Assembly (NCBI GenBank): GCA_963850905.1
Contig: CAWKMU010000003.1
Location: 2,656,001 to 2,720,000 of the forward strand
Origin: an uncultured Gemmatimonadales bacterium
Lineage (GTDB): Bacteria; Gemmatimonadota; Gemmatimonadetes; Gemmatimonadales; Gemmatimonadaceae
Length of the DNA stretch: 64,000 nucleotides
Direction of reading: 5' to 3'
Under the pieces are notes generated by a model. It made no database searches. It was not told the DNA's origin and was given only the letters and a program-made list of their open reading frames with translations. Position numbers and translations under genes: made by a program. Numbering within the stretch: position 1 is the first letter of the stretch; every line of letters begins with the position of its first letter. Of the stretch, positions 1 to 64,000 are shown piece by piece.

Positions 1-1181
1 GCGTGCGATCCATTGCCCTCGGTGCGTGGGTCCGGGCCGCCTCGCTGCACGAGCGCCGCGAGGCCATGGGCGTCTCGCACCTGCTCGAGCACATGGTGTT
101 CAAGGGAACTGCCAGACGCAGTGCCCGCGACATCGCCCTCGCGCTCGAGGGCCTCGGCGGGTCGCTCGACGCCTACACGGCACGCGAGCACACGGCCTAC
201 CAAGCCCGAGCGTTGGACATGAACCTCCGGGACGCCGCAGACGTATTGGTCGACCTCGTCTACCGGCCCCTGCTGCGGGCGTCTGATCTCAAGCTCGAGC
301 GCCAGGTGGTACTCGAGGAGATCAGCATGGTGCAAGACACGCCGGACGATCTCGTCTTCGAGCTGCACAACGAAGCGCTCTGGGGCCCGCATCCCTACGG
401 CTACTCGATCCTGGGGACTCGGGACAGCGTTTCAAGGTTGGGCGTGTCGGATCTTCGGGCGGTCCACGACGGCGCCTATCACCCCGCGCAGACCGTCGTC
501 GCCGCGGCGGGGAACGTCGACCATGACGTGCTGTTGGATGTGCTCGCTGAAACGGGATGGACCGATCTGCCGCGAGGTCCTGAACCGCCGCCCCGCTGGC
601 CAAGTCCGACGCCGGTCCCCCCGTGCACGCAGCATGTGGCGCGCGACGGGGCACAGACGCACATCGTCTTCGGTTCGTCGGCCGTCTCGCACGGCGACCC
701 GCGGCGGTATACCCTCGCACTCGTGAGCACGGTCCTGGGCGGCGGCATGAGCTCGCGCCTCTTTCAGCGCGTCCGCGAAGAACTCGGGCTCGCGTACGCC
801 GTCTACACGTTCCAGTCGTTTCATGCGGACACTGGGACCCACGGTGTCTACGCCGCCACCGCGCCTGATACGCGCGCAGAAGGCGATCGAGGCGATCCAG
901 CACGAGTTGGCCCGCCTCGCCGCGGACGGGCTCTCGCCAGAGGAAATGCAGTCCGGCAAAAACCAACTCGAAGGGTCAGGTGACGCTCTCCCTGGAGAGC
1001 GTCACCTCTCGCATGTATCGAGCGGCCGGTGTCGAGCTCTACGGCGAGCCGTTCCGCTCGCTGGACGCAGTCCTGGCGGAGATCGACGCGCATCACCGAC
1101 GACGATGTGCGCGCCGCGTGCCGTGAGTTCTTTCCACCCGAGCGACAGACGCTGCTGACGCTGGGTCCTGGCCTTGACTAG
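1..1181 (+). CDS. M16 family (pitrilysin-like) zinc peptidase, 5'-partial, frameshifted
   Basis: HxxEH motif (HLLEHMVFKGT) and GGGMSSRLFQRVREELGLAY. The C-terminus continues in other frames to TAG at 1179-1181. Confidence 0.85.
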
Positions 1182-1222
1182 CCTCCCTCTGACCTCTCAC
1201 CCCGTTACCTGATCATCTTCCC

Positions 1223-2337
1223 ATGAAAATCGGCGTTCCGAAGGAGATCAAAACCAACGAGAATCGCATCGCCCTCGTCCCGGCTGGCGCCGAAGCGCTG
1301 GTCGCCGCGGGGCACTCGGTTCTTGTCGAGCGTGGCGCGGGCGAAGGCAGTGGCTTCGCCGACGAGCTCTACACCCAGGTGGGGGCGCCGATCGCGCCGG
1401 ATGCCGATAGCGTGTGGCGAGACGCCGAGATGATCCTCAAGGTGAAGGAGCCGATCGAGCCCGAATGGCCGCGGATTCGACGGGGTCAGGTGCTGTTTAC
1501 GTACTTCCATTTCGCGGCCAGATGAGCCGCTCACGCGGGCGCATCTCAAGAGCGGCGCCGTCTGCATTGCCTACGAGACCGTCGAGTTACCGTCGCGCGA
1601 GTTGCCGTTGCTGACGCCGATGTCCGAGGTCGCCGGACGCATGGCCGTTCAGGAAGGTGCCAAGTACCTCGAGAAGCTCTATGGCGGCCGCGGCGTGCTG
1701 CTGGGCGGCGTGCCGGGTGTCGTGCCCGCCAAGGTCGTGATCCTCGGCGGCGGCATCGTCGGCATCAACGCCGCTAAGATGGCGGCGGGCATGGGTGCGT
1801 CGGTGGTGGTCCTCGATCTCTCCCTCGAGCGGCTGCGGTACCTCTCCGATGTGATGCCGCCCAACGTCATGCTGATTCACTCCAATCGCCACAACATCCT
1901 CGAGCAGCTACCCACCGCCGACCTCGTTGGTCGGAGCCGTGCTCGTTGCCGGCGCCAAGGCGCCGCGGCTCGTCCGTCGAGACGATCTCAAGCTCATGCG
2001 GCCGGGATCGGTGATCGTCGACGTGGCGATCGATCAGGGCGGCTGCGTAGAGACGATCCACGCCACGACGCACGAGAATCCGACGTACGTCGTGGACGGC
2101 GTCATTCACTACGGCGTTGCAAACATGCCGGGCGGCGTGCCGCGAACGTCGACGCTGGCGCTGACCAACGCGACGTTCCCGTACGCGCTGCAGCTCGCAA
2201 ACAAGGGATGGAAGCGCGCGCTGGCCGATCAACCCGCGTTGCTCCACGGCCTCAACATCGTCGACGGTCACGTGACCTATCCCGGCGTTGCTGAGGCGTT
2301 CGGTATGCCGTACGAGGAGCCGCGGAAATTCATCTGA
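1223..2337 (+). CDS. ald: Alanine dehydrogenase (two frameshifts)
   Basis: [55 protein letters not shown] and [13 protein letters not shown] spread over three consecutive ORFs. Confidence 0.92.
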
Positions 2338-2374
2338 GGGTATCTCGGGAGTGCGGACGTTCCAAACATTTCTC

Positions 2375-2403
2375 TTGATCGTCTTCGGGGGGCGGGCTAG
2401 CTT
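2375..2403 (+). promoter_or_regulatory. Putative sigma70-type promoter of the mreB operon
   Basis: TTGATC-17 bp-TAGCTT; the same -10 hexamer precedes tmRNA and tRNA-fMet. Confidence 0.5.
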
Positions 2404-2538
2404 ACCGCTCGCCCCGCTCGTCGATCACGCGGGAGACGTTCCTTGAGTTTCCAGCCGCTCCGAGAGCCACGCGGCCGCTGTTGGAGCAACGCGTGCGTCG
2501 CCCGCAGGCGCTCGCCGTGAGAATCTATCTTTAATGCG

Positions 2539-3576
2539 TTGGCCTTTCTTTCGAACGGATCGCGCTCGCTGTTTCCGGCAAACGCGATCGCCGTGGATCT
2601 GGGAACGGCGAACACCCTCGTGTACGTGAAAGGCGAGGGGATCGTGCTCAACGAGCCATCGGTCGTCGCGATCGATCGGGAGACCAAGAAGATCAAGGGC
2701 GTCGGCCTCGAGGCGAAGCGGATGCTCGGCCGCACGCCGGACGGCATCCTCGCAGTGCGACCGATGAAGGACGGCGTGATCGCCGACTTCGACGTCACCG
2801 AGAAGATGCTCCGGTACTTCCTGACGCTGATCATCGAGAACCACGTCTTCAAGGTGAAGCCGCGCGTCATCGTGTGCGTGCCGTCGGGCATCACCGAGGT
2901 GGAGAAGCGCGCAGTCCGGGACTCGGCGCTGGGCGCGGGGGCCAAGGAGGTCTTCATGGTCGCCGAGCCGATGGCCGCCGCGATCGGCGTAGGCCTGCCG
3001 GTCGAGACGCCGACCGGCAACATGGTCATCGACATCGGAGGCGGCACGACCGAGATCGCGGTCATCGCGCTGTCCGGTATCGTCAGCGACACCTCGATCC
3101 GAACGGGTGGCGACGAGCTCGACATGGCGATCGTTCAGTTCATGCGCAAGAACTACAACCTCCTCATCGGCGAGCCGACCGCCGAGCTGATCAAGATTCA
3201 GATCGGATCGGCCGCTCCGGTTGGTGAGGAGCGCGAGATGGAGGTCAAAGGCCGCGACCTGGTGTCAGGCATCCCCAAGACCGTGCGCGTCCACTCCGCC
3301 GAGATTCGCGAGGCGATCCAGGAGCCGATCCAGCAGATCGTGGACGCCGTGCGCCGAGCGCTGGAGATCACGCCGCCCGAGCTCGCCAGTGACATCGTCG
3401 ACCGCGGGATCGTCATGACGGGCGGCGGCGCGCTCATTCGCGGGTTGGATCTCCTACTCAGCCAGGAAACGAGCCTGCCCATCCACGTCGACGAGGATCC
3501 TCTCACGTGCGTTGTTCGCGGGACCGGACGGATTCTGGACGACGAGGACAAGTACTGGTCGGTCTTGAGCAGTTGA
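2539..3576 (+). CDS. mreB: Rod shape-determining protein MreB
   Basis: [30 protein letters not shown]. The true start may be ATG 2534 with an indel. Confidence 0.97.
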
Positions 3577-3599
3577 GCCCTCGGCGTGTGAGCTGAACC

Positions 3600-4602
3600 G
3601 TGGCGCGTGCCGTCGCCAGCGGGACCCGCGCAGACGTGGCCCTCCTGGCGGTCTCCGGACTTCTATCGTTCGCCGCGCTCGCGCTTCCGGCCAACCTGCG
3701 CGACCCGCTGGCGGCGAGCCTGCGGCGAACCTTCATCGCGCCGCTCATCGCCCTCCAACGCGACGCGGAGCTCGGGCGAACGGCCCTGGTTCGGCACGAC
3801 GTCGAGGCGGCCGCACGCGACAGCGTCGTGCTGCGTTCGCTGCTCGTGCCCGAGCTCGAGGCGGAGAACGACCGGCTTGCGGCGGTCCCTGGGCCTCGGG
3901 CACTCACTCGGCTGGGGGTTCGTCCCCGCCGAAGCGCTGCACAGCCGGGCGCTGGGCGAGGAGTTCACGATCACCCTCACCCGAGGCGCTCGAGTCAGGG
4001 GTGCGGCCATTCAGCCCGGTGGTCGCCCCGGAGGGACTCGTCGGCATGGTCGAAACCGTCGATCCGACCATGAGCTTGGCGATCATCTGGGCACACCCCG
4101 ACTTCCGAGTCAGCGCGATGGCCGCCGACGGCAGCGCGTTCGGCATCGTCAACGCGCACACATGAGTTCCAGCCCCGAGCGATACCTCCTCGAGTTGAAC
4201 GGCGTGCAGCTCAGCGCTGCACTCCCGACCGGCACGCCGATCGTGAGCTCCGGCGTCGGTGGCGTCTACCCGCGGGGGATTCCGATCGGCACGGTGATTG
4301 GAGAGCTCAAGACGACGGAAGGATGGGCGCGCACCTACCTCGTGCAGCCGGCCGTGCACCCCTTCGACGTCACGTCGGTCCTCATTCTCGAGCCGAAGCG
4401 GGTGGTCGCGGGGGTGCAGGCCGTCTGGGCCGGGGCCGATTCCGGGCGCCGGCCCGGGACCCTCGCCATTGATTCGGCGACGCGAGGATCGCACGGAGGG
4501 GTCGTCATCCCGCGTGATACCGTGCTGGATGCGCCCGATGACACCACCGACACGACCGACGCCGGTGCGAACCCGCCCGGGGCGGAGAAGCCCCAGCGAT
4601 GA
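3600..4602 (+). CDS. mreC: Rod shape-determining protein MreC (frameshifted)
   Basis: N-terminal TM, LEAEN coiled coil, SGVGGVYPRGIPIGTV; lies between mreB and mreD. Confidence 0.88.
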
Positions 4603-5087
4603 CTCCCCTCGGCGTCTTACGCGTCGTCATCGCGTTCTTGATTCTCGTGCTGCTGCATTTCTCGTTGCGGCCCCTCCTGGCATGGCACGCCGAGATCGAC
4701 TTCTTGCTCATTGCCGTGTTGCTAGCCGCGGTCCGGGTTCGGCCCGGCGTGGCCGCGATCATGGGGTTTGTCGTCGGCTTACTCGTCGACTCGCTGACTC
4801 CCGGCGCCTTTGGCGCGGGCGCTCTGGCGATGTCGTGCGTCGCTTTCGCGGCGTCGTGGCTCAAGGCCGTGTTCTTTGCCGACAACCTGGCGCTCAACGG
4901 GTTCTTTTTCTTTGCCGGTCGCTGGGCGTACGCGATCATCTACGTGTTGGCCGAGCACCAGCGCAGTGGCGTCGACCTCGCGCAGGAGATCTTTGTGTGG
5001 GCGCCTTTGTCGGGTGCCGTCACGGCTGCGGCGGGCGTTATCCTGCTCGTCATGATGCGTCCGCTGTTGGAGCCAGCCGGAGCATGA
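4599..5087 (+). CDS. mreD: Rod shape-determining protein MreD
   Basis: Hydrophobic 162-aa protein with GFVVGLLVDSL; ATGA overlap with mreC. Confidence 0.85.
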   Translation: MTPLGVLRVVIAFLILVLLHFSLRPLLAWHAEIDFLLIAVLLAAVRVRPGVAAIMGFVVGLLVDSLTPGAFGAGALAMSCVAFAASWLKAVFFADNLALNGFFFFAGRWAYAIIYVLAEHQRSGVDLAQEIFVWAPLSGAVTAAAGVILLVMMRPLLEPAGA

Positions 5088-5092
5088 ACGGT

Positions 5093-5127
5093 CGGGTTCC
5101 GGGTTCCGGGTTCCGGGTTCCGGGAAC
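5093..5127. repeat. Heptamer tandem repeat (CGGGTTC)x4 plus CGGGAAC
   Basis: Read directly between mreD and mrdA. Confidence 0.85.
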
Positions 5128-5164
5128 GGCAACCACCGTCCCGACTCCACCGAATGATTGGCCG

Positions 5165-5187
5165 GTAGGGGCGACGCCTGCGTCGCC
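5165..5187 (+). repeat. GTAG-type REP palindrome (variant)
   Basis: GTAGG-GGCGACGC-CT-GCGTCGCC; related copies at 16.9, 17.05 and 32.8-33.06 kb. Confidence 0.75.
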
Positions 5188-5205
5188 GGCCGGGGCATAA
5201 GGCAG

Positions 5206-6985
5206 ATGAGCTTTCACCCGAACGACGTCGCGAAGCGTGCACAGGTGGCCACGACCGGCCTCTTCGTCGGGTTCTGCCTGCTGCTCGGTGCCTTCTTTCG
5301 AACGCAGGTCCTGCAGAACGCGCAATACGTGCTGCAGAGCGAGACCAACCGTCTGCGCGAAGTACCGCTCCCGGCTCCGCGCGGCATTATTTACGACCGG
5401 GACGGGCGGGTAATCGCCGAGAATGTCCCGGGCTACTCGGTGTCCGTGTTGGCACCGACTGCGGACTCGCTCACGGCGATGCTCCACCGGGTCAGCGAGA
5501 CGATCCCACTCTCCAACGACCAGATCGAGTTGGCGGTCCGTCGATACCGCAGGGCGCCCAATCGCCCGACGGCGGTGCTGGCGGACGCATCATTCGACAT
5601 CGTCTCGGTGTTGGAAGAGCACCGCGTCGAGTTCCCCGGGCTCATCATCCAGTCGGCACCCAAGCGACACTACCCCGACGGCGCTGCGGTGGCATCGTTC
5701 GTCGGCTACACCGGTGAAATCACCGAGAGTGAGCTCGCGTCACGCACCTACCGCGGCTACAAGGCTGGGCAGCAGGTCGGCAAGGGCGGCCTGGAACGCG
5801 AATACGAGGACAGCTTGCGCGGACGGGAAGGGACCCGATTCGTCGAAGTCGACGCGCGCGGCCGTGTGGTTCGCGATGCTGGCGCGCGAGCGGACATCCC
5901 CGCCGTAGCGGCCGATCCGCTCTACACCAGTATCGATCTCGATCTCCAGCGGTTCACCGCGTCGCTGTTCGGGGACTCGCTCCAGGGAGGCGCGATCGCG
6001 CTCGATCCCAACACGGGCGAGGTGCTCGCGCTCCACAGCGCGCCCGCCTACGATCCGAATCGCTTCATCGGTGGCATCCCGGCTGACTACTGGCGGATGC
6101 TGAACACCGACCCGCGGCGTCCCCTGTACAACAAGGTGATCCAGGCGCGATATCCCCCCGGGTCCACCTGGAAGCTCGCGACGGCGACGTATGCGCTCGA
6201 GAATGGCATTGCGACGCTCGACGACCATATGCCGGTCGCCGTGCACGGGGGGCTTCCAGTTCGGCAATCGGTATTTCCATTGCTGGGATCCGCACGGGCA
6301 CGGCGATATCAACCTGGCGCGAGCGATCGAAGTGTCGTGCGACGTCTTCTTCTATCAACTCGGGCTCAAGATCGGGATCGAGCGGCTGGTCGCCGGCGGT
6401 GTGAGCCTGGGCTTCCGAGACCGGACGGGGATCGATCTGCCGAACGAGTCGGCGCCCCTCTTCCCGTATTCGGAAGACTACTACAACAAGCGCTTCGGCC
6501 CGCGCGGCTGGAATCAGTCGGTGGTGCTCAACCTCGCCATCGGCCAGGGAGAGAACGCCCAGACCGTGGCCAGCATGGCGCGCTTCTACACCGCGCTCGC
6601 CACTGATGGCGAGGAGGCGCGGCCGACGATCGCCCGCCGCCCGCAGCCCGCACGGACGCGGATTTTCCAACTGACGGCCGCGCAGATGGCGGGTATTCGT
6701 CGCGCGCTGGTCGGCGTCGTGTCCAGCACGGGTGGCACGGCGCGGGGCGAGCAGGTCCAGGGCCTCGTCATTGCTGGGAAGACGGGCTCCGCGCAGAACC
6801 CCGATGATCCCACCAAGACCCATTCGTGGTTCGTGGGCTTTGCGCCGGCCGATCATCCGAAGATCGTCGTGGCGGTGCTGCTGGAGTTCGGCGGACACGG
6901 CGGCCACGCAGCGCGCCTCGCCGCCGCGATCATCGCGCACTACCTCAAGGTGGCGCCGGCGAGTCTGCCGGCGACCGAGGGCTGA
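5206..6985 (+). CDS. mrdA: Penicillin-binding protein 2 (frameshift near 6240)
   Basis: PAPRGIIYDRDG, YPPGSTWK (SxxK), SCD, GKTGSAQ (KTG). Confidence 0.93.
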
Positions 6986-8236
6986 TGCAGCGCAAAGTCA
7001 TTGCGGACTTCCCGCTCGTCGCCCTGGCGCTCCTGCTCTCGGTCTTCGGCATCCTGATGGTCTATTCCGCGGGGCAGACCGACGTGCCAACGGTCGTCGC
7101 GCGCCTGTGGCGATCGCAGATCATCTGGCTCGGCGATATCGCTCGTCGCCGCGCTGCTCGTCACCCGCGCGTCCGTGCGTTTCCTCGAGTGGGTGGCCTG
7201 GCCGTCGTACCTGGTCACGCTGATCGTGCTGGCATCGCTCTTCGTGCTGGGCAGCGGGGCTGGCGACGCGGCCAGCTCGCGCAGCTGGCTGACGATTGGC
7301 GGGCATCGGATCGGCCAGCCGTCGGAGGTGGCGAAGATCACGGTCGTCCTGATGCTCGCCCGCGTGCTCGCAAGCTCGCGCGAGGCACCCAAGCTCCTGG
7401 TCGAGCTTTGGCAGCCGGTCGCGGTCGTCGGCGGTCCCGATCGTGCTCATTCTTGGAGCGGGGGACCTGGGGAGCTGCATCGTGTTCGTCGGCATTCTGT
7501 TCGCGATGCTGTTTTGGGCCGGCGTGCCGTGCGCTGACCCTGGTGCTGTTGGCGAGTCCCATCGTGAGCCTGTCGGTGCATCCAGCACGTGGGTGTGGGG
7601 CGCATGGTTCTTCCTGCTGGTCGTGCTGGTCTGGCGCTACCGACCCTATCTGTCGAAGGCATCGGCGTCGTCCTCGCCAACGTCTTCATGGGTATCATCG
7701 CGCCGATCATCTGGGACCGCAAGCTCAAGCCGTATCAGCGGCAGCGCCTGCTGGTGTTCCTGGATCCGTCCAGCGACCCGCGAGCGTCGGGCTATCACGT
7801 GATCCAGTCGCAGGTCGCGATCGGCTCGGGCGGGTGGCTTGGGAAGGGCTTCACGATGGGGACTCAGAAGCGCCTCGCGTTCCTGCCCGCACAGCACACG
7901 GATTTCATCTTTTCGGTCGTCGGCGAGGAGCTGGGGTTCATCGGCGTCGCCGTGGCGCTGACGCTGTTTCTCGTCCTGTTCATGCGAGCGATCCGGATCG
8001 CCACTCGCGCCAACGACACGTTCAGCAGTCTGGTGGCGTTCGGGCTGGCCGCGAGCTGGTTCGTGCACGTTGGCGAGAACGTCGGCATGACCCTCAACCT
8101 CATGCCGATCACGGGGATCCCGTTGCCGTTCTTCAGCTACGGGGGCTCCTTCATGCTGGCCAGTTGGGTGGCCGTCGGGATCTTGGTCCGCATCTCGGGA
8201 GAGGGGCGGGGACGGGCGGATACCCTGGCAATCTGA
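6985..8236 (+). CDS. rodA: SEDS peptidoglycan glycosyltransferase RodA (several frameshifts)
   Basis: [59 protein letters not shown]. Confidence 0.93.
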
Positions 8237-8261
8237 GCTTCCGCCGGGCACATTTCGGCGA

Positions 8262-9141
8262 ATGTCCTGGTGGCGGAAGGATAAAAAGCCCCGTCGGCCG
8301 CGTCGCGAGAGCGGTGTCGAGCGGCTGGAAATCCCGGCCGATGTCTGGGAAAAGTGCGAGGCCTGTGGCCACACGGATCTGCGGGAGAAGTTCGTCCGCA
8401 ACCTCAACGTGTGCCCTGCCTGCGACAATCATCGTCGCATTCGCGCCCAGGAGTACGCTCGAGTTGCTGCTCGACGAGGGCAGCGCCAAGGAGGTCGAGG
8501 CGGACCTCCGGTCCACCGACCCGCTCGGCTTCCCCGAGTACACAGCGCGGCTGAAAAAGGCCTCATCGAACGCCGGCGATCGCGATGCCCTGCTCGCCGT
8601 CACCGGCATGCTCGACGACATGCCGATCAGCCTGGGCGTCATGGATTTCGCCTTCATGGGCGGGTCGCTGGGATCGGTCGTCGGGGAAAAGATCACGCGC
8701 CTGGGCCAGCGGTCCCTGGAACGCAAGTACCCGCTCGTGCTCGTCTCAGCGTCTGGCGGCGCCCGGATGCAGGAGGGCGTGCTCTCGCTCATGCAGATGG
8801 CGAAGGCATCGGCCATCCTGTCGCAGCTCGCGCGAGCGGCGCGATTCCCTACGTGTCGATCCTGACCAACCCGACGACGGGTGGGGTGAGCGCCAGCTTC
8901 GCCATGCTGGGCGATGCGATCCTGGCCGAGCCGGGTGCACTCATCGGCTTCGCGGGACCGCGGGTGATCAAGCAGACGATGGGCCAGGACCTGCCCGAGG
9001 GGTTCCAGACCGCCGAATTCCTGTTGGAGCATGGGATGCTCGATGACGTCGTGCACCGCCGGCGAGCTCAAGAAAACGGTCGGGCAGCTGCTGCGGCACA
9101 TGAGCGGCAAGCCGGCGCTGACGGGTTGGACGGCACCCTGA
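8262..9141 (+). CDS. accD: Acetyl-CoA carboxylase carboxyltransferase beta subunit (frameshifted)
   Basis: Zn finger WEKCEAC...[45 protein letters not shown]. Confidence 0.93.
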
Positions 9142-9156
9142 GCGCGCTGCGCGCGC

Positions 9157-9191
9157 TAGAGAGTAGAACCACAGAAAGTAGAAAGTAGACG
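9157..9191 (+). repeat. Dispersed intergenic repeat TAGAGAGTAGA-N4/5-CAGAAAGTAGAAAGTAG
   Basis: Near-identical copies at about 21750-21781 (+) and 21871-21905 (-). Confidence 0.75.
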
Positions 9192-9219
9192 ACTGCGTTT
9201 TGCCTCCGCCTTCATCGAG

Positions 9220-9273
9220 CTATCCACCCCACCCTGTCCATTCCTCCTATCCATCCCACCCTGTCCACTCCCC
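9220..9273. repeat. 27-bp imperfect tandem duplication, C-rich
   Basis: CTATCCACCCCACCCTGTCCATTCCTC followed by CTATCCATCCCACCCTGTCCACTCCCT. Confidence 0.7.
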
Positions 9274-9329
9274 TGCGACGACAGAGCGTCCAGCGCCTTG
9301 GCTGTTGAAGTGGCCACCCTGTGTGACCA

Positions 9330-10691
9330 ATGACCGCACCCATCACCAGCGGTGCCGCACTGCCGTATCGAGCGGCGCTGGACTACTTGTTCGCGCGGAC
9401 GACCGGGAAGTGGAAGCTGGGCCTCGAGCGCATGCACGCCCTCCTCGGCGCGATCGATCGGCCCGAAGCGTCGCTGCAGGCGTTCCACGTCGGCGGCACG
9501 AACGGCAAGGGCAGCGTGTGCGCGACGCTCGAGGCGCTGCTGAGGCGCGCCGGCGTGCGGGTCGGGGTGTATAGCTCTCCGCATCTGGTGGACTTTCGCG
9601 AGCGCATTCGGATCGACGGCACGCCTGTGACCGAGGACGCCGTCGTCGACTGGATCGGACGGCGGCTGCCGATCGTGGAAGCGCTCCACGCGACCTTCTT
9701 CGAGGCGACGACCGCAATGGCGTTCGAGATGTTCGCGCGCGCCGGAGTCGACGTATCGGTCGTGGAGGTGGGGCTCGGCGGGCGCCTCGATGCGACCAAC
9801 GTGCTGGATCCACTCGCGGCGGGTGTCGTGTCGATTGGCATCGACCACGTCGAGTATCTGGGCGACACCCGTGAGCAGATCGCATGGGAGAAAGCGGGGA
9901 TCTTCAAGCGCAACCGCCCGGCCGTCATCGGTGAATCCGACGTCGCGATCCGTGCACTCCTCGCCCGGTACGCGCGCGACGCAGGCGCGAGCCCCATCCG
10001 TGATCGTCTCGGACGAGTACCCGACGACGGATGTCGTGGTTGGCGGCCTCGCGCAGGACGCAGGGCCGGCGTTCAGCCCGCCCGCCGGCCTGGAGAGCGC
10101 CGCGGGCACGTCCTTCACCCTGGCGACTCCGTCGGGACGCGCGCGGCTGCACACGCCCTTGGTCGGTGTACACCAGGCGACCAATGCGGCCGTCGCCGTG
10201 GCCATGCTGGACGCGGCGGGCCCGCCGTTCGCACGCGGGCTCACCGACATCGCGGCCGCGATCGAACAGGTGCAGCTCCCGGGGCGTTTCCAGCGGTACG
10301 GTTCCTACATCTTCGATGTGGCGCACAATCCCGGATGGCGCGGCTGTCCTGGTGGAGACGATGCGCGCGGTACGGCCGCCGACACCGGTCGTCGCACGTG
10401 CTCGCCGTGCTGGTGGACAAGGATTGGCGCGGCATGATGGAGCAACTGGCGCCGGTCGTCTCGTGCTTCGTGCTTACCACGGCGCCGACCGCTCCGGCGA
10501 GTCGGGCGTGGGATCCGCGCGCTGCGCAGTCGTTCGCGGAGTCGCACGGATGGGCAGCCGAGGTCGTGCCTGATTTCGACCGTGCGCTCGAGCGCGCGTC
10601 CGAGCTCGGCGCCACCGTGCTGGTGACGGGCTCATTTCACACCGTCGGTGACGCGATGTCGCGCTTGCAGGCGTCTCCGGCGGCCGGGTAA
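9330..10691 (+). CDS. folC: Folylpolyglutamate/dihydrofolate synthase (compensating frameshifts)
   Basis: HVGGTNGKGS, SSPHLVDFRERI, EVGLGGRLDATN, PGRFQ..DVAHNP, TGSFHTVG. Confidence 0.93.
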   Translation: MTAPITSGAALPYRAALDYLFARTTGKWKLGLERMHALLGAIDRPEASLQAFHVGGTNGKGSVCATLEALLRRAGVRVGVYSSPHLVDFRERIRIDGTPVTEDAVVDWIGRRLPIVEALHATFFEATTAMAFEMFARAGVDVSVVEVGLGGRLDATNVLDPLAAGVVSIGIDHVEYLGDTREQIAWEKAGIFKRNRPAVIGESDVAIRALLARYARDAGASPIRDRLGRVPDDGCRGWRPRAGRRAGVQPARRPGERRGHVLHPGDSVGTRAAAHALGRCTPGDQCGRRRGHAGRGGPAVRTRAHRHRGRDRTGAAPGAFPAVRFLHLRCGAQSRMARLSWWRRCARYGRRHRSSHVLAVLVDKDWRGMMEQLAPVVSCFVLTTAPTAPASRAWDPRAAQSFAESHGWAAEVVPDFDRALERASELGATVLVTGSFHTVGDAMSRLQASPAAG

Positions 10692-10701
10692 GTTCCGCGC
10701 C

Positions 10702-14776
<4,075 letters not shown>

Positions 14777-14777
<1 letters not shown>

Positions 14778-15357
14778 TGCGCGTCGGAGTGATGGCCGAC
14801 AGCCACGACCGGCTCCCGGCTGTCGCGGAGCTCCTGCGGCATGATGGCCGAAGCGGGCGTCGGGCTGGTGCTGCATGCGGGCGACTACTGCTCGCCATTC
14901 GCGCTCGGCCCGTTCCGTGACCTCAACATGGCGCTCGCCGGTGTGTTCGGGAACAACGACGGTGACCGGGAAGGCATCAAGGCGTTCGCGGCGATGGGCG
15001 TCGGCGGCGAGCTGTACGAGTCGCCGCACAGCGTCGAGCTGGACGGGAAGCGCGTGCTCATCGTGCACGAGCTGGGCGAGGCGGGCGACTGGTCGGTCGA
15101 ACACCACGCCGTCGTGGTGCATGGGCACACGCATCGCCAAGAGTTGCGGACGCAAGGTGACGCGCTCATCCTGAATCCCGGGCGAAGCGTGTGGGTGGCT
15201 GCACGGGACGCCGACCGCTGCGATCCTCGATCTGGACACCATGCACACCGAATTTCTCGAGCTGACCGGACCTGAATGGCAGGAGGGCCGCCGGCGGGCG
15301 AGTACGAGCACGCATCCGGAGCGAGGAGCGATCCTGACGTGGCGAGCCGCATTCTGA
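14777..15357 (+). CDS. YfcE/MJ0936-like metallophosphoesterase (frameshifted; end uncertain)
   Basis: ADSHD, HAGD, GNND, HGHTH and NPG motifs. Confidence 0.85.
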
Positions 15358-16899
15358 TTCTCGACTACGGGTCGCAGTGGACGCAGCTCATCGCGCGTCG
15401 TGTGCGCGAGGCCCGCGTGTACTCCGAGATCCATCCACCGACGCGGACGGTCGACTGGGTGCGCGAATGGCAACCGACAGGCATCGTGCTGAGTGGCGGC
15501 CCGAACTCCGTCTACGGTGAGGATGTCCCGACCGCGGATCCCAGCGCTCCTGGACATCGCACCGGTGCTCGGGATCTGCTACGGGATGAACCTGATCGCT
15601 CATCTCCAGGGCGGCGTCGTCACTCTGGGGGAGCGACGCGAGTACGGGCGGGCCGAGCTCGAGATCGATGACCCCGTCGGGCATCTTCGCTGGATTCGCG
15701 CAGGACGAGCGCATCACCGTGTGGATGAGCCACGGCGACCAGGTGCGCACGCTCCCGCCGCACTATCGGCTGATCGGGACGAAGCGCGAACTCACCGATC
15801 GCCGCCTTCCGGCACGAGTCCAAGCCGATCTATGGCGTCCAGTTCCATCCCGAGGTGGCGCATACGCCACGGGGCGCCGGAGATCATCGGCAACTTCCTC
15901 TTCACAGTCTGTGGCGCCGAAGCATCCTGGACGCCGAGTGCGTTCATCGAAACCCACGTGAAGGGCGTTGCGACGCGAGTCGGGAGTGCGCGCGCGATCG
16001 CCGGGTTGTCCGGCGGCGTGGACTCAGCCGTCGCAGCGGCGCTCGTGCACCGGGCGATCGGCGATCGGGTGACGTGCATCTTCGTCGACACCGGGCTGCT
16101 GCGACACGGTGAGCGCGAGCAGGTCGAGCGGACGTTTCGGCGGAACCTCAACATTCCGCTGGTGACGGTCGACGCCGAATCGCGCTTCCTCGATGCGTTG
16201 GCCGGCGTCACCGACCCCGAGGAAAAACGGCGCATCATCGGCCACACCTTCATCGACGTCTTCGAGGACGCCGCGAAGGACGTCGAGCGCGCGAGTGGAC
16301 CTCCGGTCGAGTTTCTGGTCCAGGGCACCCTCTATCCCGATGTCATCGAGTCAGTCTCGCCGCGCGGCGGCCCGTCAGTGACGATCAAGACGCATCACAA
16401 CGTGGGCGGACTCAAGCCAGGGATGCAGTTCAAGCTCATCGAGCCGTTGCGCGAGCTGTTCAAGGACGAGGTGCGCAGCGTCGGCCGCGAGCTCGGTCTC
16501 CCCGAGGAGATGGTTGGACGGCATCCCTTCCCGGGGCCCGGCCTCGCGATCCGAGTATTGGGTGCGGTCTCTCGCCCGGAGCTGCAGCGATTGCGGCGCG
16601 CCGACGCGATCTATCTCGAGGAGATTCGCGAAGCGGGGCTGTACGACGCGATCTGGCAGGCGTTCGCCGTGTTTCTCCCCGTCAAGAGCGTCGGCGTCAT
16701 GGGCGACTACCGGAGCTACGACAACGTCGTAGCGCTTCGCGCCGTGACGAGTACTGACGGGATGACCGCCGACTGGTTCCCGTTCCCACCAGAAGTGCTC
16801 GCCCGGATCTCGACTCGGATCATCAACGAAGTCGCGGGGGTCAATCGGGTGGTGTACGACGTGAGCTCGAAACCGCCGGCGACGATCGAGTGGGAGTGA
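15339..16899 (+). CDS. guaA: GMP synthase (glutamine-hydrolysing), frameshifted
   Basis: [46 protein letters not shown]. Confidence 0.96.
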
Positions 16900-16944
16900 G
16901 GGGAACGAGGGTCAGGGGAACGGCCACGAAATGCGACGCGGCGG

Positions 16945-17074
16945 GTAGGGGCGACGCAATGCGTCGCCCGCGGTTGCCCGAACCGTGCACGGTGCCGTGC
17001 GTTCGCGTTCGGGGCGCCCACGAGCCATAGGTCCTGCGGCGGCACCGCAGGGCGACGCATTGCGTCGCCCCTAC
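16945..17074. repeat. Inverted pair of GTAG REP elements (REPIN/BIME-like)
   Basis: GTAGGGGCGACGCAATGCGTCGCCC at 16945-16969 and its exact reverse complement at 17050-17074, between convergent genes. Confidence 0.85.
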
Positions 17075-17159
17075 CAGCCGATCAACCGGTCCCTTGCGGT
17101 CAGCGGTGGTTGGTGCCGTTCCCTAGCTCCTCACCCTACCCCTGATCCCGCCGTGCGCC

Positions 17160-17612
17160 CTAAACGCCTTTCTCCGCCAACAGCGCCATGAACTGCGACG
17201 GCTCCTTCAGCTCCAGCAGTCGCTGCGGAACATCCTGCTCCTTGCTGAACTGCGCGATTTTGCCGAGCACCGGGAGATACTGATTGGAGACCTCGAGCGG
17301 AGGGGCGACGATCAAGAAGAAGAAGTACACCGGCTTCTCGTCGATCGCTTTGAAGTCGATCCCGTCGGGTTTGCGTCCAAACGCCACGCGCAACTTGTTC
17401 ACCACGAGGGAGCGACAGTGCGGGATCGCGATGCCTCGACCAATACCGGTCGAGCCCAGGTTCTCGCGTCGCTTCAGCATCTTGAAGAGCATCCCGTCCG
17501 ACTTGTCGTCCAACTTCAGCAGGCCAATGAGTTCCCGCAGGATGTCGTCTTTGGTCGTGCCTTCGAGATTCAGCTTGACGGCGTCTTCTGAAAAGAACTC
17601 GCGTAGCTCCAT
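17160..17612 (-). CDS. PTS EIIA-type (PtsN/fructose-mannitol family) protein
   Basis: RRENLGSTGIGRGIAIPHCR phospho-His motif. Confidence 0.9.
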   Translation of the reverse strand: MELREFFSEDAVKLNLEGTTKDDILRELIGLLKLDDKSDGMLFKMLKRRENLGSTGIGRGIAIPHCRSLVVNKLRVAFGRKPDGIDFKAIDEKPVYFFFLIVAPPLEVSNQYLPVLGKIAQFSKEQDVPQRLLELKEPSQFMALLAEKGV

Positions 17613-17747
17613 GCAGCCTCGCGGAGGTCGTGTAGGGCCTGCGTAGCGGCGTCGAGGTCGACGCGACCGCGAAAGCTATGAAGGGCTGCAAGTTGTGTCA
17701 AATCTTTACGTTGCACGCTTTTCCGGCGGCCGTTAAGATTGAGCCAT

Positions 17748-18758
17748 ATGCCGTTCCCGTACCCCGTTGGGTCGCGCATCCCGCTGTTCCTGGCCCCCAT
17801 GGCTGGGGTGTCGGAGTCACCGTTCCGCCGCCTCTGCCGCAGCTTTGGCGCGGACGTGGTCGTGACCGAATTCCTGTCGGCCGAGGGCATCCGCCGGGAG
17901 AACGACGCGACCCTGTCCAAGCTTCGGTTCGGTACGGATGAACGTCCCATCGGCGTGCAGATCTTCGGCGCCGATCCGCAGGGCATGGGCGAGGCCGCGG
18001 CCATCGTGACGGACGTGTTTGCCCCCGAGTTCATCGACATCAACTTCGGGTGCCCCGTCAAGAAGGTCGTCAAGCGAAATGGCGGGTCGGGGTGCCTCAA
18101 GGATCTCGACCTCGTCGAATCGGTCATCCGCACGGTCGTCTCGCACACGCACCTCCCCGTGACAGTCAAGATTCGGAGCGGGTGGAGTGAGGAGATGCGT
18201 GATCCGGTGTCGATCGCGCGTCGCTGCGAGGACGCTGGCGCTCGCGCGTTGACGTTGCATCCGCGTACGCGCGCGCAGATGTACTCCGGCGATGCGCGCT
18301 GGGACGAGATCGCCGCCGTCGTTGATGCGCTCGAGATTCCTGTGATTGGCAACGGCGATATCAAGACGCCCCAGGACGCGGCGCGCATGCAAGCGGAGAC
18401 CGGATGCGCCGGCGTCATGGTGGCGCGCGGCTCGTTTGGCCAGCCGTGGATCTTTACCCAGGCACGTGCGCTGCTGGATGGTCTGCCAGTGCCGCCAACC
18501 CCGCCCGTGGCCGAGCGTTTCGCAGTGGCCCTGCGCCACGCCGCGATGGCAGCCAGCTACGAGCCCGACCCGCGTGGGGCGGCGATCGAATTCCGCAAGC
18601 ACCTCGGCTGGTACGTGAAAGGACTGCCCGGGTCCGCCGACTTGCGGCGCCGGCTTCACGCCGTCGAGTCGCTCGGTGAAGTCGAAGGCTTGTTCGCGGA
18701 TTATCTGGCGCATGTCGACGAATACGCCGAGGCAGACGCGGTCCTGAGCGCGACGTGA
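17748..18758 (+). CDS. dusB: tRNA-dihydrouridine synthase B
   Basis: LAPMAGVS, DINFGCP, VTVKIRSG, IGNGDI, MVARG. Confidence 0.92.
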   Translation: MPFPYPVGSRIPLFLAPMAGVSESPFRRLCRSFGADVVVTEFLSAEGIRRENDATLSKLRFGTDERPIGVQIFGADPQGMGEAAAIVTDVFAPEFIDINFGCPVKKVVKRNGGSGCLKDLDLVESVIRTVVSHTHLPVTVKIRSGWSEEMRDPVSIARRCEDAGARALTLHPRTRAQMYSGDARWDEIAAVVDALEIPVIGNGDIKTPQDAARMQAETGCAGVMVARGSFGQPWIFTQARALLDGLPVPPTPPVAERFAVALRHAAMAASYEPDPRGAAIEFRKHLGWYVKGLPGSADLRRRLHAVESLGEVEGLFADYLAHVDEYAEADAVLSAT

Positions 18759-19528
18759 TTCGCGAGCGCGCGCTCGCACTGCTACGGCAGGTCGCCTCTG
18801 GTGAGCTGCCACCGGAGCGCGCGCTGGCGTCGTTTGCGACCGAGCCAGTCGAAGCCTTGGGCTTCGCCACCGTCGATCACCACCGCGCGCTTCGGCAGGG
18901 CTATCCCGAGGTCATCTTCGCACCGGGCAAGACGCCCGCCCAGGCGGTCGAGATCGCAACCGTCCTGGCTGAGCGGGGTGAAGGGTTTCTCGTGACACGG
19001 GCGGACTCGGCGTGCCGTGCGGCGTTGGCCGCGCGGTTCCCGGCGGTGGACGTCAATGAGGTGGCCGGGACCGTCCATCTTGCGCCGCAGCACCCGCTCC
19101 CCATCGCGGGGCAGATCCTGGTCGTGACCGCAGGCACGAGTGACGCGTCGGTGGCCGAAGAGGCGGTAGTGACCGCGCGCGCACTCGGAAACAGCGTTAC
19201 TCGAGCGACCGACGTGGGCGTTGCGGGGCTCCACCGGATCGTCGCGCACCAGGAAGCGATGACGGAAGCCGATGTGATCATCGTGGTCGCCGGGATGGAC
19301 GGCGCGCTTCCCTCGGTCGTTGGCGGGCTCGTCGCGGTTCCCGTCATCGCCGTGCCTACGAGCGTTGGCTATGGCGCGAGCTTCGGCGGGGTGGCTGCTT
19401 TACTCGCCATGCTCAACAGTTGCGCCTCCGGAGTAACGGTCGTCAACATCGACAACGGGTTTGGGGCCGCGGTGGCCGCATCCCGGATCACTCACGCGCA
19501 TCTCCAATCACCCTCCTCGCCGTTGTAG
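18755..19528 (+). CDS. larB: LarB, PurE-like nickel-pincer cofactor biosynthesis protein
   Basis: VDHHRALRQGYPEVIF, AGTSD, DVGVAGLHR, AGMDGALPSVV, PTSVGYG, VVNIDNGFGA. Confidence 0.88.
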   Translation: MIRERALALLRQVASGELPPERALASFATEPVEALGFATVDHHRALRQGYPEVIFAPGKTPAQAVEIATVLAERGEGFLVTRADSACRAALAARFPAVDVNEVAGTVHLAPQHPLPIAGQILVVTAGTSDASVAEEAVVTARALGNSVTRATDVGVAGLHRIVAHQEAMTEADVIIVVAGMDGALPSVVGGLVAVPVIAVPTSVGYGASFGGVAALLAMLNSCASGVTVVNIDNGFGAAVAASRITHAHLQSPSSPL

Positions 19529-21340
19529 CGATCGCAGCCGCCGCCTGTGCCGTAGTGGCGGCAGGGACCGCCTTCTGGCTGGCCCACAAGCTTCATCACA
19601 GCCGCGACCGGCTCGCGCGCGCTGAGCGCAAGAACGAAGGACTGAACAGCTTCGTCACGGAGCGGCGTCGAACGCCGGCGCGATCCCAGCCACCCATCGC
19701 CGCGGCGCGCCTGTCCACGCGCGTCACGGTTCGCGAGCAGGCCGCCTCGCCGCGCCCCGAGCTCACGCGTCCAGAGGAACTGCGGGGCTCGCTGCTGACC
19801 GACTATCTGACCGAGTTGCGGGAGCGGCTCGGGTCGGACGAGGTCATTCTGTGGCGGACGCGCCCCGACGGCCGGCTCATTCCCGCCGCGTGGTCGAGCC
19901 GCGTCTCCGGCGGACTCACGGCGAGCGAGCTGGGTCCTGGCACTGCGGAGAAGGTGCCACCGTGCTTCAGCTTCGATGCCTGGATGCCGCGGGTTGAGTG
20001 GGCTGCCACGCAGCACCTCTTTCAGCTCGAGCGCCGCGGCCCGGATGGGAAGATCTGGGACAACGAACGCTTGGGCGACGGCGCCGTTCTGGCACTGGCC
20101 GTGGCACCGATCGACGACGAGGTGCGGGGATATGCCGCCCTCAGTGCGTCGGCGACTCGGCGGTCTCAAGGCTGCCGAGGAGCAGGCCCGTGACTGGCTG
20201 ACGCGGTCGGCCGGCTACGCCGCGGAACTCGCCGACCTGATTCACACGCAGCGTCAGTCGGAGCGCCAGGTGCGCCAGGCGAACGTGCTGGTAAACTCGG
20301 CCAAGCTCTTTCAGGCAAAGCGGTCGGTGGAAGGCCTCGCCGAAAGTGTCTGTGCAGACGCGATTCAGATCACGGGCGGCGCCCGCGCGACGCTTGTGAA
20401 ATGGGACGTCGGGGCGCAATCGGGGTTCGTGCAGAGCGCCTCATCGGGGCATTCCGTCGAGCCGGGGCAGCAGGTCCTGGCCCAATCGCGGGTCGGCGAG
20501 ATGCTGACCGAGGACCAGGCGCAGGCCTGGGAGGATGCGCGCACGCTCGACCGGTCGGTCCCGATCTACGCGCCGGGAGAGACGCTCGCGTCGCCCGGCT
20601 CGCTGCTCGTCGTCCCGATGAAACAGGAAGGCCGCGTCGTCGGCGCTATCGTGGTCGAGGGCAACGAGCCATACGACATCATGGCTCGTGACGTCGGCAC
20701 CGTCCGCATGCTCGCCGCCATCGCCTCGGCCTCCCTCGATCAGTTGTGGCACATGGAGCGCGCCCAGCGCGCGTCGATCACCGATCAGCTGACTGGCCTC
20801 TACAACCGGCGCCATTTCGATCAGCAACTGCTGCTCATGTTGAGCCGTGCCGATCAGCGCAATGAGCCGCTCTCCCTCATCGTGGCCGACGTCGACCACT
20901 TCAAGCGTGTCAACGACACCTTCGGGCACGAGGCGGGGGATGCGGTGCTCCAAGCTGTCGCGGCCACCGTGCTGCGTCAGGTCCGCAACGGCGCGGAGGC
21001 CGATCTCTGTGCGCGCTACGGTGGCGAAGAAGTGGCGATCCTGTTGCCGGGATTGCCGGCACACGAGGCGGTGGAAGTCGCCGAACGGCTTCGGCGAACG
21101 CTGGCGGCAAAGCCGGTCGCGTATGCCGGTCAACGCATTGCGATTACCGCGTCCTTTGGCGTGGCCTGCTACCCGGAGACCGTGGCCGCGCACGCCGCGT
21201 TCTTCCCTGCGGCGGATCGCGCGTTGTACCAGGCCAAAGCCGGCGGGAGAAACTGCGTGAAGTCTGCCGGTGGAAGTGATGTCGACGCAGGAGCTTACGA
21301 TATCTCACGTCGAGCAAAGACTGGATCAGGCCGGGGTTGA
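19500..21340 (+). CDS. Membrane-anchored GAF-GGDEF diguanylate cyclase (frameshift near 20160; start uncertain)
   Basis: N-terminal hydrophobic stretch, GAF-like region, TDQLTGLYNRR, DVDHFKRVNDTFGH, ARYGGEE. Confidence 0.82.
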
Positions 21341-21364
21341 CCCGTGCCGGCCGGGGGCTAGCTT
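21337..21364 (+). promoter_or_regulatory. Putative sigma70 promoter of ssrA
   Basis: TTGACC-16 bp-TAGCTT, 13 bp upstream of the mature 5' end. Confidence 0.55.
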
Positions 21365-21377
21365 TCGTCTGGTAATT

Positions 21378-21732
21378 GGGGGCGAACTAGGCTCGACATG
21401 TGTTGTGACGTCTGTGCGGCGTGCCCAGGTGCTCGAGACCCTGGTTAAACACTCGGGAAAACCACAAAAGCCAACAACAACCTGGCTCTGGCTGCGTAAC
21501 TTCGGTTGCGTGCCTTGCCGCTGAGAAAGCCCGCCCGGGGCGGTCACAGCGGTATCGGAAATCTGGGCTAGCTCGATGTCGCGTTCTCCGGCAGCGAGCG
21601 AAACTTTAGAGAGCTTGTTCAGTCGTGGGTTGCTCACTGACCAGCGGCTGGAGACCTCAACTGGTGAGCTACGCACGTAGTCGCATTGGCAGATCGACGG
21701 CATGGACCGGGGGGCAGTACCCCGCGCCTCCA
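21378..21732 (+). ncRNA. ssrA: tmRNA, one-piece; tag ANNNLALAA
   Basis: 5' GGGGGCG pairs with 3' CGCCTCC-A, giving the G3.U70 alanine identity. Tag ORF GCCAACAACAACCTGGCTCTGGCTGCGTAA at 21470-21499. T-arm CGGGG-GGCAGTA-CCCCG. CCA not encoded. Confidence 0.95.
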
Positions 21733-21749
21733 TCGGCGTTGCACGCCGA

Positions 21750-21905
21750 TAGAGAGTAGAAACGCAGAAAGTAGAAAGTAGGGGAGCCGGTCCTCGTTAG
21801 GGGTCGGCTCCTCGCCCTTTTCAGCGTCTGGAGCCTGCGCTCGGCGCCGCCGTCGAGGTTTGTAGCCGACGTCTACTTTCTACTTTCTGTAGGTCTACTC
21901 TCTAG
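21750..21905. repeat. Inverted pair of the AGAAAGT-type intergenic repeat flanking a terminator
   Basis: TAGAGAGTAGAAACGCAGAAAGTAGAAAGTAG versus CTACTTTCTACTTTCTGTAGGTCTACTCTCTAG. Confidence 0.7.
21781..21822 (+). terminator. Putative intrinsic terminator after ssrA
   Basis: GGGGAGCCGGTCCT...GGGGTCGGCTCCTC hairpin followed by CCCTTTT. Confidence 0.55.
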
Positions 21906-22001
21906 CCGCGCCCCCGGGCGCGGCTCGGCGTCTCCTTTCTCCTTTCCCCTCTCTCCTTTCCACCGCGTGGCGCAACCGCCACGCGGTTCGTCTACTAAGT
22001 C

Positions 22002-23933
22002 GTGAAGAGTTGGAGTATCGCGACACGCGTCGCAGCGGCCGTGGCGATCATCGTCGTGCTCGGGCTCGGGGCGTCCGGCGTGCTGGCCTGGCGCGCAACC
22101 GACCGCCGCATACTGGCGCTGGAACTCCGCGAAGCACAGGACCGAGTCGCCGTCAACGTGGCCACGGCGCGCGCGCTGTTCGACGTCCAATTCCCCGGCC
22201 CGTGGCGACTCCTCCCCGCCGGCCCGCGCGACAGCGCCGTCGACATGTACAACGCGAACATGCGGCTGGAGGCGTATCGCCTCCGGACGGTGCTGGGCAG
22301 TCACCTGTACAAGGGATCGGTCCCGATCCTGGATAACCCCGACGTCGAGCGTGGGTTGCTGGAGATCGGCCGCCTGACCGGGACGGAGCTCACGATCGCC
22401 CAGCGGATCGGCCCGTTGGCATCGTCCGATCCGACGGTGGGCGCGCTACCAATGGGGCGCGCGCTCCGGCTTGCGACGACGGTGACCCGGATCAACGCGG
22501 AGGGCGATTCGATCCGGGTGACCCGCACGATCATGCCGATGCGCGATGTCGAAACCGGAGTGCGGATCGCCGCCGGCATGGTCATTGGGTCGAGTGCGAC
22601 CTATGACGGACGTGCGCTCGAGGCGGGCGCCGATCGCTGGACCCGGTACGAACCGATCACCGGATCGGACGGCGCCGTCATCGGGATCTTCTATGGAGGC
22701 ATCCCATTCGCTCCGTTCGAGAACCAGGCGCACGCTGCGTCGGCGGAAGTGGCGCGATGGATCGGAGTCTCCGGACTGCTGGTGGCCACGATTGCCTGTG
22801 TCTTGCTGTTTCATCTCATTCGCCGTTTCCTCCTTCCGGTGCGCACGATCCGCGATGCCGCGCTGCGCATTGCCGCAGGACAGTTGAATGCCCGGAGCTC
22901 GATCGGCGGAGCCGGTGAGATCGCTGACCTGGGACAAGCGTTCGACGGGATGGCCGCACAGCTGCAAGCGGTGAACGAGCGCGTCGTGACGGCGACCGAG
23001 CAACTCACGGCTTCGAGCCGCCAGGTCGACACGGCGGTGGCAGCGGCGGCGACCGCGACGCAACAGGTGGCGCGGTCGATTGGCGAGGTCTCGCACGGTG
23101 CGGCGGAGTCAGCGAGTCGCGTGGATGAAGCGACCAAGCAATCGCACCACGCGATGGCTCACGTTCAGGCGATCGACGCCGAGGTAGCCCGGGCACTGGG
23201 CGAGGCACGATCGGCGGAGGCGCTGGCGTCGGAGGGACACGCGCAGGTCTCGCGCAGCCTGGCCGTGAGCGAAGGTGTGCGCACCGCTGTCGGGCGGGCG
23301 CGGCACGTCATGGGTGAGCTCGACCAGCAGGCTGGCCAGATCGAGACCATCGTCGCGATGATCAAGCGGATCGCGTCTCAGACCAATCTGCTCGCGCTCA
23401 ACGCGGCGATTGAAGCGGCTCGCGCCGGGGACGCCGGCCGTGGGTTTGCGGTCGTCGCTGGCGAGGTGCGCGCCCTTGCCGATGAGGTCAGGAAGTCATC
23501 GGAGAACATCGGGGCGATCGTCCTGGAAACCAAGACACGCACGGCCGGCGCTGCGACCTTGATGGGCGAGGTCGAGGTGGAGACGCAGGCCGGCGCCGAC
23601 GCGGCGCGCTTGAGCGATGCGGCCTTCCGGAGCATCAGCACGGCGATCGAGCACCTGAGTGCGCAGATCACTGCGATCAAGGCGGCGGCCGACGCGGTGG
23701 CAATAGCGATGGGTCAGGTCGACGGTGCGATCGCGGGTGTGGCCGCTATTGCGCAGCAAAGCGCCGCGACCAGCCAGGAAGTCTCGGCGCTCGCGCAAGA
23801 GCAGAGTGCCACGTTCGCAGAGATCACGCACGAGATCCACGATGTCTCCAAGATGGCGGAGGAGCTGCGCACCGTCGTGGTCGGCGCCGCCGCTCGCGAG
23901 GGCTATAGCGTGCCCCGGGGGCGCGCGGCGTAG
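22002..23933 (+). CDS. Methyl-accepting chemotaxis protein (periplasmic Cache-like sensor, HAMP, signalling domain)
   Basis: Two TM segments, a HAMP linker and [34 protein letters not shown]. Confidence 0.93.
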
Positions 23934-23936
23934 CAC

Positions 23937-23965
23937 TTGCCACACCTGTGCCTCGGGGCTAGCTT
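23937..23965 (+). promoter_or_regulatory. Putative sigma70 promoter of tRNA-fMet
   Basis: TTGCCA-17 bp-TAGCTT. Confidence 0.55.
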
Positions 23966-23976
23966 AGCCCATCTGG

Positions 23977-24050
<74 letters not shown>

Positions 24051-24074
24051 CTGGTGCAGGAATAGCATGTGACA

Positions 24075-24107
24075 GCGGCCGGCCCCAAGGGGCCGGCCGC
24101 GTGTTTA
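24075..24107 (+). terminator. Hairpin terminator after tRNA-fMet
   Basis: GCGGCCGGCCCC-AA-GGGGCCGGCCGC perfect inverted repeat followed by GTGTTT. Confidence 0.6.
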
Positions 24108-24217
24108 TGTGGGCTTAGACGCTGGACGCTGGAGAACAAATCTCGGAGTCCAGCTACATGCACGAGGGCCGTCCCAGAGGTTGTCTTCCAGCGCCAACGT
24201 CCAGCGTCCAGCGTCCC

Positions 24218-24910
24218 ATGAGCGCATCCGATAATTTCCGCATCCCAGTGATCGGCGCCGAGGACGTGTCGGCAGTTGTTGAACATCCGAGCGACGCGCG
24301 CTGCATGCTGGTGTTGGCGCACGGCGCGGGGGCGGGGATGCGGCACCCCTTTCTCGAGACGCTGGTCCGGGAGTTGGCGGCCGCGCGCGTTGCCACGCTC
24401 CGCTATCAGTTCCCGTACATGGAGCAGCGGCGGCGCGTGCCGGATCCGCCGAGCGTGCTCACCGCAACCGTCGGTGCCGCCGTGCGCGAGGCGCTGGGCA
24501 TCGCGCACGGTCTCCCGGTCTTCGCGGGAGGCAAGTCAATGGGCGGCCGGATGACGTCGCTCGCTGCGTCGGAGGGGTGGACGCCCGGCCTGCAGGGGCT
24601 CGCGTTCTTTGGCTTCCCGCTGCACCCGCCCAACCGACCCGGCACGCAACGCGCCGATCACCTCACGCGCGTGCACTTGCCGATGCTATTCCTGCAGGGC
24701 ACGCGCGATCAATTCGCGGAGCTCGAGTTGCTGCAACCCATCTGCGAGGGACTCGGCCCGCTCGTGACGCTCCATATCATCGATGACGCCGACCACTCGT
24801 TCCACGTTCCAAAGCGATCGGGCAAGACGGATCTCGAGGTGCTCCGGGAATTGGTCGACACGTTTGTGAAATGGACGGGGTCCCTTGAGCCCGGCGGCTC
24901 GAGCCGTTGA
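24218..24910 (+). CDS. Alpha/beta hydrolase (KANL3/Tex30-like)
   Basis: HGAGAGM, GGKSMGGR nucleophile elbow, QGTRD, ADHSF. Confidence 0.85.
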   Translation: MSASDNFRIPVIGAEDVSAVVEHPSDARCMLVLAHGAGAGMRHPFLETLVRELAAARVATLRYQFPYMEQRRRVPDPPSVLTATVGAAVREALGIAHGLPVFAGGKSMGGRMTSLAASEGWTPGLQGLAFFGFPLHPPNRPGTQRADHLTRVHLPMLFLQGTRDQFAELELLQPICEGLGPLVTLHIIDDADHSFHVPKRSGKTDLEVLRELVDTFVKWTGSLEPGGSSR

Positions 24911-25032
24911 GTCTCCTTGCTGCCTTCACGCCGCTCGCTGCACGCGCCGCGTTAGCGTCCGTCAGGGCAATTGCGAAGCGGCGCCGGACGTCGCGAACTT
25001 TAAGGTGACCTCGACGAGCCGGAGCGCAGCGG

Positions 25033-27906
25033 ATGGAACGCCCCTCTCGACCAAGGCTCGTGTTGGGCTCCACCGTGCGGTGGTATGTCGGCGTCCTGGC
25101 TGCCGCACTGGCGCAAACGAGTGCCGGGGTCGGCTTGTTGCGCGCGCAGGATTCGAGTCTCCGCCGGCCGGCGACCCCCGAGGTCAGTGGTAATCAGGCA
25201 CAAACGGCCGGACCGCTCTTCTTCACCGACACCGCGGCTGATGGCCGTTGGGTCGATGCGCACGACGCCCCGGTTCTCCAGCGGCCGGTATCGATCACAC
25301 TGGTTGGAGTCCCGCTCGACAAAGCGCTCGAGGGGATCGCCAAGGAAGCTGGTGTAACGCTGAGCTATACGCCCGAGCTCCTCCCGCTCGGTGCCCGTAT
25401 CTCGATCAAGGCCGACAGCGCGACCTTGGTCGCCGTGCTGGCCCAGGCTCTTTCCAACGCCGGAGAGGACGTGCTCGTGAGCGCGAGCGGCGACTTGACG
25501 CTCGTTCCGCATTCGGTGGTCCTCGAGGGTGCCGACTCCTCGCGCGTGGTTACCGGCACGGTCCTCGATGTAGAGAATGGGGAACCCGTGCCCTACGCCA
25601 CGGTTGCCCTGTTGGGAACGGACCACGCACGGTTTGCCGACGGCGCCGGTCACTTCCGTCTGACCAGGATAAGGCCCAGAGCGTACCGGCTCCGTGCTCG
25701 CCAGATCGGCTACGAGCCCGTGGACACGACGGTGGCGATCGGTCAAGGCCCATCGGTGGTGACGATCACGCTGCGGATGCACCGTATCCCCACCTTGCTC
25801 GGCGCGGTCACGGTCACCGGTCGCCAGGGTGGCGGATGCGTGGCGACTGGTATTCCAGACTCCAAGGTCGACCCGACATTGGCAGCGATCTTCGGTCAGG
25901 TTCGTGAGAACGTCGACCGCACGCGGCTCCTCGCTGAGCAGTACCCCTTCCGGTACACTCGGGAAGAGCGCCGGATCATCCGGCGAAGCCCCGGCGGCGA
26001 TTCGACCGACTACATCGATAGTCTCTCGTACGAGTCTCGAGCCCGTCAGCCGTATGAGATCGGCGACGTCGTGTTTTATCGCCTCGATACAGTGTTCCAT
26101 CGAGCCGGTCCCGGCGACGTACCGAGGCCCGTGACCCGGCGCCACATGTACCTCCCGGTCTTCACCGACCTGGCGGACTCGGCGTTCCTCGCGGCGCATT
26201 GCTTCCACGTGGGCGCGATGGAGCGCGATCAGAATGGCCCCACGTTGTTCCGCATTGATTTCGAGCCGGCGAAGCGCATTCGGTCTCCAGATATCCAAGG
26301 GTCGATCTATATCGACGCCCGCGACCTGCTCGTACGGCGGGCGTTCTTCGCGTTGACCAGACCGGAGGCGGCCAAACCACCGCTCATCAACTTCGCGGTG
26401 ACCACGACATTCCGCCCGATCATCCCGCTCGTTCCACTCGTCGACTCCATGGGGTCGCAGCAATTGGTCGGTACGACAGATGGCCTGGTGAATCCCCGGC
26501 GTGAGGTCAGTCGCCTCGCGCTCACGACCGATCGCATGATCCGGGTCTCCTTCGAGCGGGAAACGCCCGATGCCGGCGTCAGTCCGGCCAGCGTGGCCGC
26601 GAGCTCCGGGCCGGCCCGACCGCCTTCGCGCCCGGCAGACTCCAGTGCACGCGCCGACCGGAGTGGCATCACGCGCGTCCGTGCGGTGTTCCCCCCAGAC
26701 CCATCCTGCAGAGTCGAGCCGCCGTCCGATACGATCGCGCAACTGGTCTACGCCACGCTTGACGGTCCGCGGCCGGCCGGTCTGCGACAATCCGTATGGT
26801 CGCGGTATGTCGGCGATGTCCTCGCGGCCCTGCGCCGGTCGTTCGTGCTGCCCGACGATCTGACGCTCCAGGCTTTCAGCCGACCGTTCCCGATCGCGAC
26901 ATCGCAAAGCGTCGCGCGTGACGGCCTCGGCGTCGGGGACTCGCCAGCGGACAGCGGCGGCGTCACCATCGCTGCCATGATGCCGCGGGCGTCGAGCGAC
27001 TCGTCGGGCACGCTGCTTGGCGTCGTGATGGGAGTAGGGCGGGGGGACGGTATCGGGCGGCCCCTGCCGTTCGCGAGCGTCTGGCTCGCCGGCACGAGTG
27101 AGCGCGTGACCGACTCGGCGGGGACTTGGCGCGTCGCTCGGCTCGCTCCGGGCACCTATGCTGTGCGTGTGCGGCAGCTCGGGTTTGCGGTGAAGGACAC
27201 CACCATCGCGATCCGCGGCGGCTCGTCGGTGACCATCGACACCATTCGCCTATCCCCGGCGTCCCTGCGCTCTGGCGCGCTATTCGGCCCGGGCGGTCGT
27301 CCTGCGTTGTACGTCGCGCCTACGCTGTCTACCAGCATCGCACTGACACTCGGCGCCAACGGATCGGTGCAGGACGCGCGCCTTGTCGCGTCATCGGGGT
27401 CCGGTACGGCAGACACGCTGGTGCTCGCGGCGATCGAGCGCGCGGCCGCGCGTCATGAGTTTCCTGTAATCGATTCGACCGGGGAGCGGCCGGGTGTCGC
27501 GACATTTGATCTCGTCGTCTCGTTGGACCAGCCGAGTACCGAGCAAGCCGTCACACTGGGACGCGTCGAAGAGCCGGCCTGGCCATGGGAGCACGAGGCT
27601 GCCCTGAACAAGCGCCTGCGGCAACCCAACATCTTCGGCAACATTGCCGCGGGCGACCCGGCAGCCGACACCGCGAATTTCGAGTTCGTAGTTGACGCGC
27701 GTGGCCGCGTGATCCCCTCGACTGCCCGTACCCTTCGCACGGGGTCTGAAGCCGCCCGTCGTGCACCCGACTCGCGCCTCGAAACACGGGTGCTGCAGTC
27801 ACTCGCGCGCTTTTATTTCACGCCTGCCGTGGTTGCGACCTGCCCCGTGTCGCAGTTGATGAAACAGGGTTTCGGCTACTCCATTCATCCCGACAGCGCG
27901 CGATAG
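25033..27906 (+). CDS. Secreted multidomain protein: STN-like N-terminus, two carboxypeptidase-regulatory-like domains, TonB-C-like C-terminus
   Basis: The N-terminus aligns by eye with that of the SusC at 45519. VTGTVLDVENGEPVPYATV..GHFRL..RQIGY; FEFVVDARGRV...FTPA. Confidence 0.6.
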   Translation: MERPSRPRLVLGSTVRWYVGVLAAALAQTSAGVGLLRAQDSSLRRPATPEVSGNQAQTAGPLFFTDTAADGRWVDAHDAPVLQRPVSITLVGVPLDKALEGIAKEAGVTLSYTPELLPLGARISIKADSATLVAVLAQALSNAGEDVLVSASGDLTLVPHSVVLEGADSSRVVTGTVLDVENGEPVPYATVALLGTDHARFADGAGHFRLTRIRPRAYRLRARQIGYEPVDTTVAIGQGPSVVTITLRMHRIPTLLGAVTVTGRQGGGCVATGIPDSKVDPTLAAIFGQVRENVDRTRLLAEQYPFRYTREERRIIRRSPGGDSTDYIDSLSYESRARQPYEIGDVVFYRLDTVFHRAGPGDVPRPVTRRHMYLPVFTDLADSAFLAAHCFHVGAMERDQNGPTLFRIDFEPAKRIRSPDIQGSIYIDARDLLVRRAFFALTRPEAAKPPLINFAVTTTFRPIIPLVPLVDSMGSQQLVGTTDGLVNPRREVSRLALTTDRMIRVSFERETPDAGVSPASVAASSGPARPPSRPADSSARADRSGITRVRAVFPPDPSCRVEPPSDTIAQLVYATLDGPRPAGLRQSVWSRYVGDVLAALRRSFVLPDDLTLQAFSRPFPIATSQSVARDGLGVGDSPADSGGVTIAAMMPRASSDSSGTLLGVVMGVGRGDGIGRPLPFASVWLAGTSERVTDSAGTWRVARLAPGTYAVRVRQLGFAVKDTTIAIRGGSSVTIDTIRLSPASLRSGALFGPGGRPALYVAPTLSTSIALTLGANGSVQDARLVASSGSGTADTLVLAAIERAAARHEFPVIDSTGERPGVATFDLVVSLDQPSTEQAVTLGRVEEPAWPWEHEAALNKRLRQPNIFGNIAAGDPAADTANFEFVVDARGRVIPSTARTLRTGSEAARRAPDSRLETRVLQSLARFYFTPAVVATCPVSQLMKQGFGYSIHPDSAR

Positions 27907-28056
27907 CTCGAGGCAGCCCGGGGCCGGCCGCCGGTGAGCGGGGCATCGTCGGTGCCAACTTGCCGGGGCGGGTGACGCGCTCGATCTTCTCCACTGCTCG
28001 GCCGCCCCACGCGGCCGCGGCGTTGGCATCGTGTCGTCATCGATTGGAGGAACGCC

Positions 28057-29889
28057 GTGTCGCTTCGGATCAGCGCCCTCGGATGGGGCCTGCTGCCCGC
28101 GTTGCTGGTCGCGTCACTCAGTGGCGCGCAGGAAGCGCCGGCGGGGACCAAGATGTTCGAGACGTCCGACAACACCTGGTACGAAGGCACCCTGACGCGG
28201 TTCCGGGTCGCCCCAGGCGCGGACCGCGCGCTGTTCCGCATGCTGGGGCGAACGCATCTCGTCAACCTGGCGGCCGGTCGCGAGGATTCGGCGGCACTGG
28301 TGGGCAAGCTCGATAAGCTGGATGACGCCACATTCTGCGGCGAAACGCTCGTGCGGCGTGGGCGGCATGGCATCGAGCACGGGTGGTTCTTGAGCGATGG
28401 TGCCGATGGCCCCACCGATGGGCCATCCGCTGGCCTGCCAGACGACGCGGTCCTGACCTGCACGTCGGACGGAAAACAACTCGCTTACTATCGGGCATCC
28501 GCGCCGCGCTCAGGCGTCTTCGTCGGTCCGATCGAAGCGTACCGAACGTACCTGTTCCAGGGCGACGTGACCGGCATCGTGTTCGCGCCGGATGGGCACA
28601 CGCTCTACGCGACGTATATCAATGACGACGGCGTGTCGTCGCTCGCGGCGATCACGCTTGCCTCGGGACAGACCCGTGTCATTGCCGCGGATCTCGACAT
28701 GATGCCCGGTGGCAATGTGATCAGCGTGGCGCCAGACGGGCGGCATCTCTACTTGGCCCTCGCGAGTGCCGGGGCCCCCAACAATGCCGCGCGCCACGTG
28801 CCGCATGCGATGCGCTATCTGCAGATCTATGCGCTCGACTTGGTCTCTGGGGCGCGACAGCGGATCACGTCATCGGACCAGGACAACTACGATCCCAATC
28901 TGGTCGGTCACACGCTGTACTGGGCGCGTGTCCTTCCGCACAAGGCGGTCGCCGTGATCCCGGCGACGGGCGGCGAGGTCCGGGAGGTACTGTCCGGTGC
29001 GGATCTCCCCATGTGGAGTCCAGATGGTCGCCGTATTTCGTACACGTACGATTACGATCGGATGGCGGACGGTGCGCTGCCCATGGATGTCGGCGTGATC
29101 GATGTCGACAACCGTGTGCACCCCACATCGAAGCCGGCACCCTTCGTGACGGGATACCACGAGGACTTCACGGCCGCATGGTCCCCGGACGGGAAGTGGA
29201 TCGCCTTCCATTCGCATCGGCCGCCAACGCCCGTGCCGTTCTATGATAGCCCGGGGCACACGGACGACATCTACCTGCGGGTGGCCGAGGATCGGCGCGC
29301 ACCCGAGATCCGACTGACGGATTTCGGCTGGGAAGTCGGCCCGGCGTACTGGGCGCCCGACGGTCGACGGCTCATGTTCAGCGGGTGGGAGAAAGGTGGC
29401 ACACCCCGGATCGATAAAGTGTGGATTCTCACCATCGATCCCGTGGCCGGTCGGACCGTGCGCGCGGACCGGTTGCCGCTGCCGCCGGGGCTGCGGAGCG
29501 CCAGCTGGGCGATGTGGTCGCCCGACGGGAAGCGCGTGGCGATCGAAGACAATCAGGGCGGAAACAAGCGCACACTGTGGGTGCTCGGTGCCGACGGATC
29601 CGATCCGCGAAAACTGATCGACTATCGCGGTAGCACGTATGGTGCGCTCGACTGGGCACCCAATGGCAAGACCATCGTATACAGTGGGCTCGTAGACGAT
29701 CGACTGCAGCTATTCGCGATTCCGAGTTCGGGCGGCGAGCCGCGACAACTGACCCACGACTCGGAGAACATCCTGCATCCGAAATTTTCTCCTGACGGTC
29801 GGTGGATCGCCTGCTCGCGGCTGGCGAGAGAGCATGTGATGCTCAAGCGCTCGCTTACGCCGCAGGTGATTTCCAGCAGGGGTCGATAG
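28057..29889 (+). CDS. Secreted TolB-like beta-propeller protein (PD40 repeats)
   Basis: Signal peptide and repeated WSPDG/FSPDG motifs. Confidence 0.85.
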   Translation: MSLRISALGWGLLPALLVASLSGAQEAPAGTKMFETSDNTWYEGTLTRFRVAPGADRALFRMLGRTHLVNLAAGREDSAALVGKLDKLDDATFCGETLVRRGRHGIEHGWFLSDGADGPTDGPSAGLPDDAVLTCTSDGKQLAYYRASAPRSGVFVGPIEAYRTYLFQGDVTGIVFAPDGHTLYATYINDDGVSSLAAITLASGQTRVIAADLDMMPGGNVISVAPDGRHLYLALASAGAPNNAARHVPHAMRYLQIYALDLVSGARQRITSSDQDNYDPNLVGHTLYWARVLPHKAVAVIPATGGEVREVLSGADLPMWSPDGRRISYTYDYDRMADGALPMDVGVIDVDNRVHPTSKPAPFVTGYHEDFTAAWSPDGKWIAFHSHRPPTPVPFYDSPGHTDDIYLRVAEDRRAPEIRLTDFGWEVGPAYWAPDGRRLMFSGWEKGGTPRIDKVWILTIDPVAGRTVRADRLPLPPGLRSASWAMWSPDGKRVAIEDNQGGNKRTLWVLGADGSDPRKLIDYRGSTYGALDWAPNGKTIVYSGLVDDRLQLFAIPSSGGEPRQLTHDSENILHPKFSPDGRWIACSRLAREHVMLKRSLTPQVISSRGR

Positions 29890-30024
29890 CGCGCGCCTGT
29901 TGGCCGGGCCGGTGACGATGACACCTGCGTCCACGATCAACGCGATGACCCGTGCAGCGGCCGAGGCTTTGTTGCTGACATGGCGATATCGGCCTAGTCG
30001 GTAACCACTCATCAAGGAAAGGAC

Positions 30025-30051
30025 GGGGCCCATGGCAATGGGCCCCTTTTG
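30025..30051. terminator. Putative intrinsic terminator
   Basis: GGGGCCCAT-GGCA-ATGGGCCCC-TTTT. Confidence 0.6.
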
Positions 30052-30451
30052 TCTTGCTCTGGCCGACGTGACGACACGCCGCACAGGTGGTACAGGTCCC
30101 GGCCTCGCGCATGGCCGCGCCAAGTCATCGATACGGACGGTTCCGTTCCTAGCGTTGCTGCTCGAGCTCGGAGTGCCTCGGTCGTCGAGGCGTGCTCTTG
30201 GTCTTGTGCGATGCGATCAGCTGCCTCCGCCTCTACGGCGCAAGTAGCGACGCGATGGGTGACCCAGTAGTGATCTTGGTCTATACGCTGCGCAGGCTGC
30301 CTCGCACTGACTGCGGACGACCAAGGTGCAATGGTGAATGTAACAGTGATCGCGCGATCGTAATCATCGAAACGGGCAACAGCCGCATTTAGCTCAGTTG
30401 AGGCCGATCATGATGTATCACACGAATTCCGATAAGTGCCGGCACTCGACG

Positions 30452-31027
30452 GTGCGGCGTATTCTCACAGTCATTGCTCTTGCCACGGGCCTGAGCGTAC
30501 TGACAACAGCGCGCGCACATGCGCAGCTGTCGGTCGGCCTTGCCGGAGGAGCCACGTTCCCGCTGGGCACGATCTCCAATACCTACGAAACCGGTTACAA
30601 CATCCTCGCTGATCTCACCCTTGGCGAGAAAACCAGCCCGCTGAACATCCGCTTCGACGGAATGTTCAACGACTTGGGAGCCAAGTCCGGCTTCTCGATT
30701 CCCAGTCAACAGATGTGGACGCTCAACGCCAACGCTGTCTTCAACATCGGGGCGGATACGGGCAAGGCTGTCATTCCGTACATTATTGGCGGGGTCGGTT
30801 ACTACAACACGAGCTACAACGTTTCGGCTGTTAACACGGGTTCTGGCGAGACGCTTACGTCGACCGGCAACATTCACCAAAACAGCTTGGGCTTGAACGC
30901 GGGCCTCGGCCTCCATGTGGGCAAGGGCAAGATCTCGGGATTTATCGAGGCGCGGTACCATTACGTCTTCGTGGGAAACCACAACTTCCAGTTCTTGCCG
31001 TTGACTGCCGGCATCTCGTTGTTCTGA
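30452..31027 (+). CDS. Outer-membrane beta-barrel (OmpA-like 8-strand) protein; start uncertain (30398-30452)
   Basis: AHA-Q signal peptide, PYIIGGVGYY, FIEARYH, terminal Phe. Confidence 0.8.
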   Translation: MRRILTVIALATGLSVLTTARAHAQLSVGLAGGATFPLGTISNTYETGYNILADLTLGEKTSPLNIRFDGMFNDLGAKSGFSIPSQQMWTLNANAVFNIGADTGKAVIPYIIGGVGYYNTSYNVSAVNTGSGETLTSTGNIHQNSLGLNAGLGLHVGKGKISGFIEARYHYVFVGNHNFQFLPLTAGISLF

Positions 31028-31096
31028 CCTATCCGGACGTCAGCCCCTTTCGCTACTTGGCCGGGTCGGTGCGCGCGCGCATCGATCCGGCCAAGC

Positions 31097-31558
31097 TCAT
31101 TCTTCGAATCGTTTGATCTCGACGCGCCCTCCGTACTTCGTAAAGGGGCAGGTGGCGGCTATTCGCGCCGCGGCGGAGTCGTTCGCGGCCCGCAAGATGA
31201 ACAACCCGCCGATTGGGCCCGGCCCGACGAGGTGGCCGCCACGTTCGAGGTTCCCTGCCGAGTGGAGACTGTCCGCCCAGTGCGCGAGCTCGGCGACGCG
31301 CTCGGCGCCATGTCCCTTGGGCGCTGAGCGATACGTCGAGTCCTGGTAGAGCAGCAGCACATAGGTGTTGCCGTGCGCCAGCGTATGCTTTGGGCGCAAC
31401 ACCGACACGCCGATCGCCAACACGATCACCGCGGCGGCCGCCGCCACCCAGATCGGCCAGGCGCGTCGGCGCCGGACGAGCCCCGCCGCGACCAGCGTGG
31501 ACACGACGCGCTCCTCCAGAGCGGGGTCCGGCTGTCTTTCCCGTGGCAGATCCGTCAT
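31097..31558 (-). CDS. Putative membrane anti-sigma factor with a YCII-like domain
   Basis: Single TM, then YVLLL...IGGLFILRAAN..AARIAATCP..YGGRVEIK; ATGA-coupled to the ECF gene. Confidence 0.6.
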   Translation of the reverse strand: MTDLPRERQPDPALEERVVSTLVAAGLVRRRRAWPIWVAAAAAVIVLAIGVSVLRPKHTLAHGNTYVLLLYQDSTYRSAPKGHGAERVAELAHWADSLHSAGNLERGGHLVGPGPIGGLFILRAANDSAAARIAATCPFTKYGGRVEIKRFEE

Positions 31559-32062
31559 GGCAGCGAGCTCCGGAGCAGGGTCCGCGCACGGGTGAGCTGG
31601 CTCTTCGACGTGCCCTCGACGATGCCCAGCATCTCGGCGATCTCTCGATGGGTGTAGCCATAGACGTCGTGCAGGACCAAGACGTCGCGGGCGCCCTCGG
31701 GCAGCGCGCCGATCGCGCGCTCCAAATCGAGCGCGTCATCGAGGCCATTGGTGGCCGCGGGCGGCTCGAATGTCCGGTGCATCGACCGTGCGCCAATCGG
31801 CCCGGATGCGCTCCCGTCGGACATTCACCAGGAGCCCACACAACCACGAGCGCAGCGCCGACCGCCCGCGGAACGATGACAACGCGCGCACGGCCCGGAC
31901 CCAGCTCTCCTGCACCAGGTCCTCCGCTTCGCCTTGATCGCCGCCCGTGAGGCGCAAGGCCAGCGCATAGAGCGCCGGTGTGTGCGCCCGATACAGCGCG
32001 CGAAATGCGTCTTCGCCGCGCGCTCGAAGAAACCGCTCAACGAGCGCGTGGTCGTCCGTCAC
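31555..32062 (-). CDS. ECF sigma factor (frameshift near 31770)
   Basis: AEDLVQESWVRA, FRGRSALRSWL, LHDVYGYTHREIAEMLGIVEGTSKSQLTRAR. Confidence 0.88.
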
Positions 32063-32691
32063 GGAGCCTTGGTGGGGTCCACCCAATCGCGCGTGACGAC
32101 GATGAGCGCGGACATCGGCGTCCCTTCCTGGACGACGGCCGGGACGTCCATGCTGTTCGATGTGATGATGCCCATCGAGCTGTTCTTCATGAGCGGATAG
32201 TAGATCATGACGTGTGGCATGAATCGGGAGCGGGCCGTCCCTTTCGCATCGGTGAGCACCTGAGACGATGACTCCATGTACACCAGCGCGGGGCGCTGCG
32301 GCGACCGGAACCGGCCCGAGGCCAACCCGCTATCGACCTCCGCCTTGATTTCGTCGTGGGTCTTGCCGGCGATCCGCTGCTCGACACGGAAGCGATAGAT
32401 GGCCAACACTGTCGCGTCAGCCTCGGCATCCCCGCATTGCGGCTCGAAGGATGTCGGAGAGCTCCGGGCCACGACGCACGCGATACCCGAAGTGCCGGGC
32501 TCCGCAACGACATAGCGGCCGTTCTCGAGCACCCACACCTTGGCATCCTTCGATATCTCCGCTGGTGCAGCGCTTTTCGCGTATCGAATCTCGTCCGCGC
32601 GCGACAGATTCATCGGAGCCGTTGGTGGTGGATCTTGCTGGGCTGCGATGGCGGCGGGGACCAGGAACAACGCAAGAATCCATGCATGCAT
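32059..32691 (-). CDS. Secreted hypothetical protein
   Basis: Signal peptide, AKSAAPAEIS, Cys pair, YMES, PHVMIYYP; GTGA overlap with the ECF gene. Confidence 0.7.
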   Translation of the reverse strand: MHAWILALFLVPAAIAAQQDPPPTAPMNLSRADEIRYAKSAAPAEISKDAKVWVLENGRYVVAEPGTSGIACVVARSSPTSFEPQCGDAEADATVLAIYRFRVEQRIAGKTHDEIKAEVDSGLASGRFRSPQRPALVYMESSSQVLTDAKGTARSRFMPHVMIYYPLMKNSSMGIITSNSMDVPAVVQEGTPMSALIVVTRDWVDPTKAP

Positions 32692-32816
32692 TGAACACCC
32701 TTCACCGTTGAAGTTACCAGTGAGTGACGTTCGACCGCCAAAGGGTTGGAAGGCGATTGTTGTGGCCCGCGAACGGCGCGCGACGGATTGCGAGTTGGCG
32801 TCGCCGAACCGTCATT

Positions 32817-33063
32817 CGGCGGGTAGGGGCGACGCAATGCGTCGCCCTCCATCCCCGCACCGCATGCACCGGCATCGACGTGGGTGCCGTTCTTCTTAAT
32901 GTCGGGCGGCGTAGCCGGCGAACGGCGGGTAGGGGCGACGCAATGCATCGCCCTCCATCCCCGCGCCGCATGCACCAGCATCGACGTGGGTGCCGTTCCT
33001 CCTAATGTTGGGGGGCGTGGCCGGCGAACGGCGGGCGGCGCATTGCGTCGCCCCTACCAGCCG
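32817..33063. repeat. REP cluster: two tandem 106-bp units, each starting with a GTAG REP, closed by an inverted REP
   Basis: REPs at 32823 and 32929 (+) and 33033-33057 (-); the linkers are near-identical. Confidence 0.85.
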
Positions 33064-33113
33064 TATTGCGGTTTCGTGGCTGAGCGCCGGCGTCGCGTTC
33101 TGTGAATCGTCGG

Positions 33114-33596
33114 TCAGCCCAGCTGAAGATCGGTATCCGGTGCGGGGTGGCCGAGCAGTCGGCACATTGCGACGACTTGCCCCTTGTGATGAAAGGCGTG
33201 GGTCATCACGTGGTGCAGGATGAACGCCGGGCTGCGGAGTTCCCCAATCCACTGCTGTGGACGTCGCGCCAGGGGAACGTCGAGCGCCGCCTCCGGCAAT
33301 CGATCGAGGTATGCTTCCGTCGCGCGCATCACTCGCTCCTTGGCTGCGCGGAGCGATGCTGCGGTCGGAAAGTCTGCTGCCGACCATGGCCGGATCGGCC
33401 GATCTTCGAGCCGCAGGACCCAGCGCTCTTCAGCTCCCAGGATGTGCATGAGCTGCTCGCGGACACTCGACGCTCCAAACCCGGGAAGTTCCCGAGCGAA
33501 TTCGTCCGCGCTCAGCACTGCGGCATGCTCTACCACGATGTGCAGCCTCGCGTGCGTCCACTGGTGGAGCGCGCGAATCCCGTCCCTGGTGAACAT
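33114..33596 (-). CDS. DinB/YfiT family protein
   Basis: SVREQLMHILGAE.W and LHHVMTHAFHHKGQV His triad. Confidence 0.88.
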   Translation of the reverse strand: MFTRDGIRALHQWTHARLHIVVEHAAVLSADEFARELPGFGASSVREQLMHILGAEERWVLRLEDRPIRPWSAADFPTAASLRAAKERVMRATEAYLDRLPEAALDVPLARRPQQWIGELRSPAFILHHVMTHAFHHKGQVVAMCRLLGHPAPDTDLQLG

Positions 33597-33728
33597 GTTA
33601 CCAAGTTACGCGGGGTCGACGGCGGGGTCAGGGGGCGGGCGCTTGCACACCCGAGAACGCAGAACCACAGAAAATAGAGGAAAGACGTCCGATTGCCGAT
33701 CGAGGGTGTTTGTAGGTACCTCGGCGAG

Positions 33729-33757
33729 TTGAGCGAGACGGTGCGAGCGCCTAAGTT
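33729..33757 (+). promoter_or_regulatory. Putative sigma70 promoter of tRNA-Met
   Basis: TTGAGC-17 bp-TAAGTT. Confidence 0.45.
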
Positions 33758-33773
33758 GTTGTGAATCAACGTC

Positions 33774-33847
33774 GGCAGGGTAGCTCAGCTGGTTAGAGCA
33801 CGGCACTCATAATGCCGGGGTCGCGGGTTCGAGTCCCGCCCCTGCTA
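33774..33847 (+). tRNA. tRNA-Met (CAT), probably elongator
   Basis: GGCAGGG/CCCTGCT acceptor stem, TAGCTCAGCTGGTTAGAGC D-arm, CGGCA-CTCATAA-TGCCG anticodon arm, GTTCGAGTC. Ile2 identity is not excluded. Confidence 0.95.
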
Positions 33848-34043
33848 TTTGGGAAATCGCGGGGCCGCGCCGGCTTGCACGATTTGGCGCCAAGGGCCAG
33901 CCGGCAGTGGCGGCGCTTGGCATGTCTTCGTATCCTCTGGGCGCATGATTGTCCGCCCGGAGCGCAAGCGCGCCGGCACTGTTCACTGCCCCTGACCGGG
34001 TTGATCGTCCCAGGGAGGCACGGTCCACCGTCTGTCACGTAGC

Positions 34044-37000
34044 GTGCGACCTGCGGCACGTCGCCTCGACCGACCGTTTGCCGCGTTCCGTGGGCTAGCG
34101 GGTTATCTTCTCGCTGCCGTTCTGTGCCAGGGGTGTAGTCGGCCATCCGGCGCCCGGAGTGTGGCGCTCGAGGAATGCGATCCGGCGGCATATATCCGTT
34201 GCATTCAGCAAGCCGCCGTCCTTTCAATTCCTGTCTCTGGAACCGGGCTGGCCCTTAGCTATTCGAGCCAGTGGAAGTCCGACGGCGCTGGTCCTGACAA
34301 ATGGGAGTCGCGTCGACTTGGCTTGGGCGGCTGGTCGATCAACGTCCTGGAGAGTTATGACACGGCGGCTCACGTGCTGGCCAGTGGGGATGGAACGTGG
34401 CGCTTGGTGCCGAGCGTCAACCTACCGGCGGGGGAGTATGCGGTGCCGAGCTTTGATGGCTCCACGGCGCACATATTCGATCGCGAGGGCCGCCACGTTC
34501 GCACAGTCGACGGGCGCTTGGGAACCCAGCTCGCAAGCTTCGGCTACGACACGGCCAGCCGCCTTGCCTCGATCAATGGATACGTTGGCGGTCACCCGGT
34601 TCATCTGGTAGTCGAGAGGGGCCCGAACGGGGTTCCGCGTGGTATCTCGGCTCCGGACGGCGGGACGACCACGCTGCAAGTGGATAGCGCGGGCGATCTG
34701 GTGCGAATCACCGACCCGGCTGGCAATGCTATTCGCGTTGGATGGAACGCCCAGGGCCTGGTCGCGTCCGAAACGGATGCCTTGGGGGCGACCCAAAGGT
34801 TCACCTACGATGACGCGGGGCGTCTGGCGACATTTACTGACGCCGACAGTGTCGTGCAGCACCTCGAGCGCAGGGCGGCTCCAAACCGGGTCGAAATCGT
34901 CGCATCGACGTCTCTTGGCAGACGGTGGGTCTACCGTGTGGAGGCCGCTGCCGACGGTAGTCGGCGCACGTTGATCGCACCCAATGGAACTACGAGCCTC
35001 GAGACCCTCGATGCCGAGGGCAGGCGCACGATCACGTACGCCGATGGGACGAAGTGGAGTGTGGGAGCGGCTCCGCACCCGACCTGGGGACGCGCGGCAC
35101 CACTGTTGACTCCAATGGTGCTGACGCGAGCTGATGGAGTTATCTCGAGGCAAGACTTGAAAGCTTCGCTCCATTCGCAGGGTGGTCTTCCCTACGTCCT
35201 CGCGGGCTCGATGACGACTACCGTGAATGGGCGATCATGGGTCGAGGCGATTGATCCCGCTCATTTGACCACGACGTGGACCGATCCAGCTGGCCGGCTC
35301 ATAACGACCACCTTTGACCCCAACGGACACATTCTCGAGCACTCTGCACCGGGCGTAGCACCACTTTCGTACGAGTATGACAAACTTGGCCGGCTCGTCA
35401 CTGTGATGCGTGGGCTCGGCAACCTCGCCGAAACGACGCGCTACGCGTACAACGCACGAAGCGGGCAGATCACCCTAACCCGGCCGGATGGGAGCAGGGA
35501 GCAGACGTTCGTTGACCGAGTTGGCCACATCGTCAGTGTGTCCCCGGGCGACAACGCCGGCGCCACCATCAGCTATGATGCGGTCGGCCGTCTCGCGGCT
35601 GTTCACAGGGCGGTGGGGATGATGTTCACCCTGGGAACCAGTAGCGCGGGGCGCCAGACGGCGTTCGCACCCCCAATGGTGCCAGGTGATTCGTCAGTCG
35701 AAACGCGCTCTTATGACGTCGACGGTCAACTCGTGTCGATCTCTGGGCTAGGTCAGCGGTCAGTCAACGTCACATATAACGAAGCAGGTAAACCTGCTGC
35801 CTGGACCTTCGATCGCGGAAGCGCCGCCGCGTCCTACGACCCCCGCTCCGGACTGACTACTCGCACCGTCGATCCCTCGGGAGTAATCACGACTTACAGT
35901 TACGTCGGAACAATGCCGAGCCTCTTGACATGGTCGGGACCAGTCAGTGGCTCGGTCTCAGAGGTGTTTGAAGCCGGAGAGCGGCCGGCAAGAGAGGTGG
36001 TGAACGGCGTCGACAGCTTGGCATTCGCCTACGATCCGGGCGGAGAACTCATAGGCCTCGGTCCGTTGACTCTGAGGCGAAGCGCCACGACCGGCCTTGT
36101 GGAGCGCGCAACGGTTGGCGTCATCGAGACAAACCAGCAATTCGACGCGAGCGGACGGATGACGCGCTCGGTGACGACCGTGCTCGGCCGGACCGTGCTC
36201 GACGATCTGTACGCGCGTGATGCATTGGGTCGACTTCGAACGGTCAGGGAGTCGACGGCGGACGGCGCACCATCGGAGACACAATATGGCTATGACAATG
36301 CCGGGCGGCTCGCGTCAGTCCGAGTCAATGGCCGCGCGGTCGAAACCGATAGGTATGATCCGGCGGGCAATCGCGTCAGGAGTACGGGGGTGCTCGGAAA
36401 CGTGTCGGCCAGTTACGACGACCGCGATCGATTGCTGACGTGGGGCGAGCGCCGCTACACGTGGAGCGCAGATGGCAAGCTACAACGTCGAGTCGACGCC
36501 GCCGGTGTAACCTCGTTTGCATATGATGACTTCGGAGCGCTTCGCGGGGTGACGCTTCCCGATGGCCGCGTGATCACCTATCTGGTCGATGCCACGCAAA
36601 GGCGCGTCGCTCGACAGGTTGCGGGCACGCTCTCCGCCGAGTACCTGTACCGACCCGATGGCGCGGTGGCGGCGGTAATCGATTCAACGGGGCACGGTGG
36701 TTCGCATCTTGGTTACGATGGGGACGGACACCTGGCTCTCGTTGTGCGATCGGGAGTCGCCTATCGCGTCATCACGGATATTGCCGGAAGTCCCCGCCTG
36801 GTCATCGACTCACAGACGGGGCGCGTGGTCGACGCGATTACTTACGACGCGTGGGGGGGCGTCATCCGAGAGACCGCGCCCGGATTCATCCCGATCGGGT
36901 TTGCCGGCGGACTACGCGACGCCTACACCGGTCTCATACGATTTGGCGCTCGCGACTACGATCCTGGTTCTGGTCGATGGACCGGTGCAGACCCACTTCG

Positions 37001-39290
37001 CTTCGCTGGCGGCGACCTCAACCTATATCGCTATGCGGCTGGCGACCCGGTCAATCGCGTCGACCCGACGGGGCTTCAGTGCGCCGAAACGGGGCGATCC
37101 TCGACCTGCTATCAGCCGAACAATGGTGGCAACTCCAACTTCCTGCCGGCTCCGTCCGGCGGCGGCTGGTGCATCGGCTTGGGGAACTGCTGGAACCAAG
37201 TGCCGCCGAGGAATCTTCCCCCGGAGCAGCCGCCAGCCCCGCCAACACCACCTCCTGGTCCAGGCGGCGGCGGCGGTGGCAAGCCCTGGTCCTGTTCTGG
37301 GTTCGTCTGTACCGGGCCCAATAACGCGACCTGTGTGTTTGGCAGCTGCGGGTACGGCCCCGGGGGATTTCAGTGCTGGGGGTTCGTCTGCAATGGCCCC
37401 GACAACCAAACCTGCGTGTTGTGCTCGATGGGCGACACGCACGTGGTGACAGTCGGCGGGACCCACTTCGACTTCCAAGCGGCAGGGGAATTTCTCGTTG
37501 CCGCCTCCGCTGACGGCTCAACCGTGATTCAGGGCCGCCAGGAGCCCGTGTCGGGCGGGACCAATGTCACCTTCAACACCGCTGTGGCGGCAAGCGTCAA
37601 TGGCGATCTGGTAGGAGTTTACGCGAGAGAGCCGGCATTTCTCGTGGTCAACGGTGCGCCAATGAGTGAGACGAGCACGGATCGGCGTCTGCCCCACGGC
37701 GGGACGGTCGAGCGTCGTGGTGCTCTCGTCGTCCTGAGCTGGCCGAACGGCGATCAGCTCGCCATCACTCGGACGGCAAACACGCTGAATTACAGCTTCG
37801 GCGAGGTTGGCGGAGCCACGCACACGATGACAGGCCTGTTGGCCAGTGCACACGAGGACGAACTCGGCGCCGTCACGGGACGCAATGGAACGACGCTCCA
37901 GCTATCGGATCCGATGTTCCATTCAAAGGTATACCAGCAGTTCGGCAACAGCTGGCGGATCAAGCAATCCGAGTCACTTTTCCACTACTGGCCCGGAGAG
38001 AGCTCGGCCAAGTTCACAGATCTAAAGATTCCGTCGCGTCCAGCAACGGTTTCGTCGTTGACGGCGGCCGTGAGCGGCAAGGCCGCGTCTGTCTGTCGGG
38101 CTCTTGGCGTGCATCGCCAGCCGCTACTCAATGATTGCATCTTGGATGTTGGAAAGACCGGAGCTCCAGACTTCGCAACTGCGGTCGCCACAATCGCCGC
38201 CAACTGGACCCAATGGCGAGGAGAGGCACCACTGCCCGTGTCAGCGCACCCACCGGCGGCCGCGCCTGGCTCAGCGTCTACGACTGTCCCCGAGGCTGTG
38301 GTGCCTGATCGCTACAATATTGCGACGGGAGACAGCGTTGCGCCTGACCGGCCTGTGCGAGGGGCGGGGATCATCACGCATCGCGGACAAACGCAGACGT
38401 ATTCATTCATCGCGAAAGCTGGTGAGATCTGGTATGTCGGGATTGGTCCTTGTAGCGGCGCTCCGATCAGCTTTGATCTCCGCGATCCAAAGGGCAAATC
38501 GATCGCAAGTCGGACCGGCTGCGGTGACAATCTCGGGCCCCTAACGACCGGCGACAGCGGCACCTACAGCATCGTTGCGACCGCCGACAGCGCTGCTCGC
38601 TATGCGTTCAGTTTGCGCGCTACGCGGCTCGACAGCTATAGGATCGCGATCGGCGATAGTGTTGGCTCGAACCGTCCATCTGCAGGAGCAGGGGTCATCG
38701 CCACTCCTGGCGAGCGACAGTGGTTCACTTTTTCTGCGACACGGGGGGCGATTGTCTACGTCAAGGTCGGCCCGTGCGACGGGGCGGCAATGAGTTTCGA
38801 TCTCACGACGGTGAGCGGTGCGTTCGTCGGCGGCAAGAGTGGTTGCAACGACCTTGGCCCGATGACGCTACCAGCCGGCGGCGCGTACCGAATCACGACC
38901 AGTGCTGGTCCGGGGACGGCAAACTACAGGTTTGTGCTGTTGGGGACCACTCTAGACCGGTACACGATCAAGATCGGAGACACCGTGTCCCCGGGTCATC
39001 CCACCGGCGGAGGTGGTATCATCAGTCACCTAGGGGAACGCCAGTGGTATTCATTTTCAGCGCCCGCAGGCGCCACTGTGACCGTCAAGGTCGGACCCTG
39101 TGCCGGGGCGCCAATGACCTTTGACCTCGTGAGTGAAGGCGGTAAATGGCTGGGCGGCAAGGACGCGTGCGGCGACTTTGGTCCGATGAGCCTGCCGTCC
39201 GCTGGAACATATCGCATCGTGACTAGTGCTGACCGTGGCAGCGCTCGCTACACTTTCTCGCTATTGAAGGCGACCGCGGGCCTGCAATGA
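34044..39290 (+). CDS. Teneurin-like YD/RHS repeat protein with C-terminal VWD domain and three Ig/PPC-like repeats; probable lipoprotein
   Basis: LCQG-C lipobox-like signal; YD repeats; RHS core FGARDYDPGSGRWTGADP...PVNRVDPTG; GDTH..GTHFDFQAAGEF (VWD); three ~108-aa repeats. Confidence 0.85.
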   Translation: MRPAARRLDRPFAAFRGLAGYLLAAVLCQGCSRPSGARSVALEECDPAAYIRCIQQAAVLSIPVSGTGLALSYSSQWKSDGAGPDKWESRRLGLGGWSINVLESYDTAAHVLASGDGTWRLVPSVNLPAGEYAVPSFDGSTAHIFDREGRHVRTVDGRLGTQLASFGYDTASRLASINGYVGGHPVHLVVERGPNGVPRGISAPDGGTTTLQVDSAGDLVRITDPAGNAIRVGWNAQGLVASETDALGATQRFTYDDAGRLATFTDADSVVQHLERRAAPNRVEIVASTSLGRRWVYRVEAAADGSRRTLIAPNGTTSLETLDAEGRRTITYADGTKWSVGAAPHPTWGRAAPLLTPMVLTRADGVISRQDLKASLHSQGGLPYVLAGSMTTTVNGRSWVEAIDPAHLTTTWTDPAGRLITTTFDPNGHILEHSAPGVAPLSYEYDKLGRLVTVMRGLGNLAETTRYAYNARSGQITLTRPDGSREQTFVDRVGHIVSVSPGDNAGATISYDAVGRLAAVHRAVGMMFTLGTSSAGRQTAFAPPMVPGDSSVETRSYDVDGQLVSISGLGQRSVNVTYNEAGKPAAWTFDRGSAAASYDPRSGLTTRTVDPSGVITTYSYVGTMPSLLTWSGPVSGSVSEVFEAGERPAREVVNGVDSLAFAYDPGGELIGLGPLTLRRSATTGLVERATVGVIETNQQFDASGRMTRSVTTVLGRTVLDDLYARDALGRLRTVRESTADGAPSETQYGYDNAGRLASVRVNGRAVETDRYDPAGNRVRSTGVLGNVSASYDDRDRLLTWGERRYTWSADGKLQRRVDAAGVTSFAYDDFGALRGVTLPDGRVITYLVDATQRRVARQVAGTLSAEYLYRPDGAVAAVIDSTGHGGSHLGYDGDGHLALVVRSGVAYRVITDIAGSPRLVIDSQTGRVVDAITYDAWGGVIRETAPGFIPIGFAGGLRDAYTGLIRFGARDYDPGSGRWTGADPLRFAGGDLNLYRYAAGDPVNRVDPTGLQCAETGRSSTCYQPNNGGNSNFLPAPSGGGWCIGLGNCWNQVPPRNLPPEQPPAPPTPPPGPGGGGGGKPWSCSGFVCTGPNNATCVFGSCGYGPGGFQCWGFVCNGPDNQTCVLCSMGDTHVVTVGGTHFDFQAAGEFLVAASADGSTVIQGRQEPVSGGTNVTFNTAVAASVNGDLVGVYAREPAFLVVNGAPMSETSTDRRLPHGGTVERRGALVVLSWPNGDQLAITRTANTLNYSFGEVGGATHTMTGLLASAHEDELGAVTGRNGTTLQLSDPMFHSKVYQQFGNSWRIKQSESLFHYWPGESSAKFTDLKIPSRPATVSSLTAAVSGKAASVCRALGVHRQPLLNDCILDVGKTGAPDFATAVATIAANWTQWRGEAPLPVSAHPPAAAPGSASTTVPEAVVPDRYNIATGDSVAPDRPVRGAGIITHRGQTQTYSFIAKAGEIWYVGIGPCSGAPISFDLRDPKGKSIASRTGCGDNLGPLTTGDSGTYSIVATADSAARYAFSLRATRLDSYRIAIGDSVGSNRPSAGAGVIATPGERQWFTFSATRGAIVYVKVGPCDGAAMSFDLTTVSGAFVGGKSGCNDLGPMTLPAGGAYRITTSAGPGTANYRFVLLGTTLDRYTIKIGDTVSPGHPTGGGGIISHLGERQWYSFSAPAGATVTVKVGPCAGAPMTFDLVSEGGKWLGGKDACGDFGPMSLPSAGTYRIVTSADRGSARYTFSLLKATAGLQ

Positions 39291-39395
39291 GGTACCCACA
39301 GAGGTACCCAAACTTGCGCCGTTTCGCACCGCGCCGTGCCGCGTTACGCCTAGTCTTCAGAGGGAAACTCAAGATCTAGTGCGGGCGAGTCTGAT

Positions 39396-39436
39396 CTCAT
39401 AATGCCGGGGTCGCGGGTTCGAGTCCCGCCCCTGCT
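39396..39436 (+). repeat. attR: displaced 3' half of tRNA-Met
   Basis: Identical to 33806-33846, with no D-arm or 5' acceptor strand upstream. Confidence 0.9.
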
Positions 39437-39662
39437 GTTCTGCCAAGGCTTGCGACCAGTGTCAGTTACGGGCCTTTCTGCATCCGTTTCATCGGGTGCG
39501 ACCGATGATATCGGTGATGCTGACGATGTCGCCGCCGAAATCCAACGCGGCATGTTCGTGCCGGCGTGCATAGATGCCACTGTCTTGCTACGAGGTGCCT
39601 CTCCTTTGAGCAGACCTGGCTGGCTTCGGCCCCGATCAGCCCAGCGCCGGCGATGAGTTGAA

Positions 39663-40010
39663 CTAGCGGCCGCTCAGCTTGAACTCCCAGCCCCATTCGT
39701 TGCCGCCATCCTTCATATCAGTGATGAATTGGGTGAGGTAGGACGCCAGTTTATCCGGCGCAATCTCTTCCCCGTCGTCGTTGACGAACGAATTCCCCGT
39801 TCGACGTATGCCATAAGATCCCGCAAGATCCGGCGCCGTCACGGCGCACAGCTTGATGTTCGCCTCGCCCAAGGGCTTGGAGAAGGAAAGACTCTTTCCC
39901 GACGCATCGCAGAAGACGTCAGTCTGGGTTCCCTTCTGAACGGTTACCATGAGACTCACAAGCTTCGGGAGATTCGAGTCTATGATTCTCCATGCCTCGC
40001 GTTCATTCAT
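39663..40010 (-). CDS. Hypothetical protein (115 aa)
   Basis: Protein-like composition with an upstream GGAG; no motif recognised. Confidence 0.6.
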   Translation of the reverse strand: MNEREAWRIIDSNLPKLVSLMVTVQKGTQTDVFCDASGKSLSFSKPLGEANIKLCAVTAPDLAGSYGIRRTGNSFVNDDGEEIAPDKLASYLTQFITDMKDGGNEWGWEFKLSGR

Positions 40011-40539
40011 GTTGCATCACTCCAATTGAGAGTTGCCGTGCCCCTGTGCGGCAACATTGGGCAGGACCTTTTTCGTGTCCGAATTAAAGCCACGGTAGCG
40101 TAGCGTGAAATGAGCCGCCGCCTTGAGCACCTGACCGACGACTTGAAATCGGGCCTGACTGTGGGGCTGACACTGTCGCCACACGTCTGTTCTCGCAGCA
40201 TCTAAACTGCCGCGCCGCCGTCAGGGCAGGAAGGGCGCCGGCCGGTGGCGGTTGCGTGAGCGACTCTAAGGATCGAAAGGGCGCTCGAGTGGCTGGTCTC
40301 AGCCGCTCAGTAGGACAGGCCAGCGGGCAAAGGCCGCTTTGGTGGCGGCGTCTGATGCATTGATCCATCATTATTGCCCTCATGCGTTGTGCGGCACTCC
40401 AGAGATCAGGCCCAATTATGACCGATCAAGGCGCCGGCGACATGGCGAGCGAACTGGCTCGCGCTTCCGAGCGACGCAGCTATGCATCGTACTTCAATTG
40501 GCCCGACGCTGTCGTTGAAGAACGTGGTGTGGCGCGAGG

Positions 40540-42012
40540 ATGAAGCCCGCGAGTGCCGGACCCGCCCTTGCTGCGTCGCCAGCGACTGAGCTCGCCCAAG
40601 CCGAGGCGCGCGTGGAGGCGCAAAGCGCGTCGCTCAAGAAAGAACTCGGCCTCCGCGACCTCGTCCTCACGCAGATCCTCGTCATCGTCGGGCTCTCCTG
40701 GATCGGCGTCGCGGGGAAGTTGGGACCGTCGCACGCCGTCTTCTGGCTGCTCGCCCTTGTGCTCTTCTACGTACCATCGGCGGCCGTGGTCATGTACCTC
40801 AGCCGGCTGATGCCGCTCGAGGGCGGGTTGTATCAGTGGGCGAAGCTCGGCTTCAGCGACACGGTCGGCTTCATGCTCGCGTGGAACCTCTGGCTGTACG
40901 TCATCGTGTTCACGTCGGAGGTCGGCGTGGAGTGCGCGACGTACCTGTCGTACGCGCTGGGGCCGAACGCGGCGTGGATGACGACGAGCACCTGGTTTGT
41001 GGCGTTGTCTAACGCCGCGATTCTCTCGCTGATGGTCGTGATGTCGACAATCGGGTTGTCGATCGGAAAGTGGTTACACAATGCGGGCGGCGTCATGATG
41101 CTCCTGATCTTCGGCGCCTTGCTTGTGCTACCCGCGCTCGGCCTGATTAGCGGACGACTCCACGACTATCATCCACTTCGCGCGAGCATTCCTTCGTTCT
41201 CGCTGTTCAACCTCAACATTCTTGGCAAGCTCGGCTTCGGTGCCCTGGGCGGATTCGAGTACGTCGCCATCCTCGCAGGCGAGACCAGATCACCCGGGCG
41301 ATCGGTCGCGCGATCAGTGCTCATCGCGGCGCCGATCATCGCGTTGATGTTCGTGCTCGGCACGGGCGCCGTCGTTGCGTACGTCCCAACGAACGACATT
41401 GATCTGGTGGGGCCAGTGCCTCAGGTCCTCCGCGTTGGGTTCGGCCCGTTCGGCATCGCCGGACAACTCGTAACCGTCGCGATCCTGATGACGCTTACCA
41501 TGCGCATTGGCCAGGCGAGCGTCAGCTTCACGGCCGTGACGCGCTTGCCGATGGTCGCGGGCTGGGACCGCCTGCTGCCGCTCTGGTTCAGCCGGTTGCA
41601 CGCCACGTATCGGACGCCAGTGAACTCGATCATGGTCGTTGGCGCGTGCTCATTCGGCATCGCGTTGTTGAGCCTCGTGGGGGTCCGGCAGGCGGAGTCG
41701 TTCCAACTGTTGAACAGCGCGAGCGGAATATTCTATGCATTGACGTACGTCGTGATGTTCGCGATCCCCTTGTTCGGCCTTCGGGGCGTGGTGCCGCGGC
41801 CATCGGTATGGCTGCAGGCGGCCGCGATGTCGGGGCTTCTAATGACACTCCTCTACGTCACGCTCTCGGTGTTTCCGATCATCAAAGTGGAGAGCGTGGC
41901 GGGATTCGCGCTCAAGATCTCACTCGTGATCGCGGGGATGAACGTCGTGGGGATCGGCATCCTCGCCTCGGCGCGCCGGCGATCGGCACGGCTTGCGGTG
42001 GTTGGGGCCTGA
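40540..42012 (+). CDS. APC-family amino acid permease
   Basis: LKKELGLRDL, EGGLYQW, GGFEYVAILAGE; about 12 TM segments. Confidence 0.92.
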   Translation: MKPASAGPALAASPATELAQAEARVEAQSASLKKELGLRDLVLTQILVIVGLSWIGVAGKLGPSHAVFWLLALVLFYVPSAAVVMYLSRLMPLEGGLYQWAKLGFSDTVGFMLAWNLWLYVIVFTSEVGVECATYLSYALGPNAAWMTTSTWFVALSNAAILSLMVVMSTIGLSIGKWLHNAGGVMMLLIFGALLVLPALGLISGRLHDYHPLRASIPSFSLFNLNILGKLGFGALGGFEYVAILAGETRSPGRSVARSVLIAAPIIALMFVLGTGAVVAYVPTNDIDLVGPVPQVLRVGFGPFGIAGQLVTVAILMTLTMRIGQASVSFTAVTRLPMVAGWDRLLPLWFSRLHATYRTPVNSIMVVGACSFGIALLSLVGVRQAESFQLLNSASGIFYALTYVVMFAIPLFGLRGVVPRPSVWLQAAAMSGLLMTLLYVTLSVFPIIKVESVAGFALKISLVIAGMNVVGIGILASARRRSARLAVVGA

Positions 42013-42023
42013 GCCGGGCAGCA

Positions 42024-42347
42024 ACTGCGCTGGGTGCACGGTCTCTCCTATGGCGAGATCGCGACGAAACTCCACAACGCTCCTCGGACGGTTGAGCGCC
42101 AGCTCGCCTTGGCGGACAAAGCGCTCCGAACCTATCTACCGATGATCCGACCGCAGCGATAGCTGTCGGTTCAGCCAGCGGGTGGTCGATTGTGGGTTTG
42201 CGGCCCCTCAGTCGTTACTTGAGTGTGGAGACTCAAGACGACAGGCGTCGATGAATCCGCGTGACTCGGTTGGTTGGATCCTGGTCGACCGCTTTCTGGC
42301 CGGAGAATGCTCCCCGGCGGAAGCAGAGAGCGTTCGAGAACGAGCAC
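42024..42347 (+). pseudogene. Duplicated fragment: ECF 3' end, intergenic region and fecR 5' end (copy of 44221-44544)
   Basis: 324-bp ungapped direct repeat with about 11 substitutions by manual comparison. Confidence 0.9.
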
Positions 42348-42453
42348 CGATCTGCACACGACCATCGGGCCGATCGCAGAAGCTGTGTCGAGCACGTGTT
42401 CGAATACACAAGCTGAGCAAAGGATTCGAATCACCCACATGGGAGGGGCAGTG

Positions 42454-43605
42454 ATGAAAGCGAGCCTGCTTCACGGTGGCCTCCGGGTCACGCCAATGCC
42501 AATCCGTGCTGCGGCAATGGTGGCAGCGTTGTCTGCCGCGGTCATGGTTCCCTCGGCCCTCGCACAACAGGCGCAGACCTCGTCCTTTACCGTTGGCACC
42601 GCGACCGCACAACCTGGCGCACTCGCGACTGGTGTGGTTGTTGTGCCGCCAGGTTCAGATTCGGGGCTTTCCATCCCCGTTGCGGTGATTCGCGGCGCCC
42701 ATGTCGGCCCCGTCATCACCTTCATGGCCGGAACTCACGGGACTGAATACGCCTCGGAGGTTGCGCTCCAGCAACTGATCACCCGCGTCGACGCCAAACA
42801 GCTCGCAGGCACGGTGATCGTCGTTCCGATCGTCAATATCCCGTCGTTCGAGACGATGACGCCGCATTTGAATCCGGTCGATCGCAAGAGCATGGCAGGA
42901 GGGGTGGGCGATCCATTGGGGACACAAAGCCCGCGCACGTTGGCGATCATGTTGCAACAAATTATTGTCCCCGCTGACGTCGTGGTCGATCTCCATGGTG
43001 GAGACCTCGACGAGAACCTGCGCGCCTACAGTTACTGGAATCGCACCGGGCATGCGAGCCAGGACTCGGCATCCCTGCGGCTAGTGCGGGCCTTCGGGAT
43101 GAGCACTGTTCTCGTCACCAACGCGAACATTGATGGGCCAAATTCGGGTCACCCCTATGGAGGCTACGCGCTCAAGAACGGCAAAACGCTGCTCGTTGCA
43201 GAAGCGGGACGTACCGGCACCGTGGCGCCCGCGGATGTGGCGGCGCTCGTGAACGGATCGCTCAATGTCTTGGACGCGCTTCACATGATCAAGCACCCCT
43301 CAACGCCAGTAACCCAGATCAGATGGCTCGAGGGCCCTGGCAAGACCATCACCGCAGATAGTGCAGGAATGTTCTTCGCGTCGGTTGATCGCGACACCCG
43401 GGTGACCGCGGGCCAGGTCGTCGGGTACACAACAGACTTCCTCGGTCATAAAACAGGTGATGTTCGGGCGCCGATCGATGGCCTCGTAACGTACATCCGA
43501 GGCGTCCCATCAATGTGGCCGAAAGCCGTGCTATTCGGCGTCATCCCAGTCATGCCAGGTGCACCACCGCCATGGCAAGCGCCTGCCCCAGTCGCTGCTC
43601 GCTAG
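42454..43605 (+). CDS. Secreted succinylglutamate desuccinylase/aspartoacylase (M14-like) protein
   Basis: Signal peptide, AGTHGTE, VDLHGG, EAG; GGAGG RBS. Confidence 0.85.
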   Translation: MKASLLHGGLRVTPMPIRAAAMVAALSAAVMVPSALAQQAQTSSFTVGTATAQPGALATGVVVVPPGSDSGLSIPVAVIRGAHVGPVITFMAGTHGTEYASEVALQQLITRVDAKQLAGTVIVVPIVNIPSFETMTPHLNPVDRKSMAGGVGDPLGTQSPRTLAIMLQQIIVPADVVVDLHGGDLDENLRAYSYWNRTGHASQDSASLRLVRAFGMSTVLVTNANIDGPNSGHPYGGYALKNGKTLLVAEAGRTGTVAPADVAALVNGSLNVLDALHMIKHPSTPVTQIRWLEGPGKTITADSAGMFFASVDRDTRVTAGQVVGYTTDFLGHKTGDVRAPIDGLVTYIRGVPSMWPKAVLFGVIPVMPGAPPPWQAPAPVAAR

Positions 43606-43749
43606 CAGAAGGTTGAGAGCTGTGTTGTCAGCGAACTAAAGACGAGGGCTCGTCATCTCTAGTCGGGGCGAGCCCCGGCGTCGCGCCGTGTGAGGCGCCA
43701 AAGTGTGAATGGTCCGTGGCGGCTATTGCGGCCCAGATGCGCCCGTTGC

Positions 43750-44359
43750 ATGATAGCTGCCCCAATGCAGACCGTGTCGGCTCCTGGGACCCGAGGCCTG
43801 GACCACGAGACCGCCCTTGCTGCGCGCATCCGCGCCGGCGATGAGGAGGCATTCGAGACTGTGTTTCGGTCTCACGCCGTGCGGCTGGCTGATTTTGCGT
43901 GCGCATTCCTGGGGTCGAGAGATGATGCGGAAGATGTGGTGCAAGCCATTCTTTACAAGGCTGTGGTTGACGCGCGATCGCTTGGACCCGCGAGCGCCCT
44001 TGGCTGCCCACTTGACGTTGGCGACTCGCAACGAGGTCAGGGATCGGATCAAGCACAATCGCGTCGTCGCTCGCTGGCAAGCCGAAGTCCTCCAGCATGG
44101 GTCGCACTTCGGTTCGGCTGTCACCCCAGGATGCGACGACGAGTTCGATGCGCGCGACACTGCAGCCGCGATCTGCGCGAGCGTCGCCGCTTTCCCACCG
44201 CAGCGACGTGCCGCCTGCACACTGCGCTGGGTACACGGTCTCTCCTATAGCGAGATCGCGACGAAACTCCACATCGCTCCTCGGACGGTTGAGCGCCACC
44301 TCGCCTTGGCGTACAAAGCGCTCCGAACCTATCTACCGATGATCCGACCGCGGCGATAG
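43750..44359 (+). CDS. FecI-like ECF sigma factor (frameshift near 43950)
   Basis: GDEEAFETVF, AEDVVQ, GLSYSEIATKLHIAPRTVERHL. Confidence 0.85.
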
Positions 44360-44447
44360 CTGTCGGTTCAGCCAGTGGGTGGTCGATTGTGGGTTTGCGA
44401 CCCCTCAGTCGTTACTTGAGTGTGGAGACTCAAGACGACAGGCGTCG

Positions 44448-45500
44448 ATGAATTCGCGTGACTCGGTTGATTGGATCCTGGTCGACCGCTTTCTGGCCGG
44501 AGAATGCTCCCCGGCGGAAGCAGAGAGCGTTCGAGAGCGAGCACGCTCGGACCCGGCATTCGCGGCGCACCTCGACTCGGCACGATTCGTCCGCGACGCG
44601 CAGCGCGCAGCGCATGGCCGTTCCAATGTCGATCGGATGTGGCGGGCCGTACTCGCCGCGACGAGCGCCGCCGGTGACCCCGCAAAGCCGCACAAGCGCG
44701 AGCCGCCGGTGCAAGCTTTCCGAGTCGTCCCGCCGCAACCCGGGGGATGGTGGCGACGGCGCTCCTTTGCAGCAGCAGCTGCGTGCGCGCTTGGCCTCGT
44801 AGGCGTTGCGTCGTTCTTCATCGCCGATCGCCCTGCGACCGAGCAAAGCCTAACGACCACAACCCGTGACTACGCGGCGGGACCGCAAGAGCGAGCAGCC
44901 ATCGAACTGCCCGACGGCACGCACGTCCTTCTTGCACCAGGCAGCCACTTGAAGGTGCCAGCAGACTTCTCGCGCGAACGCCAGGTCAATCTGGACGGCG
45001 AGGCCGAATTCAGCGTGGTTCACAATACGCGACGTCCTTTTAGTGTCCGCACGGCACAAACGGTTACGCGCGATGTCGGAACGGCGTTCGATCTACAGGC
45101 GTACGCCGAGAGTGGGACGACTCGAGTGATTGTCACCGAGGGAACGGTGGACGTCGGTGGTCTGTCAGTGAAGGCAGGTCAGGCCGCTGTAGTCACGGCG
45201 CACGCGCCGCCCGCCATCATCCCCCGCGTGCATCCAGACGAGGACTTGGGCTGGACTCGCGGGCAGCTGGTCTTTGACGCCACGCGAGTGTCGGACGCAG
45301 CGACCATTATCAGCCGATGGTATGCCGTTGATGTGCGGGTTCCCGACTCCGCGCTTGGCGCACGTCACGTGACGGCGCGCTTTACAAATCCTTCGGTCGA
45401 CCAGGTACTTGCCAGTCTGGCGTCGACGCTCAATGTGCGCGTCGATCGGACTGATCTGACAATAACGCTGTTACCGCAGGAGTCGAGGTCAACTAAATAG
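44448..45500 (+). CDS. FecR-family anti-sigma/signal transducer
   Basis: TM segment, LPDGTHVLL, LDGEAEFSV, VGTAF, VTEGTV, WTRGQLVF. Confidence 0.9.
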   Translation: MNSRDSVDWILVDRFLAGECSPAEAESVRERARSDPAFAAHLDSARFVRDAQRAAHGRSNVDRMWRAVLAATSAAGDPAKPHKREPPVQAFRVVPPQPGGWWRRRSFAAAAACALGLVGVASFFIADRPATEQSLTTTTRDYAAGPQERAAIELPDGTHVLLAPGSHLKVPADFSRERQVNLDGEAEFSVVHNTRRPFSVRTAQTVTRDVGTAFDLQAYAESGTTRVIVTEGTVDVGGLSVKAGQAAVVTAHAPPAIIPRVHPDEDLGWTRGQLVFDATRVSDAATIISRWYAVDVRVPDSALGARHVTARFTNPSVDQVLASLASTLNVRVDRTDLTITLLPQESRSTK

Positions 45501-45518
45501 CGTTTCGCGGGAGGCGGC

Positions 45519-48500
45519 ATGCATCACTGCAGGACTGTGAAGGGCATGTTCGTGGTCGGAGGCGCACTGCTCGCGGCAGCTGCCCCGACACGCGCAAAGG
45601 GCGCCCAGGATACAACGGGCGGTACTCCGGCAACGCAGCTTGCCATACTGACCGCCAGCCCGACGCCATCGTTCTTTGAAAGGACGGGCAGCCGCCGCAC
45701 CACGGTGAATGGCGCAATAGTGCCGGGTTTCCAACGCCGGGTGTCGCTCTCACTCGTGGATGTACCGGTCGCCGATGCCATCCGACGGATTTCGGAAGAA
45801 GCAGGCCTCGATTTTACCTACAGCCCTGAAATCTTCCCCGAAGGGGCCAGTGTCTCGCTCCGGGCGGAAGACATAACGGTCGTTGCAGCACTAACGGACG
45901 TGCTGCTCAATACTCAGGTAGACGTCGAAGTCACCCGCGACGGGCATGTGAACTTCGTCAAGCGTGCCGCCGCGAAACGCCAGCAGGGCCGCATCACGGG
46001 ACGGGTGATTGACGCAGACACACATCTCGGCATTCCAGCAGCGCCAGTGACCGTCACAGGGACAACGATCGGTGTAACCACGAGCGACAGTGGGACCTTT
46101 GCCCTCCCAATGCCACCGGACGCGAGGACCCTGTCGGTGCGACGCATCGGGTACCTCGCCCAGGTTGTGGCCCTCGAGACCGGAAAATCCTATTACGAGA
46201 TTGCGCTCCAACACGACGTCTTGCGGCTTCAGGCCGAGGTCGTGACCGGCGTCGCGACGACGGTGGCTTCTCAGAACGCGGCCAATGCGGTGGCCGTCGT
46301 CAATTCTCAGGACATCAACGAGGTTCCTGCCCCGACAATGGAGAATTCGATTCAGGGCAAGATACCAGGGGCCGTCGTTACGACGAACAACAGTGGCGCA
46401 CCCGGGGGCGGACTGCAGATCCAGGTGCGTGGAATCACTTCCATCAACGGAAATGCCCTTCCGCTCTACGTCATCGATGGGGTTGTGGCCAACAACGAGA
46501 CGATCAATGCCGGTGACAACGCCATTGACCGCGGCGGCGGCGGGCAGACATCGACCGGGCAATCGGCTGCGACAGCGCCAAGCGGTCAGGATAACAGCCC
46601 CAACCGAATGGCTGACATCAATCCCGACGACATCGAGTCGATCGAGGTCCTGAAAGGAGCGTCGGCATCGGCGATTTATGGCTCCAAGGCATCGGCCGGC
46701 GTGGTCATCATCACGACCAAGCACGGGACAAGCGGCAAGCCGAAGTGGAGCCTCAACAACCAGGTTGGCCACTTCGCCCTATCGAACACGTATCCGGATC
46801 GGAGCTTCCCCACGCTAGCGGGCGCTCAAGCGTGGTACGTGAACGATGTGACTCGCGACAAAACTGCGGGTGCCATCGCTGCCGACAACTCGTTCATCAG
46901 CAGCTTGTACGCCGGACCGCAGGATTATCAGACACAACTCTTCGCCAACCCCCAAGCCGCCTACCAGACGAACCTGAGCGTGAGTGGTAGCGTGGGCAAG
47001 GCACAGTACTACTTGTCGGGGCTTTCGAAGTACGACAACGGCACGATGTACAACACGGGCTACAACAAGCAGTCCGTGCGGGCCAACATCACGCAGGAGG
47101 CCGCGTCGGGTCTGACGGTGGCCGCCAATTTAAACTACATCCACGACGTCACACGCCGCGGCATCACGGGTAACGACAACATTGGCATCAGCCCCTACGA
47201 CGTCTTCTCCTACACACCGGGGTTCTTGGCGCTCGATAAGGTGAACGCGGACGGCTCGTGGCCTCATAACTACTTTGGTCCCGCCAACCCGTTCGCCGAT
47301 GCCTATGAGATCCAAACGCCGCAGCAAGTGAGCCGATTCATCGGTGGTGGCAGCATCAACTGGACGCCGTGGAAGACTGAGCATCAGAGCGTGCAGGCCA
47401 ACTTCATCGGAGGAGCTGACCTCTCGAGTGTGCAGGACTTGCTGTATGCACCACCCGATCTGCAACAGGAGCAGCAACAACCATCTGGATTGCCTGGCAC
47501 AGCGGTGACTAACGGTGCCCAAATCAACTATTTCAATTACTCGATCAGCATCATTCATCGGTTCACCGGATTCTCGTGGCTCGACGCGACGACGTCGGCG
47601 GGATTCGTCCGCGAACGCCGGAGCACCACCAACCCGGTGTCGGTCGGTGAAAACCTGTTAGCCGGAGTCAATTCACCGACGGTCGGCACGGTGCAGCAGA
47701 ACTTCCTCTACAAGACCGCACAGCTCGACCAGTCGCTGTACGCCCAAGAGCAGATTCTCACCCTCGACTCTCGGCTGGCGGTCACCGCCGGCATCACCGC
47801 CGAGCGGTCGACCAACGATGGCGACATCACCAAGTTTTACTACTATCCGCGCTACTCGGCGTCCTACCGGCTGCCGCAGTTCGCCAGCGCGCTGGACGAG
47901 TTGAAGGTGCGCGTGGCGTATGGACAGTCTGGCAACCTGGCGCCCTACGGCGCCCGATATTCGACCCTCAGCCAGACACTCGACGGGGGTGCGAACGGTA
48001 TCGGCGGCAATCTGGAACTCGGCGATTCCCACATCAAGCCGGAATCGGAACAAGAAATCGAGACCGGATTCGACGCTACGTTCTTCCACTCGCGGGCTCA
48101 GCTCTCGGCCACGATCTACCAGAAGCGCCTGACCAGCCTGTTGCTGCAGGCGGGTGTGGCTCCTTCCTATGGGTACACAACGGAGTTTATCAATGGCGGC
48201 GAGTTCACGAACCAGGGGCTCGAGCTCTCGCTGCAGTCCACTCCGATCACGTTGCGGAACGGTTTCACGTGGGTGAACACGCTCACGTTCTTCCGCAACT
48301 ACAGCGTCGTCAACGCCCTGCCGGTGCCGCCGTTTACCGTGGAAAACGAATCCGGATTCGGCAACGGATTTCTCGCTCCGGGGAGGTCGGTATCGGAGAT
48401 TGTGAACCCCAACATCACCGGGGCCGGCGGCCTCCCTCTGTGGGTGGGTGATGTGTCACCCGGAATGCTGGTGAGCTTGGGCAACGAATTCACTTGGAAG

Positions 48501-48918
48501 GCGTTCCGTGTCTACGGGTTCCTCGACTGGAGCCGGGGCGGCAACCAGATCAACGTGACGGACTTTTACTACGATTTCGGCCCAGAGTTGTCCGCCGACT
48601 CGGCGTATGACGCCAGGCAGGTCGCAGCTCTAAACGCCGGCGAAGAGCCCTACACTGAGGGAGCTTCGTTCCTGAAGGTGCGTCAGGTGACGGCCAGCTA
48701 CACTCTGCCCCAGCGCGCGGTCAACCGGATCGGATTCGGCCGGATAAGCAGCGCGCGACTCTCGTTCGGTGGATACAACTTGTGGGGCATCTGACAAGTA
48801 TCACGGCCTCGATCCGGAGGTGAGTTTCGCCGGCGACCAGACGATTCGCGCCGCTGGAGACATCACACCGTACCCGCCAGCACGCAGCTATTTCTTCGGC
48901 CTCGACCTGGGATTCTGA
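45519..48918 (+). CDS. SusC/RagA TonB-dependent transporter with N-terminal STN extension (frameshift near 48790)
   Basis: PLYVIDG, DINPDDIESIEVLKGASASAIYGS, IKPE; the true C-terminus YPPARSYFFGLDLGF is in another frame. Confidence 0.93.
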
Positions 48919-48919
48919 C

Positions 48920-50468
48920 ATGACTCACCTTCGCGAAGGCGACACGCCGAAGCTCGGCCGGCACGCACACCGACCACCGAGTTTCCGAAGGTCTGCGCGG
49001 TACACCCTGTTGGCGACTGCGGCCGCCGCAGTCGCAGTGGCGGCCTGCACGGACAGCGCCGTCCCGTTCCTCACCGGGCCGACGTCTGTTCCAACCACGC
49101 CGACGGGGGTCCAGCAGGCCATTACGGGGCTGTTCAGCTACACGAGAAATGACCAGAAGGCCATCGCGCTCGAGAATGTCGTCGTTCGCGCGAGAGGCGG
49201 CGAATTTCACCAACACCGACTCGCGCTACATCACCTACAGCCTTGGTATCACGCCGATCGGCAACGGGGTGGGCTGGTTCACAACGTGGGCAAACGCATA
49301 CGAAAACATACGTGAGGCCCAGCAAATCTTGGCTTCGTTGCCGAACGTCGTGCCAAGCTATTCGACACAGGACATCGCCGGCATCACTGGGGTGGTCCAG
49401 ACCATTGAGGCCCTCAACTACATGTTCATCGCGTGGGCTCATGACTCGCTTGGGCTCGCGATCATGCAGTCGCCCAATGCTACCGCGCTGGCGCTCGCGG
49501 TGTGCAACGCTGACGGTTTGCGGTACATCATCGCACTGCTCGACTCGGCGAATAGAACCCTCAACACTGTCGGGCCGGTCCCGTTGCCCATCAAGGTGCC
49601 TCCCGGGTTCGCCGCCGTGTCGGCGATCGCCGCGCCAAGCACAACTCTTGGATCTTTCGCGGCATTCAATCGAGCGCTGGCCGCGAAGGCAGGACTGATG
49701 CTCGCCTACGCGATTGCACGTCAACAGCCCGCGTCCACACCGACCCCGGGCTCCGCCGGTACACCCAATGTGACGGCGTTGACGCGCGCCGACAGCGCGG
49801 CGACGGCTTCGGCGCTGTACAATCCCGGCGCGCTGGCACCCAATCCCATTGGGCAGTGGACATACGACAATTACTCGGTGCTGCACGATTTCAGTGCGCA
49901 GTCGGGCGATCAGACAAACCCGATCAACGGTGTCGTCGGGACACAGGCCGTGCTCGATGACGTGCCCAGTGACCAAGACACGGTGAACGACCTGCGTTGG
50001 AAGGCCAAGTTCTTGCTCAATCCGAACCCCGTCCAAGAGCAGGCGTATAGTTTCGTCGCGTCGAAGTACATCTACGGCATGTATCCAAGTCCTGCGTCAC
50101 CGATCCCCATCGTGCGCAACGAGACGCTCGTGCTGGTGCGGGCGCAGATCCGACTAGGGCTTGGCGATTTCCCCGGCGCTTTGGCGCTGCTCAACGATGT
50201 GAGGACCCAAGTCGGGGGACTGGCGCCAGTGGTTGCGTCGGGCTACGTGGCGGTCCGAGACGCCTTGCTGCGGGAACAACAAATATCGACGCTGATGGAA
50301 GGCGGCGCGGATCGTGTCATTGCGCTCCGCATGTATGGCCTCGAGGCGGTGCTGGACACGACGTGGACGCATACTCAATATGCGCCCGATCTGCACACGA
50401 CCATCGAGCCGATCCCAGAAGCGGAGCTTATCGGGCGCGGCGGCACGTTCAACACCACCTGCAACTAG
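48920..50468 (+). CDS. SusD/RagB-like lipoprotein (frameshift near 49175)
   Basis: VAAC lipobox, PIVRNETLVLVRAQ, LNDVR, PIPEAE; follows SusC. Confidence 0.85.
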
Positions 50469-50628
50469 TGTAGCGATGCGAAAGTCTCGTTCGCCTTCTT
50501 GACTCTGTCGAGAATGGATTGTCACCACGGGAGTTCAGGTGAAAGGGACGGGCGTTCGTTGCGGTGAGCGATCGAGCAGGGGAGGGCGGGTTCGAGTTCG
50601 GCGACGCTCCTGACATGGGGAGGCTTCT

Positions 50629-53600
50629 ATGCTGTCGCGGTGGAAACTCGCAGTGGCTCGCACTTCGGTCGTGCTGGGCCTGGTGTGCCTGTTCGCCGGA
50701 CTTGCGATAGCCCAGGTCAATCCCAACGAGTATGCCGGGCTCGTTTGGCGCAACATAGGCCCCTTCCGCGCCGGCCGCATCTCGGCTGTGAGCGCGCCCG
50801 TTGGACCCGGCCAGGCCGGCATCTTCTACGACGCCCTGCCGGAGGGCGGCGTGTGGAAGACCGAGAACGCCGGCATGACGTGGTTCCCGATCTTCGACGC
50901 CATCAAGACGGTGTCGTCGGTCGGTGCCATCGCGGTGGCGCCCGGCGACCCGAACATCATCTACGCCGGTACGGGCGACCTCGTCGGCGAGGGCGCCATC
51001 GACGAGGGTGACGGCGTGTACAAGTCGACCGACGCGGGCAAGACCTGGGTGCACCTCGGCCTCGAGGCCACCAAGCAGATCCCGGCGCTCATCGTGGATC
51101 CCAAAAATCCCAACATCGTACTGCTGGCGGCCCAAGGCGACGTTCATCACCCCAGCCTTGACCGCGGCATCTTCCGCTCCACCGACGGCGGGCAAACCTG
51201 GAAGCAGGTGCTCTTCCGTAGCGACATCGCCGGCGGGCAGGATGTCGAATTCGCGTATGACAATCCCAACGTCGTCTTCGCCACCACCGTACTGCACATG
51301 AGCGGTACGGGGGGCGGCGCCGGCGCGGGCAATAACGAGACCGCGCTCTACAAGTCCACCGACGAAGGCGCCACGTGGACAGAGGTGAAGGGCGGCGGCC
51401 TGCCCGAGCTGGCCGGGCGCACGAGTGTCGCTGTGGCGGCCAACACCAACTCGCAGCGGGTGTTCCTCGTCGGCGCTTTCGGGTTATGGCGCTCCGATGA
51501 CGGCGGCGCGAACTGGCGCCGTATGAGCACCGATCCTCGCATCAGGGGCAACGGTTATATCTGCGGCGTGATGGTCGACAGCAAGAATCCTGACGTCGTG
51601 TACATCATGAACACCTCGGTCTACCGCTCCACGGACGGCGGCGCCAACTTCGCCGGCTTCAAGGGCGCGCCCGGCGGCGACGATTACCACTTCATCTGGA
51701 TTGATCCGACCGACCCTAACCGTATGTCGCTTGCCAGCGATGAGGGTGCGACGGTCACCCTCGACGGCGGCAGGACCTGGAGCTCGTGGTACAACCAGCC
51801 CACCGCCCAGACATACCACATCGCGATCAATGACGAAATCGCCGGCCTTAACGACTTCATTTACTGGGTGTATGGCACGCAGCAGGATCCGTGCGCCGTC
51901 GCCGAGCGCAACCGCGGCGACTACGGTGAGACCACGCCCTGGGACTGGACGCCGTTCCCCATCTATGAAATCGGCTCCATCGCCCCCGACCCCGATAATC
52001 CCGAAATCGTTTACGGCGCGGGCGGCGATAACGGCATCCTGAAAGTCTGGCTCAAGAGCGGGCAATGGGAGAATTTTGCTCCCAATATCGGCACGACTCG
52101 AGGTGGCATCGGCTGGATTTCCGCAAGAGTATCGAGTTCCCCATGGTGTTCTCGCCGAGCATCACAAAACCCTCTACCTGGGCACGCAATATGTCACCGC
52201 TACATCGAGATGGCGGTGTGCATTGGCGCAACCTGGGTGACAAGGATCTCGCCACCCGCACCCTGACGCCGGAAGAAGCGGCGGCCGTGGCAGCCGCAGG
52301 CCGTTTCGCCATCGGAGGGCATGGCGCCATTTCCTCGATCGCTCCCTCCACGGTAACCGGCAAAGTGATCTGGACAGGCAGCAATAACGGCCTGATCTAC
52401 GTCACGCAGGACGGCGGCACCACCTGGAAAGAGACCGATCTCAAACTGCCCTACAATGCGAACGTCGTCATCATGGACGCTTCGCATTCCGATCCCGCCG
52501 AAGCGTATGCCGGGGTCGATCTCCACGCCGCCGGCACCTATACCCCCTACATCTACCGCACGCGCGATTACGGCGCCCATTGGGATCTCATCACCAACGG
52601 ACTGCCGACGAACGAACCCGCGGGCAGCTTTGTGCGGGTGGTTCGCGAGGACATTGTGAAAAAAGGCCTGCTCTTTGCCGGTACCGAGAGCTCGGTCTAC
52701 GTCTCGTTCAATGACGGCGATCACTGGCAGTCGCTGAAGCTCAATCTGCCAGTCGTTTCCTACCGCGACCTGATCGTGCATGGAAAGGATCTGGTGGCCG
52801 GCACCTTCGGCCGTTCCTTTTGGGTTCTCGACGACATCTCGCCGCTGCGGCAGATCGCGGCCGATCTGCCTTCGAAGACGGCATATCTCTTCAAGCCCAC
52901 CGACACCTATCGCATCCGTAAGGATGTGAACCGCAACACGCCGCTGCCGCCGGAGATCCCGCACGGTCTCAATCCCCCCGACGGCGCGATCCTTTATTAC
53001 TACCTCGCGTCGAAGCCTTCCGGCGAAATCAAGATCGAGATATTCGATTCCGCCAACAACCTGATTCGCTCCTACAGCAGCGCGCCCATCCCGCCGGTGA
53101 CGATCAACCCGCTCCCCAACGTCCCGGACTACTGGTTCTACCGGCCCGAACCGATCCCCACGGAGGTCGGCACCAACCGCATCAACTGGGATCTGCACTA
53201 TACGCGGCCGCCATCGCTCATCCAGAATTACTCGCTGGAGAAATTCGACGCCATCTACCACAACACCGTCTACGACCCGCAGGGGCCGCTCGTGGTTCCC
53301 GGCACCTACACGGTGAAGCTCACCGCCAACGGCACCACCTCAATGCAGACCGTCAGGGTGAAGATGGATCCGCGCGTCGAGGGCCAGGCGACGCAGGCCG
53401 ATCTCGTGGCCATGCACGACCTGTTGATGAAGGTGTACAGGTCCATGTTCACTACCTGGGATGGGTACCAGCAGGTGCGTGACATGCGCGCGCAGCTCAA
53501 AACCATCACCGACGGCCAGCTTCCGCCCCAGGTGGCGAACGCGGCGAGCGAGTTCGACGCCAAGATGGCGGGGATCGAAGGCGAGCTTCCTGCCGCCCAG

Positions 53601-53967
53601 GGCGGGGCGCCAGCGGCCGGGGCCGGACAAGGAGGTCGCGGCGCGACGCCGCAGATCGGCTTCGGCGCTCTGAATATCCAGTTCGGCGGTGACGGTCAGA
53701 CCGGCTACATCAACGCCTTCGGCACGGCCGACGTCGCGCCCACGCCCGCGGAGCGGCGCGCGTATCAGATCAGCTGCACGCATCTGAACAGCGCGATCGC
53801 TGCCTGGACGGCCATCAACAATCAGGATGTCAGCGCCTTCAACACCCTGCTCCGGCAGAACAAACTTTCGCCGCTTCCAGATGCCCACCAAGGCGTTGGC
53901 CACCACCGAGTGCGGCCCGCCGGTGGGCATCGCCCCGCCGGGCACGCCCGCGCTCGCCGCGCGGTAA
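50629..53967 (+). CDS. Secreted BNR/Asp-box (VPS10/sortilin-like) beta-propeller protein (frameshifts near 52.1-52.2 and 53.9 kb)
   Basis: WRNIGPFRAGR, repeated S.DGG.TW Asp-boxes, GTFGRSFWVLD, GPLVVPGTYTV. Confidence 0.85.
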
Positions 53968-54001
53968 GTAGCCGTCAGGCGAGCGGGTTTCGAGTTTTCA
54001 C

Positions 54002-54030
54002 GGGGCGGCCCAAGGGCCGCCCCTTCTTTT
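54002..54030. terminator. Intrinsic terminator between convergent genes
   Basis: GGGGCGGCCC-AA-GGGCCGCCCC-TTCTTTT. Confidence 0.75.
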
Positions 54031-54075
54031 GACTGGCGCGAGTCCGCCTCGCGTGTGCGCCGGCCACCGGCGTCA

Positions 54076-55170
54076 TCACCGCAAGCTCACCTCTTGGTAC
54101 ACGAGGCCAAGCAGCGCCGCCGCCTCATTGTCAAATTCCGCCGCGATTTCCTTGTCGTTTCCGGCAAATCGTTGCCGGAACGGCGTGAGATCCACGCTCC
54201 CCTTGACCTCGTCGAAGCTGCTGAACTTGCCGTGGCCGGATTTCCCCAGCGCGTCGTTCATTTGATCCACCGCGCTTTTCAGGAGATCCCTGGTCAGGTA
54301 AATGTGCGCCTTGTCGTGCAGGACCGGTCCGTGCCCCGGCACGATCGCGGTCGCATCCAGCTGAGCGAGATTCTCGAGCGTGTGGATCCACTCGCTCGGA
54401 TAGCCGTCGAACATGTACGTCAGCGGATACCCAACGAGATCGCCCGCCATCACAATGCGTTCCTTGGGGAGATAGGCCACAGCGTCACCCGCCGTGTTGC
54501 CTCGTCCCAGGAACTTGACCTGAACCTCTCGATTGCCCAAGTCAATGCTGAAGTCGTGATCGAACGCGAGCGTGGCACTCTGGAACCGCGTCTTCGCGAT
54601 CTCCTCCATGACCGGCGCGCGCCGCGCGAGATAATCCCTGATCCTCGCCTTACGGTCGTCCGTCAACGCCGTGCCGTTACCGTCCTTTCCGCTGTCCAGC
54701 GCCTGTTGATTCTCGATGTTGCTCTGTTTCTCCCGCAACTCCGTCGTCGGCCCATAGCGGTCCATATCTTTCTTCGCTTCCACCGTGGCGATGAAGGTCA
54801 CCGCGGGGAAGGCATCCACGTAGGCGCGGTTCGCGAAGTTGTGGTCATTGTGGAAGTGCGTCGTCAGCACAAAGGTGACCGGCTTGTCCGTCCACTGGCG
54901 GATTTGGGCGATGTCTTCGCGGGCAACCGAGGGCATGAATCCGGCATCGACCACGAAGACCTGCCGATCGCCGATGATCACCGTCGTGTTACTGCTCTGG
55001 ACGCCAAGGCGCAGATTCTTGTGCTCGATCTCATAGACGCCGTCGGCGAGCTTTGTCACTTTCCGCTCCGCCTGGCCGCACAGCGGCCGCGCCGCCGCGC
55101 TGAGTCCGAGCGTCACCAGGCACAGGTACGGCCGGAGGGAATTGCCGAGCGAACTGCTGCGAAACGTCAT
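54076..55170 (-). CDS. Secreted metallo-beta-lactamase-fold hydrolase
   Basis: Signal peptide, THFHNDH, MAGD, PGHG. Confidence 0.85.
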   Translation of the reverse strand: MTFRSSSLGNSLRPYLCLVTLGLSAAARPLCGQAERKVTKLADGVYEIEHKNLRLGVQSSNTTVIIGDRQVFVVDAGFMPSVAREDIAQIRQWTDKPVTFVLTTHFHNDHNFANRAYVDAFPAVTFIATVEAKKDMDRYGPTTELREKQSNIENQQALDSGKDGNGTALTDDRKARIRDYLARRAPVMEEIAKTRFQSATLAFDHDFSIDLGNREVQVKFLGRGNTAGDAVAYLPKERIVMAGDLVGYPLTYMFDGYPSEWIHTLENLAQLDATAIVPGHGPVLHDKAHIYLTRDLLKSAVDQMNDALGKSGHGKFSSFDEVKGSVDLTPFRQRFAGNDKEIAAEFDNEAAALLGLVYQEVSLR

Positions 55171-55233
55171 TGGGAGATCTCCGGGAGCGAACGGATGGGT
55201 GGCGCAAATGCGCCAAGATCGCTTCGTCCCGCC

Positions 55234-56148
55234 TCAGAAATCTTGGAGATTCCGGCCATCCAGTGTGAGGTCCGGCGTCGAGGCTGCCGTGGGCTGGGCG
55301 CGGCGCTCGCGATACGCCTGTGTCGGCGTTATCCCGCACAGGTCCTGAAGGTCCCGGGCCAGGTGCGCCTGGTCGCAATACCCGGCTTCAGTGGCAAGGC
55401 GCGGCCAGCATGGACGCTGGCCGCGCGGGGTCCGGTCCGCAGCCGTGACCGCTTGGAGCAGTCGCACGGTCCGGCTAAACGCTTTGAGCGAGACCCCGGC
55501 GTCCCGGCGGACAAGGCGTCGCAGATGCCGGATCGACAAGCCCGTCCAGTCGGCCACGCCATCGAGGGAAAGCCGCCCGCATGTCCGGCGGATCAGGTCC
55601 AGCGCTCGCGTGGCGGTCTCAGGGCGGGGCACGGGCTGACGCTGGGCCCGGCGCACGACCGCCGTGGTCAGGACGGCGAGAGCCTCAGGCGCCGTGAGCG
55701 TCTCGGTCAGTGGCCCGAACACCGACTCCGCAAACCGGGGAAGGACGAGTGACAGGTCATCGCCGAAGTCATCGTGCGCGTCCGGCTCCAATCCGAACAG
55801 CGGCCGGACCCACTCGCGCTTGACCATGACCGCCGCCACTTCGTATCCGGGCCGCAGCGCGAAGAAGTGCGGGGTCACCACGGGACCCAGGAACAGAAGG
55901 CGCGGGCTCACCGGCCGCCCCCCGGGCTCACGGTAGCAGTTAAACGTCAGCCCGAACGCCGGGTCAGGTAATACACGGTGCATCGCGGCGCCAGTCAGCG
56001 GGACCCCAGCCGGCGTGTGGTGGATCCAAACCGCGTCGCTCACGGGCGCGAGCAACGGCGGCGCGACGTACTCCCGATAGCCGCCAACCATGTGCCGCAC
56101 CGGCAGGGATATCGCGCCCGGCTCAGCCGCCATTAACGAGCCCCGCAT
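55234..56148 (-). CDS. AraC-family transcriptional regulator
   Basis: YRE...VLPD N-terminal domain; GLSIRHLRR and AGYCDQAHLARD HTH motifs. Confidence 0.88.
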   Translation of the reverse strand: MRGSLMAAEPGAISLPVRHMVGGYREYVAPPLLAPVSDAVWIHHTPAGVPLTGAAMHRVLPDPAFGLTFNCYREPGGRPVSPRLLFLGPVVTPHFFALRPGYEVAAVMVKREWVRPLFGLEPDAHDDFGDDLSLVLPRFAESVFGPLTETLTAPEALAVLTTAVVRRAQRQPVPRPETATRALDLIRRTCGRLSLDGVADWTGLSIRHLRRLVRRDAGVSLKAFSRTVRLLQAVTAADRTPRGQRPCWPRLATEAGYCDQAHLARDLQDLCGITPTQAYRERRAQPTAASTPDLTLDGRNLQDF

Positions 56149-56254
56149 AATGCTTCATTCTGGCATGGCTCAAAGAAGCCGGAAATAGGGATACGTACCG
56201 CGACACCCGTCGTACAACGTGATCGAGCCGGCGCCCCCCCTCCATCGAATCACC

Positions 56255-56770
56255 TCAGCGCGGCTGCTCGAACCTCCCCGCCCTCCGCAAATACGGCACG
56301 AGGCCACCCGCCGACAGTATCCTCGCCGCAATCCCCGACGGTATCGTTCCTGATACCGCCGCCGCCGTCGTCTCATCCCGCACGATGACCCGCCTCCCGC
56401 TGGTCTCAACCGATATCGCGTCGCCTTCGCCAATCCCGCTGGTGTCGCACTCAATCGGCAACAACCCATTGTTGACCGCATTCCGATAAAACGTCCGTGA
56501 AAAGCTCTGCGCGATCACCGCTCTGATCCCCGCAGCCAGAATGACGGTCGCCGCGACCTCCATCGCCGATCCACACCCGAAGTTGCGCCCCGCCACGAGC
56601 ACGTCACCAGGCTGCACAGAGCTCGCGAATCCAGGATCGACAGTCTCCAACAAATACCGCTTGAGCACTTGCTCGTCGATGGTCTCCTTCTTCCGCGTTG
56701 ACGAGATGATGTAATCCGTATTCACATCATCGCCCAAGCGCCGCGCGCGGCCGGCTAGCAGAATGCTCAT
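56255..56770 (-). CDS. LeuD-like (aconitase swivel) small subunit
   Basis: DDVNTDYII, GRNFGCGSAME, SFSRTFYRNAVNNG, ILSAGGL. Confidence 0.88.
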   Translation of the reverse strand: MSILLAGRARRLGDDVNTDYIISSTRKKETIDEQVLKRYLLETVDPGFASSVQPGDVLVAGRNFGCGSAMEVAATVILAAGIRAVIAQSFSRTFYRNAVNNGLLPIECDTSGIGEGDAISVETSGRRVIVRDETTAAAVSGTIPSGIAARILSAGGLVPYLRRAGRFEQPR

Positions 56771-58029
56771 ACGCCGATCGACGACGGATCCGTGATGACC
56801 CCAGTCACCGCCGCCGCCCCGCACGCCGCCGGCGACGCGAGGTAGATCCGCGCGGTCGCAGTGCCCATCCGTGCCTTGAAGTTGCGATTTGCCGTCGACA
56901 GCACGTTCGCTCCGTCGGGCGGAATCACACCGCTCGTGCCGCAGCAGGCGCCGCAACCGGGTGCAGTGATCGTCGCGCCGATCGCCCGGAACTTCGCGTA
57001 GCTGCCATCGGCGACCAGGTGCTGCTCGACGTCGCCCGACGCCGGCGTCAGGACGAGCTGTACGCCCGGCGCAAGCTTCCCGCCGCCGCGCTCGATCACG
57101 GCGAGCGCCTCGTGAAAATCGCGCACGCGACCGCCCGTGCAGGTGCCGAGGAATACCATATGAATGCGCGTGCCGCCGGCGTCGGCGATCGGCACCACGT
57201 TCGCCGGCGAATGCGGCAGCGCGATCACCGGCGCATGCTCGGCCAGATTGATCTCGAGTACGCGCGCGTAGCGGGCATTCGCGTCGGCGACCACCGGCGC
57301 ATACTCCACGATTTGCCGCGACCGCAGAAACTCGGCCAGCACATCGTCTGCGGGGAACATCGCGGCCTTGGCCCCGCTCTCGACCAGCAGATTGCTCAGC
57401 ACGAGGCGATCATCGAGCGGGAGCTCGGCGACTTGGCCGTCGAACTCCACCGCCTGGTAGTTCGCGCCGTCCGCGCCGAGCCGGGCGACGATCGCGAGCG
57501 CGAGATCCTTCGCCGTGAGATCGCGCGGGCGCTCGCCGCGGAGTACGATGCGAATCGTGTCCGGGACGCGAAGCCAGATCTGTCCGGTGATCAGCGCGGC
57601 CGCGAGGTCGGATGAGCCAATGCCCGTTGCGAACAGATTCAGCGCGCCGCACGTCACGGTGTGACTGTCGGCGCCCAGCACGAGCTGACCCGGTCGCACT
57701 TCACCGCGCTCGATCGCGAGCTGATGACTGATGCCCTCGCCGCGCTCGTAGATGCGCAGCGCGTGCTGCGCTGCGAACGTGTGCACGAGGTCGTGATACT
57801 TCGCGGTGCCGGGGCTCGTCGTCGGATCGTAGTGATCGAGCGCGAACACCACGCGGTCCGGCCGCCGCACATGCGTGCCGCCCATCTTTGCGAAGTACGC
57901 AATCGCCATCGGCGCCGAGGCGTCGGTGCCGATGATCAGATCGGCGTCACAGACGACCGTGTCGCCGGCGCGGCCATCGGAGCCGGACTTGGCCGAGAGG
58001 ATCTGCTCGGCGATCGTCTTGCCGTTCAC
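56767..58029 (-). CDS. LeuC/homoaconitase-like [4Fe-4S] large subunit
   Basis: GISHQ, GADSHT, GTCTGGR, CGACCG, STANRNFKARMG, LASP. Confidence 0.9.
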   Translation of the reverse strand: MNGKTIAEQILSAKSGSDGRAGDTVVCDADLIIGTDASAPMAIAYFAKMGGTHVRRPDRVVFALDHYDPTTSPGTAKYHDLVHTFAAQHALRIYERGEGISHQLAIERGEVRPGQLVLGADSHTVTCGALNLFATGIGSSDLAAALITGQIWLRVPDTIRIVLRGERPRDLTAKDLALAIVARLGADGANYQAVEFDGQVAELPLDDRLVLSNLLVESGAKAAMFPADDVLAEFLRSRQIVEYAPVVADANARYARVLEINLAEHAPVIALPHSPANVVPIADAGGTRIHMVFLGTCTGGRVRDFHEALAVIERGGGKLAPGVQLVLTPASGDVEQHLVADGSYAKFRAIGATITAPGCGACCGTSGVIPPDGANVLSTANRNFKARMGTATARIYLASPAACGAAAVTGVITDPSSIGV

Positions 58030-59279
58030 GGCGCCGGCTCTGGCGCAGGGCGGGGCGATGCGACGCCTACAGCGACGGTGCCACGTGCGACCCACGCCGC
58101 GCCGACCAGATTGCCGATCGTATTCACCGCGGTGCGGCACATGTCGAGCGGGCGATCGATCGCCGCGACGAGCGCGATGCCCGCGGCCGCCTGCGCCTGG
58201 AGACCCACGGCGTTGAGCACGATGAGCGTCGTCACGAGCGAGCTGCCTGGCACGCCCGCACCCGCAAACGCAGCGGCCGTCGACGCGGCGACAATCGCGA
58301 TCGACTGTGTGGGGCCAAGCGCCAACCCGTAGATCGTCGCGAGAAATACCGCCGTCACCGCCTTGTAGACGGCGGCGCCATTCTTGTCGATCGTCGCGCC
58401 GGCCGGCAACACGAATGCCGCGACGTCGGGCGGCACGCCAAGCCGATGCGTCGCCGCCGCCATGCTGACGGGCAGCGCCACGCTCGACGACGCGGTGGCG
58501 AAGGCGAGCATCACCGCATCGGCGATGCCGCGCGCGAATGACGCGAGACCGACCCCGGCCCCGAAGCGCAGCACGGGCGCGAGCACGACCGCGACGTGAA
58601 TCGCCAGCGCGGCGATCACTGCGACGACGAACATCGCGAGGTTCGCGAGCATCGCCGCGCCAGACTTGGCGACCGTCGCCGCGATCAACACCGCGACCGC
58701 ATACGGCGCGAGCTGCATGAACCAGCCGATGATGATCATCGACAGATCGTTGAGGCGCGCGAATGCCTCGACGACGGGCTGGCGCTTGTCGCCGGGCAAG
58801 GTCGTCGCAGCGGTGGCGAAGATGCACACGGCCACGATCAACGGCAGCAGATCACCCTGCGCCGCCGCCGCGAACGGATTCTGCGGAATGATGGCGAGCA
58901 GCGCTTCCAGCAGTCTCGGCGTCGCGCTGGTTGGCGTGACGTGGCCGGCCGCCAGGGTCGGCACGAGGCCGAACGGCATCGCGCGCGCGACGCAGAGACC
59001 GACGATCGCTGCGGCGAGCGTGGTAGCAAGGAAGTACGCGAGGGTACGCCCGCCGATGCGGCCGAGCCGGCGCGGGTCGCCGAGCGATGCGATGCCGGTG
59101 AACAGGCTACCGATCACGAGCGGTACAACGACCATCGTGATCAATCGAATGAACGCGGTGCCGAGCGGCTCGAGGGCGATCAAGCCGTCGCGCAGCGGCA
59201 TGGCGAACGGAGCCTTCGAGATGGCGCCGAGCGCGGCGCCCACGAGCAAGCCGGCGAAGATGCGTGTCTCGAGCTTCAT
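58026..59279 (-). CDS. Dicarboxylate/amino acid:cation symporter (DAACS)
   Basis: FIRLITMVVVPL, AFATASSSVALP, AGVPG, DRPLDMCRTAVN. Confidence 0.92.
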   Translation of the reverse strand: MKLETRIFAGLLVGAALGAISKAPFAMPLRDGLIALEPLGTAFIRLITMVVVPLVIGSLFTGIASLGDPRRLGRIGGRTLAYFLATTLAAAIVGLCVARAMPFGLVPTLAAGHVTPTSATPRLLEALLAIIPQNPFAAAAQGDLLPLIVAVCIFATAATTLPGDKRQPVVEAFARLNDLSMIIIGWFMQLAPYAVAVLIAATVAKSGAAMLANLAMFVVAVIAALAIHVAVVLAPVLRFGAGVGLASFARGIADAVMLAFATASSSVALPVSMAAATHRLGVPPDVAAFVLPAGATIDKNGAAVYKAVTAVFLATIYGLALGPTQSIAIVAASTAAAFAGAGVPGSSLVTTLIVLNAVGLQAQAAAGIALVAAIDRPLDMCRTAVNTIGNLVGAAWVARGTVAVGVASPRPAPEPAP

Positions 59280-60379
59280 GTGACGCGTGCCGCCTGCGCC
59301 GACAGCACGTCGGCCAACGCCACGACCGTGCGCTCGACGTCGCTCATGCGGATGTCGCCCATGTGGCCGATGCGAAAGCCCGTCGCCTGATACGGCCCGA
59401 GCCCCGCCGCGGTGAGAATGCCGCGCGACGTGAGGGCGCCACGAACGTCCGCGGGCGCTACGCCGGTCGGCAGTGAGAGCGCGGTCAGTGTCGATGCACG
59501 GTCTGAGAGGGCAGGACATTGCAACGACATCCCCAGCCCTCCCGCCGCCGCACGCGTCCGCTCGGCCATCTCGCGATGGCGGGTGAGCACGTTGTCGAGG
59601 CCTTCCTCGTGAATCATCCGCAGCGCTTCGGCGACCTGCAGCACGAGGTGCACGGGTGTCGTGCCCGGGGTCTCAGGCTTGGCTTTGGAGGTCTCTGACC
59701 GAATCGCCGAAAAGCTCCAGTAGTTCCGCGGGAGGCGGGCAGCCTCGGAGGCGCGCCACGCGCGTTCGCTCAGTGCCACGAACGCGATCCCGGGGCTCGA
59801 CATCAGACACTTTTGCGATGCCGTGACGGCGACGTCGACGCCCCAGGCATCCAGCTCGAACGGCATCCCGCCGATCGACGAGACGCCGTCGATCATCGTC
59901 AGCACGCCGCGCGCGTTGGCAACGTGCGCCACCGCCGCGACATCGTTTGCCACGCCGGTCGACGAATCGGCGTACGTCATCGTGACCGCCTTCACCCTCG
60001 GATGCTCGGCTAGAAATGCATCGACTGCCGCGGGATTCACGCTCCGCTCCCAGTCCGTCTCGATCCAATGCGTGACCACACCATATGACTCGGCGAGGGC
60101 GGCCCACATCTCGCCGAACTTGCCGTTGCAGCACCCCGCGATTTCGTCACCGGCGGAGAAGAGATTGCAGATCGTCGCCTCGAGTGCGCCGCGGCCAGTC
60201 GTGTGAACCGGCAGAATCGGCTGCGTCGTGCCGAAGATCGGCGGCAAGAGCTCGAGCACCGTCGCCAACTCCTTCGCGAACTCGGGCGTCCGGTGATGGA
60301 GCATCGGCCGACCACCGGCGCGCAACACGCGTTCGGGCACGCGCGTTGGACCGGGCGTCAGCAACAGCAGCTCGCTCAC
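59276..60379 (-). CDS. Class-V PLP aminotransferase (serine-pyruvate/alanine-glyoxylate-like)
   Basis: LLTPGPT, DGVSSIGG, TASQKCL (PLP Lys), FRIGHMG. Confidence 0.92.
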   Translation of the reverse strand: MSELLLLTPGPTRVPERVLRAGGRPMLHHRTPEFAKELATVLELLPPIFGTTQPILPVHTTGRGALEATICNLFSAGDEIAGCCNGKFGEMWAALAESYGVVTHWIETDWERSVNPAAVDAFLAEHPRVKAVTMTYADSSTGVANDVAAVAHVANARGVLTMIDGVSSIGGMPFELDAWGVDVAVTASQKCLMSSPGIAFVALSERAWRASEAARLPRNYWSFSAIRSETSKAKPETPGTTPVHLVLQVAEALRMIHEEGLDNVLTRHREMAERTRAAAGGLGMSLQCPALSDRASTLTALSLPTGVAPADVRGALTSRGILTAAGLGPYQATGFRIGHMGDIRMSDVERTVVALADVLSAQAARVT

Positions 60380-61056
60380 TCGATCACGCCCTTCTTCCGC
60401 AACAGGTCATCGACGTCCGGACGAAACAGCGTACCCGCATTGATCTCGGCGATACGCTTGCGCTCGCGTTCCATCAGCTGTTGAACCAGAGTCAGCACAT
60501 CTTCGGCGTTGTCGCGTGGCACGACAACGACGCCGTCGCCATCGCCGACGATGATGTCGCCGGGCATCACCACCGTACCGCCGCACGCGATGGGGACGTT
60601 GACTTCGCCGGGGCCATCCTTGTCGCATCCGCCGGCGCAGACCGTGCGGCTGAATGCGGGGAAACCGAGCTTCCTGATGCCGTCCACGTCGCGGATCGCG
60701 CCGTCGACGACAATGCCGCCGAGCTTCGCCGCGGCCGCCGTGGTGCACATCAATTCGCCGAAGACGGCGCTCGTCGTGTTCCCGCAGGTGTTGACCACGA
60801 CCACGTCGCCCGACTGCGCCACCTGCATGGCCTTGTGGATCATGAGATTGTCGGCGGGACGCGCGCTGACGGTGACGGCGAGCCCGCACATCGAGAATCC
60901 GCTCCGCGAGCGAATGCCGGCGTCCATGAAGTTGAAGCGGCCCATCGCGTCGGCGAGGTTGGGCGAGGCGAGACCGCGAAAGCGATCGAGGAGGGTCGCG
61001 TCGACGCGCGGCGGAGCAGCGAGCACGCGAAAACCAAGTCTGCCGGATTGTGGCAT
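60376..61056 (-). CDS. RraA/HMG-aldolase family protein
   Basis: NLADAM, DNLMIH, FGELM, DGAIRD, PGDIIVGDGDGVV. Confidence 0.9.
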   Translation of the reverse strand: MPQSGRLGFRVLAAPPRVDATLLDRFRGLASPNLADAMGRFNFMDAGIRSRSGFSMCGLAVTVSARPADNLMIHKAMQVAQSGDVVVVNTCGNTTSAVFGELMCTTAAAAKLGGIVVDGAIRDVDGIRKLGFPAFSRTVCAGGCDKDGPGEVNVPIACGGTVVMPGDIIVGDGDGVVVVPRDNAEDVLTLVQQLMERERKRIAEINAGTLFRPDVDDLLRKKGVIE

Positions 61057-61260
61057 GGAGAGAGTTGCGTGGAGGAGAGTGCGCCTCAAAGAGGCACGCT
61101 GGCCGTGCCCCACGCAACTATCGCCCGCTGACCTCAGCTGAACCATTCACGCTGGGCCAAGGCCTGCCGCGGACGCCCGGCGACAGGAAGACGGTCTCAG
61201 CTTCACCCCTCGCCCCTGCCGCACCGGCCTCGGGCGTTCAGAGTGCGCCGGTAGGGGTCC
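61057..61260 (-). promoter_or_regulatory. Candidate structured 5' leader of the RraA operon
   Basis: Several nested inverted repeats; no match to the riboswitch consensus sequences I know. Confidence 0.35.
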
Positions 61261-61289
61261 GTAGTCAAGCTTGGGAGAACAGGATTGTT

Positions 61290-63152
61290 TTATGGCATGA
61301 TCGGGAGCTGGACGCGAGACGGCATTTCGGCGGAGCTGTAGACTCGCTGCGTCGCCTTGACGTAGTCAGCCGCAGTCGCCTGGTAGATGCTCGGCACAAA
61401 CTTCTGCGGGTTGCGGTCGATGAGCGGAAACCAGGTCGACTGCACTTGTACCATCAGTCGATGCCCCTTGAGAAAGACGTGGTCACGATCCCGCAGCGGG
61501 ATGGTCCAATCCGTAGCCTGTCCCGGCACGAGGGCATGCGGCTGCTCGTAGCTCGTGAGGAAGCGACCGCGTCGCACTTCCATCGCAATCGGCAGCTCGT
61601 AACCGTTGAGGGAACGCGCGTACTGCCCGGGTGCCGGCCCCTCTTCCGCGTTCCACTTGTTGGCCTGGGCGCTTTCGGGATATACGTCGATCAGCTTGAC
61701 GATGAAGTCCGCGTCCGTCCCCGAGGTCGACGCGAACAGATGGGCAGATACGGGGCCGCTAATCGTGACGTCGTGATCGAGTGGCACGCTCTCGTACGTC
61801 AGCACATCGGGGCGATGGTCGACGAATTGTTGATCTGACATCTCCCACGTCCGCCAATCTCCCCACGGGTACGTCGGTGAAATCGGGCGCCGCCGGTACG
61901 GCACCGGGTTGGCCGGATCGGACACGTATTCTCTGTAACCGCTCGTCGGTTTGGTAAACGACAGCGTTCCGTCCGCGTGCAAGTAGAGGCTCGTCTGGAC
62001 GGCCTCCTTGGGCGGCCACGCGGCGTACGTCCGCCATTTGTTCGAGCCCGACTGGAAGGTGGTCGCCTGCCACGCCGGCTTATCACCAACTCCATGGAGG
62101 TAGTAGCGGAAGAACGGCGCCTCGATCGTCTCGCGAAACTCGCGTGCCGTCTCGTGCCCACCGAATGAGACCAGGCCAATGCTGTCGCCCTTTGGCGACT
62201 GCCACTCCCCGTGATACCAAGGACCCACCACGATGAAATTGGTGTGATCGGGATCATGCTCCTCGGCGTGTTGGAAGACTTGCCACGGGCCCCAGGGATC
62301 TTCCTGATCCCAGAAGCCAGCAACGTTGAGATTCGGGACTGTGGAGGAGTGTAACTGGTCGACCCAAGCCTCCTTCTTCCAAAACGCGTCCCGGTTCGGG
62401 TGTTGCACCGTCTCGTTCCACTGGGGGATCGAGTCGTGGAGGTACTTGGTGTTGACGTTGCTCAGCGGACCGAGGTCGAGATACCACTGATAGGTGTCGT
62501 AGGTGTTGAAATTGAAGTGCCTGTTCTCGGTCTTGCTCGCCTGCTCCATGACGTCGTACTCGACGTTGTAGCTCTCTCGCAATGCGCCGAAGTGGTGCAT
62601 GTCGTCGTTCATGAACCAGTCGACCGGGGTGGCCTGCTCACTGATCGCTTTGAGCGCCGGGTGTGGCTGCAGCAGCGCCATTGCGGTCGTGAGGCCGTCG
62701 TATGAGACCCCGAACATCCCGACTTTGCCCGAGTTGTTGGGCACGTTCTTGATGAGCCAGTCAATGCTGTCGTACGCGTCGGTGGTCTCGCTGGTCGCCT
62801 TGGGGTCTTTGAGGTCTGCCTCAAAGGACTCCTTGAACACGCCCTCGGACTTGAAGCGCCCGCGCAGGTTCTGCACGACGAAGATGTACCCATCCTTTGC
62901 CAATTCCCTGAGGTTTTCGGGGACGCTGTCTGGCGCTTGGTAGGGGACACCGTACGGGGTGCGTCTGAACAGGATCGGGAGTGGCCCGCTCTGATTGACG
63001 GGCGTCAGGATCGCCGTTTCAAGGTGCACGCCGTCGCGAACTGGAATCATCACTTGGCGCAGCGTGAAAACCGGGTCGGGCTTGGCCGGAGACGAGCTGC
63101 CGGTGCAAGCTGCCAGGAGCACGGTGAAGCCGAGACAGGCTGTGTATCGCAT
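61290..63152 (-). CDS. CocE/NonD (alpha-amino-acid ester hydrolase-like) lipoprotein
   Basis: LAAC lipobox, RDGVHL, RTPYG, GVSYDG nucleophile, VQVQSTWFP. Confidence 0.92.
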   Translation of the reverse strand: MRYTACLGFTVLLAACTGSSSPAKPDPVFTLRQVMIPVRDGVHLETAILTPVNQSGPLPILFRRTPYGVPYQAPDSVPENLRELAKDGYIFVVQNLRGRFKSEGVFKESFEADLKDPKATSETTDAYDSIDWLIKNVPNNSGKVGMFGVSYDGLTTAMALLQPHPALKAISEQATPVDWFMNDDMHHFGALRESYNVEYDVMEQASKTENRHFNFNTYDTYQWYLDLGPLSNVNTKYLHDSIPQWNETVQHPNRDAFWKKEAWVDQLHSSTVPNLNVAGFWDQEDPWGPWQVFQHAEEHDPDHTNFIVVGPWYHGEWQSPKGDSIGLVSFGGHETAREFRETIEAPFFRYYLHGVGDKPAWQATTFQSGSNKWRTYAAWPPKEAVQTSLYLHADGTLSFTKPTSGYREYVSDPANPVPYRRRPISPTYPWGDWRTWEMSDQQFVDHRPDVLTYESVPLDHDVTISGPVSAHLFASTSGTDADFIVKLIDVYPESAQANKWNAEEGPAPGQYARSLNGYELPIAMEVRRGRFLTSYEQPHALVPGQATDWTIPLRDRDHVFLKGHRLMVQVQSTWFPLIDRNPQKFVPSIYQATAADYVKATQRVYSSAEMPSRVQLPIMP

Positions 63153-63338
63153 GGACAATCCGATGGGTGGAGGCCAGCTGGCGCTGGCGAAGGAGGTCTC
63201 TGCCGTCGCGGGAAATCATGGCACTCGCGAGGCGTTATCGGAATGGCTGCGATGCAATTTTATTGGATAGCTGGGATTGGCGGCCACTGGAACGGGTCAC
63301 GATTTCGCGCTCAAATCGGGCGATGACTCTTCATCCGC

Positions 63339-64000
63339 TCAAGTCGAAGTGAGCGCAACCACCGGATCGACGCGCGTCGCCTGAAACGCCGGTAAGCTCG
63401 CTGCGGCCAACGCCACCGCGCCCAAAGCCGCCGCAGCCAGTCCATAAATGATTGGGTCGTGCGCTCCGACGCCGACGAAGAGACTCGCGAGCACGCTAGT
63501 CGACACCCACGCGGCGGCGGCACCCAGCACGATGCCCGTTCCGGTCAGCGCGACAGCACGACGCATGACATCCGTCATCACATCGGCGCGACTGGCGCCG
63601 AGCGCTCGGCGAACGCCGATATCTCGCTGTCGCTGCGCCACAATGTAGGCGAGGACACTGTAGATACCGACCGTCCCGAGGATGAGGGCGACCACCGCGA
63701 ACAGTGACGCCAGAAACGTCGAGAACCGCGTTGTGCTGACAGACTGCGTCATGCGCTGGCTCATGGTTTTGACGTCGAACACGGGCACAGTCGGGTCAAC
63801 GCTCGCAATGATCCGCCTGACGGCAGTCGCTTGGGCTGCCGGGTCACCCGCGACGCGGACGGCCACCGTGGCAGCGTTGCGGGGAGACTGTGCAAACGGG
63901 AGGTAGATCTCGGGCCAGTCTTCCGTGGCGAGTCCCCCCTGCTTCACTGGCGCCGCTACGCCAACGACTTCCATCGTATCGGGCACGTCGTAGAACGTGA
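63339..64000 (-). CDS. MacB/FtsX-like ABC permease (ADOP type), 5'-partial
   Basis: VGIYSVLAYIVAQRQRDIGVRRALGA and ATRVDPVVAL. Confidence 0.88.
   Translation of the reverse strand, partial: TFYDVPDTMEVVGVAAPVKQGGLATEDWPEIYLPFAQSPRNAATVAVRVAGDPAAQATAVRRIIASVDPTVPVFDVKTMSQRMTQSVSTTRFSTFLASLFAVVALILGTVGIYSVLAYIVAQRQRDIGVRRALGASRADVMTDVMRRAVALTGTGIVLGAAAAWVSTSVLASLFVGVGAHDPIIYGLAAAALGAVALAAASLPAFQATRVDPVVALTST

Follow-up and report, generated by a model that had tools for sequence, protein, structure and literature searches.

An integrase-less RHS gene unit at a tRNA-Met integration hotspot of the Gemmatimonadaceae may be a decayed member of a tyrosine-integrase element family

Results

A 41-bp repeat of the tRNA-Met gene encloses a single RHS gene

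The window, i.e., the whole stretch of 64,000 nucleotides that was analysed, contains an intact tRNA-Met(CAT) gene at 33774-33847 on the plus strand, which was recovered by tRNA scans and is the integration target at this locus. We take it to be of the elongator type, based on the acceptor-stem pairs G2:C71 and C3:G70. Beyond tRNA and tmRNA, no Rfam families were found in the window. A repeat comparison revealed that the 3′ part of the gene (33806-33846) recurs on the plus strand at 39396-39436, with 41 of 41 bp being identical. Extension of the match to 33849 and 39439 gave 43/44 identical bp at a spacing of 5590 bp. The displaced copy begins with the first base of the anticodon loop (CTCATAA, 33806-33812), in which the crossover would have occurred, and it is the only 3′ part of this tRNA outside of tRNA genes in the 4.49-Mb assembly. 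The locus therefore shows the arrangement that defines tDNA islands, an intact tDNA and a co-oriented displaced end fragment, the latter representing an attR-type junction. The exact repeat with the intact tRNA on its left and the 3′ fragment on its right had been reported in a first-pass annotation, and its identity was verified.

Between the end of the tRNA gene and the displaced copy only one open reading frame was called by the gene finder (34044-39290, plus strand). It encodes an RHS/YD protein of 1748 aa (P0001) and occupies 5247 of the 5548 bp, leaving 196 bp on its left and 105 bp on its right. As had been annotated earlier, the 5.6-kb unit thus holds nothing but this giant RHS gene. 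No integrase and no integrase tail were found from 33848 to 39395, and no promoter-like site was called in front of the RHS gene.

The host assembly (G000) comprises 4.49 Mb in 6 contigs and is 82% complete. A short-read contig of run X1, which may stem from the same sampling campaign as the assembly, covers positions 38807-39663 and bridges the right junction with two differing letters, both outside of the repeat, indicating that the repeat is real and not a misassembly. Several features could be taken as signs of an assembly artefact, i.e., the assembly is of the long-read type and has split housekeeping open reading frames, A>G differences to the short-read contigs are recurrent, and no single short-read contig spans the whole unit. 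However, the bridged junction and the match of the unit ends to an independent element family make an artefact extremely improbable. The read depth over the unit equals that of the flanks and is even and low in four runs. Neither an empty-site joint nor a circle joint was seen in runs X1, X2, X3, and X5 (4 of 12 listed runs, from two studies that are possibly related to the source), in which the search for the attP circle proposed earlier covered contigs only, at a depth of about 0-8, so that the absence of such a form is not shown.

The two ends of the unit differ

At the right end, two direct GAGGTACCCA repeats with a 12-bp period were identified by pattern search and aligned ends at 39289-39310 (plus strand), 85 bp in front of the core. 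The stop codon of the RHS gene overlaps the first repeat. The motif and its spacing recur in 6 other fetched genomes and in 10 scored metagenome loci. The combined pattern of arm and core was present in 8 of 401 family genomes (a tally that includes G000 and the unpublished G315, on which nothing else rests) and in 12 metagenome loci, while the controls and the viral contigs yielded 0 matches each. As a background, a repeat of at least 8 bases at a 12-bp period occurs in 0.8% of random 80-bp windows of the genome. Between arm and core, GCC boxes with a 10-bp phasing were found at 39316-39350 (plus strand), and their CC dinucleotides at 39329-30, 39339-40, and 39349-50 are invariant in 10/10 ends. 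When the whole zone was compared with 9 other ends, 56-79 of 107 positions matched the window. Lambda-type tyrosine integrases are heterobivalent and use arm sites in addition to the core. By analogy, the GAGGTACCCA pair is a putative arm-type integrase site, and the phased boxes, which recall the Xis sites of lambda, may be an excisionase-binding zone. As judged from the sequence, the unit has thus retained an attR with arm pair, phased boxes, and core at the spacing of the family.

The left end has a different structure. A hairpin at 33850-33885 (plus strand) resembles the left-end hairpins of family elements, and the region including the core is 85% identical over 80 bp to the sequence after the last att copy of the relative G001. 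It is not followed by arm repeats, and no GGTACCCA was found within one mismatch from 33848 to 34300. Core and hairpin are thus present, and such a target-side junction would suffice for the integration of a newcomer, yet it is not a full attL.

One of the origins considered in the first-pass annotation had been a non-autonomous cassette that is mobilised in trans, i.e., one whose own two ends are used by a helper integrase for excision and integration. The minimal packaging of the gene and the intact cores would fit this proposal, as would the same end family with unrelated cargo in three relatives (G021, G175, G292), which had been named as a comparison worth making. In addition, the helper could be missing because the assembly is 82% complete. 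However, a cassette of this kind would need two competent ends including arm sites, and the left arm is absent. No intact cognate integrase was found in the assembly, and the search for an integrase beside the same att core yielded, as the closest match, a fragment of 156 aa with an identity of about 40%, which lies at tRNA-Leu and has other arms. The assembly also contained no excisionase homologue at E < 0.04, and a tandem arm site of this type did not occur a second time. As the four shallow runs revealed no circle joint and no relative has both ends, mobilisation in trans is considered to be unlikely.

The unit lies at the tRNA-proximal end of a stack

The earlier annotation had noted that an imperfect hairpin behind the right copy resembles the original terminator. 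The hairpin indeed exists (39445-39478), but 33 of 200 shuffled sequences fold equally well and it was not called by a terminator scan. Instead, the segment 39437-39509 (plus strand) matches the left end of the second, distal element of G002 with 79% identity over 72 bp. There the left end runs on into the same arm repeat and then into an integrase C-terminal tail. The divergence of G002 from the window begins exactly at the arm pair of G002, which in turn equals the right arm of the window over 26 bp. Therefore, this segment is not the host terminator. It belongs to an older element farther from the tRNA and is the left end of that element, cut exactly where its arm pair would start.

The unit is followed by another ~16.7 kb of accessory DNA, which has lost both arm and right end, and then by an operon that starts at 56162. 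In G001 this operon begins 55 bp after the last att copy. The distal block contains a 115-aa orphan gene (39663-40010, minus strand), which in G004 is found about 300 bp behind tRNA-Met, with 95.6% DNA identity. The RHS unit is absent from G004 and G001, in spite of 92-94% identity over the shared 5-kb operon. The synteny with these two genomes showed that 33850-56160 is accessory DNA, with the RHS unit being the tRNA-proximal member of a stack.

Relatives carry complete and decayed elements at the same site

Twenty of 40 relatives were fetched, including all nine congeners and 11 others. In seven of them (G001, G002, G005, G006, G007, G021, G035) a 3′ fragment of tRNA-Met was found 2.5-24 kb downstream of the gene, and the cargo of all seven stacks is unrelated to the RHS gene of the window. 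An intact integrase at tRNA-Met was present in only two of them, G002 and G035. In both, 5′ fragments stop at position 41 of the gene and 3′ fragments begin at position 33 or 28, and this overlap on the anticodon loop supports a crossover at that place. The tRNA-Met gene is an integration hotspot. The unit itself was not found in the nine congeners, none of which has a clean empty tRNA-Met site that would define the native flank of the gene. The proposed comparison with an empty site thus showed that the unit is absent from congeners, with syntenic flanks in G004 and G001, without providing the site itself.

Elements that are complete and have matched arms on either side were found in G094 (17.8 kb), G112 (9.2 kb), and G146 (27 kb), with the matching pair of arms located 50-74 bp behind the tRNA. 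G002 has a complete element of 10.3 kb with matched arms of a different motif. The integrases of G094, G112, and G146 are of the tyrosine type, have a length of 432-439 aa, and are directed at the tRNA, and those of G094 and G146 match the Pfam integrase model above the cut-off. A comparison of the G112 integrase with viral contigs yielded no confirmed relative. A small gene lies upstream of the integrase in the complete elements, and in G146 it matches HTH_17 at E 8e-5. The cargo of these complete relatives is phage-like or related to defence. In G094, G112, G146, and G292 the integrase frame crosses the att core into the antisense strand of the tRNA (Mx8-like). Complete elements of relatives have the right end of the unit, which supports the earlier proposal that a tyrosine-integrase element targeting the tRNA produced the att duplication by crossing over in the anticodon loop.

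Other members are partly deleted, in agreement with the suggestion made earlier that the unit is the remnant of a larger element. The integrase of G292 is reduced to its C-terminal part, and only the integrase tail has been kept in G021 and in the distal elements of G002 and G146 (E 1e-10 to 8e-6). A twin of the unit was found in G175, which has one gene of 797 aa and a right arm, but neither a left arm nor an integrase tail. The reverse state, a left arm without a right arm, occurs in G005 and G007, showing that the loss is not always one-sided. An antisense open reading frame of 120-150 aa at the attL of G005, G007, and G008 was rejected as an integrase piece, because it has no Pfam match and no tblastn match with the integrases of G000.

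The tRNA-Ile gene of G000 offers another view on such stacks. Five of its seven att copies precede the native flank, i.e., the flank that follows the uninterrupted tRNA-Ile gene in G002, G003, G007, and G009, and the same holds for three of four scored att copies in G004. A right arm was detected by script in six of the seven copies of G000, and a left arm only in the tRNA-proximal unit. The arm census of loci found by pattern favours right arms by construction, while the 20 relatives and the other tRNA sites of G000 are unbiased. The arrangement at tRNA-Ile would be expected for attR-only cassettes with the order host flank, cargo, right arm, and core, which could arise by aberrant excision, as in lambda-bio, and be spread by helpers or by recombination between repeats of core plus flank. 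For the unit at tRNA-Met this origin is judged to be very unlikely. As mentioned above, none of the nine congeners has a clean empty site that would define the native flank, the two flanks of the unit have only the 44-bp block in common, and left hairpins of this type are also found together with arms in the element left ends of G292, L052, and L054.

The cargo encodes a member of a conserved RHS family

P0001 was characterized by domain scans, homologue alignment, and a structure model. It has a lipobox-like N-terminus (Cys 31, assigned by eye), followed by an RHS/YD shell, in which the domain scan detected RHS repeats and an Rhs core. The shell ends with paired Asp-Pro motifs at 983 and 1007, and both aspartates are invariant in 30/30 aligned homologues. 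The remaining 738 aa comprise a Cys/Pro-rich linker, a VWD-C8-like region (about 1120-1395), and three PPC-like repeats (1422-1745). P0001 is likely to be a lipoprotein. A truncation of the gene at the arm was ruled out, because seven homologues (P0003, P0005, P0006, P0009, P0012, P0034, P0037) end 1-4 residues past the same repeat type.

A search with the tail yielded 86 matches. The best 72 of the 86 contain RHS domains, show 29-54% identity in the tail, and have source names from Acidobacteriota, Chloroflexota, Actinomycetota, and Gammaproteobacteria. While a fold from the single sequence was uninformative (pLDDT 45), a model based on an alignment of 54 sequences reached a pLDDT of 80 and matched, at E values of about 1e-8 to 1e-9, D assemblies of MUC2 and VWF as well as CUB or collagen-binding sandwiches. 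P0001 itself is below the Pfam cut-off for both VWD and PPC, whereas VWD is passed by P0012, P0039, and P0054, and PPC by P0005. A sequence search of the PDB with the tail gave nothing significant. One match in the ESM Atlas, to a VWD cluster at 0.78, is a lead only. In mucins, GDPH is an autocleavage motif. At position 1130 the alignment column of the 54 sequences shows GDPH in 16, GEPH in 17, and GDTH in 16 cases, and P0001 has GDTH.

The mean identity is 51% for the shell, 51% for the VWD-C8 region, and 36% for the repeats. In place of a short hypervariable C-terminal toxin domain, as is typical for Rhs toxins, a long tail with a conserved VWD-C8 region and PPC-like repeats was found. Pfam and NCBIfam scans revealed no PAAR, FN-plug, or NHL matches. 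No toxin domain and no downstream immunity gene were found, the arm following after the stop codon, and no downstream gene is common to the window and the homologues in 10 homologue flanks. One weak antisense match was observed downstream, between L084 and L087. The missing immunity gene and the missing shared downstream gene make an adhesin-like role likelier than a toxin-immunity pair. Taken together, P0001 belongs to a conserved, cross-phylum family that is probably not a polymorphic toxin.

The GC3 of the RHS gene is 0.68, which is the 1st percentile of 472 genes, and a full-length orthologue was found neither in 150 family genomes nor at the DNA level in the nine congeners, indicating that the cargo is foreign. 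It could be asked whether right arm and repeat are immobile leftovers, a dead scar, with the RHS gene having entered the hotspot separately by homologous or illegitimate recombination. The ends of the unit belong to different element types, since the match to the left end that is the partner of the arm lies after the repeat and not after the tRNA. Furthermore, among the 11 loci in other phyla that encode full-length homologues, 10 show neither a tRNA gene nor a fragment of one in their fetched flanks (two of which are short), the distal 16.7-kb block has lost its arm and its right end, and the unit has the same depth as its flanks. However, the right end is intact at the family spacing with all invariant positions, and the gene stops inside the arm and nevertheless has a complete C-terminus, as in P0003, P0009, and P0012. 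In the Acidobacteriaceae locus L085, moreover, an arm-like repeat and a 3′ fragment of tRNA-Phe follow about 250 bp behind the end of the homologue. On balance, a separate entry of the gene into a scar is regarded as rather unlikely.

Discussion

The explanation to which we give slightly better than even chances is that the unit is a decayed, integrase-less and CIME-like member of the family of tyrosine-integrase elements at tRNA-Met, which has kept its right end, lacks left arm and integrase, and would move only in cis, jointly with a newcomer of the family that has inserted in front of it. The right end with the family pattern and the graded decay series of the relatives, including the twin in G175, argue for this explanation. 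In complete elements, the integrase and an HTH_17 excisionase-like gene lie on the side of the tRNA, and the arm pairs of the two ends match. As the 3′ end of the integrase gene presumably overlaps the left arm, a deletion of the integrase would tend to remove the arm as well, and core, cargo, right arm, and core would be left. The armless junction at the tRNA could then serve as a plain attB, and a newcomer would bring attL, integrase, and excisionase. Recombination between the attL of the newcomer and the old attR could carry off the RHS gene, and if the helper afterwards left alone, the one-armed unit would stay in the new host. The cargo would be a lipid-anchored RHS protein at the cell surface, the VWD-C8 and PPC-like tail of which probably serves adhesion or binding and not killing.

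Several observations do not fit well with a CIME-like remnant. Movement was not observed, and the four shallow contig-only runs contained neither an empty-site nor a circle joint. A textbook CIME keeps both att sites, whereas the left one is armless here. The left hairpin is also similar to the resident flank of G001, so that the left end may never have belonged to the unit. No relative has the same unit together with an integrase, so that the deletion step is not documented in this particular case. The functions of arm and excisionase sites were assigned from pattern and analogy. In addition, the most decayed units of Streptococcus salivarius are the ones farthest from the target gene, according to the portions of PMC5704250 and PMC7563491 that were available, while this unit touches the tRNA.

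It is tempting to speculate that the tRNA hotspots of the family are in general stacks of attR-only cassettes (host flank, cargo, right arm, core) that are brought by transient helpers, with the right arm being under selection and the left arm being dispensable. The array at tRNA-Ile of G000 would be the clearest case, and the unit at tRNA-Met would deliver an apparently undescribed non-toxin RHS-VWD surface lipoprotein. We hold this generalization to be doubtful.

Islander and TIGER do not see tRNA islands that have no integrase, and CIMEs have mostly been described in Firmicutes. In this study an element family at tRNA-Met, the arms and integrases of which are defined, was mapped in the Gemmatimonadota, a poorly studied soil phylum, and a literature search on islands of this phylum found no title or beginning of an abstract that concerned this site. 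The family supplies a ready pair of integrase and att sites, and thus a direct test of hit-and-run mobilisation in cis. With the cargo comes an RHS family that spans several phyla, has a D region similar to that of mucins and VWF, and lacks an immunity gene. The literature search found no description of this RHS-VWD-PPC architecture, and neither VWD nor PPC is mentioned in the first 300,000 characters of PMC3482391. Neither the element family nor the cargo family would greatly surprise a specialist.

The att sites of complete family members resemble those of lambda-type elements and of ICEMlSym, as direct-repeat arms are present on both sides and an HTH_17 excisionase-like gene lies beside the integrase. 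In contrast, only the right arm survives in the unit. For IntS and RdfS of ICEMlSym, arm sites are described to act in attL and attR during excision (PMC11963761, accessible part).

Like the islands collected by Islander, 2083 of 3919 of which use an anticodon-centred subsite, the unit combines an intact tRNA with a displaced 3′ fragment that starts in the anticodon loop (excerpt of PMC4383910). It is also absent from relatives at the site and deviates from the Islander definition only in the integrase. Islander and TIGER both demand an integrase gene (PMC4383910, excerpt; PMC12424338), which the unit does not have, and thus it would be filtered out.

CIMEs were defined in streptococci, for which cis-mobilisation by accretion and, for classical CIMEs, sizes of 1.2-13 kb are reported, and for the ssrA islands of Dehalococcoides, which have no integration module, a cis-type mobilisation was proposed (PMC5704250, PMC7563491, and PMC3146451, in the sections at hand). 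The unit is similar to both in that it is bounded by att sites, contains only cargo and no functional integration or transfer genes, has the size of a CIME, and is part of a stack at one target gene. It differs from CIMEs in its left att, which has no arm sites, and in the lack of an adjacent helper, and mobilisation in cis is a proposal here. Also unlike CIMEs, the parent elements are small integrative or phage-like ones, in which no conjugation genes were recognised in a non-systematic look.

At the level of the cargo, P0001 shares the YD shell and the paired Asp-Pro motifs closing the core with Rhs toxins and teneurin-like proteins, as far as these are covered by the consulted parts of PMC8636562 and PMC13018210. 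In contrast to the C-terminus of about 15 kDa of Rhs polymorphic toxins described there, its C-terminus has 738 aa, and conservation in the VWD-C8 region equals that in the shell (51% each). In its lipoprotein-type signal, P0001 is similar to some of the bacterial teneurin-like proteins in the same two sources.

Surroundings of the RHS unit

Distal to the RHS unit, the window contains an accessory block of lower GC content (39437-56161), which is missing at this site in the congeners G001 and G004. It encodes an amino-acid permease, an aspartoacylase-like protein, a cluster of ECF sigma factor, FecR and TonB receptor, and two sortilin-type propeller proteins. The block has no right att copy. 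At 32761-33073 lies a REP/BIME-like pair of direct repeats of 106 bp (92%), which contain internal palindromes; G004 carries them at the corresponding place in higher copy number. A tmRNA was detected at 21378-21735 with Rfam (113 bits) and was missed by ARAGORN, and the tmRNA that ARAGORN called in the source genome is a different one, on contig C4. Comparison of the window with short-read contigs revealed recurrent A>G differences, and several housekeeping ORFs were split (regions 32000-41500 and 1-20000), which suggests long-read assembly errors.

Other elements at tRNA genes

A second class of elements enters tRNA-Met at the 5′ side and leaves a displaced 5′ half behind (L022:2674-5585 and L038:4051-4278; also upstream of the tRNA in loci L021 and L024). 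Arm-like repeats are present upstream of the restored tRNA-Met gene in this class, and in the congener G002 an integrase tail is found there as well. Three further congeners (G005, G007 and G008; loci L025, L028 and L029) have one small integrase-less tRNA-Met unit in common, which carries an S41 peptidase gene and has a left arm but lacks the right one; the G008 copy has an additional IS-like ORF pair and lacks an att copy. About 10 kb away from its tRNA-Met, G004 encodes a protein of 960 aa whose VWD region is distantly related (30%; C1:494952-495764, loci L173 and L024).

Outside the window, seven att copies are stacked behind tRNA-Ile(GAT) across 55 kb of the source genome (G000:C3:17466-72818), and one additional copy is present on C4. 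Most of these copies have a right arm of their own with an 11-12-bp period; a left arm and an integrase occur only in the first unit of the stack. The native tRNA-Ile terminator flank follows five of the seven stacked copies, and comparable stacks are present in G004 and G001. The tRNA-Gly(GCC) and tRNA-Leu(CAA) islands of the source genome (C3:2567416-2575978 and 3507141-3515633, respectively) have retained matched arms at both ends and contain integrase fragments at most.

In the tRNA-Met-targeting family, the integrase ORF crosses the left arm and then the att core, and its stop codon falls within the antisense strand of the tRNA (loci L065, L067, L068 and L070 of G094, G112, G292 and G146, respectively). 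The C-terminus of the integrase would therefore differ between the integrated and the excised form.

Follow-up and report, generated by a model that had tools for sequence, protein, structure and literature searches.

A plug-only teneurin-like RHS shell with a variable slot and a VWD-C8-PPC module behind it, encoded alone in a tRNA islet of a Gemmatimonadales bacterium

The window analyzed here, a stretch of 64,000 nucleotides from contig CAWKMU010000003.1 of an uncultured Gemmatimonadales bacterium, carries on its + strand (34044..39290, with a GTG start) the gene of a 1748-aa plug-only teneurin-like RHS/YD protein that ends in a VWD-C8-PPCx3 C-terminus. Judged by sequence, this protein retains the plug seen in teneurin-like proteins from bacteria (TLPs), both the FN3 sandwich and the NHL propeller having been lost, and it belongs to a soil-bacterial family with 43 or more similar members, in which the Arg and the two Asp residues of the RHS aspartyl autoprotease are intact, with activity predicted, and in which the slots behind the core are exchanged between near-identical shells. 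Our preferred reading, to which we give a probability of roughly 0.47, is that of an anchored, self-cleaving holster, in which the slot would be caged, the chain would pass through the wall of the shell, the cut would fall after L1011, and the module would stay tethered until it is released.

The gene is present as one copy in the genome, and an origin as an assembly artefact was rejected, given that the contigs of soil runs cover the region and that homologues exist. All 30 of the 30 bins of positions 32000-42000 are spanned by contigs of the public soil runs X1 and X2 with no indels listed, and the substitutions of these runs (40 listed and 13 further) spare the catalytic residues and the GDTH motif wherever they were mapped. 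Approximately 12 A>G differences at 34575-38870, common to 2-4 short-read runs and in many cases affecting the first base of Asn codons, are possibly systematic assembly errors or strain differences. A promoter scan for the gene returned 0 sites, and the search for its expression listed no RNA dataset with the sequence. At the protein level, Pfam matches above the cut-off are those to the RHS repeats and to the model of the teneurin YD shell, and NCBIfam places the RHS-associated core at aa 934-1011, with an RHS_core score of 85 bits versus a cut-off of 2000.

The closest solved relative of the protein is the Bacillus BiTLP (phmmer E 5.5e-96), followed by the teneurins (1e-38) and then by T6SS Rhs. 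The shell was modeled with AlphaFold2 (aa 40-1135, 62-row alignment, pTM 0.84), and this model, which is not fully independent of the TLPs because its alignment contained canonical ones, has 9ifo (BiTLP) as its top Foldseek match and superposes on the 9IFO chain 710-2144 with Z 44.5 and an rmsd of 2.0 Å over 943 residues. The T6SS Rhs chains fit it with an rmsd of 3.9-10, and several of them tie with or outscore the teneurins in the VIA ranking, but at a higher rmsd. The descent from the teneurin type rather than from T6SS Rhs, which had been proposed in a sequence-only reading of this DNA, is thus borne out. A generic Rhs/WapA origin was rejected, as BiTLP and the teneurins surpass T6SS Rhs both in sequence and in Foldseek and the plug motifs can be mapped; the N-terminus has, in addition, a signal-like leader, and not the PAAR/VgrG-binding region devoid of a signal peptide that is a feature of T6SS Rhs effectors.

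The N-terminal motifs quoted in that reading are all present, and an N-terminal profile of 13 sequences (two of them from a second group of plug-only proteins, described below) maps onto the plug and shell entry of BiTLP as three co-linear pieces, 716-759, 885-926, and 1260-1308. Within the complete FN-plug of BiTLP (673-928), only the first two pieces are matched, and these are adjacent in the 1748-aa protein, where plug piece 1 (aa 42-84; 34167..34295, +) equals BiTLP 716-759 and plug piece 2 (aa 87-128; 34302..34427, +) equals BiTLP 885-926, the latter being joined directly to the shell entry with the NHL deleted. Cys45 is the equivalent of BiTLP C719. According to passages of PMC6425310, the FN-plug is an FN3 domain in which a 44-aa insertion and a 38-aa extension build the plug inside the shell, and the pieces kept here have 44 and 42 aa. 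The FN-plug had been described as shortened, but the FN3 sandwich is absent altogether. The absence of the NHL propeller, which spans 929-1255 in BiTLP (PMC13018210), was recognized correctly, given that only 20-24 aa separate GDG from PS[YF] in 43 of the 43 aligned family members, versus approximately 350-410 aa for the corresponding span from the GGW motif in the NHL-bearing TLPs in which the pattern matched; PF25021, employed as the NHL test, was not found in the genome.

The YD shell and RHS core (aa 129-1011; 34428..37076, +) include R970, D983, and D1007, which are invariant, together with G1010, in all 43 family members, and the DPTG motif expected near aa 1007 is located at 1007-1010. 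In BiTLP, the residues R2103, D2116, and D2140 cut after L2144 (PMC13018210), and the correspondence of R970, D983, and D1007 to these residues predicts self-cleavage after L1011. A second cleavage site of BiTLP lies at the N-terminal G723|S724 (PMC13018210), and a Ser equivalent to S724 is found in none of the 41 scorable family members, being absent from plug piece 1 of the 1748-aa protein as well. The cleavage Ser is present by pattern in 13 of the 19 proteins of the second plug-only group, which have short C-domains and an extra N-terminal domain; in the canonical TLPs the same pattern matched 5/75, a count that was left unused as the pattern is too strict. The protein begins with a predicted signal peptide (34044..34136, +) and a predicted lipoprotein Cys31, as suggested by its sequence and by the pattern of the family, in which 30 of the 43 members show a hydrophobic leader that closes with [GAS]C, those missed having, by eye, mostly truncated starts or a hydrophobic anchor. 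These leaders support the surface anchor claimed previously, with a non-canonical box, LCQGC, in the 1748-aa protein itself. Given the loss of the S724 equivalent and the presence of a leader or anchor, the shell would remain on the producer, and the C-terminal cut would be the sole point of release.

Behind the predicted cut lies the variable cargo-slot segment (aa 1012-1129; 37077..37430, +), which is the least conserved region of the family proteins. Measured from the core to the VWD, the slots of the 43 members have 97-258 aa (median 153), and the C-domains of 73 of the 75 other shells have 79-198 aa (median 141); the internal linker of Ten2 has 126 aa, as given in a portion of PMC5851990. 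The slots are exchanged between close shells: the shells of P0022 and P0029 are 91% identical and the first 70 residues of their slots 24%, and P0038 and P0041 share 74% of the shell, 27% of the slot, and 86% of the VWD. Ten of the 43 slots belong to a single Gly-rich beta-type family, which is carried by the five deepest members of the midpoint-rooted tree, and whose profile finds, in a small local set, the terminal C-domains of the NHL-bearing TLPs P0093 (E 3.6e-7) and P0047 (E 7e-4); the ESM Atlas returned only unnamed clusters for a slot of this type (<=0.84). The beta-strand amphipathicity of these ten slots is weak (z -0.1 to 2.6), and a membrane barrel, which this signal supports weakly, was set aside as a candidate. 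Some slots consist of hydrophobic Gly-rich helices, and most slots, including that of the 1748-aa protein, are of low-complexity Pro/Gly/Cys composition with no family match. In the latter protein, two small Cys pairs are followed by poly-Pro/Gly and then by an 8-Cys beta-hairpin motif (aa 1084-1128); the Pfam scan of aa 1012-1129 gave no match, and AlphaFold leaves the slot unresolved, with a pLDDT below 50. The VWD module is added behind the cargo slot and does not replace the cargo. The earlier formula of an adhesin instead of a toxin is correct in that the VWD module is present, but it is too simple, since the invariant autoprotease and a swapped slot of cargo size persist.

The region downstream of the core, estimated before at about 740 aa with Pro/Gly/Cys segments, a VWD, and three repeats, does have this composition over its 737 aa (~76 kDa), and is formed by the slot, the VWD with a C8-like helical domain (aa 1130-1390; 37431..38213, +), and three PPC/collagen-binding-domain-like repeats (aa 1422-1528, 1530-1637, and 1638-1745; 38307..39278, +). 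The model of aa 1084-1748 has a pLDDT of 84.7, and its VWD-C8 part aligns with VWF over 242 residues (Z 22.7, rmsd 3.3) and, more generally, with the D assemblies of VWF, mucin, and FCGBP (Z 18-23), with the family profile reaching E 4.7e-30 against FCGBP; the ESM Atlas gave only VWD leads for aa 1011-1400 (<=0.82). In the Pfam scan that had been suggested for the C-terminus, the VWD (PF00094) reaches only 12.1 bits in this protein, passing the cut-off in 7 of the 16 family members scanned, and the PPC reaches 25.7 bits versus a cut-off of 25.9. The three repeats, of 107-108 aa each and with 48-59 identical residues between pairs, had been taken for Ig repeats, an assignment that was not sustained, given that they match the PPC/CBD jelly-rolls of PliG and collagenase (Z ~12).

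The motif at the start of the VWD is GDPH in 18 of the 43 members, GEPH in 17, GDTH in seven, and TDPH in one, and GDPH is found in 16 of the 23 more diverse VWD-bearing representatives. FCGBP self-cleaves at GD|PH, as stated in part of PMC8267560; the VWD of the 1748-aa protein begins with GDTH and so has no Asp-Pro self-cleavage site at this point. The C-terminal piece has a volume of approximately 92,000 Å3, about twice the ~44,000 Å3 of the cavity of BiTLP (PMC13018210), a figure borrowed from that protein for the present shell, which means that the module cannot sit inside a closed shell, and by analogy the ~76-kDa piece probably exits from it, as in teneurin and the mosquito SGS1. The same module terminates secreted HExxH peptidases in three of the nine genomes of the genus, and is also found in other bacteria. 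Such secreted metallopeptidase-like proteins ending in VWD-C8-PPC were seen at L002-L006 and L085:4230-7286 in the same genus. For bacterial vWD domains located behind zincin and prok-SAA domains, adhesion to prey has been proposed in a section of PMC12419801.

The family search produced 286 matches among 7998 scored candidates, with 120 listed, and the best 45 of the 286 have no TTR, FN-plug, or NHL annotations; the alignment of 43 is made up of 42 of these 45, with two partial proteins and a short one left out, and the query. The named genomes that hold a family gene are from Acidobacteriota, Chloroflexota, Dormibacterota, and one Gammaproteobacteria bin, and within the phylum of the present bacterium, the contiguous plug-only N-terminus occurs in its genome alone among the 401 searched. 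The best 150 representatives of a 50% library include 49 long proteins with a plug-only N-terminus and the core motif, after three motif-less ones were dropped. In 29 of these 49 the plug comes immediately after the leader, and 23 of the 29 have a VWD; the other 20 carry extra N-terminal sequence, lack a VWD, and have C-domains that are short (69-166 aa). For 80 of 128 shells, a FastTree tree rooted at the midpoint, without an outgroup, groups the VWD family as a single clade (support 1.0) and places the other plug-only shells among the NHL-bearing TLPs, which indicates that the NHL was probably lost more than once. The loss of the NHL is not unique to the family, and it is the VWD fusion that marks it. 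The second plug-only, NHL-less group (L020, L040, L041, L042, and L063; P0081, P0226, P0231, P0233, and others) has a signal peptide, an N-terminal domain of ~230 aa, a GSSIGCQ cleavage motif that has been kept, and a short variable C-domain, and several of its genes stand behind a gene for a large secreted protein. At L011, L013, and L022, and in P0039, P0184, and P0186, breaks within the G+C-rich slot or close to it, either assembly errors or real splits, leave the shell apart from the VWD module in the family genes.

The 1748-aa gene is horizontally acquired cargo and the sole gene of an integrase-less islet of 5.59 kb, a structure that was absent from the sequence-only reading. The left end of the islet is the tRNA-Met(CAT) that served as the integration site (33774..33847, +, by ARAGORN), and the right end is an attR-like 44-nt copy of the 3' end of this tRNA (39396..39439, +), which is 98% identical and is preceded by the remnant of an integrative-element end with GGTACCC repeats (39287..39395, +), similar to DNA beside the att copy in two related genomes (G002 and G006). 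The islet terminates 105 nt past the stop codon of the gene, whose GC3 is 0.68 versus a genome median of 0.78, a value as low as that of 14 of 338 long frames. The site is empty in G004; G001 and G002 have islands with weak integrase matches at the same tRNA-Met, and G005 and G007 small islets with other cargo. The joint of attL and attR that would represent the excised or empty form was seen in 0/4 runs, on low-depth contigs. The 115-aa ORF at 39663-40010 was rejected as an immunity gene, being on the opposite strand and outside the att copy, in a region with 95.6% identical DNA at the empty site of G004.

The absence of an immunity gene and of T6SS or Tc partners noted previously is supported, as 22 loci of the family (three duplicates having been dropped, with two further pairs near-identical) yielded no convincing immunity-like gene, no T6SS or Tc gene neighbors the 1748-aa gene, and a search of the genome, which is 82% complete, did not find TssC/VipB. 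The next genes at the 22 loci are housekeeping genes, tRNAs, or genes of 490-aa zinc-ribbon proteins, and the two short co-directional frames that passed the immunity filter are one at L008, which overlaps a gene of the opposite strand, and one of 68 aa at L010, whose near twin at L115 fails the filter. Among 25 loci where the gene end is complete and DNA follows downstream, four have an adjacent tRNA and no neighbor recurs in more than five, with zinc-ribbon secreted proteins and LuxR-type regulators recurring in subsets. At L010, L014, L115, L116, and L128, what we take to be a LuxR-type ATPase regulator and a 90-100-aa gene stand directly upstream, and the family members with this pair come from Chloroflexota and Dormibacterota-like contigs.

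Given its features, the protein can be compared to several known systems. With BiTLP (PDB 9IFO/9PT5; PMC13018210), the family shares the shell, the plug pieces, the equivalent of Cys719, the RHS catalytic residues, a Sec/lipoprotein-type leader, and a polymorphic slot of ~15 kDa; unlike BiTLP, it lacks the N-terminal adhesion, TTR, and TIP domains, the FN3 sandwich, the NHL, S724, and an immunity gene, and it has a 620-aa VWD-C8-PPC module after the slot, where BiTLP has a stop codon. The published bacterial TLPs have a short terminal C-domain of ~15 kDa wholly inside the shell (PMC13018210), in contrast to the 737 aa and ~76 kDa found here, and the sections of a review, PMC6425310, that deal with bacterial TLPs report no sign of a linker or C-terminus leaving the shell. 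On the counts of FN3, NHL, S724, C-domain size, and immunity, the protein falls outside the TLPs, although the container is the same. The metazoan teneurins (PDB 6FB3) also have a plug-sealed YD shell (rmsd ~3 Å over ~940 residues) and an internal segment of ~120 aa, after which come domains that have to be outside, but they stay uncut, have retained both FN3 and NHL, span the membrane, and carry ABD and Tox-GHH at their end; the external domains of the two show no sign of kinship. The mosquito SGS1 (PDB 8FJP), as described in parts of PMC9935623, has kept the RHS protease, cages ~230 aa, lets the chain exit through the wall, and may have a second downstream cut, although it is a eukaryotic protein with a larger Tc-type shell with propellers, a helical cargo, and putative furin sites in place of GDPH. 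The bacterial secreted peptidases and effectors with vWD (the relevant part of PMC12419801; P0145, P0156, and L002-L006) have a C-terminal GDPH-type VWD, a C8-like domain, and PPC behind a Pro/Gly linker, with ~30-42% identity to the module of the family, and differ from it in that their N-terminus is a zincin or another enzyme, not a shell. Finally, the D assemblies of mucin, VWF, and FCGBP share the VWD-C8 fold and, with part of the family, the GDPH motif, though the family has no TIL/E domains, few VWD cysteines, and a single copy. The combination of a plug-only shell and VWD-C8-PPC, which was not recognized in the earlier reading either, is not described in the mostly open-access literature searched, nor in 10 of the 11 supplements of PMC13018210. 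The 2026 survey demanded the FN-plug, NHL, and shell together (PMC13018210), so that the family could not be counted there.

In the holster reading, Sec export and lipidation would place the plug-plus-shell cage on the surface of the producer, where the cage would fold around the slot and the chain would leave through the shell wall, as it does in teneurin and SGS1. The RHS core would cut after Leu1011, and the freed 76-kDa piece would be held by its caged segment, with the VWD-C8-PPC module hanging outside, where it may bind a surface polymer or a foreign cell and would stay tethered until pulled or triggered off. The family would, in this way, be a holster for a releasable unit of cargo and binding module, and given that the slot of the 1748-aa protein has decayed to a Pro/Gly/Cys tether, the display and shedding of an adhesin would be the likelier job of this member. 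On the other hand, BiTLP has no opening in its wall (PMC13018210), the slot has a pLDDT below 50 in the model, the lipobox of the 1748-aa protein is non-canonical, and conservation is lacking for the second cut, by which the cargo would be released (GDPH in only 18/43). The invariant catalytic triad might also have been conserved because folding, and not release, requires it. A more general proposal, that bacteria have teneurin-style thread-through shells with a swappable caged cargo, self-cut at one or both ends, and a mucin-like handle outside, is regarded here as doubtful. If true, it would represent a polymorphic delivery system with its variable part in the middle of the protein and with no need for an immunity gene, in which the RHS protease and the GDPH of the VWD provide the cuts and the module serves as a handle for aiming and pulling, and it would offer a bacterial model for the gain of domains outside the shell by the teneurins.

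The same parts may be read as a targeted polymorphic toxin, unlikely in our view, in which the caged slot would be the toxin and VWD-PPC the receptor binder of an A-B unit directed at cells against which the producer needs no immunity, such as soil eukaryotes, and in which the GDPH members would excise the cargo by a second self-cut. The C-domains of the TLPs are toxins (PMC13018210), and the homology of the ten beta-type slots to those of P0093 and P0047, their presence in the five deepest members, the hydrophobic Gly-rich helices of some slots, the frequency of GDPH among the more diverse representatives, and the prey adhesion suggested for vWD are all consistent with this, but no immunity-like gene was found at the 22 loci, most slots are low-complexity sequences without a family match, the amphipathicity of the ten slots is weak, and the 1748-aa protein has GDTH. 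The degenerate slot of most members and the missing immunity gene, together with the lipoprotein-like anchor and the binding folds of VWD and PPC, would also suit a plain stalked adhesin, the interpretation given in the sequence-only reading, whose shell would serve only as a rigid spacer to raise VWD-PPC above the surface, with cleavage absent or irrelevant as in the animal teneurins. This is quite unlikely, as the teneurins lost the catalytic Asp on becoming adhesins (a portion of PMC9935623), the family keeps all of the residues in 43/43, and the slots are swapped yet remain within cargo size. It is very unlikely that the shell is only a carrier, an export or folding chaperone from which the C-terminal piece is cut and secreted freely with no stable caging; the module does occur in free secreted proteins, and some loci are split between the slot and the VWD (L011 and L013), but these splits, which lie within G+C-rich repeats, could come from faulty assembly, the plug sealing the cage has been conserved, and a 900-aa carrier seems unneeded given that Sec-exported VWD-PPC proteins exist without a shell.

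Under the holster reading, the layout with a module outside the shell, which has so far been described for animal and mosquito proteins and not for bacterial ones, would make the family an easily expressed bacterial test of how a chain passes from within a YD shell to the outside, which is what turned a toxin container into an adhesion receptor. The plug and shell represent the minimal container, free of FN3 and NHL, and the external binding handle suggests a route for the release of TLP cargo, a question left open in PMC13018210. The family also adds to the few VWD proteins known from bacteria.

The DNA around the gene presents other features. The tRNA-Met at 33774-33847, together with L085-L093, is an integration hotspot of the genus, occupied in at least five of nine relatives by islands or islets of 2.5-24 kb with differing cargo, such as an S41 peptidase and integrases, and a VWD-C8-PPC metallopeptidase-like gene of G004 lies ~10 kb from the same tRNA-Met. 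A repeated REP/MITE-like intergenic element is found at 32790-33080, between a 210-aa gene and dinB, with pieces that have dozens of matches in G000 (the present genome), G001, G002, and G004. Downstream, the region 42182-48794 contains a cluster of an ECF sigma, a FecR, and a TonB-dependent receptor, in which the start of the FecR gene is duplicated at approximately 42182-42454.

Follow-up and report, generated by a model that had tools for sequence, protein, structure and literature searches.

Two-subunit enzymes of the aconitase family include the HacA/HacB homoaconitases and the archaeal-type LeuC/LeuD proteins (MJ1003/MJ1271, MJ0499/MJ1277), which work with a synthase and a dehydrogenase. 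The operon described here holds a LeuC/LeuD-like pair of the same architecture and fold (LeuD model pLDDT 92.9; TM 0.90 to MJ1271, 2PKP), with the same three cluster cysteines, DH, DSH and NRNFxxR motifs and catalytic Ser, however, identity is about 40%, an extra Cys follows the CxxC, and the LeuD-like motif is GSAME where the small subunits of isopropylmalate (IPM) isomerase and homoaconitase have GSSRE. The substrate-recognition loop is also different, reading S[TR]RK[RK] rather than PGPYLR or PARYLV, and the partners here are an aldolase, an aminotransferase and a transporter. The HMG/CHA aldolases LigK and GalC close the protocatechuate 4,5-cleavage, gallate and DDVA pathways, in which hydration precedes retro-aldol cleavage to pyruvate (PMC5065237; PMC12673573). 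The same order of steps may apply to our operon, whose RraA-fold aldolase keeps equivalents of R40, N71, H75, R123, D124, K147 and E199, but the protein lies below the ligK cut-off and has Glu at D102, no ring-cleavage, lactonase or tautomerase gene is seen among the annotated neighbours, entry would be from an amino acid, and the hydratase would be of aconitase type.

AcnX belongs to the aconitase superfamily and dehydrates a beta-hydroxy imino acid. It likewise has a Ser base without Arg two residues after it and serves the catabolism of a modified amino acid, as our pair presumably does, but it carries a [2Fe-2S] cluster and is less than 10% identical to classical aconitases (PMC8184944), whereas the pair here has retained both the cluster ligands and the arginines of the classical type. 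The beta-hydroxyaspartate cycle (BhcABCD), by which glyoxylate is assimilated (PMC8307300), involves no enzyme of the aconitase or RraA families. Our class V aminotransferase is nearest to the BhcA model (NF045640, 250.5 against a cut-off of 650) and a BhcB-like PALP or an IclR regulator is an occasional neighbour, however, all three matches are far below their cut-offs, the window protein lacks a bhcBCD context, and neither BhcC nor BhcD is found among the annotated neighbours.

Operon layout and occurrence

The operon lies in the window, meaning the whole stretch of 64,000 nucleotides that was analysed, and comprises the following genes:

60376..61056, minus strand: RraA-family class II pyruvate aldolase / oxaloacetate decarboxylase (PRK06201-like), 226 aa, PF03737 (E 5.8e-43)
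59276..60379, minus strand: class V PLP aminotransferase (SGAT/AGT-like branch), 367 aa, PF00266
58026..59279, minus strand: DAACS symporter with a modified pocket, for an acidic alpha-amino acid, 417 aa, PF00375
56767..58029, minus strand: LeuC-like large subunit, HacA-type aconitase-family [4Fe-4S] (de)hydratase, 420 aa, PF00330
56255..56770, minus strand: LeuD-like small subunit, HacB-type, 171 aa, PF00694

All five ORFs are intact and in frame, each Pfam domain exceeds its gathering score in a profile search, and the four 4-bp overlaps reported for the gene joints (GTGA, ATGA, GTGA and ATGA) were confirmed on the window sequence. Four of the ten genomes in the genus carry the same 4.8 kb, with DNA identities of 92-100%, the three congener loci match the window over about 56.2-61.2 kb only and have different flanks, and the gene set recurs across nine phyla, often in changed order; the operon is therefore not a product of chance. 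Among 136 non-redundant GSAME loci flanked on either side by 4.5 kb or more, RraA occurs in 116, an aminotransferase (class V or I) in 112, both in 102, a Glu/Asp-type transporter in 89 and a LeuB-like gene in one. The regulators are of the LysR, IclR and GntR types, PALP proteins adjoin six loci and L-threonine-aldolase-like proteins 11. The annotated neighbours include no other enzyme that recurs, which is consistent with products passing straight into central metabolism.

In the searches run no characterised pathway matches the cluster, as the original prediction of a new pathway had supposed, and no paper on the operon was listed in searches of an open-access library, as judged from titles and the opening lines of abstracts. 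None of the solved structures is closely related to any of the five proteins, and the best match in the plasmid collection (55%) is in an unannotated Cupriavidus record and is uninformative. A riboswitch was rejected as a clue to the ligand, as neither the 501 bases upstream of the operon nor 10 related loci gave an Rfam match and the 50 upstream regions compared have no leader motif in common; a scan for sigma-70 promoters and terminators returned no sites. A link to histidine utilisation was also set aside: several Bryobacteraceae loci have hutU/hutI upstream, with two small unrelated ORFs between, but other lineages do not, and the proximity of these genes is taken as positional.

The LeuC/LeuD-like pair and its partners

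The pair belongs to the short HacA/HacB (archaeal-type) class, scoring over the cut-offs of TIGR01343, TIGR02086 and TIGR02087 (the last for the LeuD-like protein); the LeuC-like protein also exceeds that of NF001614 and falls far under that of the leuC equivalog TIGR00170 (163.8 against 560.25). C297, C359, C362, D65-H66, D121-S122-H123, R382 and R387, which include both NRNFxxR arginines, are present in 172 of 172 LeuC sequences, and the catalytic Ser68 in 186 of 186 LeuD sequences, giving the cluster Cys and catalytic His, Asp and Ser of a classical [4Fe-4S] aconitase; the large-subunit aconitase numbers are those we take to be standard. T35, Y67, G299 and C363 of LeuC are clade-specific. 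In LeuD, S68/A69/M70 align to aconitase S642/S643/R644, a correspondence that was checked, and the equivalent of Arg644, whose structural role we presume in part by analogy with AcnX, is lost. The recognition loop is basic, with S24, R26 and K27 kept in 186, 185 and 186 of the 186 aligned sequences. Judged from these aligned residues, the substrate site has been rebuilt around intact [4Fe-4S]/Ser-base machinery.

Loci found via LeuC alone gave 76 rows, counting the query; 70 of them show S-A-M, and the six S-S-R rows pair with a LeuC of 39-44% identity. GSAME pairs form one clade spanning nine phyla in a quick LeuC tree (SH-aLRT only, 74 rows, small outgroup), and the ESM Atlas returned Aconitase_C clusters only, with automatic names. 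We consider it probable that this clade forms a functional branch of the classical aconitase family that has escaped description, has abandoned malate-type diacid isomerisation and anchors an unrecognised catabolic pathway for a modified acidic amino acid, one common enough to be used in at least nine phyla by bacteria from soil and sediment and by host-associated and gut bacteria. Its reaction would be new to the family: a 2-oxo-3-enoate may be hydrated by conjugate addition, a hydroxyl may move from C3 to C4 of a glutamate skeleton, or 3-hydroxyaspartate may undergo Fe-S deamination.

The transporter slot is filled from four unrelated families of Glu/Asp type (DAACS 53, GltI 23, GltS 14, TAXI 4; 89 of the 136 loci in all), and TctC-type transporters are present at 12. 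The window DAACS protein scores under the GltP and DctA cut-offs and carries DKNGA in TM7 in place of the NMDGT of GltP/GltPh-type proteins, and it holds the acidic amino-acid anchors D394, R397, T398 and N401, for which we assume the GltPh numbering and roles. Across linked DAACS proteins D394 and R397 are each found in 62 of 63 and N401 in all 63, T314 is replaced by A/S in 62 (kept in one) and M311 by K in 45. One linked GltS exceeds the glutamate-symporter cut-off (319 against 310.75), and the TAXI binding protein has a family-level match only among solved structures. Of the 25 linked GltI paralogues, mostly close kin, 24 have S72 changed to A and one to P, in every case with S90G/A, and these two S72 changes are reported to switch GltI preference from glutamate to aspartate (PMC10942590; bioRxiv 10.1101/2023.05.04.537313). 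From sequence, the transporter pockets appear to keep their amino-acid anchors and to be opened near the side-chain carboxylate.

PLP Lys190 and Arg336 are present in 91 of 91 aminotransferase homologues and a clade-specific Arg63 (TGRG) in 54; the nearest solved structures are serine/alanine-glyoxylate aminotransferases. The slot is occupied by class V enzymes at 77 of the 136 loci and by class I aspartate-transaminase-like (PRK06107) enzymes at 35, two of which, from Burkholderiales, score 587-611 bits against a cut-off of 617. Such filling by unrelated subclasses is as expected of a required step. The aldolase falls below the cut-offs of NF004850 (224.5 against 231 bits), NF006731 (171.4 against 179) and the ligK equivalog TIGR02798 (146.1 against 304.5), so it is not a LigK member, and its best solved relative is 3NOJ. 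It has the residue set of HMG/CHA aldolases (G-x-x20-R-D, E199, N71, K147); equivalents of N71, R123 and K147 each occur in 135 of 136 homologues, and Glu replaces D102 in 114. HMG cleavage is reported to fall by a factor of more than 1000 with N71A or K147A, R123 is reported to be essential, and HMG/CHA aldolases also decarboxylate oxaloacetate (PMC5065237).

A proposed pathway for a modified glutamate

Most likely, many bacteria of soils, sediments and guts use the operon to take up and break down an uncommon amino acid that resembles glutamate or aspartate. More narrowly, we lean somewhat towards a self-contained catabolic operon for a 3- or 4-modified glutamate. The DAACS protein, which belongs to the family and has the amino-acid anchors, would import the compound, and the PLP enzyme would convert it to the 2-oxo acid, the acceptor probably being pyruvate, glyoxylate or oxaloacetate from the final step. 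The LeuC/LeuD heterodimer, acting before or after transamination, may place a hydroxyl on C4, either hydrating a 2-oxo-3-enoate or shifting a 3-hydroxyl to C4 through dehydration and rehydration, and RraA would cleave the resulting 4-hydroxy-2-oxo acid to pyruvate and a second oxo acid. Each candidate substrate taken alone is rather unlikely: 4-methyleneglutamate would give two pyruvate via 4-carboxy-2-hydroxypentadienoate and HMG, 3-hydroxyglutamate would give pyruvate and glyoxylate via 4-hydroxy-2-oxoglutarate, and the tricarboxylic 4-carboxymethyl(ene)glutamate would give pyruvate and oxaloacetate via CHA. A route from 4-carboxy-2-hydroxypentadienoate through a hydratase to HMG and two pyruvate has been proposed, the hydratase of Sphingobium SYK-6 being not identified (PMC12673573).

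The original prediction is partly supported: it stands in its catabolism of an acidic amino acid, as opposed to leucine synthesis, and its outline of uptake, transamination, hydration and retro-aldol cleavage is still the reading we prefer. Of its example substrates, a 4-methylene type is still a candidate, and 4-hydroxy-4-methylglutamate is not, since it requires no hydratase and so leaves the LeuCD pair unexplained. 4-Hydroxyglutamate as sole substrate falls for the same reason. Several observations sit uneasily with a modified glutamate. All 25 linked GltI proteins, mostly close kin, show the aspartate-preference changes, the invariant carboxylate-binding arginines of LeuC suit a malate skeleton better than a 2-oxo-3-enoate, and the aminotransferase appears dispensable, as no orthologue is present in any of five genomes examined whose operon lacks it (best 30-35%; one of the five is an unpublished genome). 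RraA is absent at 20 of the 136 loci, though all five such genomes tested have paralogues of 36-48%. In addition, the 4-methylene route would require a tautomerase unless that step is spontaneous, and an alkylidene substrate does not account for the PALP and L-threonine-aldolase-like neighbours. If a modified acidic amino acid is indeed consumed, the cluster points to a soil and gut carbon and nitrogen source for which no microbial route of breakdown seems to have been assigned, as well as to a reaction new to a textbook Fe-S family, and the soluble binding protein and dedicated regulator make the ligand directly screenable.

Alternative explanations

The S72A/P changes, the loss of the Arg644 equivalent and the serine-racemase- or hydroxyaspartate-lyase-like neighbours make an aspartate-length substrate with another step order a serious rival, and the main one, though unlikely on present evidence. 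An aspartate skeleton with a beta-hydroxyl, most simply 3-hydroxyaspartate (3-aminomalate; perhaps the L-erythro isomer, by analogy with (2R,3S)-isopropylmalate), would be converted by LeuC/LeuD, as an Fe-S dehydratase/ammonia-lyase, to oxaloacetate and NH3. RraA would act as oxaloacetate decarboxylase, an activity known in this family, the aminotransferase would link oxaloacetate with aspartate or remove glyoxylate, and the PALP and threonine-aldolase neighbours would take other stereoisomers. The intact malate-site residues agree with this, as does the loss of the aminotransferase and of RraA, each in 15-18% of loci, and Thr72 of AcnX, two residues after the catalytic Ser, binds the substrate nitrogen (PMC8184944) at the position that is here Met, not Arg. 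However, oxaloacetate in aerobes needs no dedicated decarboxylase or aminotransferase, yet both occur at 102 of 136 loci, with the aminotransferase recruited from two classes; the invariant R26 and K27 of the basic loop are unexplained if the only substituent is an ammonium group; and GltS, a family we take to be specific for glutamate-length ligands, serves 14 loci. On the threo-3-hydroxyaspartate ammonia-lyase model (cut-off 452) the linked PALPs reach 265-394 bits; serine racemases are their nearest solved structures, and they have Arg where TdcB has Thr, but their scores on threonine ammonia-lyase models are similar, so they are not diagnostic, and the match of the linked IclR regulator to BhcR is weak (78.7 against 350).

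It is less probable still that the same four functions act in another order on some other acidic amino acid or related acid, for example 3,4-dihydroxyglutamate (deamination giving 4-hydroxy-2-oxoglutarate and the aminotransferase removing glyoxylate), a tricarboxylate of the aminocitrate type, or an analogue in which one arm is a phosphonate or sulfonate. The structural kinship of the class V enzyme to glyoxylate aminotransferases is in keeping with this; an additional anionic group is suggested by the basic LeuD loop, the DAACS TM7 Lys and the transporters of TctC type, and the ABC system of the Bradyrhizobium-type operon is nearest to aminoethylphosphonate transporters. Against it, no recurrent phosphonate, sulfonate or glyoxylate-cycle enzyme is found among the annotated neighbours, 35 loci use class I aspartate-transaminase-like enzymes, and we know of no abundant natural source of these compounds.

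Aldol, dehydration and transamination steps are reversible in principle, and an NRPS cluster with a homocitrate-synthase-like gene is present in the same four of ten genus genomes as the operon, yet a synthetic direction, from pyruvate aldol condensation through dehydration and amination to a modified glutamate, is very improbable: the partners are uptake systems (symporters and periplasmic binding proteins) and LysR/IclR/GntR regulators, the four genomes are close kin, and that synthase is not found in four of the five other Gemmatimonadota carriers (30-31% matches in the fifth).

Database names call the pair isopropylmalate dehydratase, and its fold and family agree with IPM isomerase or homoaconitase, but an ordinary role in leucine or lysine synthesis is scarcely credible given the replaced GSSRE motif, the neighbours (a LeuB-like gene near one of 136 GSAME loci against five of six GSSRE loci), and the absence of leuA or LysX over cut-off from all ten genus genomes. 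The leuA and leuB reported as missing nearby are indeed not there, the genome's single Iso_dh gene (best score as isocitrate dehydrogenase, under all cut-offs shown) and single HMGL-like gene lying elsewhere. The separate canonical leuCD that had been proposed as a check did not appear, the pair being the only one of its kind found in the 82% complete genome; this does not refute the catabolic idea, because ilvD and an over-cut-off leuA were likewise not found there. Carriers elsewhere either have a separate canonical leuC (all five proteobacterial and acidobacterial ones) or lack canonical leuC together with ilvD (four of five near-complete Gemmatimonadota; the fifth has both), and therefore the pair is very probably not a leucine enzyme. 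The five-letter GSAME signature thus parts widespread proteins labelled isopropylmalate dehydratase from leucine synthesis, which matters for auxotrophy prediction in Gemmatimonadota. Cultured carriers include Paraburkholderia, Cupriavidus, Bradyrhizobium and Flintibacter.

The operon and its surroundings

The predicted five-gene set with four 4-bp overlaps was borne out, with all genes intact on the minus strand and proteins matching the Pfam families RraA, Aminotran_5, SDF, Aconitase and Aconitase_C. Against NCBIfam, the LeuC/LeuD-like pair falls in the short HacA/HacB-type subfamilies, far under the leuC equivalog, while the aldolase scores slightly below the cut-off of the uncharacterised subfamily PRK06201 and neither the aminotransferase nor the transporter reaches any cut-off. 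The GC content of the operon is not below that of its flanks. Its leader (window 61050-61135, minus strand) folds into one long hairpin ending just 5' of the ATG (-40.5 kcal/mol, z -3.4), with no evident Shine-Dalgarno sequence and no Rfam match in this leader; the hairpin is kept in three congeners only and is possibly a candidate for translational control. The neighbouring features are as follows.

50629-52266 and 52065-54032, plus strand: BNR/VPS10-repeat protein in two overlapping ORFs
54076-56148 and 61290-63158: operon flanks, with an AraC-type regulator, a metallo-beta-lactamase-fold hydrolase and a CocE/NonD hydrolase

The split of the BNR/VPS10-repeat protein is probably a frameshift or assembly error, and the metallo-beta-lactamase-fold hydrolase scores far under every beta-lactamase cut-off. 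The operon's flanks differ from those of congeners at the same locus, and the flanking genes are therefore probably unrelated to it.

Conservation and distribution of the module

The operon is a conserved module and its occurrence is patchy. A pattern scan for the large subunit returned 104 relatives among 153 matches; LeuC identity is at least 53% in 73 of the best 80 of these 104, nearly all in Gemmatimonadota and Acidobacteriota, with the best-matching loci in relatives labelled Gemmatimonadales. Among 49 non-redundant loci at that identity with adequate flanks, RraA, the class V aminotransferase and DAACS occur together in 35, and RraA and DAACS without an aminotransferase in six. A small subunit of at least 64% identity was found in 7 of 301 genomes sampled across the phylum, and the whole operon DNA in four of the ten genomes of the genus. 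Wider scans (80 of 398 relatives in one; at least 119 motif matches in another, flanks of 80 retrieved) add, among the matches listed, Burkholderiaceae, Comamonadaceae, Bradyrhizobium, Pseudomonas, Acidobacteriota, clostridia, Bilophila, spirochaetes, Synergistales and NC10. A quick tree built from 74 large subunits places the 59 that are partnered with small subunits bearing the clade motif GSAME in one group (SH-aLRT 97), whose members carry nine phylum labels.

The co-occurrence set held 236 loci, three without a scorable small subunit, and merged to 189 GSAME loci and six with GSSRE, the motif of the ordinary isopropylmalate isomerase/homoaconitase type. Neighbours were scored within 7 kb in the 136 GSAME loci with at least 4.5 kb on either side; the set is biased by kinship and was collected around the LeuC/LeuD-like pair, which is hence present by design, as is the GSAME motif in loci from the motif scan. 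RraA is near in 116/136 and an aminotransferase in 112/136 (class V 77, class I 35), with both in 102/136; a DAACS, GltI, GltS or TAXI transporter accompanies 89/136. Less frequent neighbours are a TctC protein (12/136), an L-threonine-aldolase-like gene (11/136) and a PALP enzyme (6/136). A LeuB-like dehydrogenase lies near only one of the 136, in contrast to five of the six GSSRE loci, none of which has RraA nearby.

Individual loci vary. In an Oceanispirochaeta locus (L178, 8781-13059), a second, distantly related LeuC/LeuD pair, accompanied by TctC and a gene resembling the malate racemase LarA, points away from the GSAME operon in its direction of transcription; another locus (L241) has two pairs in tandem. 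On a Synergistales contig cut upstream, a DmpG-type 4-hydroxy-2-oxovalerate aldolase above the NF006049 cut-off follows the operon (L237, 6316-7335), and in L047 and L080 a cytochrome oxidase cluster or MacB-type permeases are inserted between DAACS and LeuC. ThDP-dependent 2-oxo-acid enzymes adjoin the pair in two RraA-less loci (L206, 9356-11005; L203, 7913-9956), a hint that the pair yields a 2-oxo acid.

Active site, ligand and candidate pathway

All 172 large subunits keep the three cluster cysteines, DH, DSH and both NRNFxxR arginines; all 186 small subunits keep the catalytic serine. Judged against 15-16 outgroup rows, the GSAME clade replaces the small-subunit Ser-Arg with Ala-Met, has an invariant S24/R26/K27 loop and is new in T35, Y67, G299 and C363. 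The predicted fold of the small subunit is that of MJ1271, and its Ser-Ala-Met aligns to Ser642-Ser643-Arg644 of mitochondrial aconitase. Ser642 is the base of aconitase, and in AcnX the residue two after its equivalent contacts the substrate nitrogen (excerpts of PMC8184944). From these residues we infer an active enzyme whose substrate is not of the standard malate type. That the arginine is lost can be read as space for an ammonium group, or as less base activation for a more acidic C-H beside a ketone, the latter depending on the role that we take Arg644 to have.

The linked transporters point to an acidic amino acid in modified form as the probable ligand. Across 63 operon-linked DAACS proteins, drawn from several branches, the amino-group and both carboxylate anchors, located through GltPh positions whose roles we presume, are kept, with Ala or Ser at T314 in 62 of them. 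Linked GltI paralogues retain R24, R75, R97 and H164, and all 25 carry S72A/P and S90G/A. By contrast, Ser stands at both positions in two ordinary gltI genes picked up from these loci. In excerpts of PMC10942590 and bioRxiv 10.1101/2023.05.04.537313, S72A and S72P move GltI from glutamate to aspartate. The changes show selection against plain glutamate, and the S72 change with S90G may indicate either an aspartate substituted at its beta carbon or a glutamate of greater bulk.

Our best reading, which we hold to be somewhat probable, is a linear scheme in which a modified glutamate would be taken up, transaminated, hydrated and cleaved by retro-aldol reaction, every operon enzyme being required. 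Such a route would explain the retention of both aldolase and aminotransferase at three of every four loci, as well as the recruitment of the aminotransferase from two classes. Among glutamates modified at C3 or C4, 3-hydroxyglutamate is a constituent of certain peptides, of some fungi and of the cell walls of some actinobacteria. A further candidate, 4-methyleneglutamate, is a plant metabolite (excerpts of PMC7968037 and PMC12958779); its keto acid is the tautomer of 4-carboxy-2-hydroxypentadienoate, whose hydration to HMG followed by aldol cleavage is proposed in part of PMC12673573.

The main alternative, which we consider less likely, has a hydroxyaspartate as substrate, with the pair as an Fe-S 3-hydroxyaspartate dehydratase and RraA as an oxaloacetate decarboxylase. 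This would account for the intact malate site of the pair, the S72 changes in linked GltI, the PALP and threonine-aldolase neighbours and the outright loss of the aminotransferase in five genomes (one the unpublished G334), but it makes two of the four core enzymes optional extras. The aldolase residues important in excerpts of PMC5065237 are kept in 133-136 of 136 RraA homologues, D102 excepted; they cannot tell the linear and hydroxyaspartate readings apart because, in the same excerpts, HMG/CHA aldolases also decarboxylate oxaloacetate. The beta-hydroxyaspartate cycle itself, as far as PMC8307300 sets it out in excerpt, does not match the operon.

The logic resembles that of known hydratase-aldolase routes and every part comes from a known family; the centre of the operon is apparently an aconitase-family branch not described before. 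Searches of Creative-Commons PubMed Central papers and bioRxiv listed no description of the operon or the GSAME motif; supplementary fitness or proteomic tables could name an inducer.

Host gene content

The separate canonical leuCD anticipated by the original prediction did not appear: the pair is the only LeuCD-like one found in its genome, an AcnA-type aconitase aside. Neither ilvD nor a leuA over cut-off was found in this genome (82% complete), whose sole Iso_dh gene scores best as isocitrate dehydrogenase. Canonical leuC and ilvD are both absent in four of five near-complete Gemmatimonadota carriers and both present in the fifth; among proteobacterial and acidobacterial carriers, five of five hold a canonical leuC apart from the pair. 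No LysX over cut-off occurs in the genus, and the genome's homocitrate-synthase-like gene belongs to an NRPS cluster; of five other carriers, four gave no match to it. A role in leucine or lysine synthesis is very unlikely given this host gene content (leuC, ilvD, leuA, LysX) and the NRPS context.

The genome and its genus are likely amino-acid auxotrophs; ilvD was not found in genome G004 either, no leuA over cut-off occurs in the genus, and dapB passes its cut-off in one of ten genus genomes. The small NRPS cluster (L294, 2404-8774, on contig C4 of the window's genome, G000) comprises a nitroreductase, a PALP enzyme, the homocitrate-synthase-like enzyme, an A-T-TE module and a PPTase, and its homocitrate-synthase-like gene is present in four of ten genus genomes.
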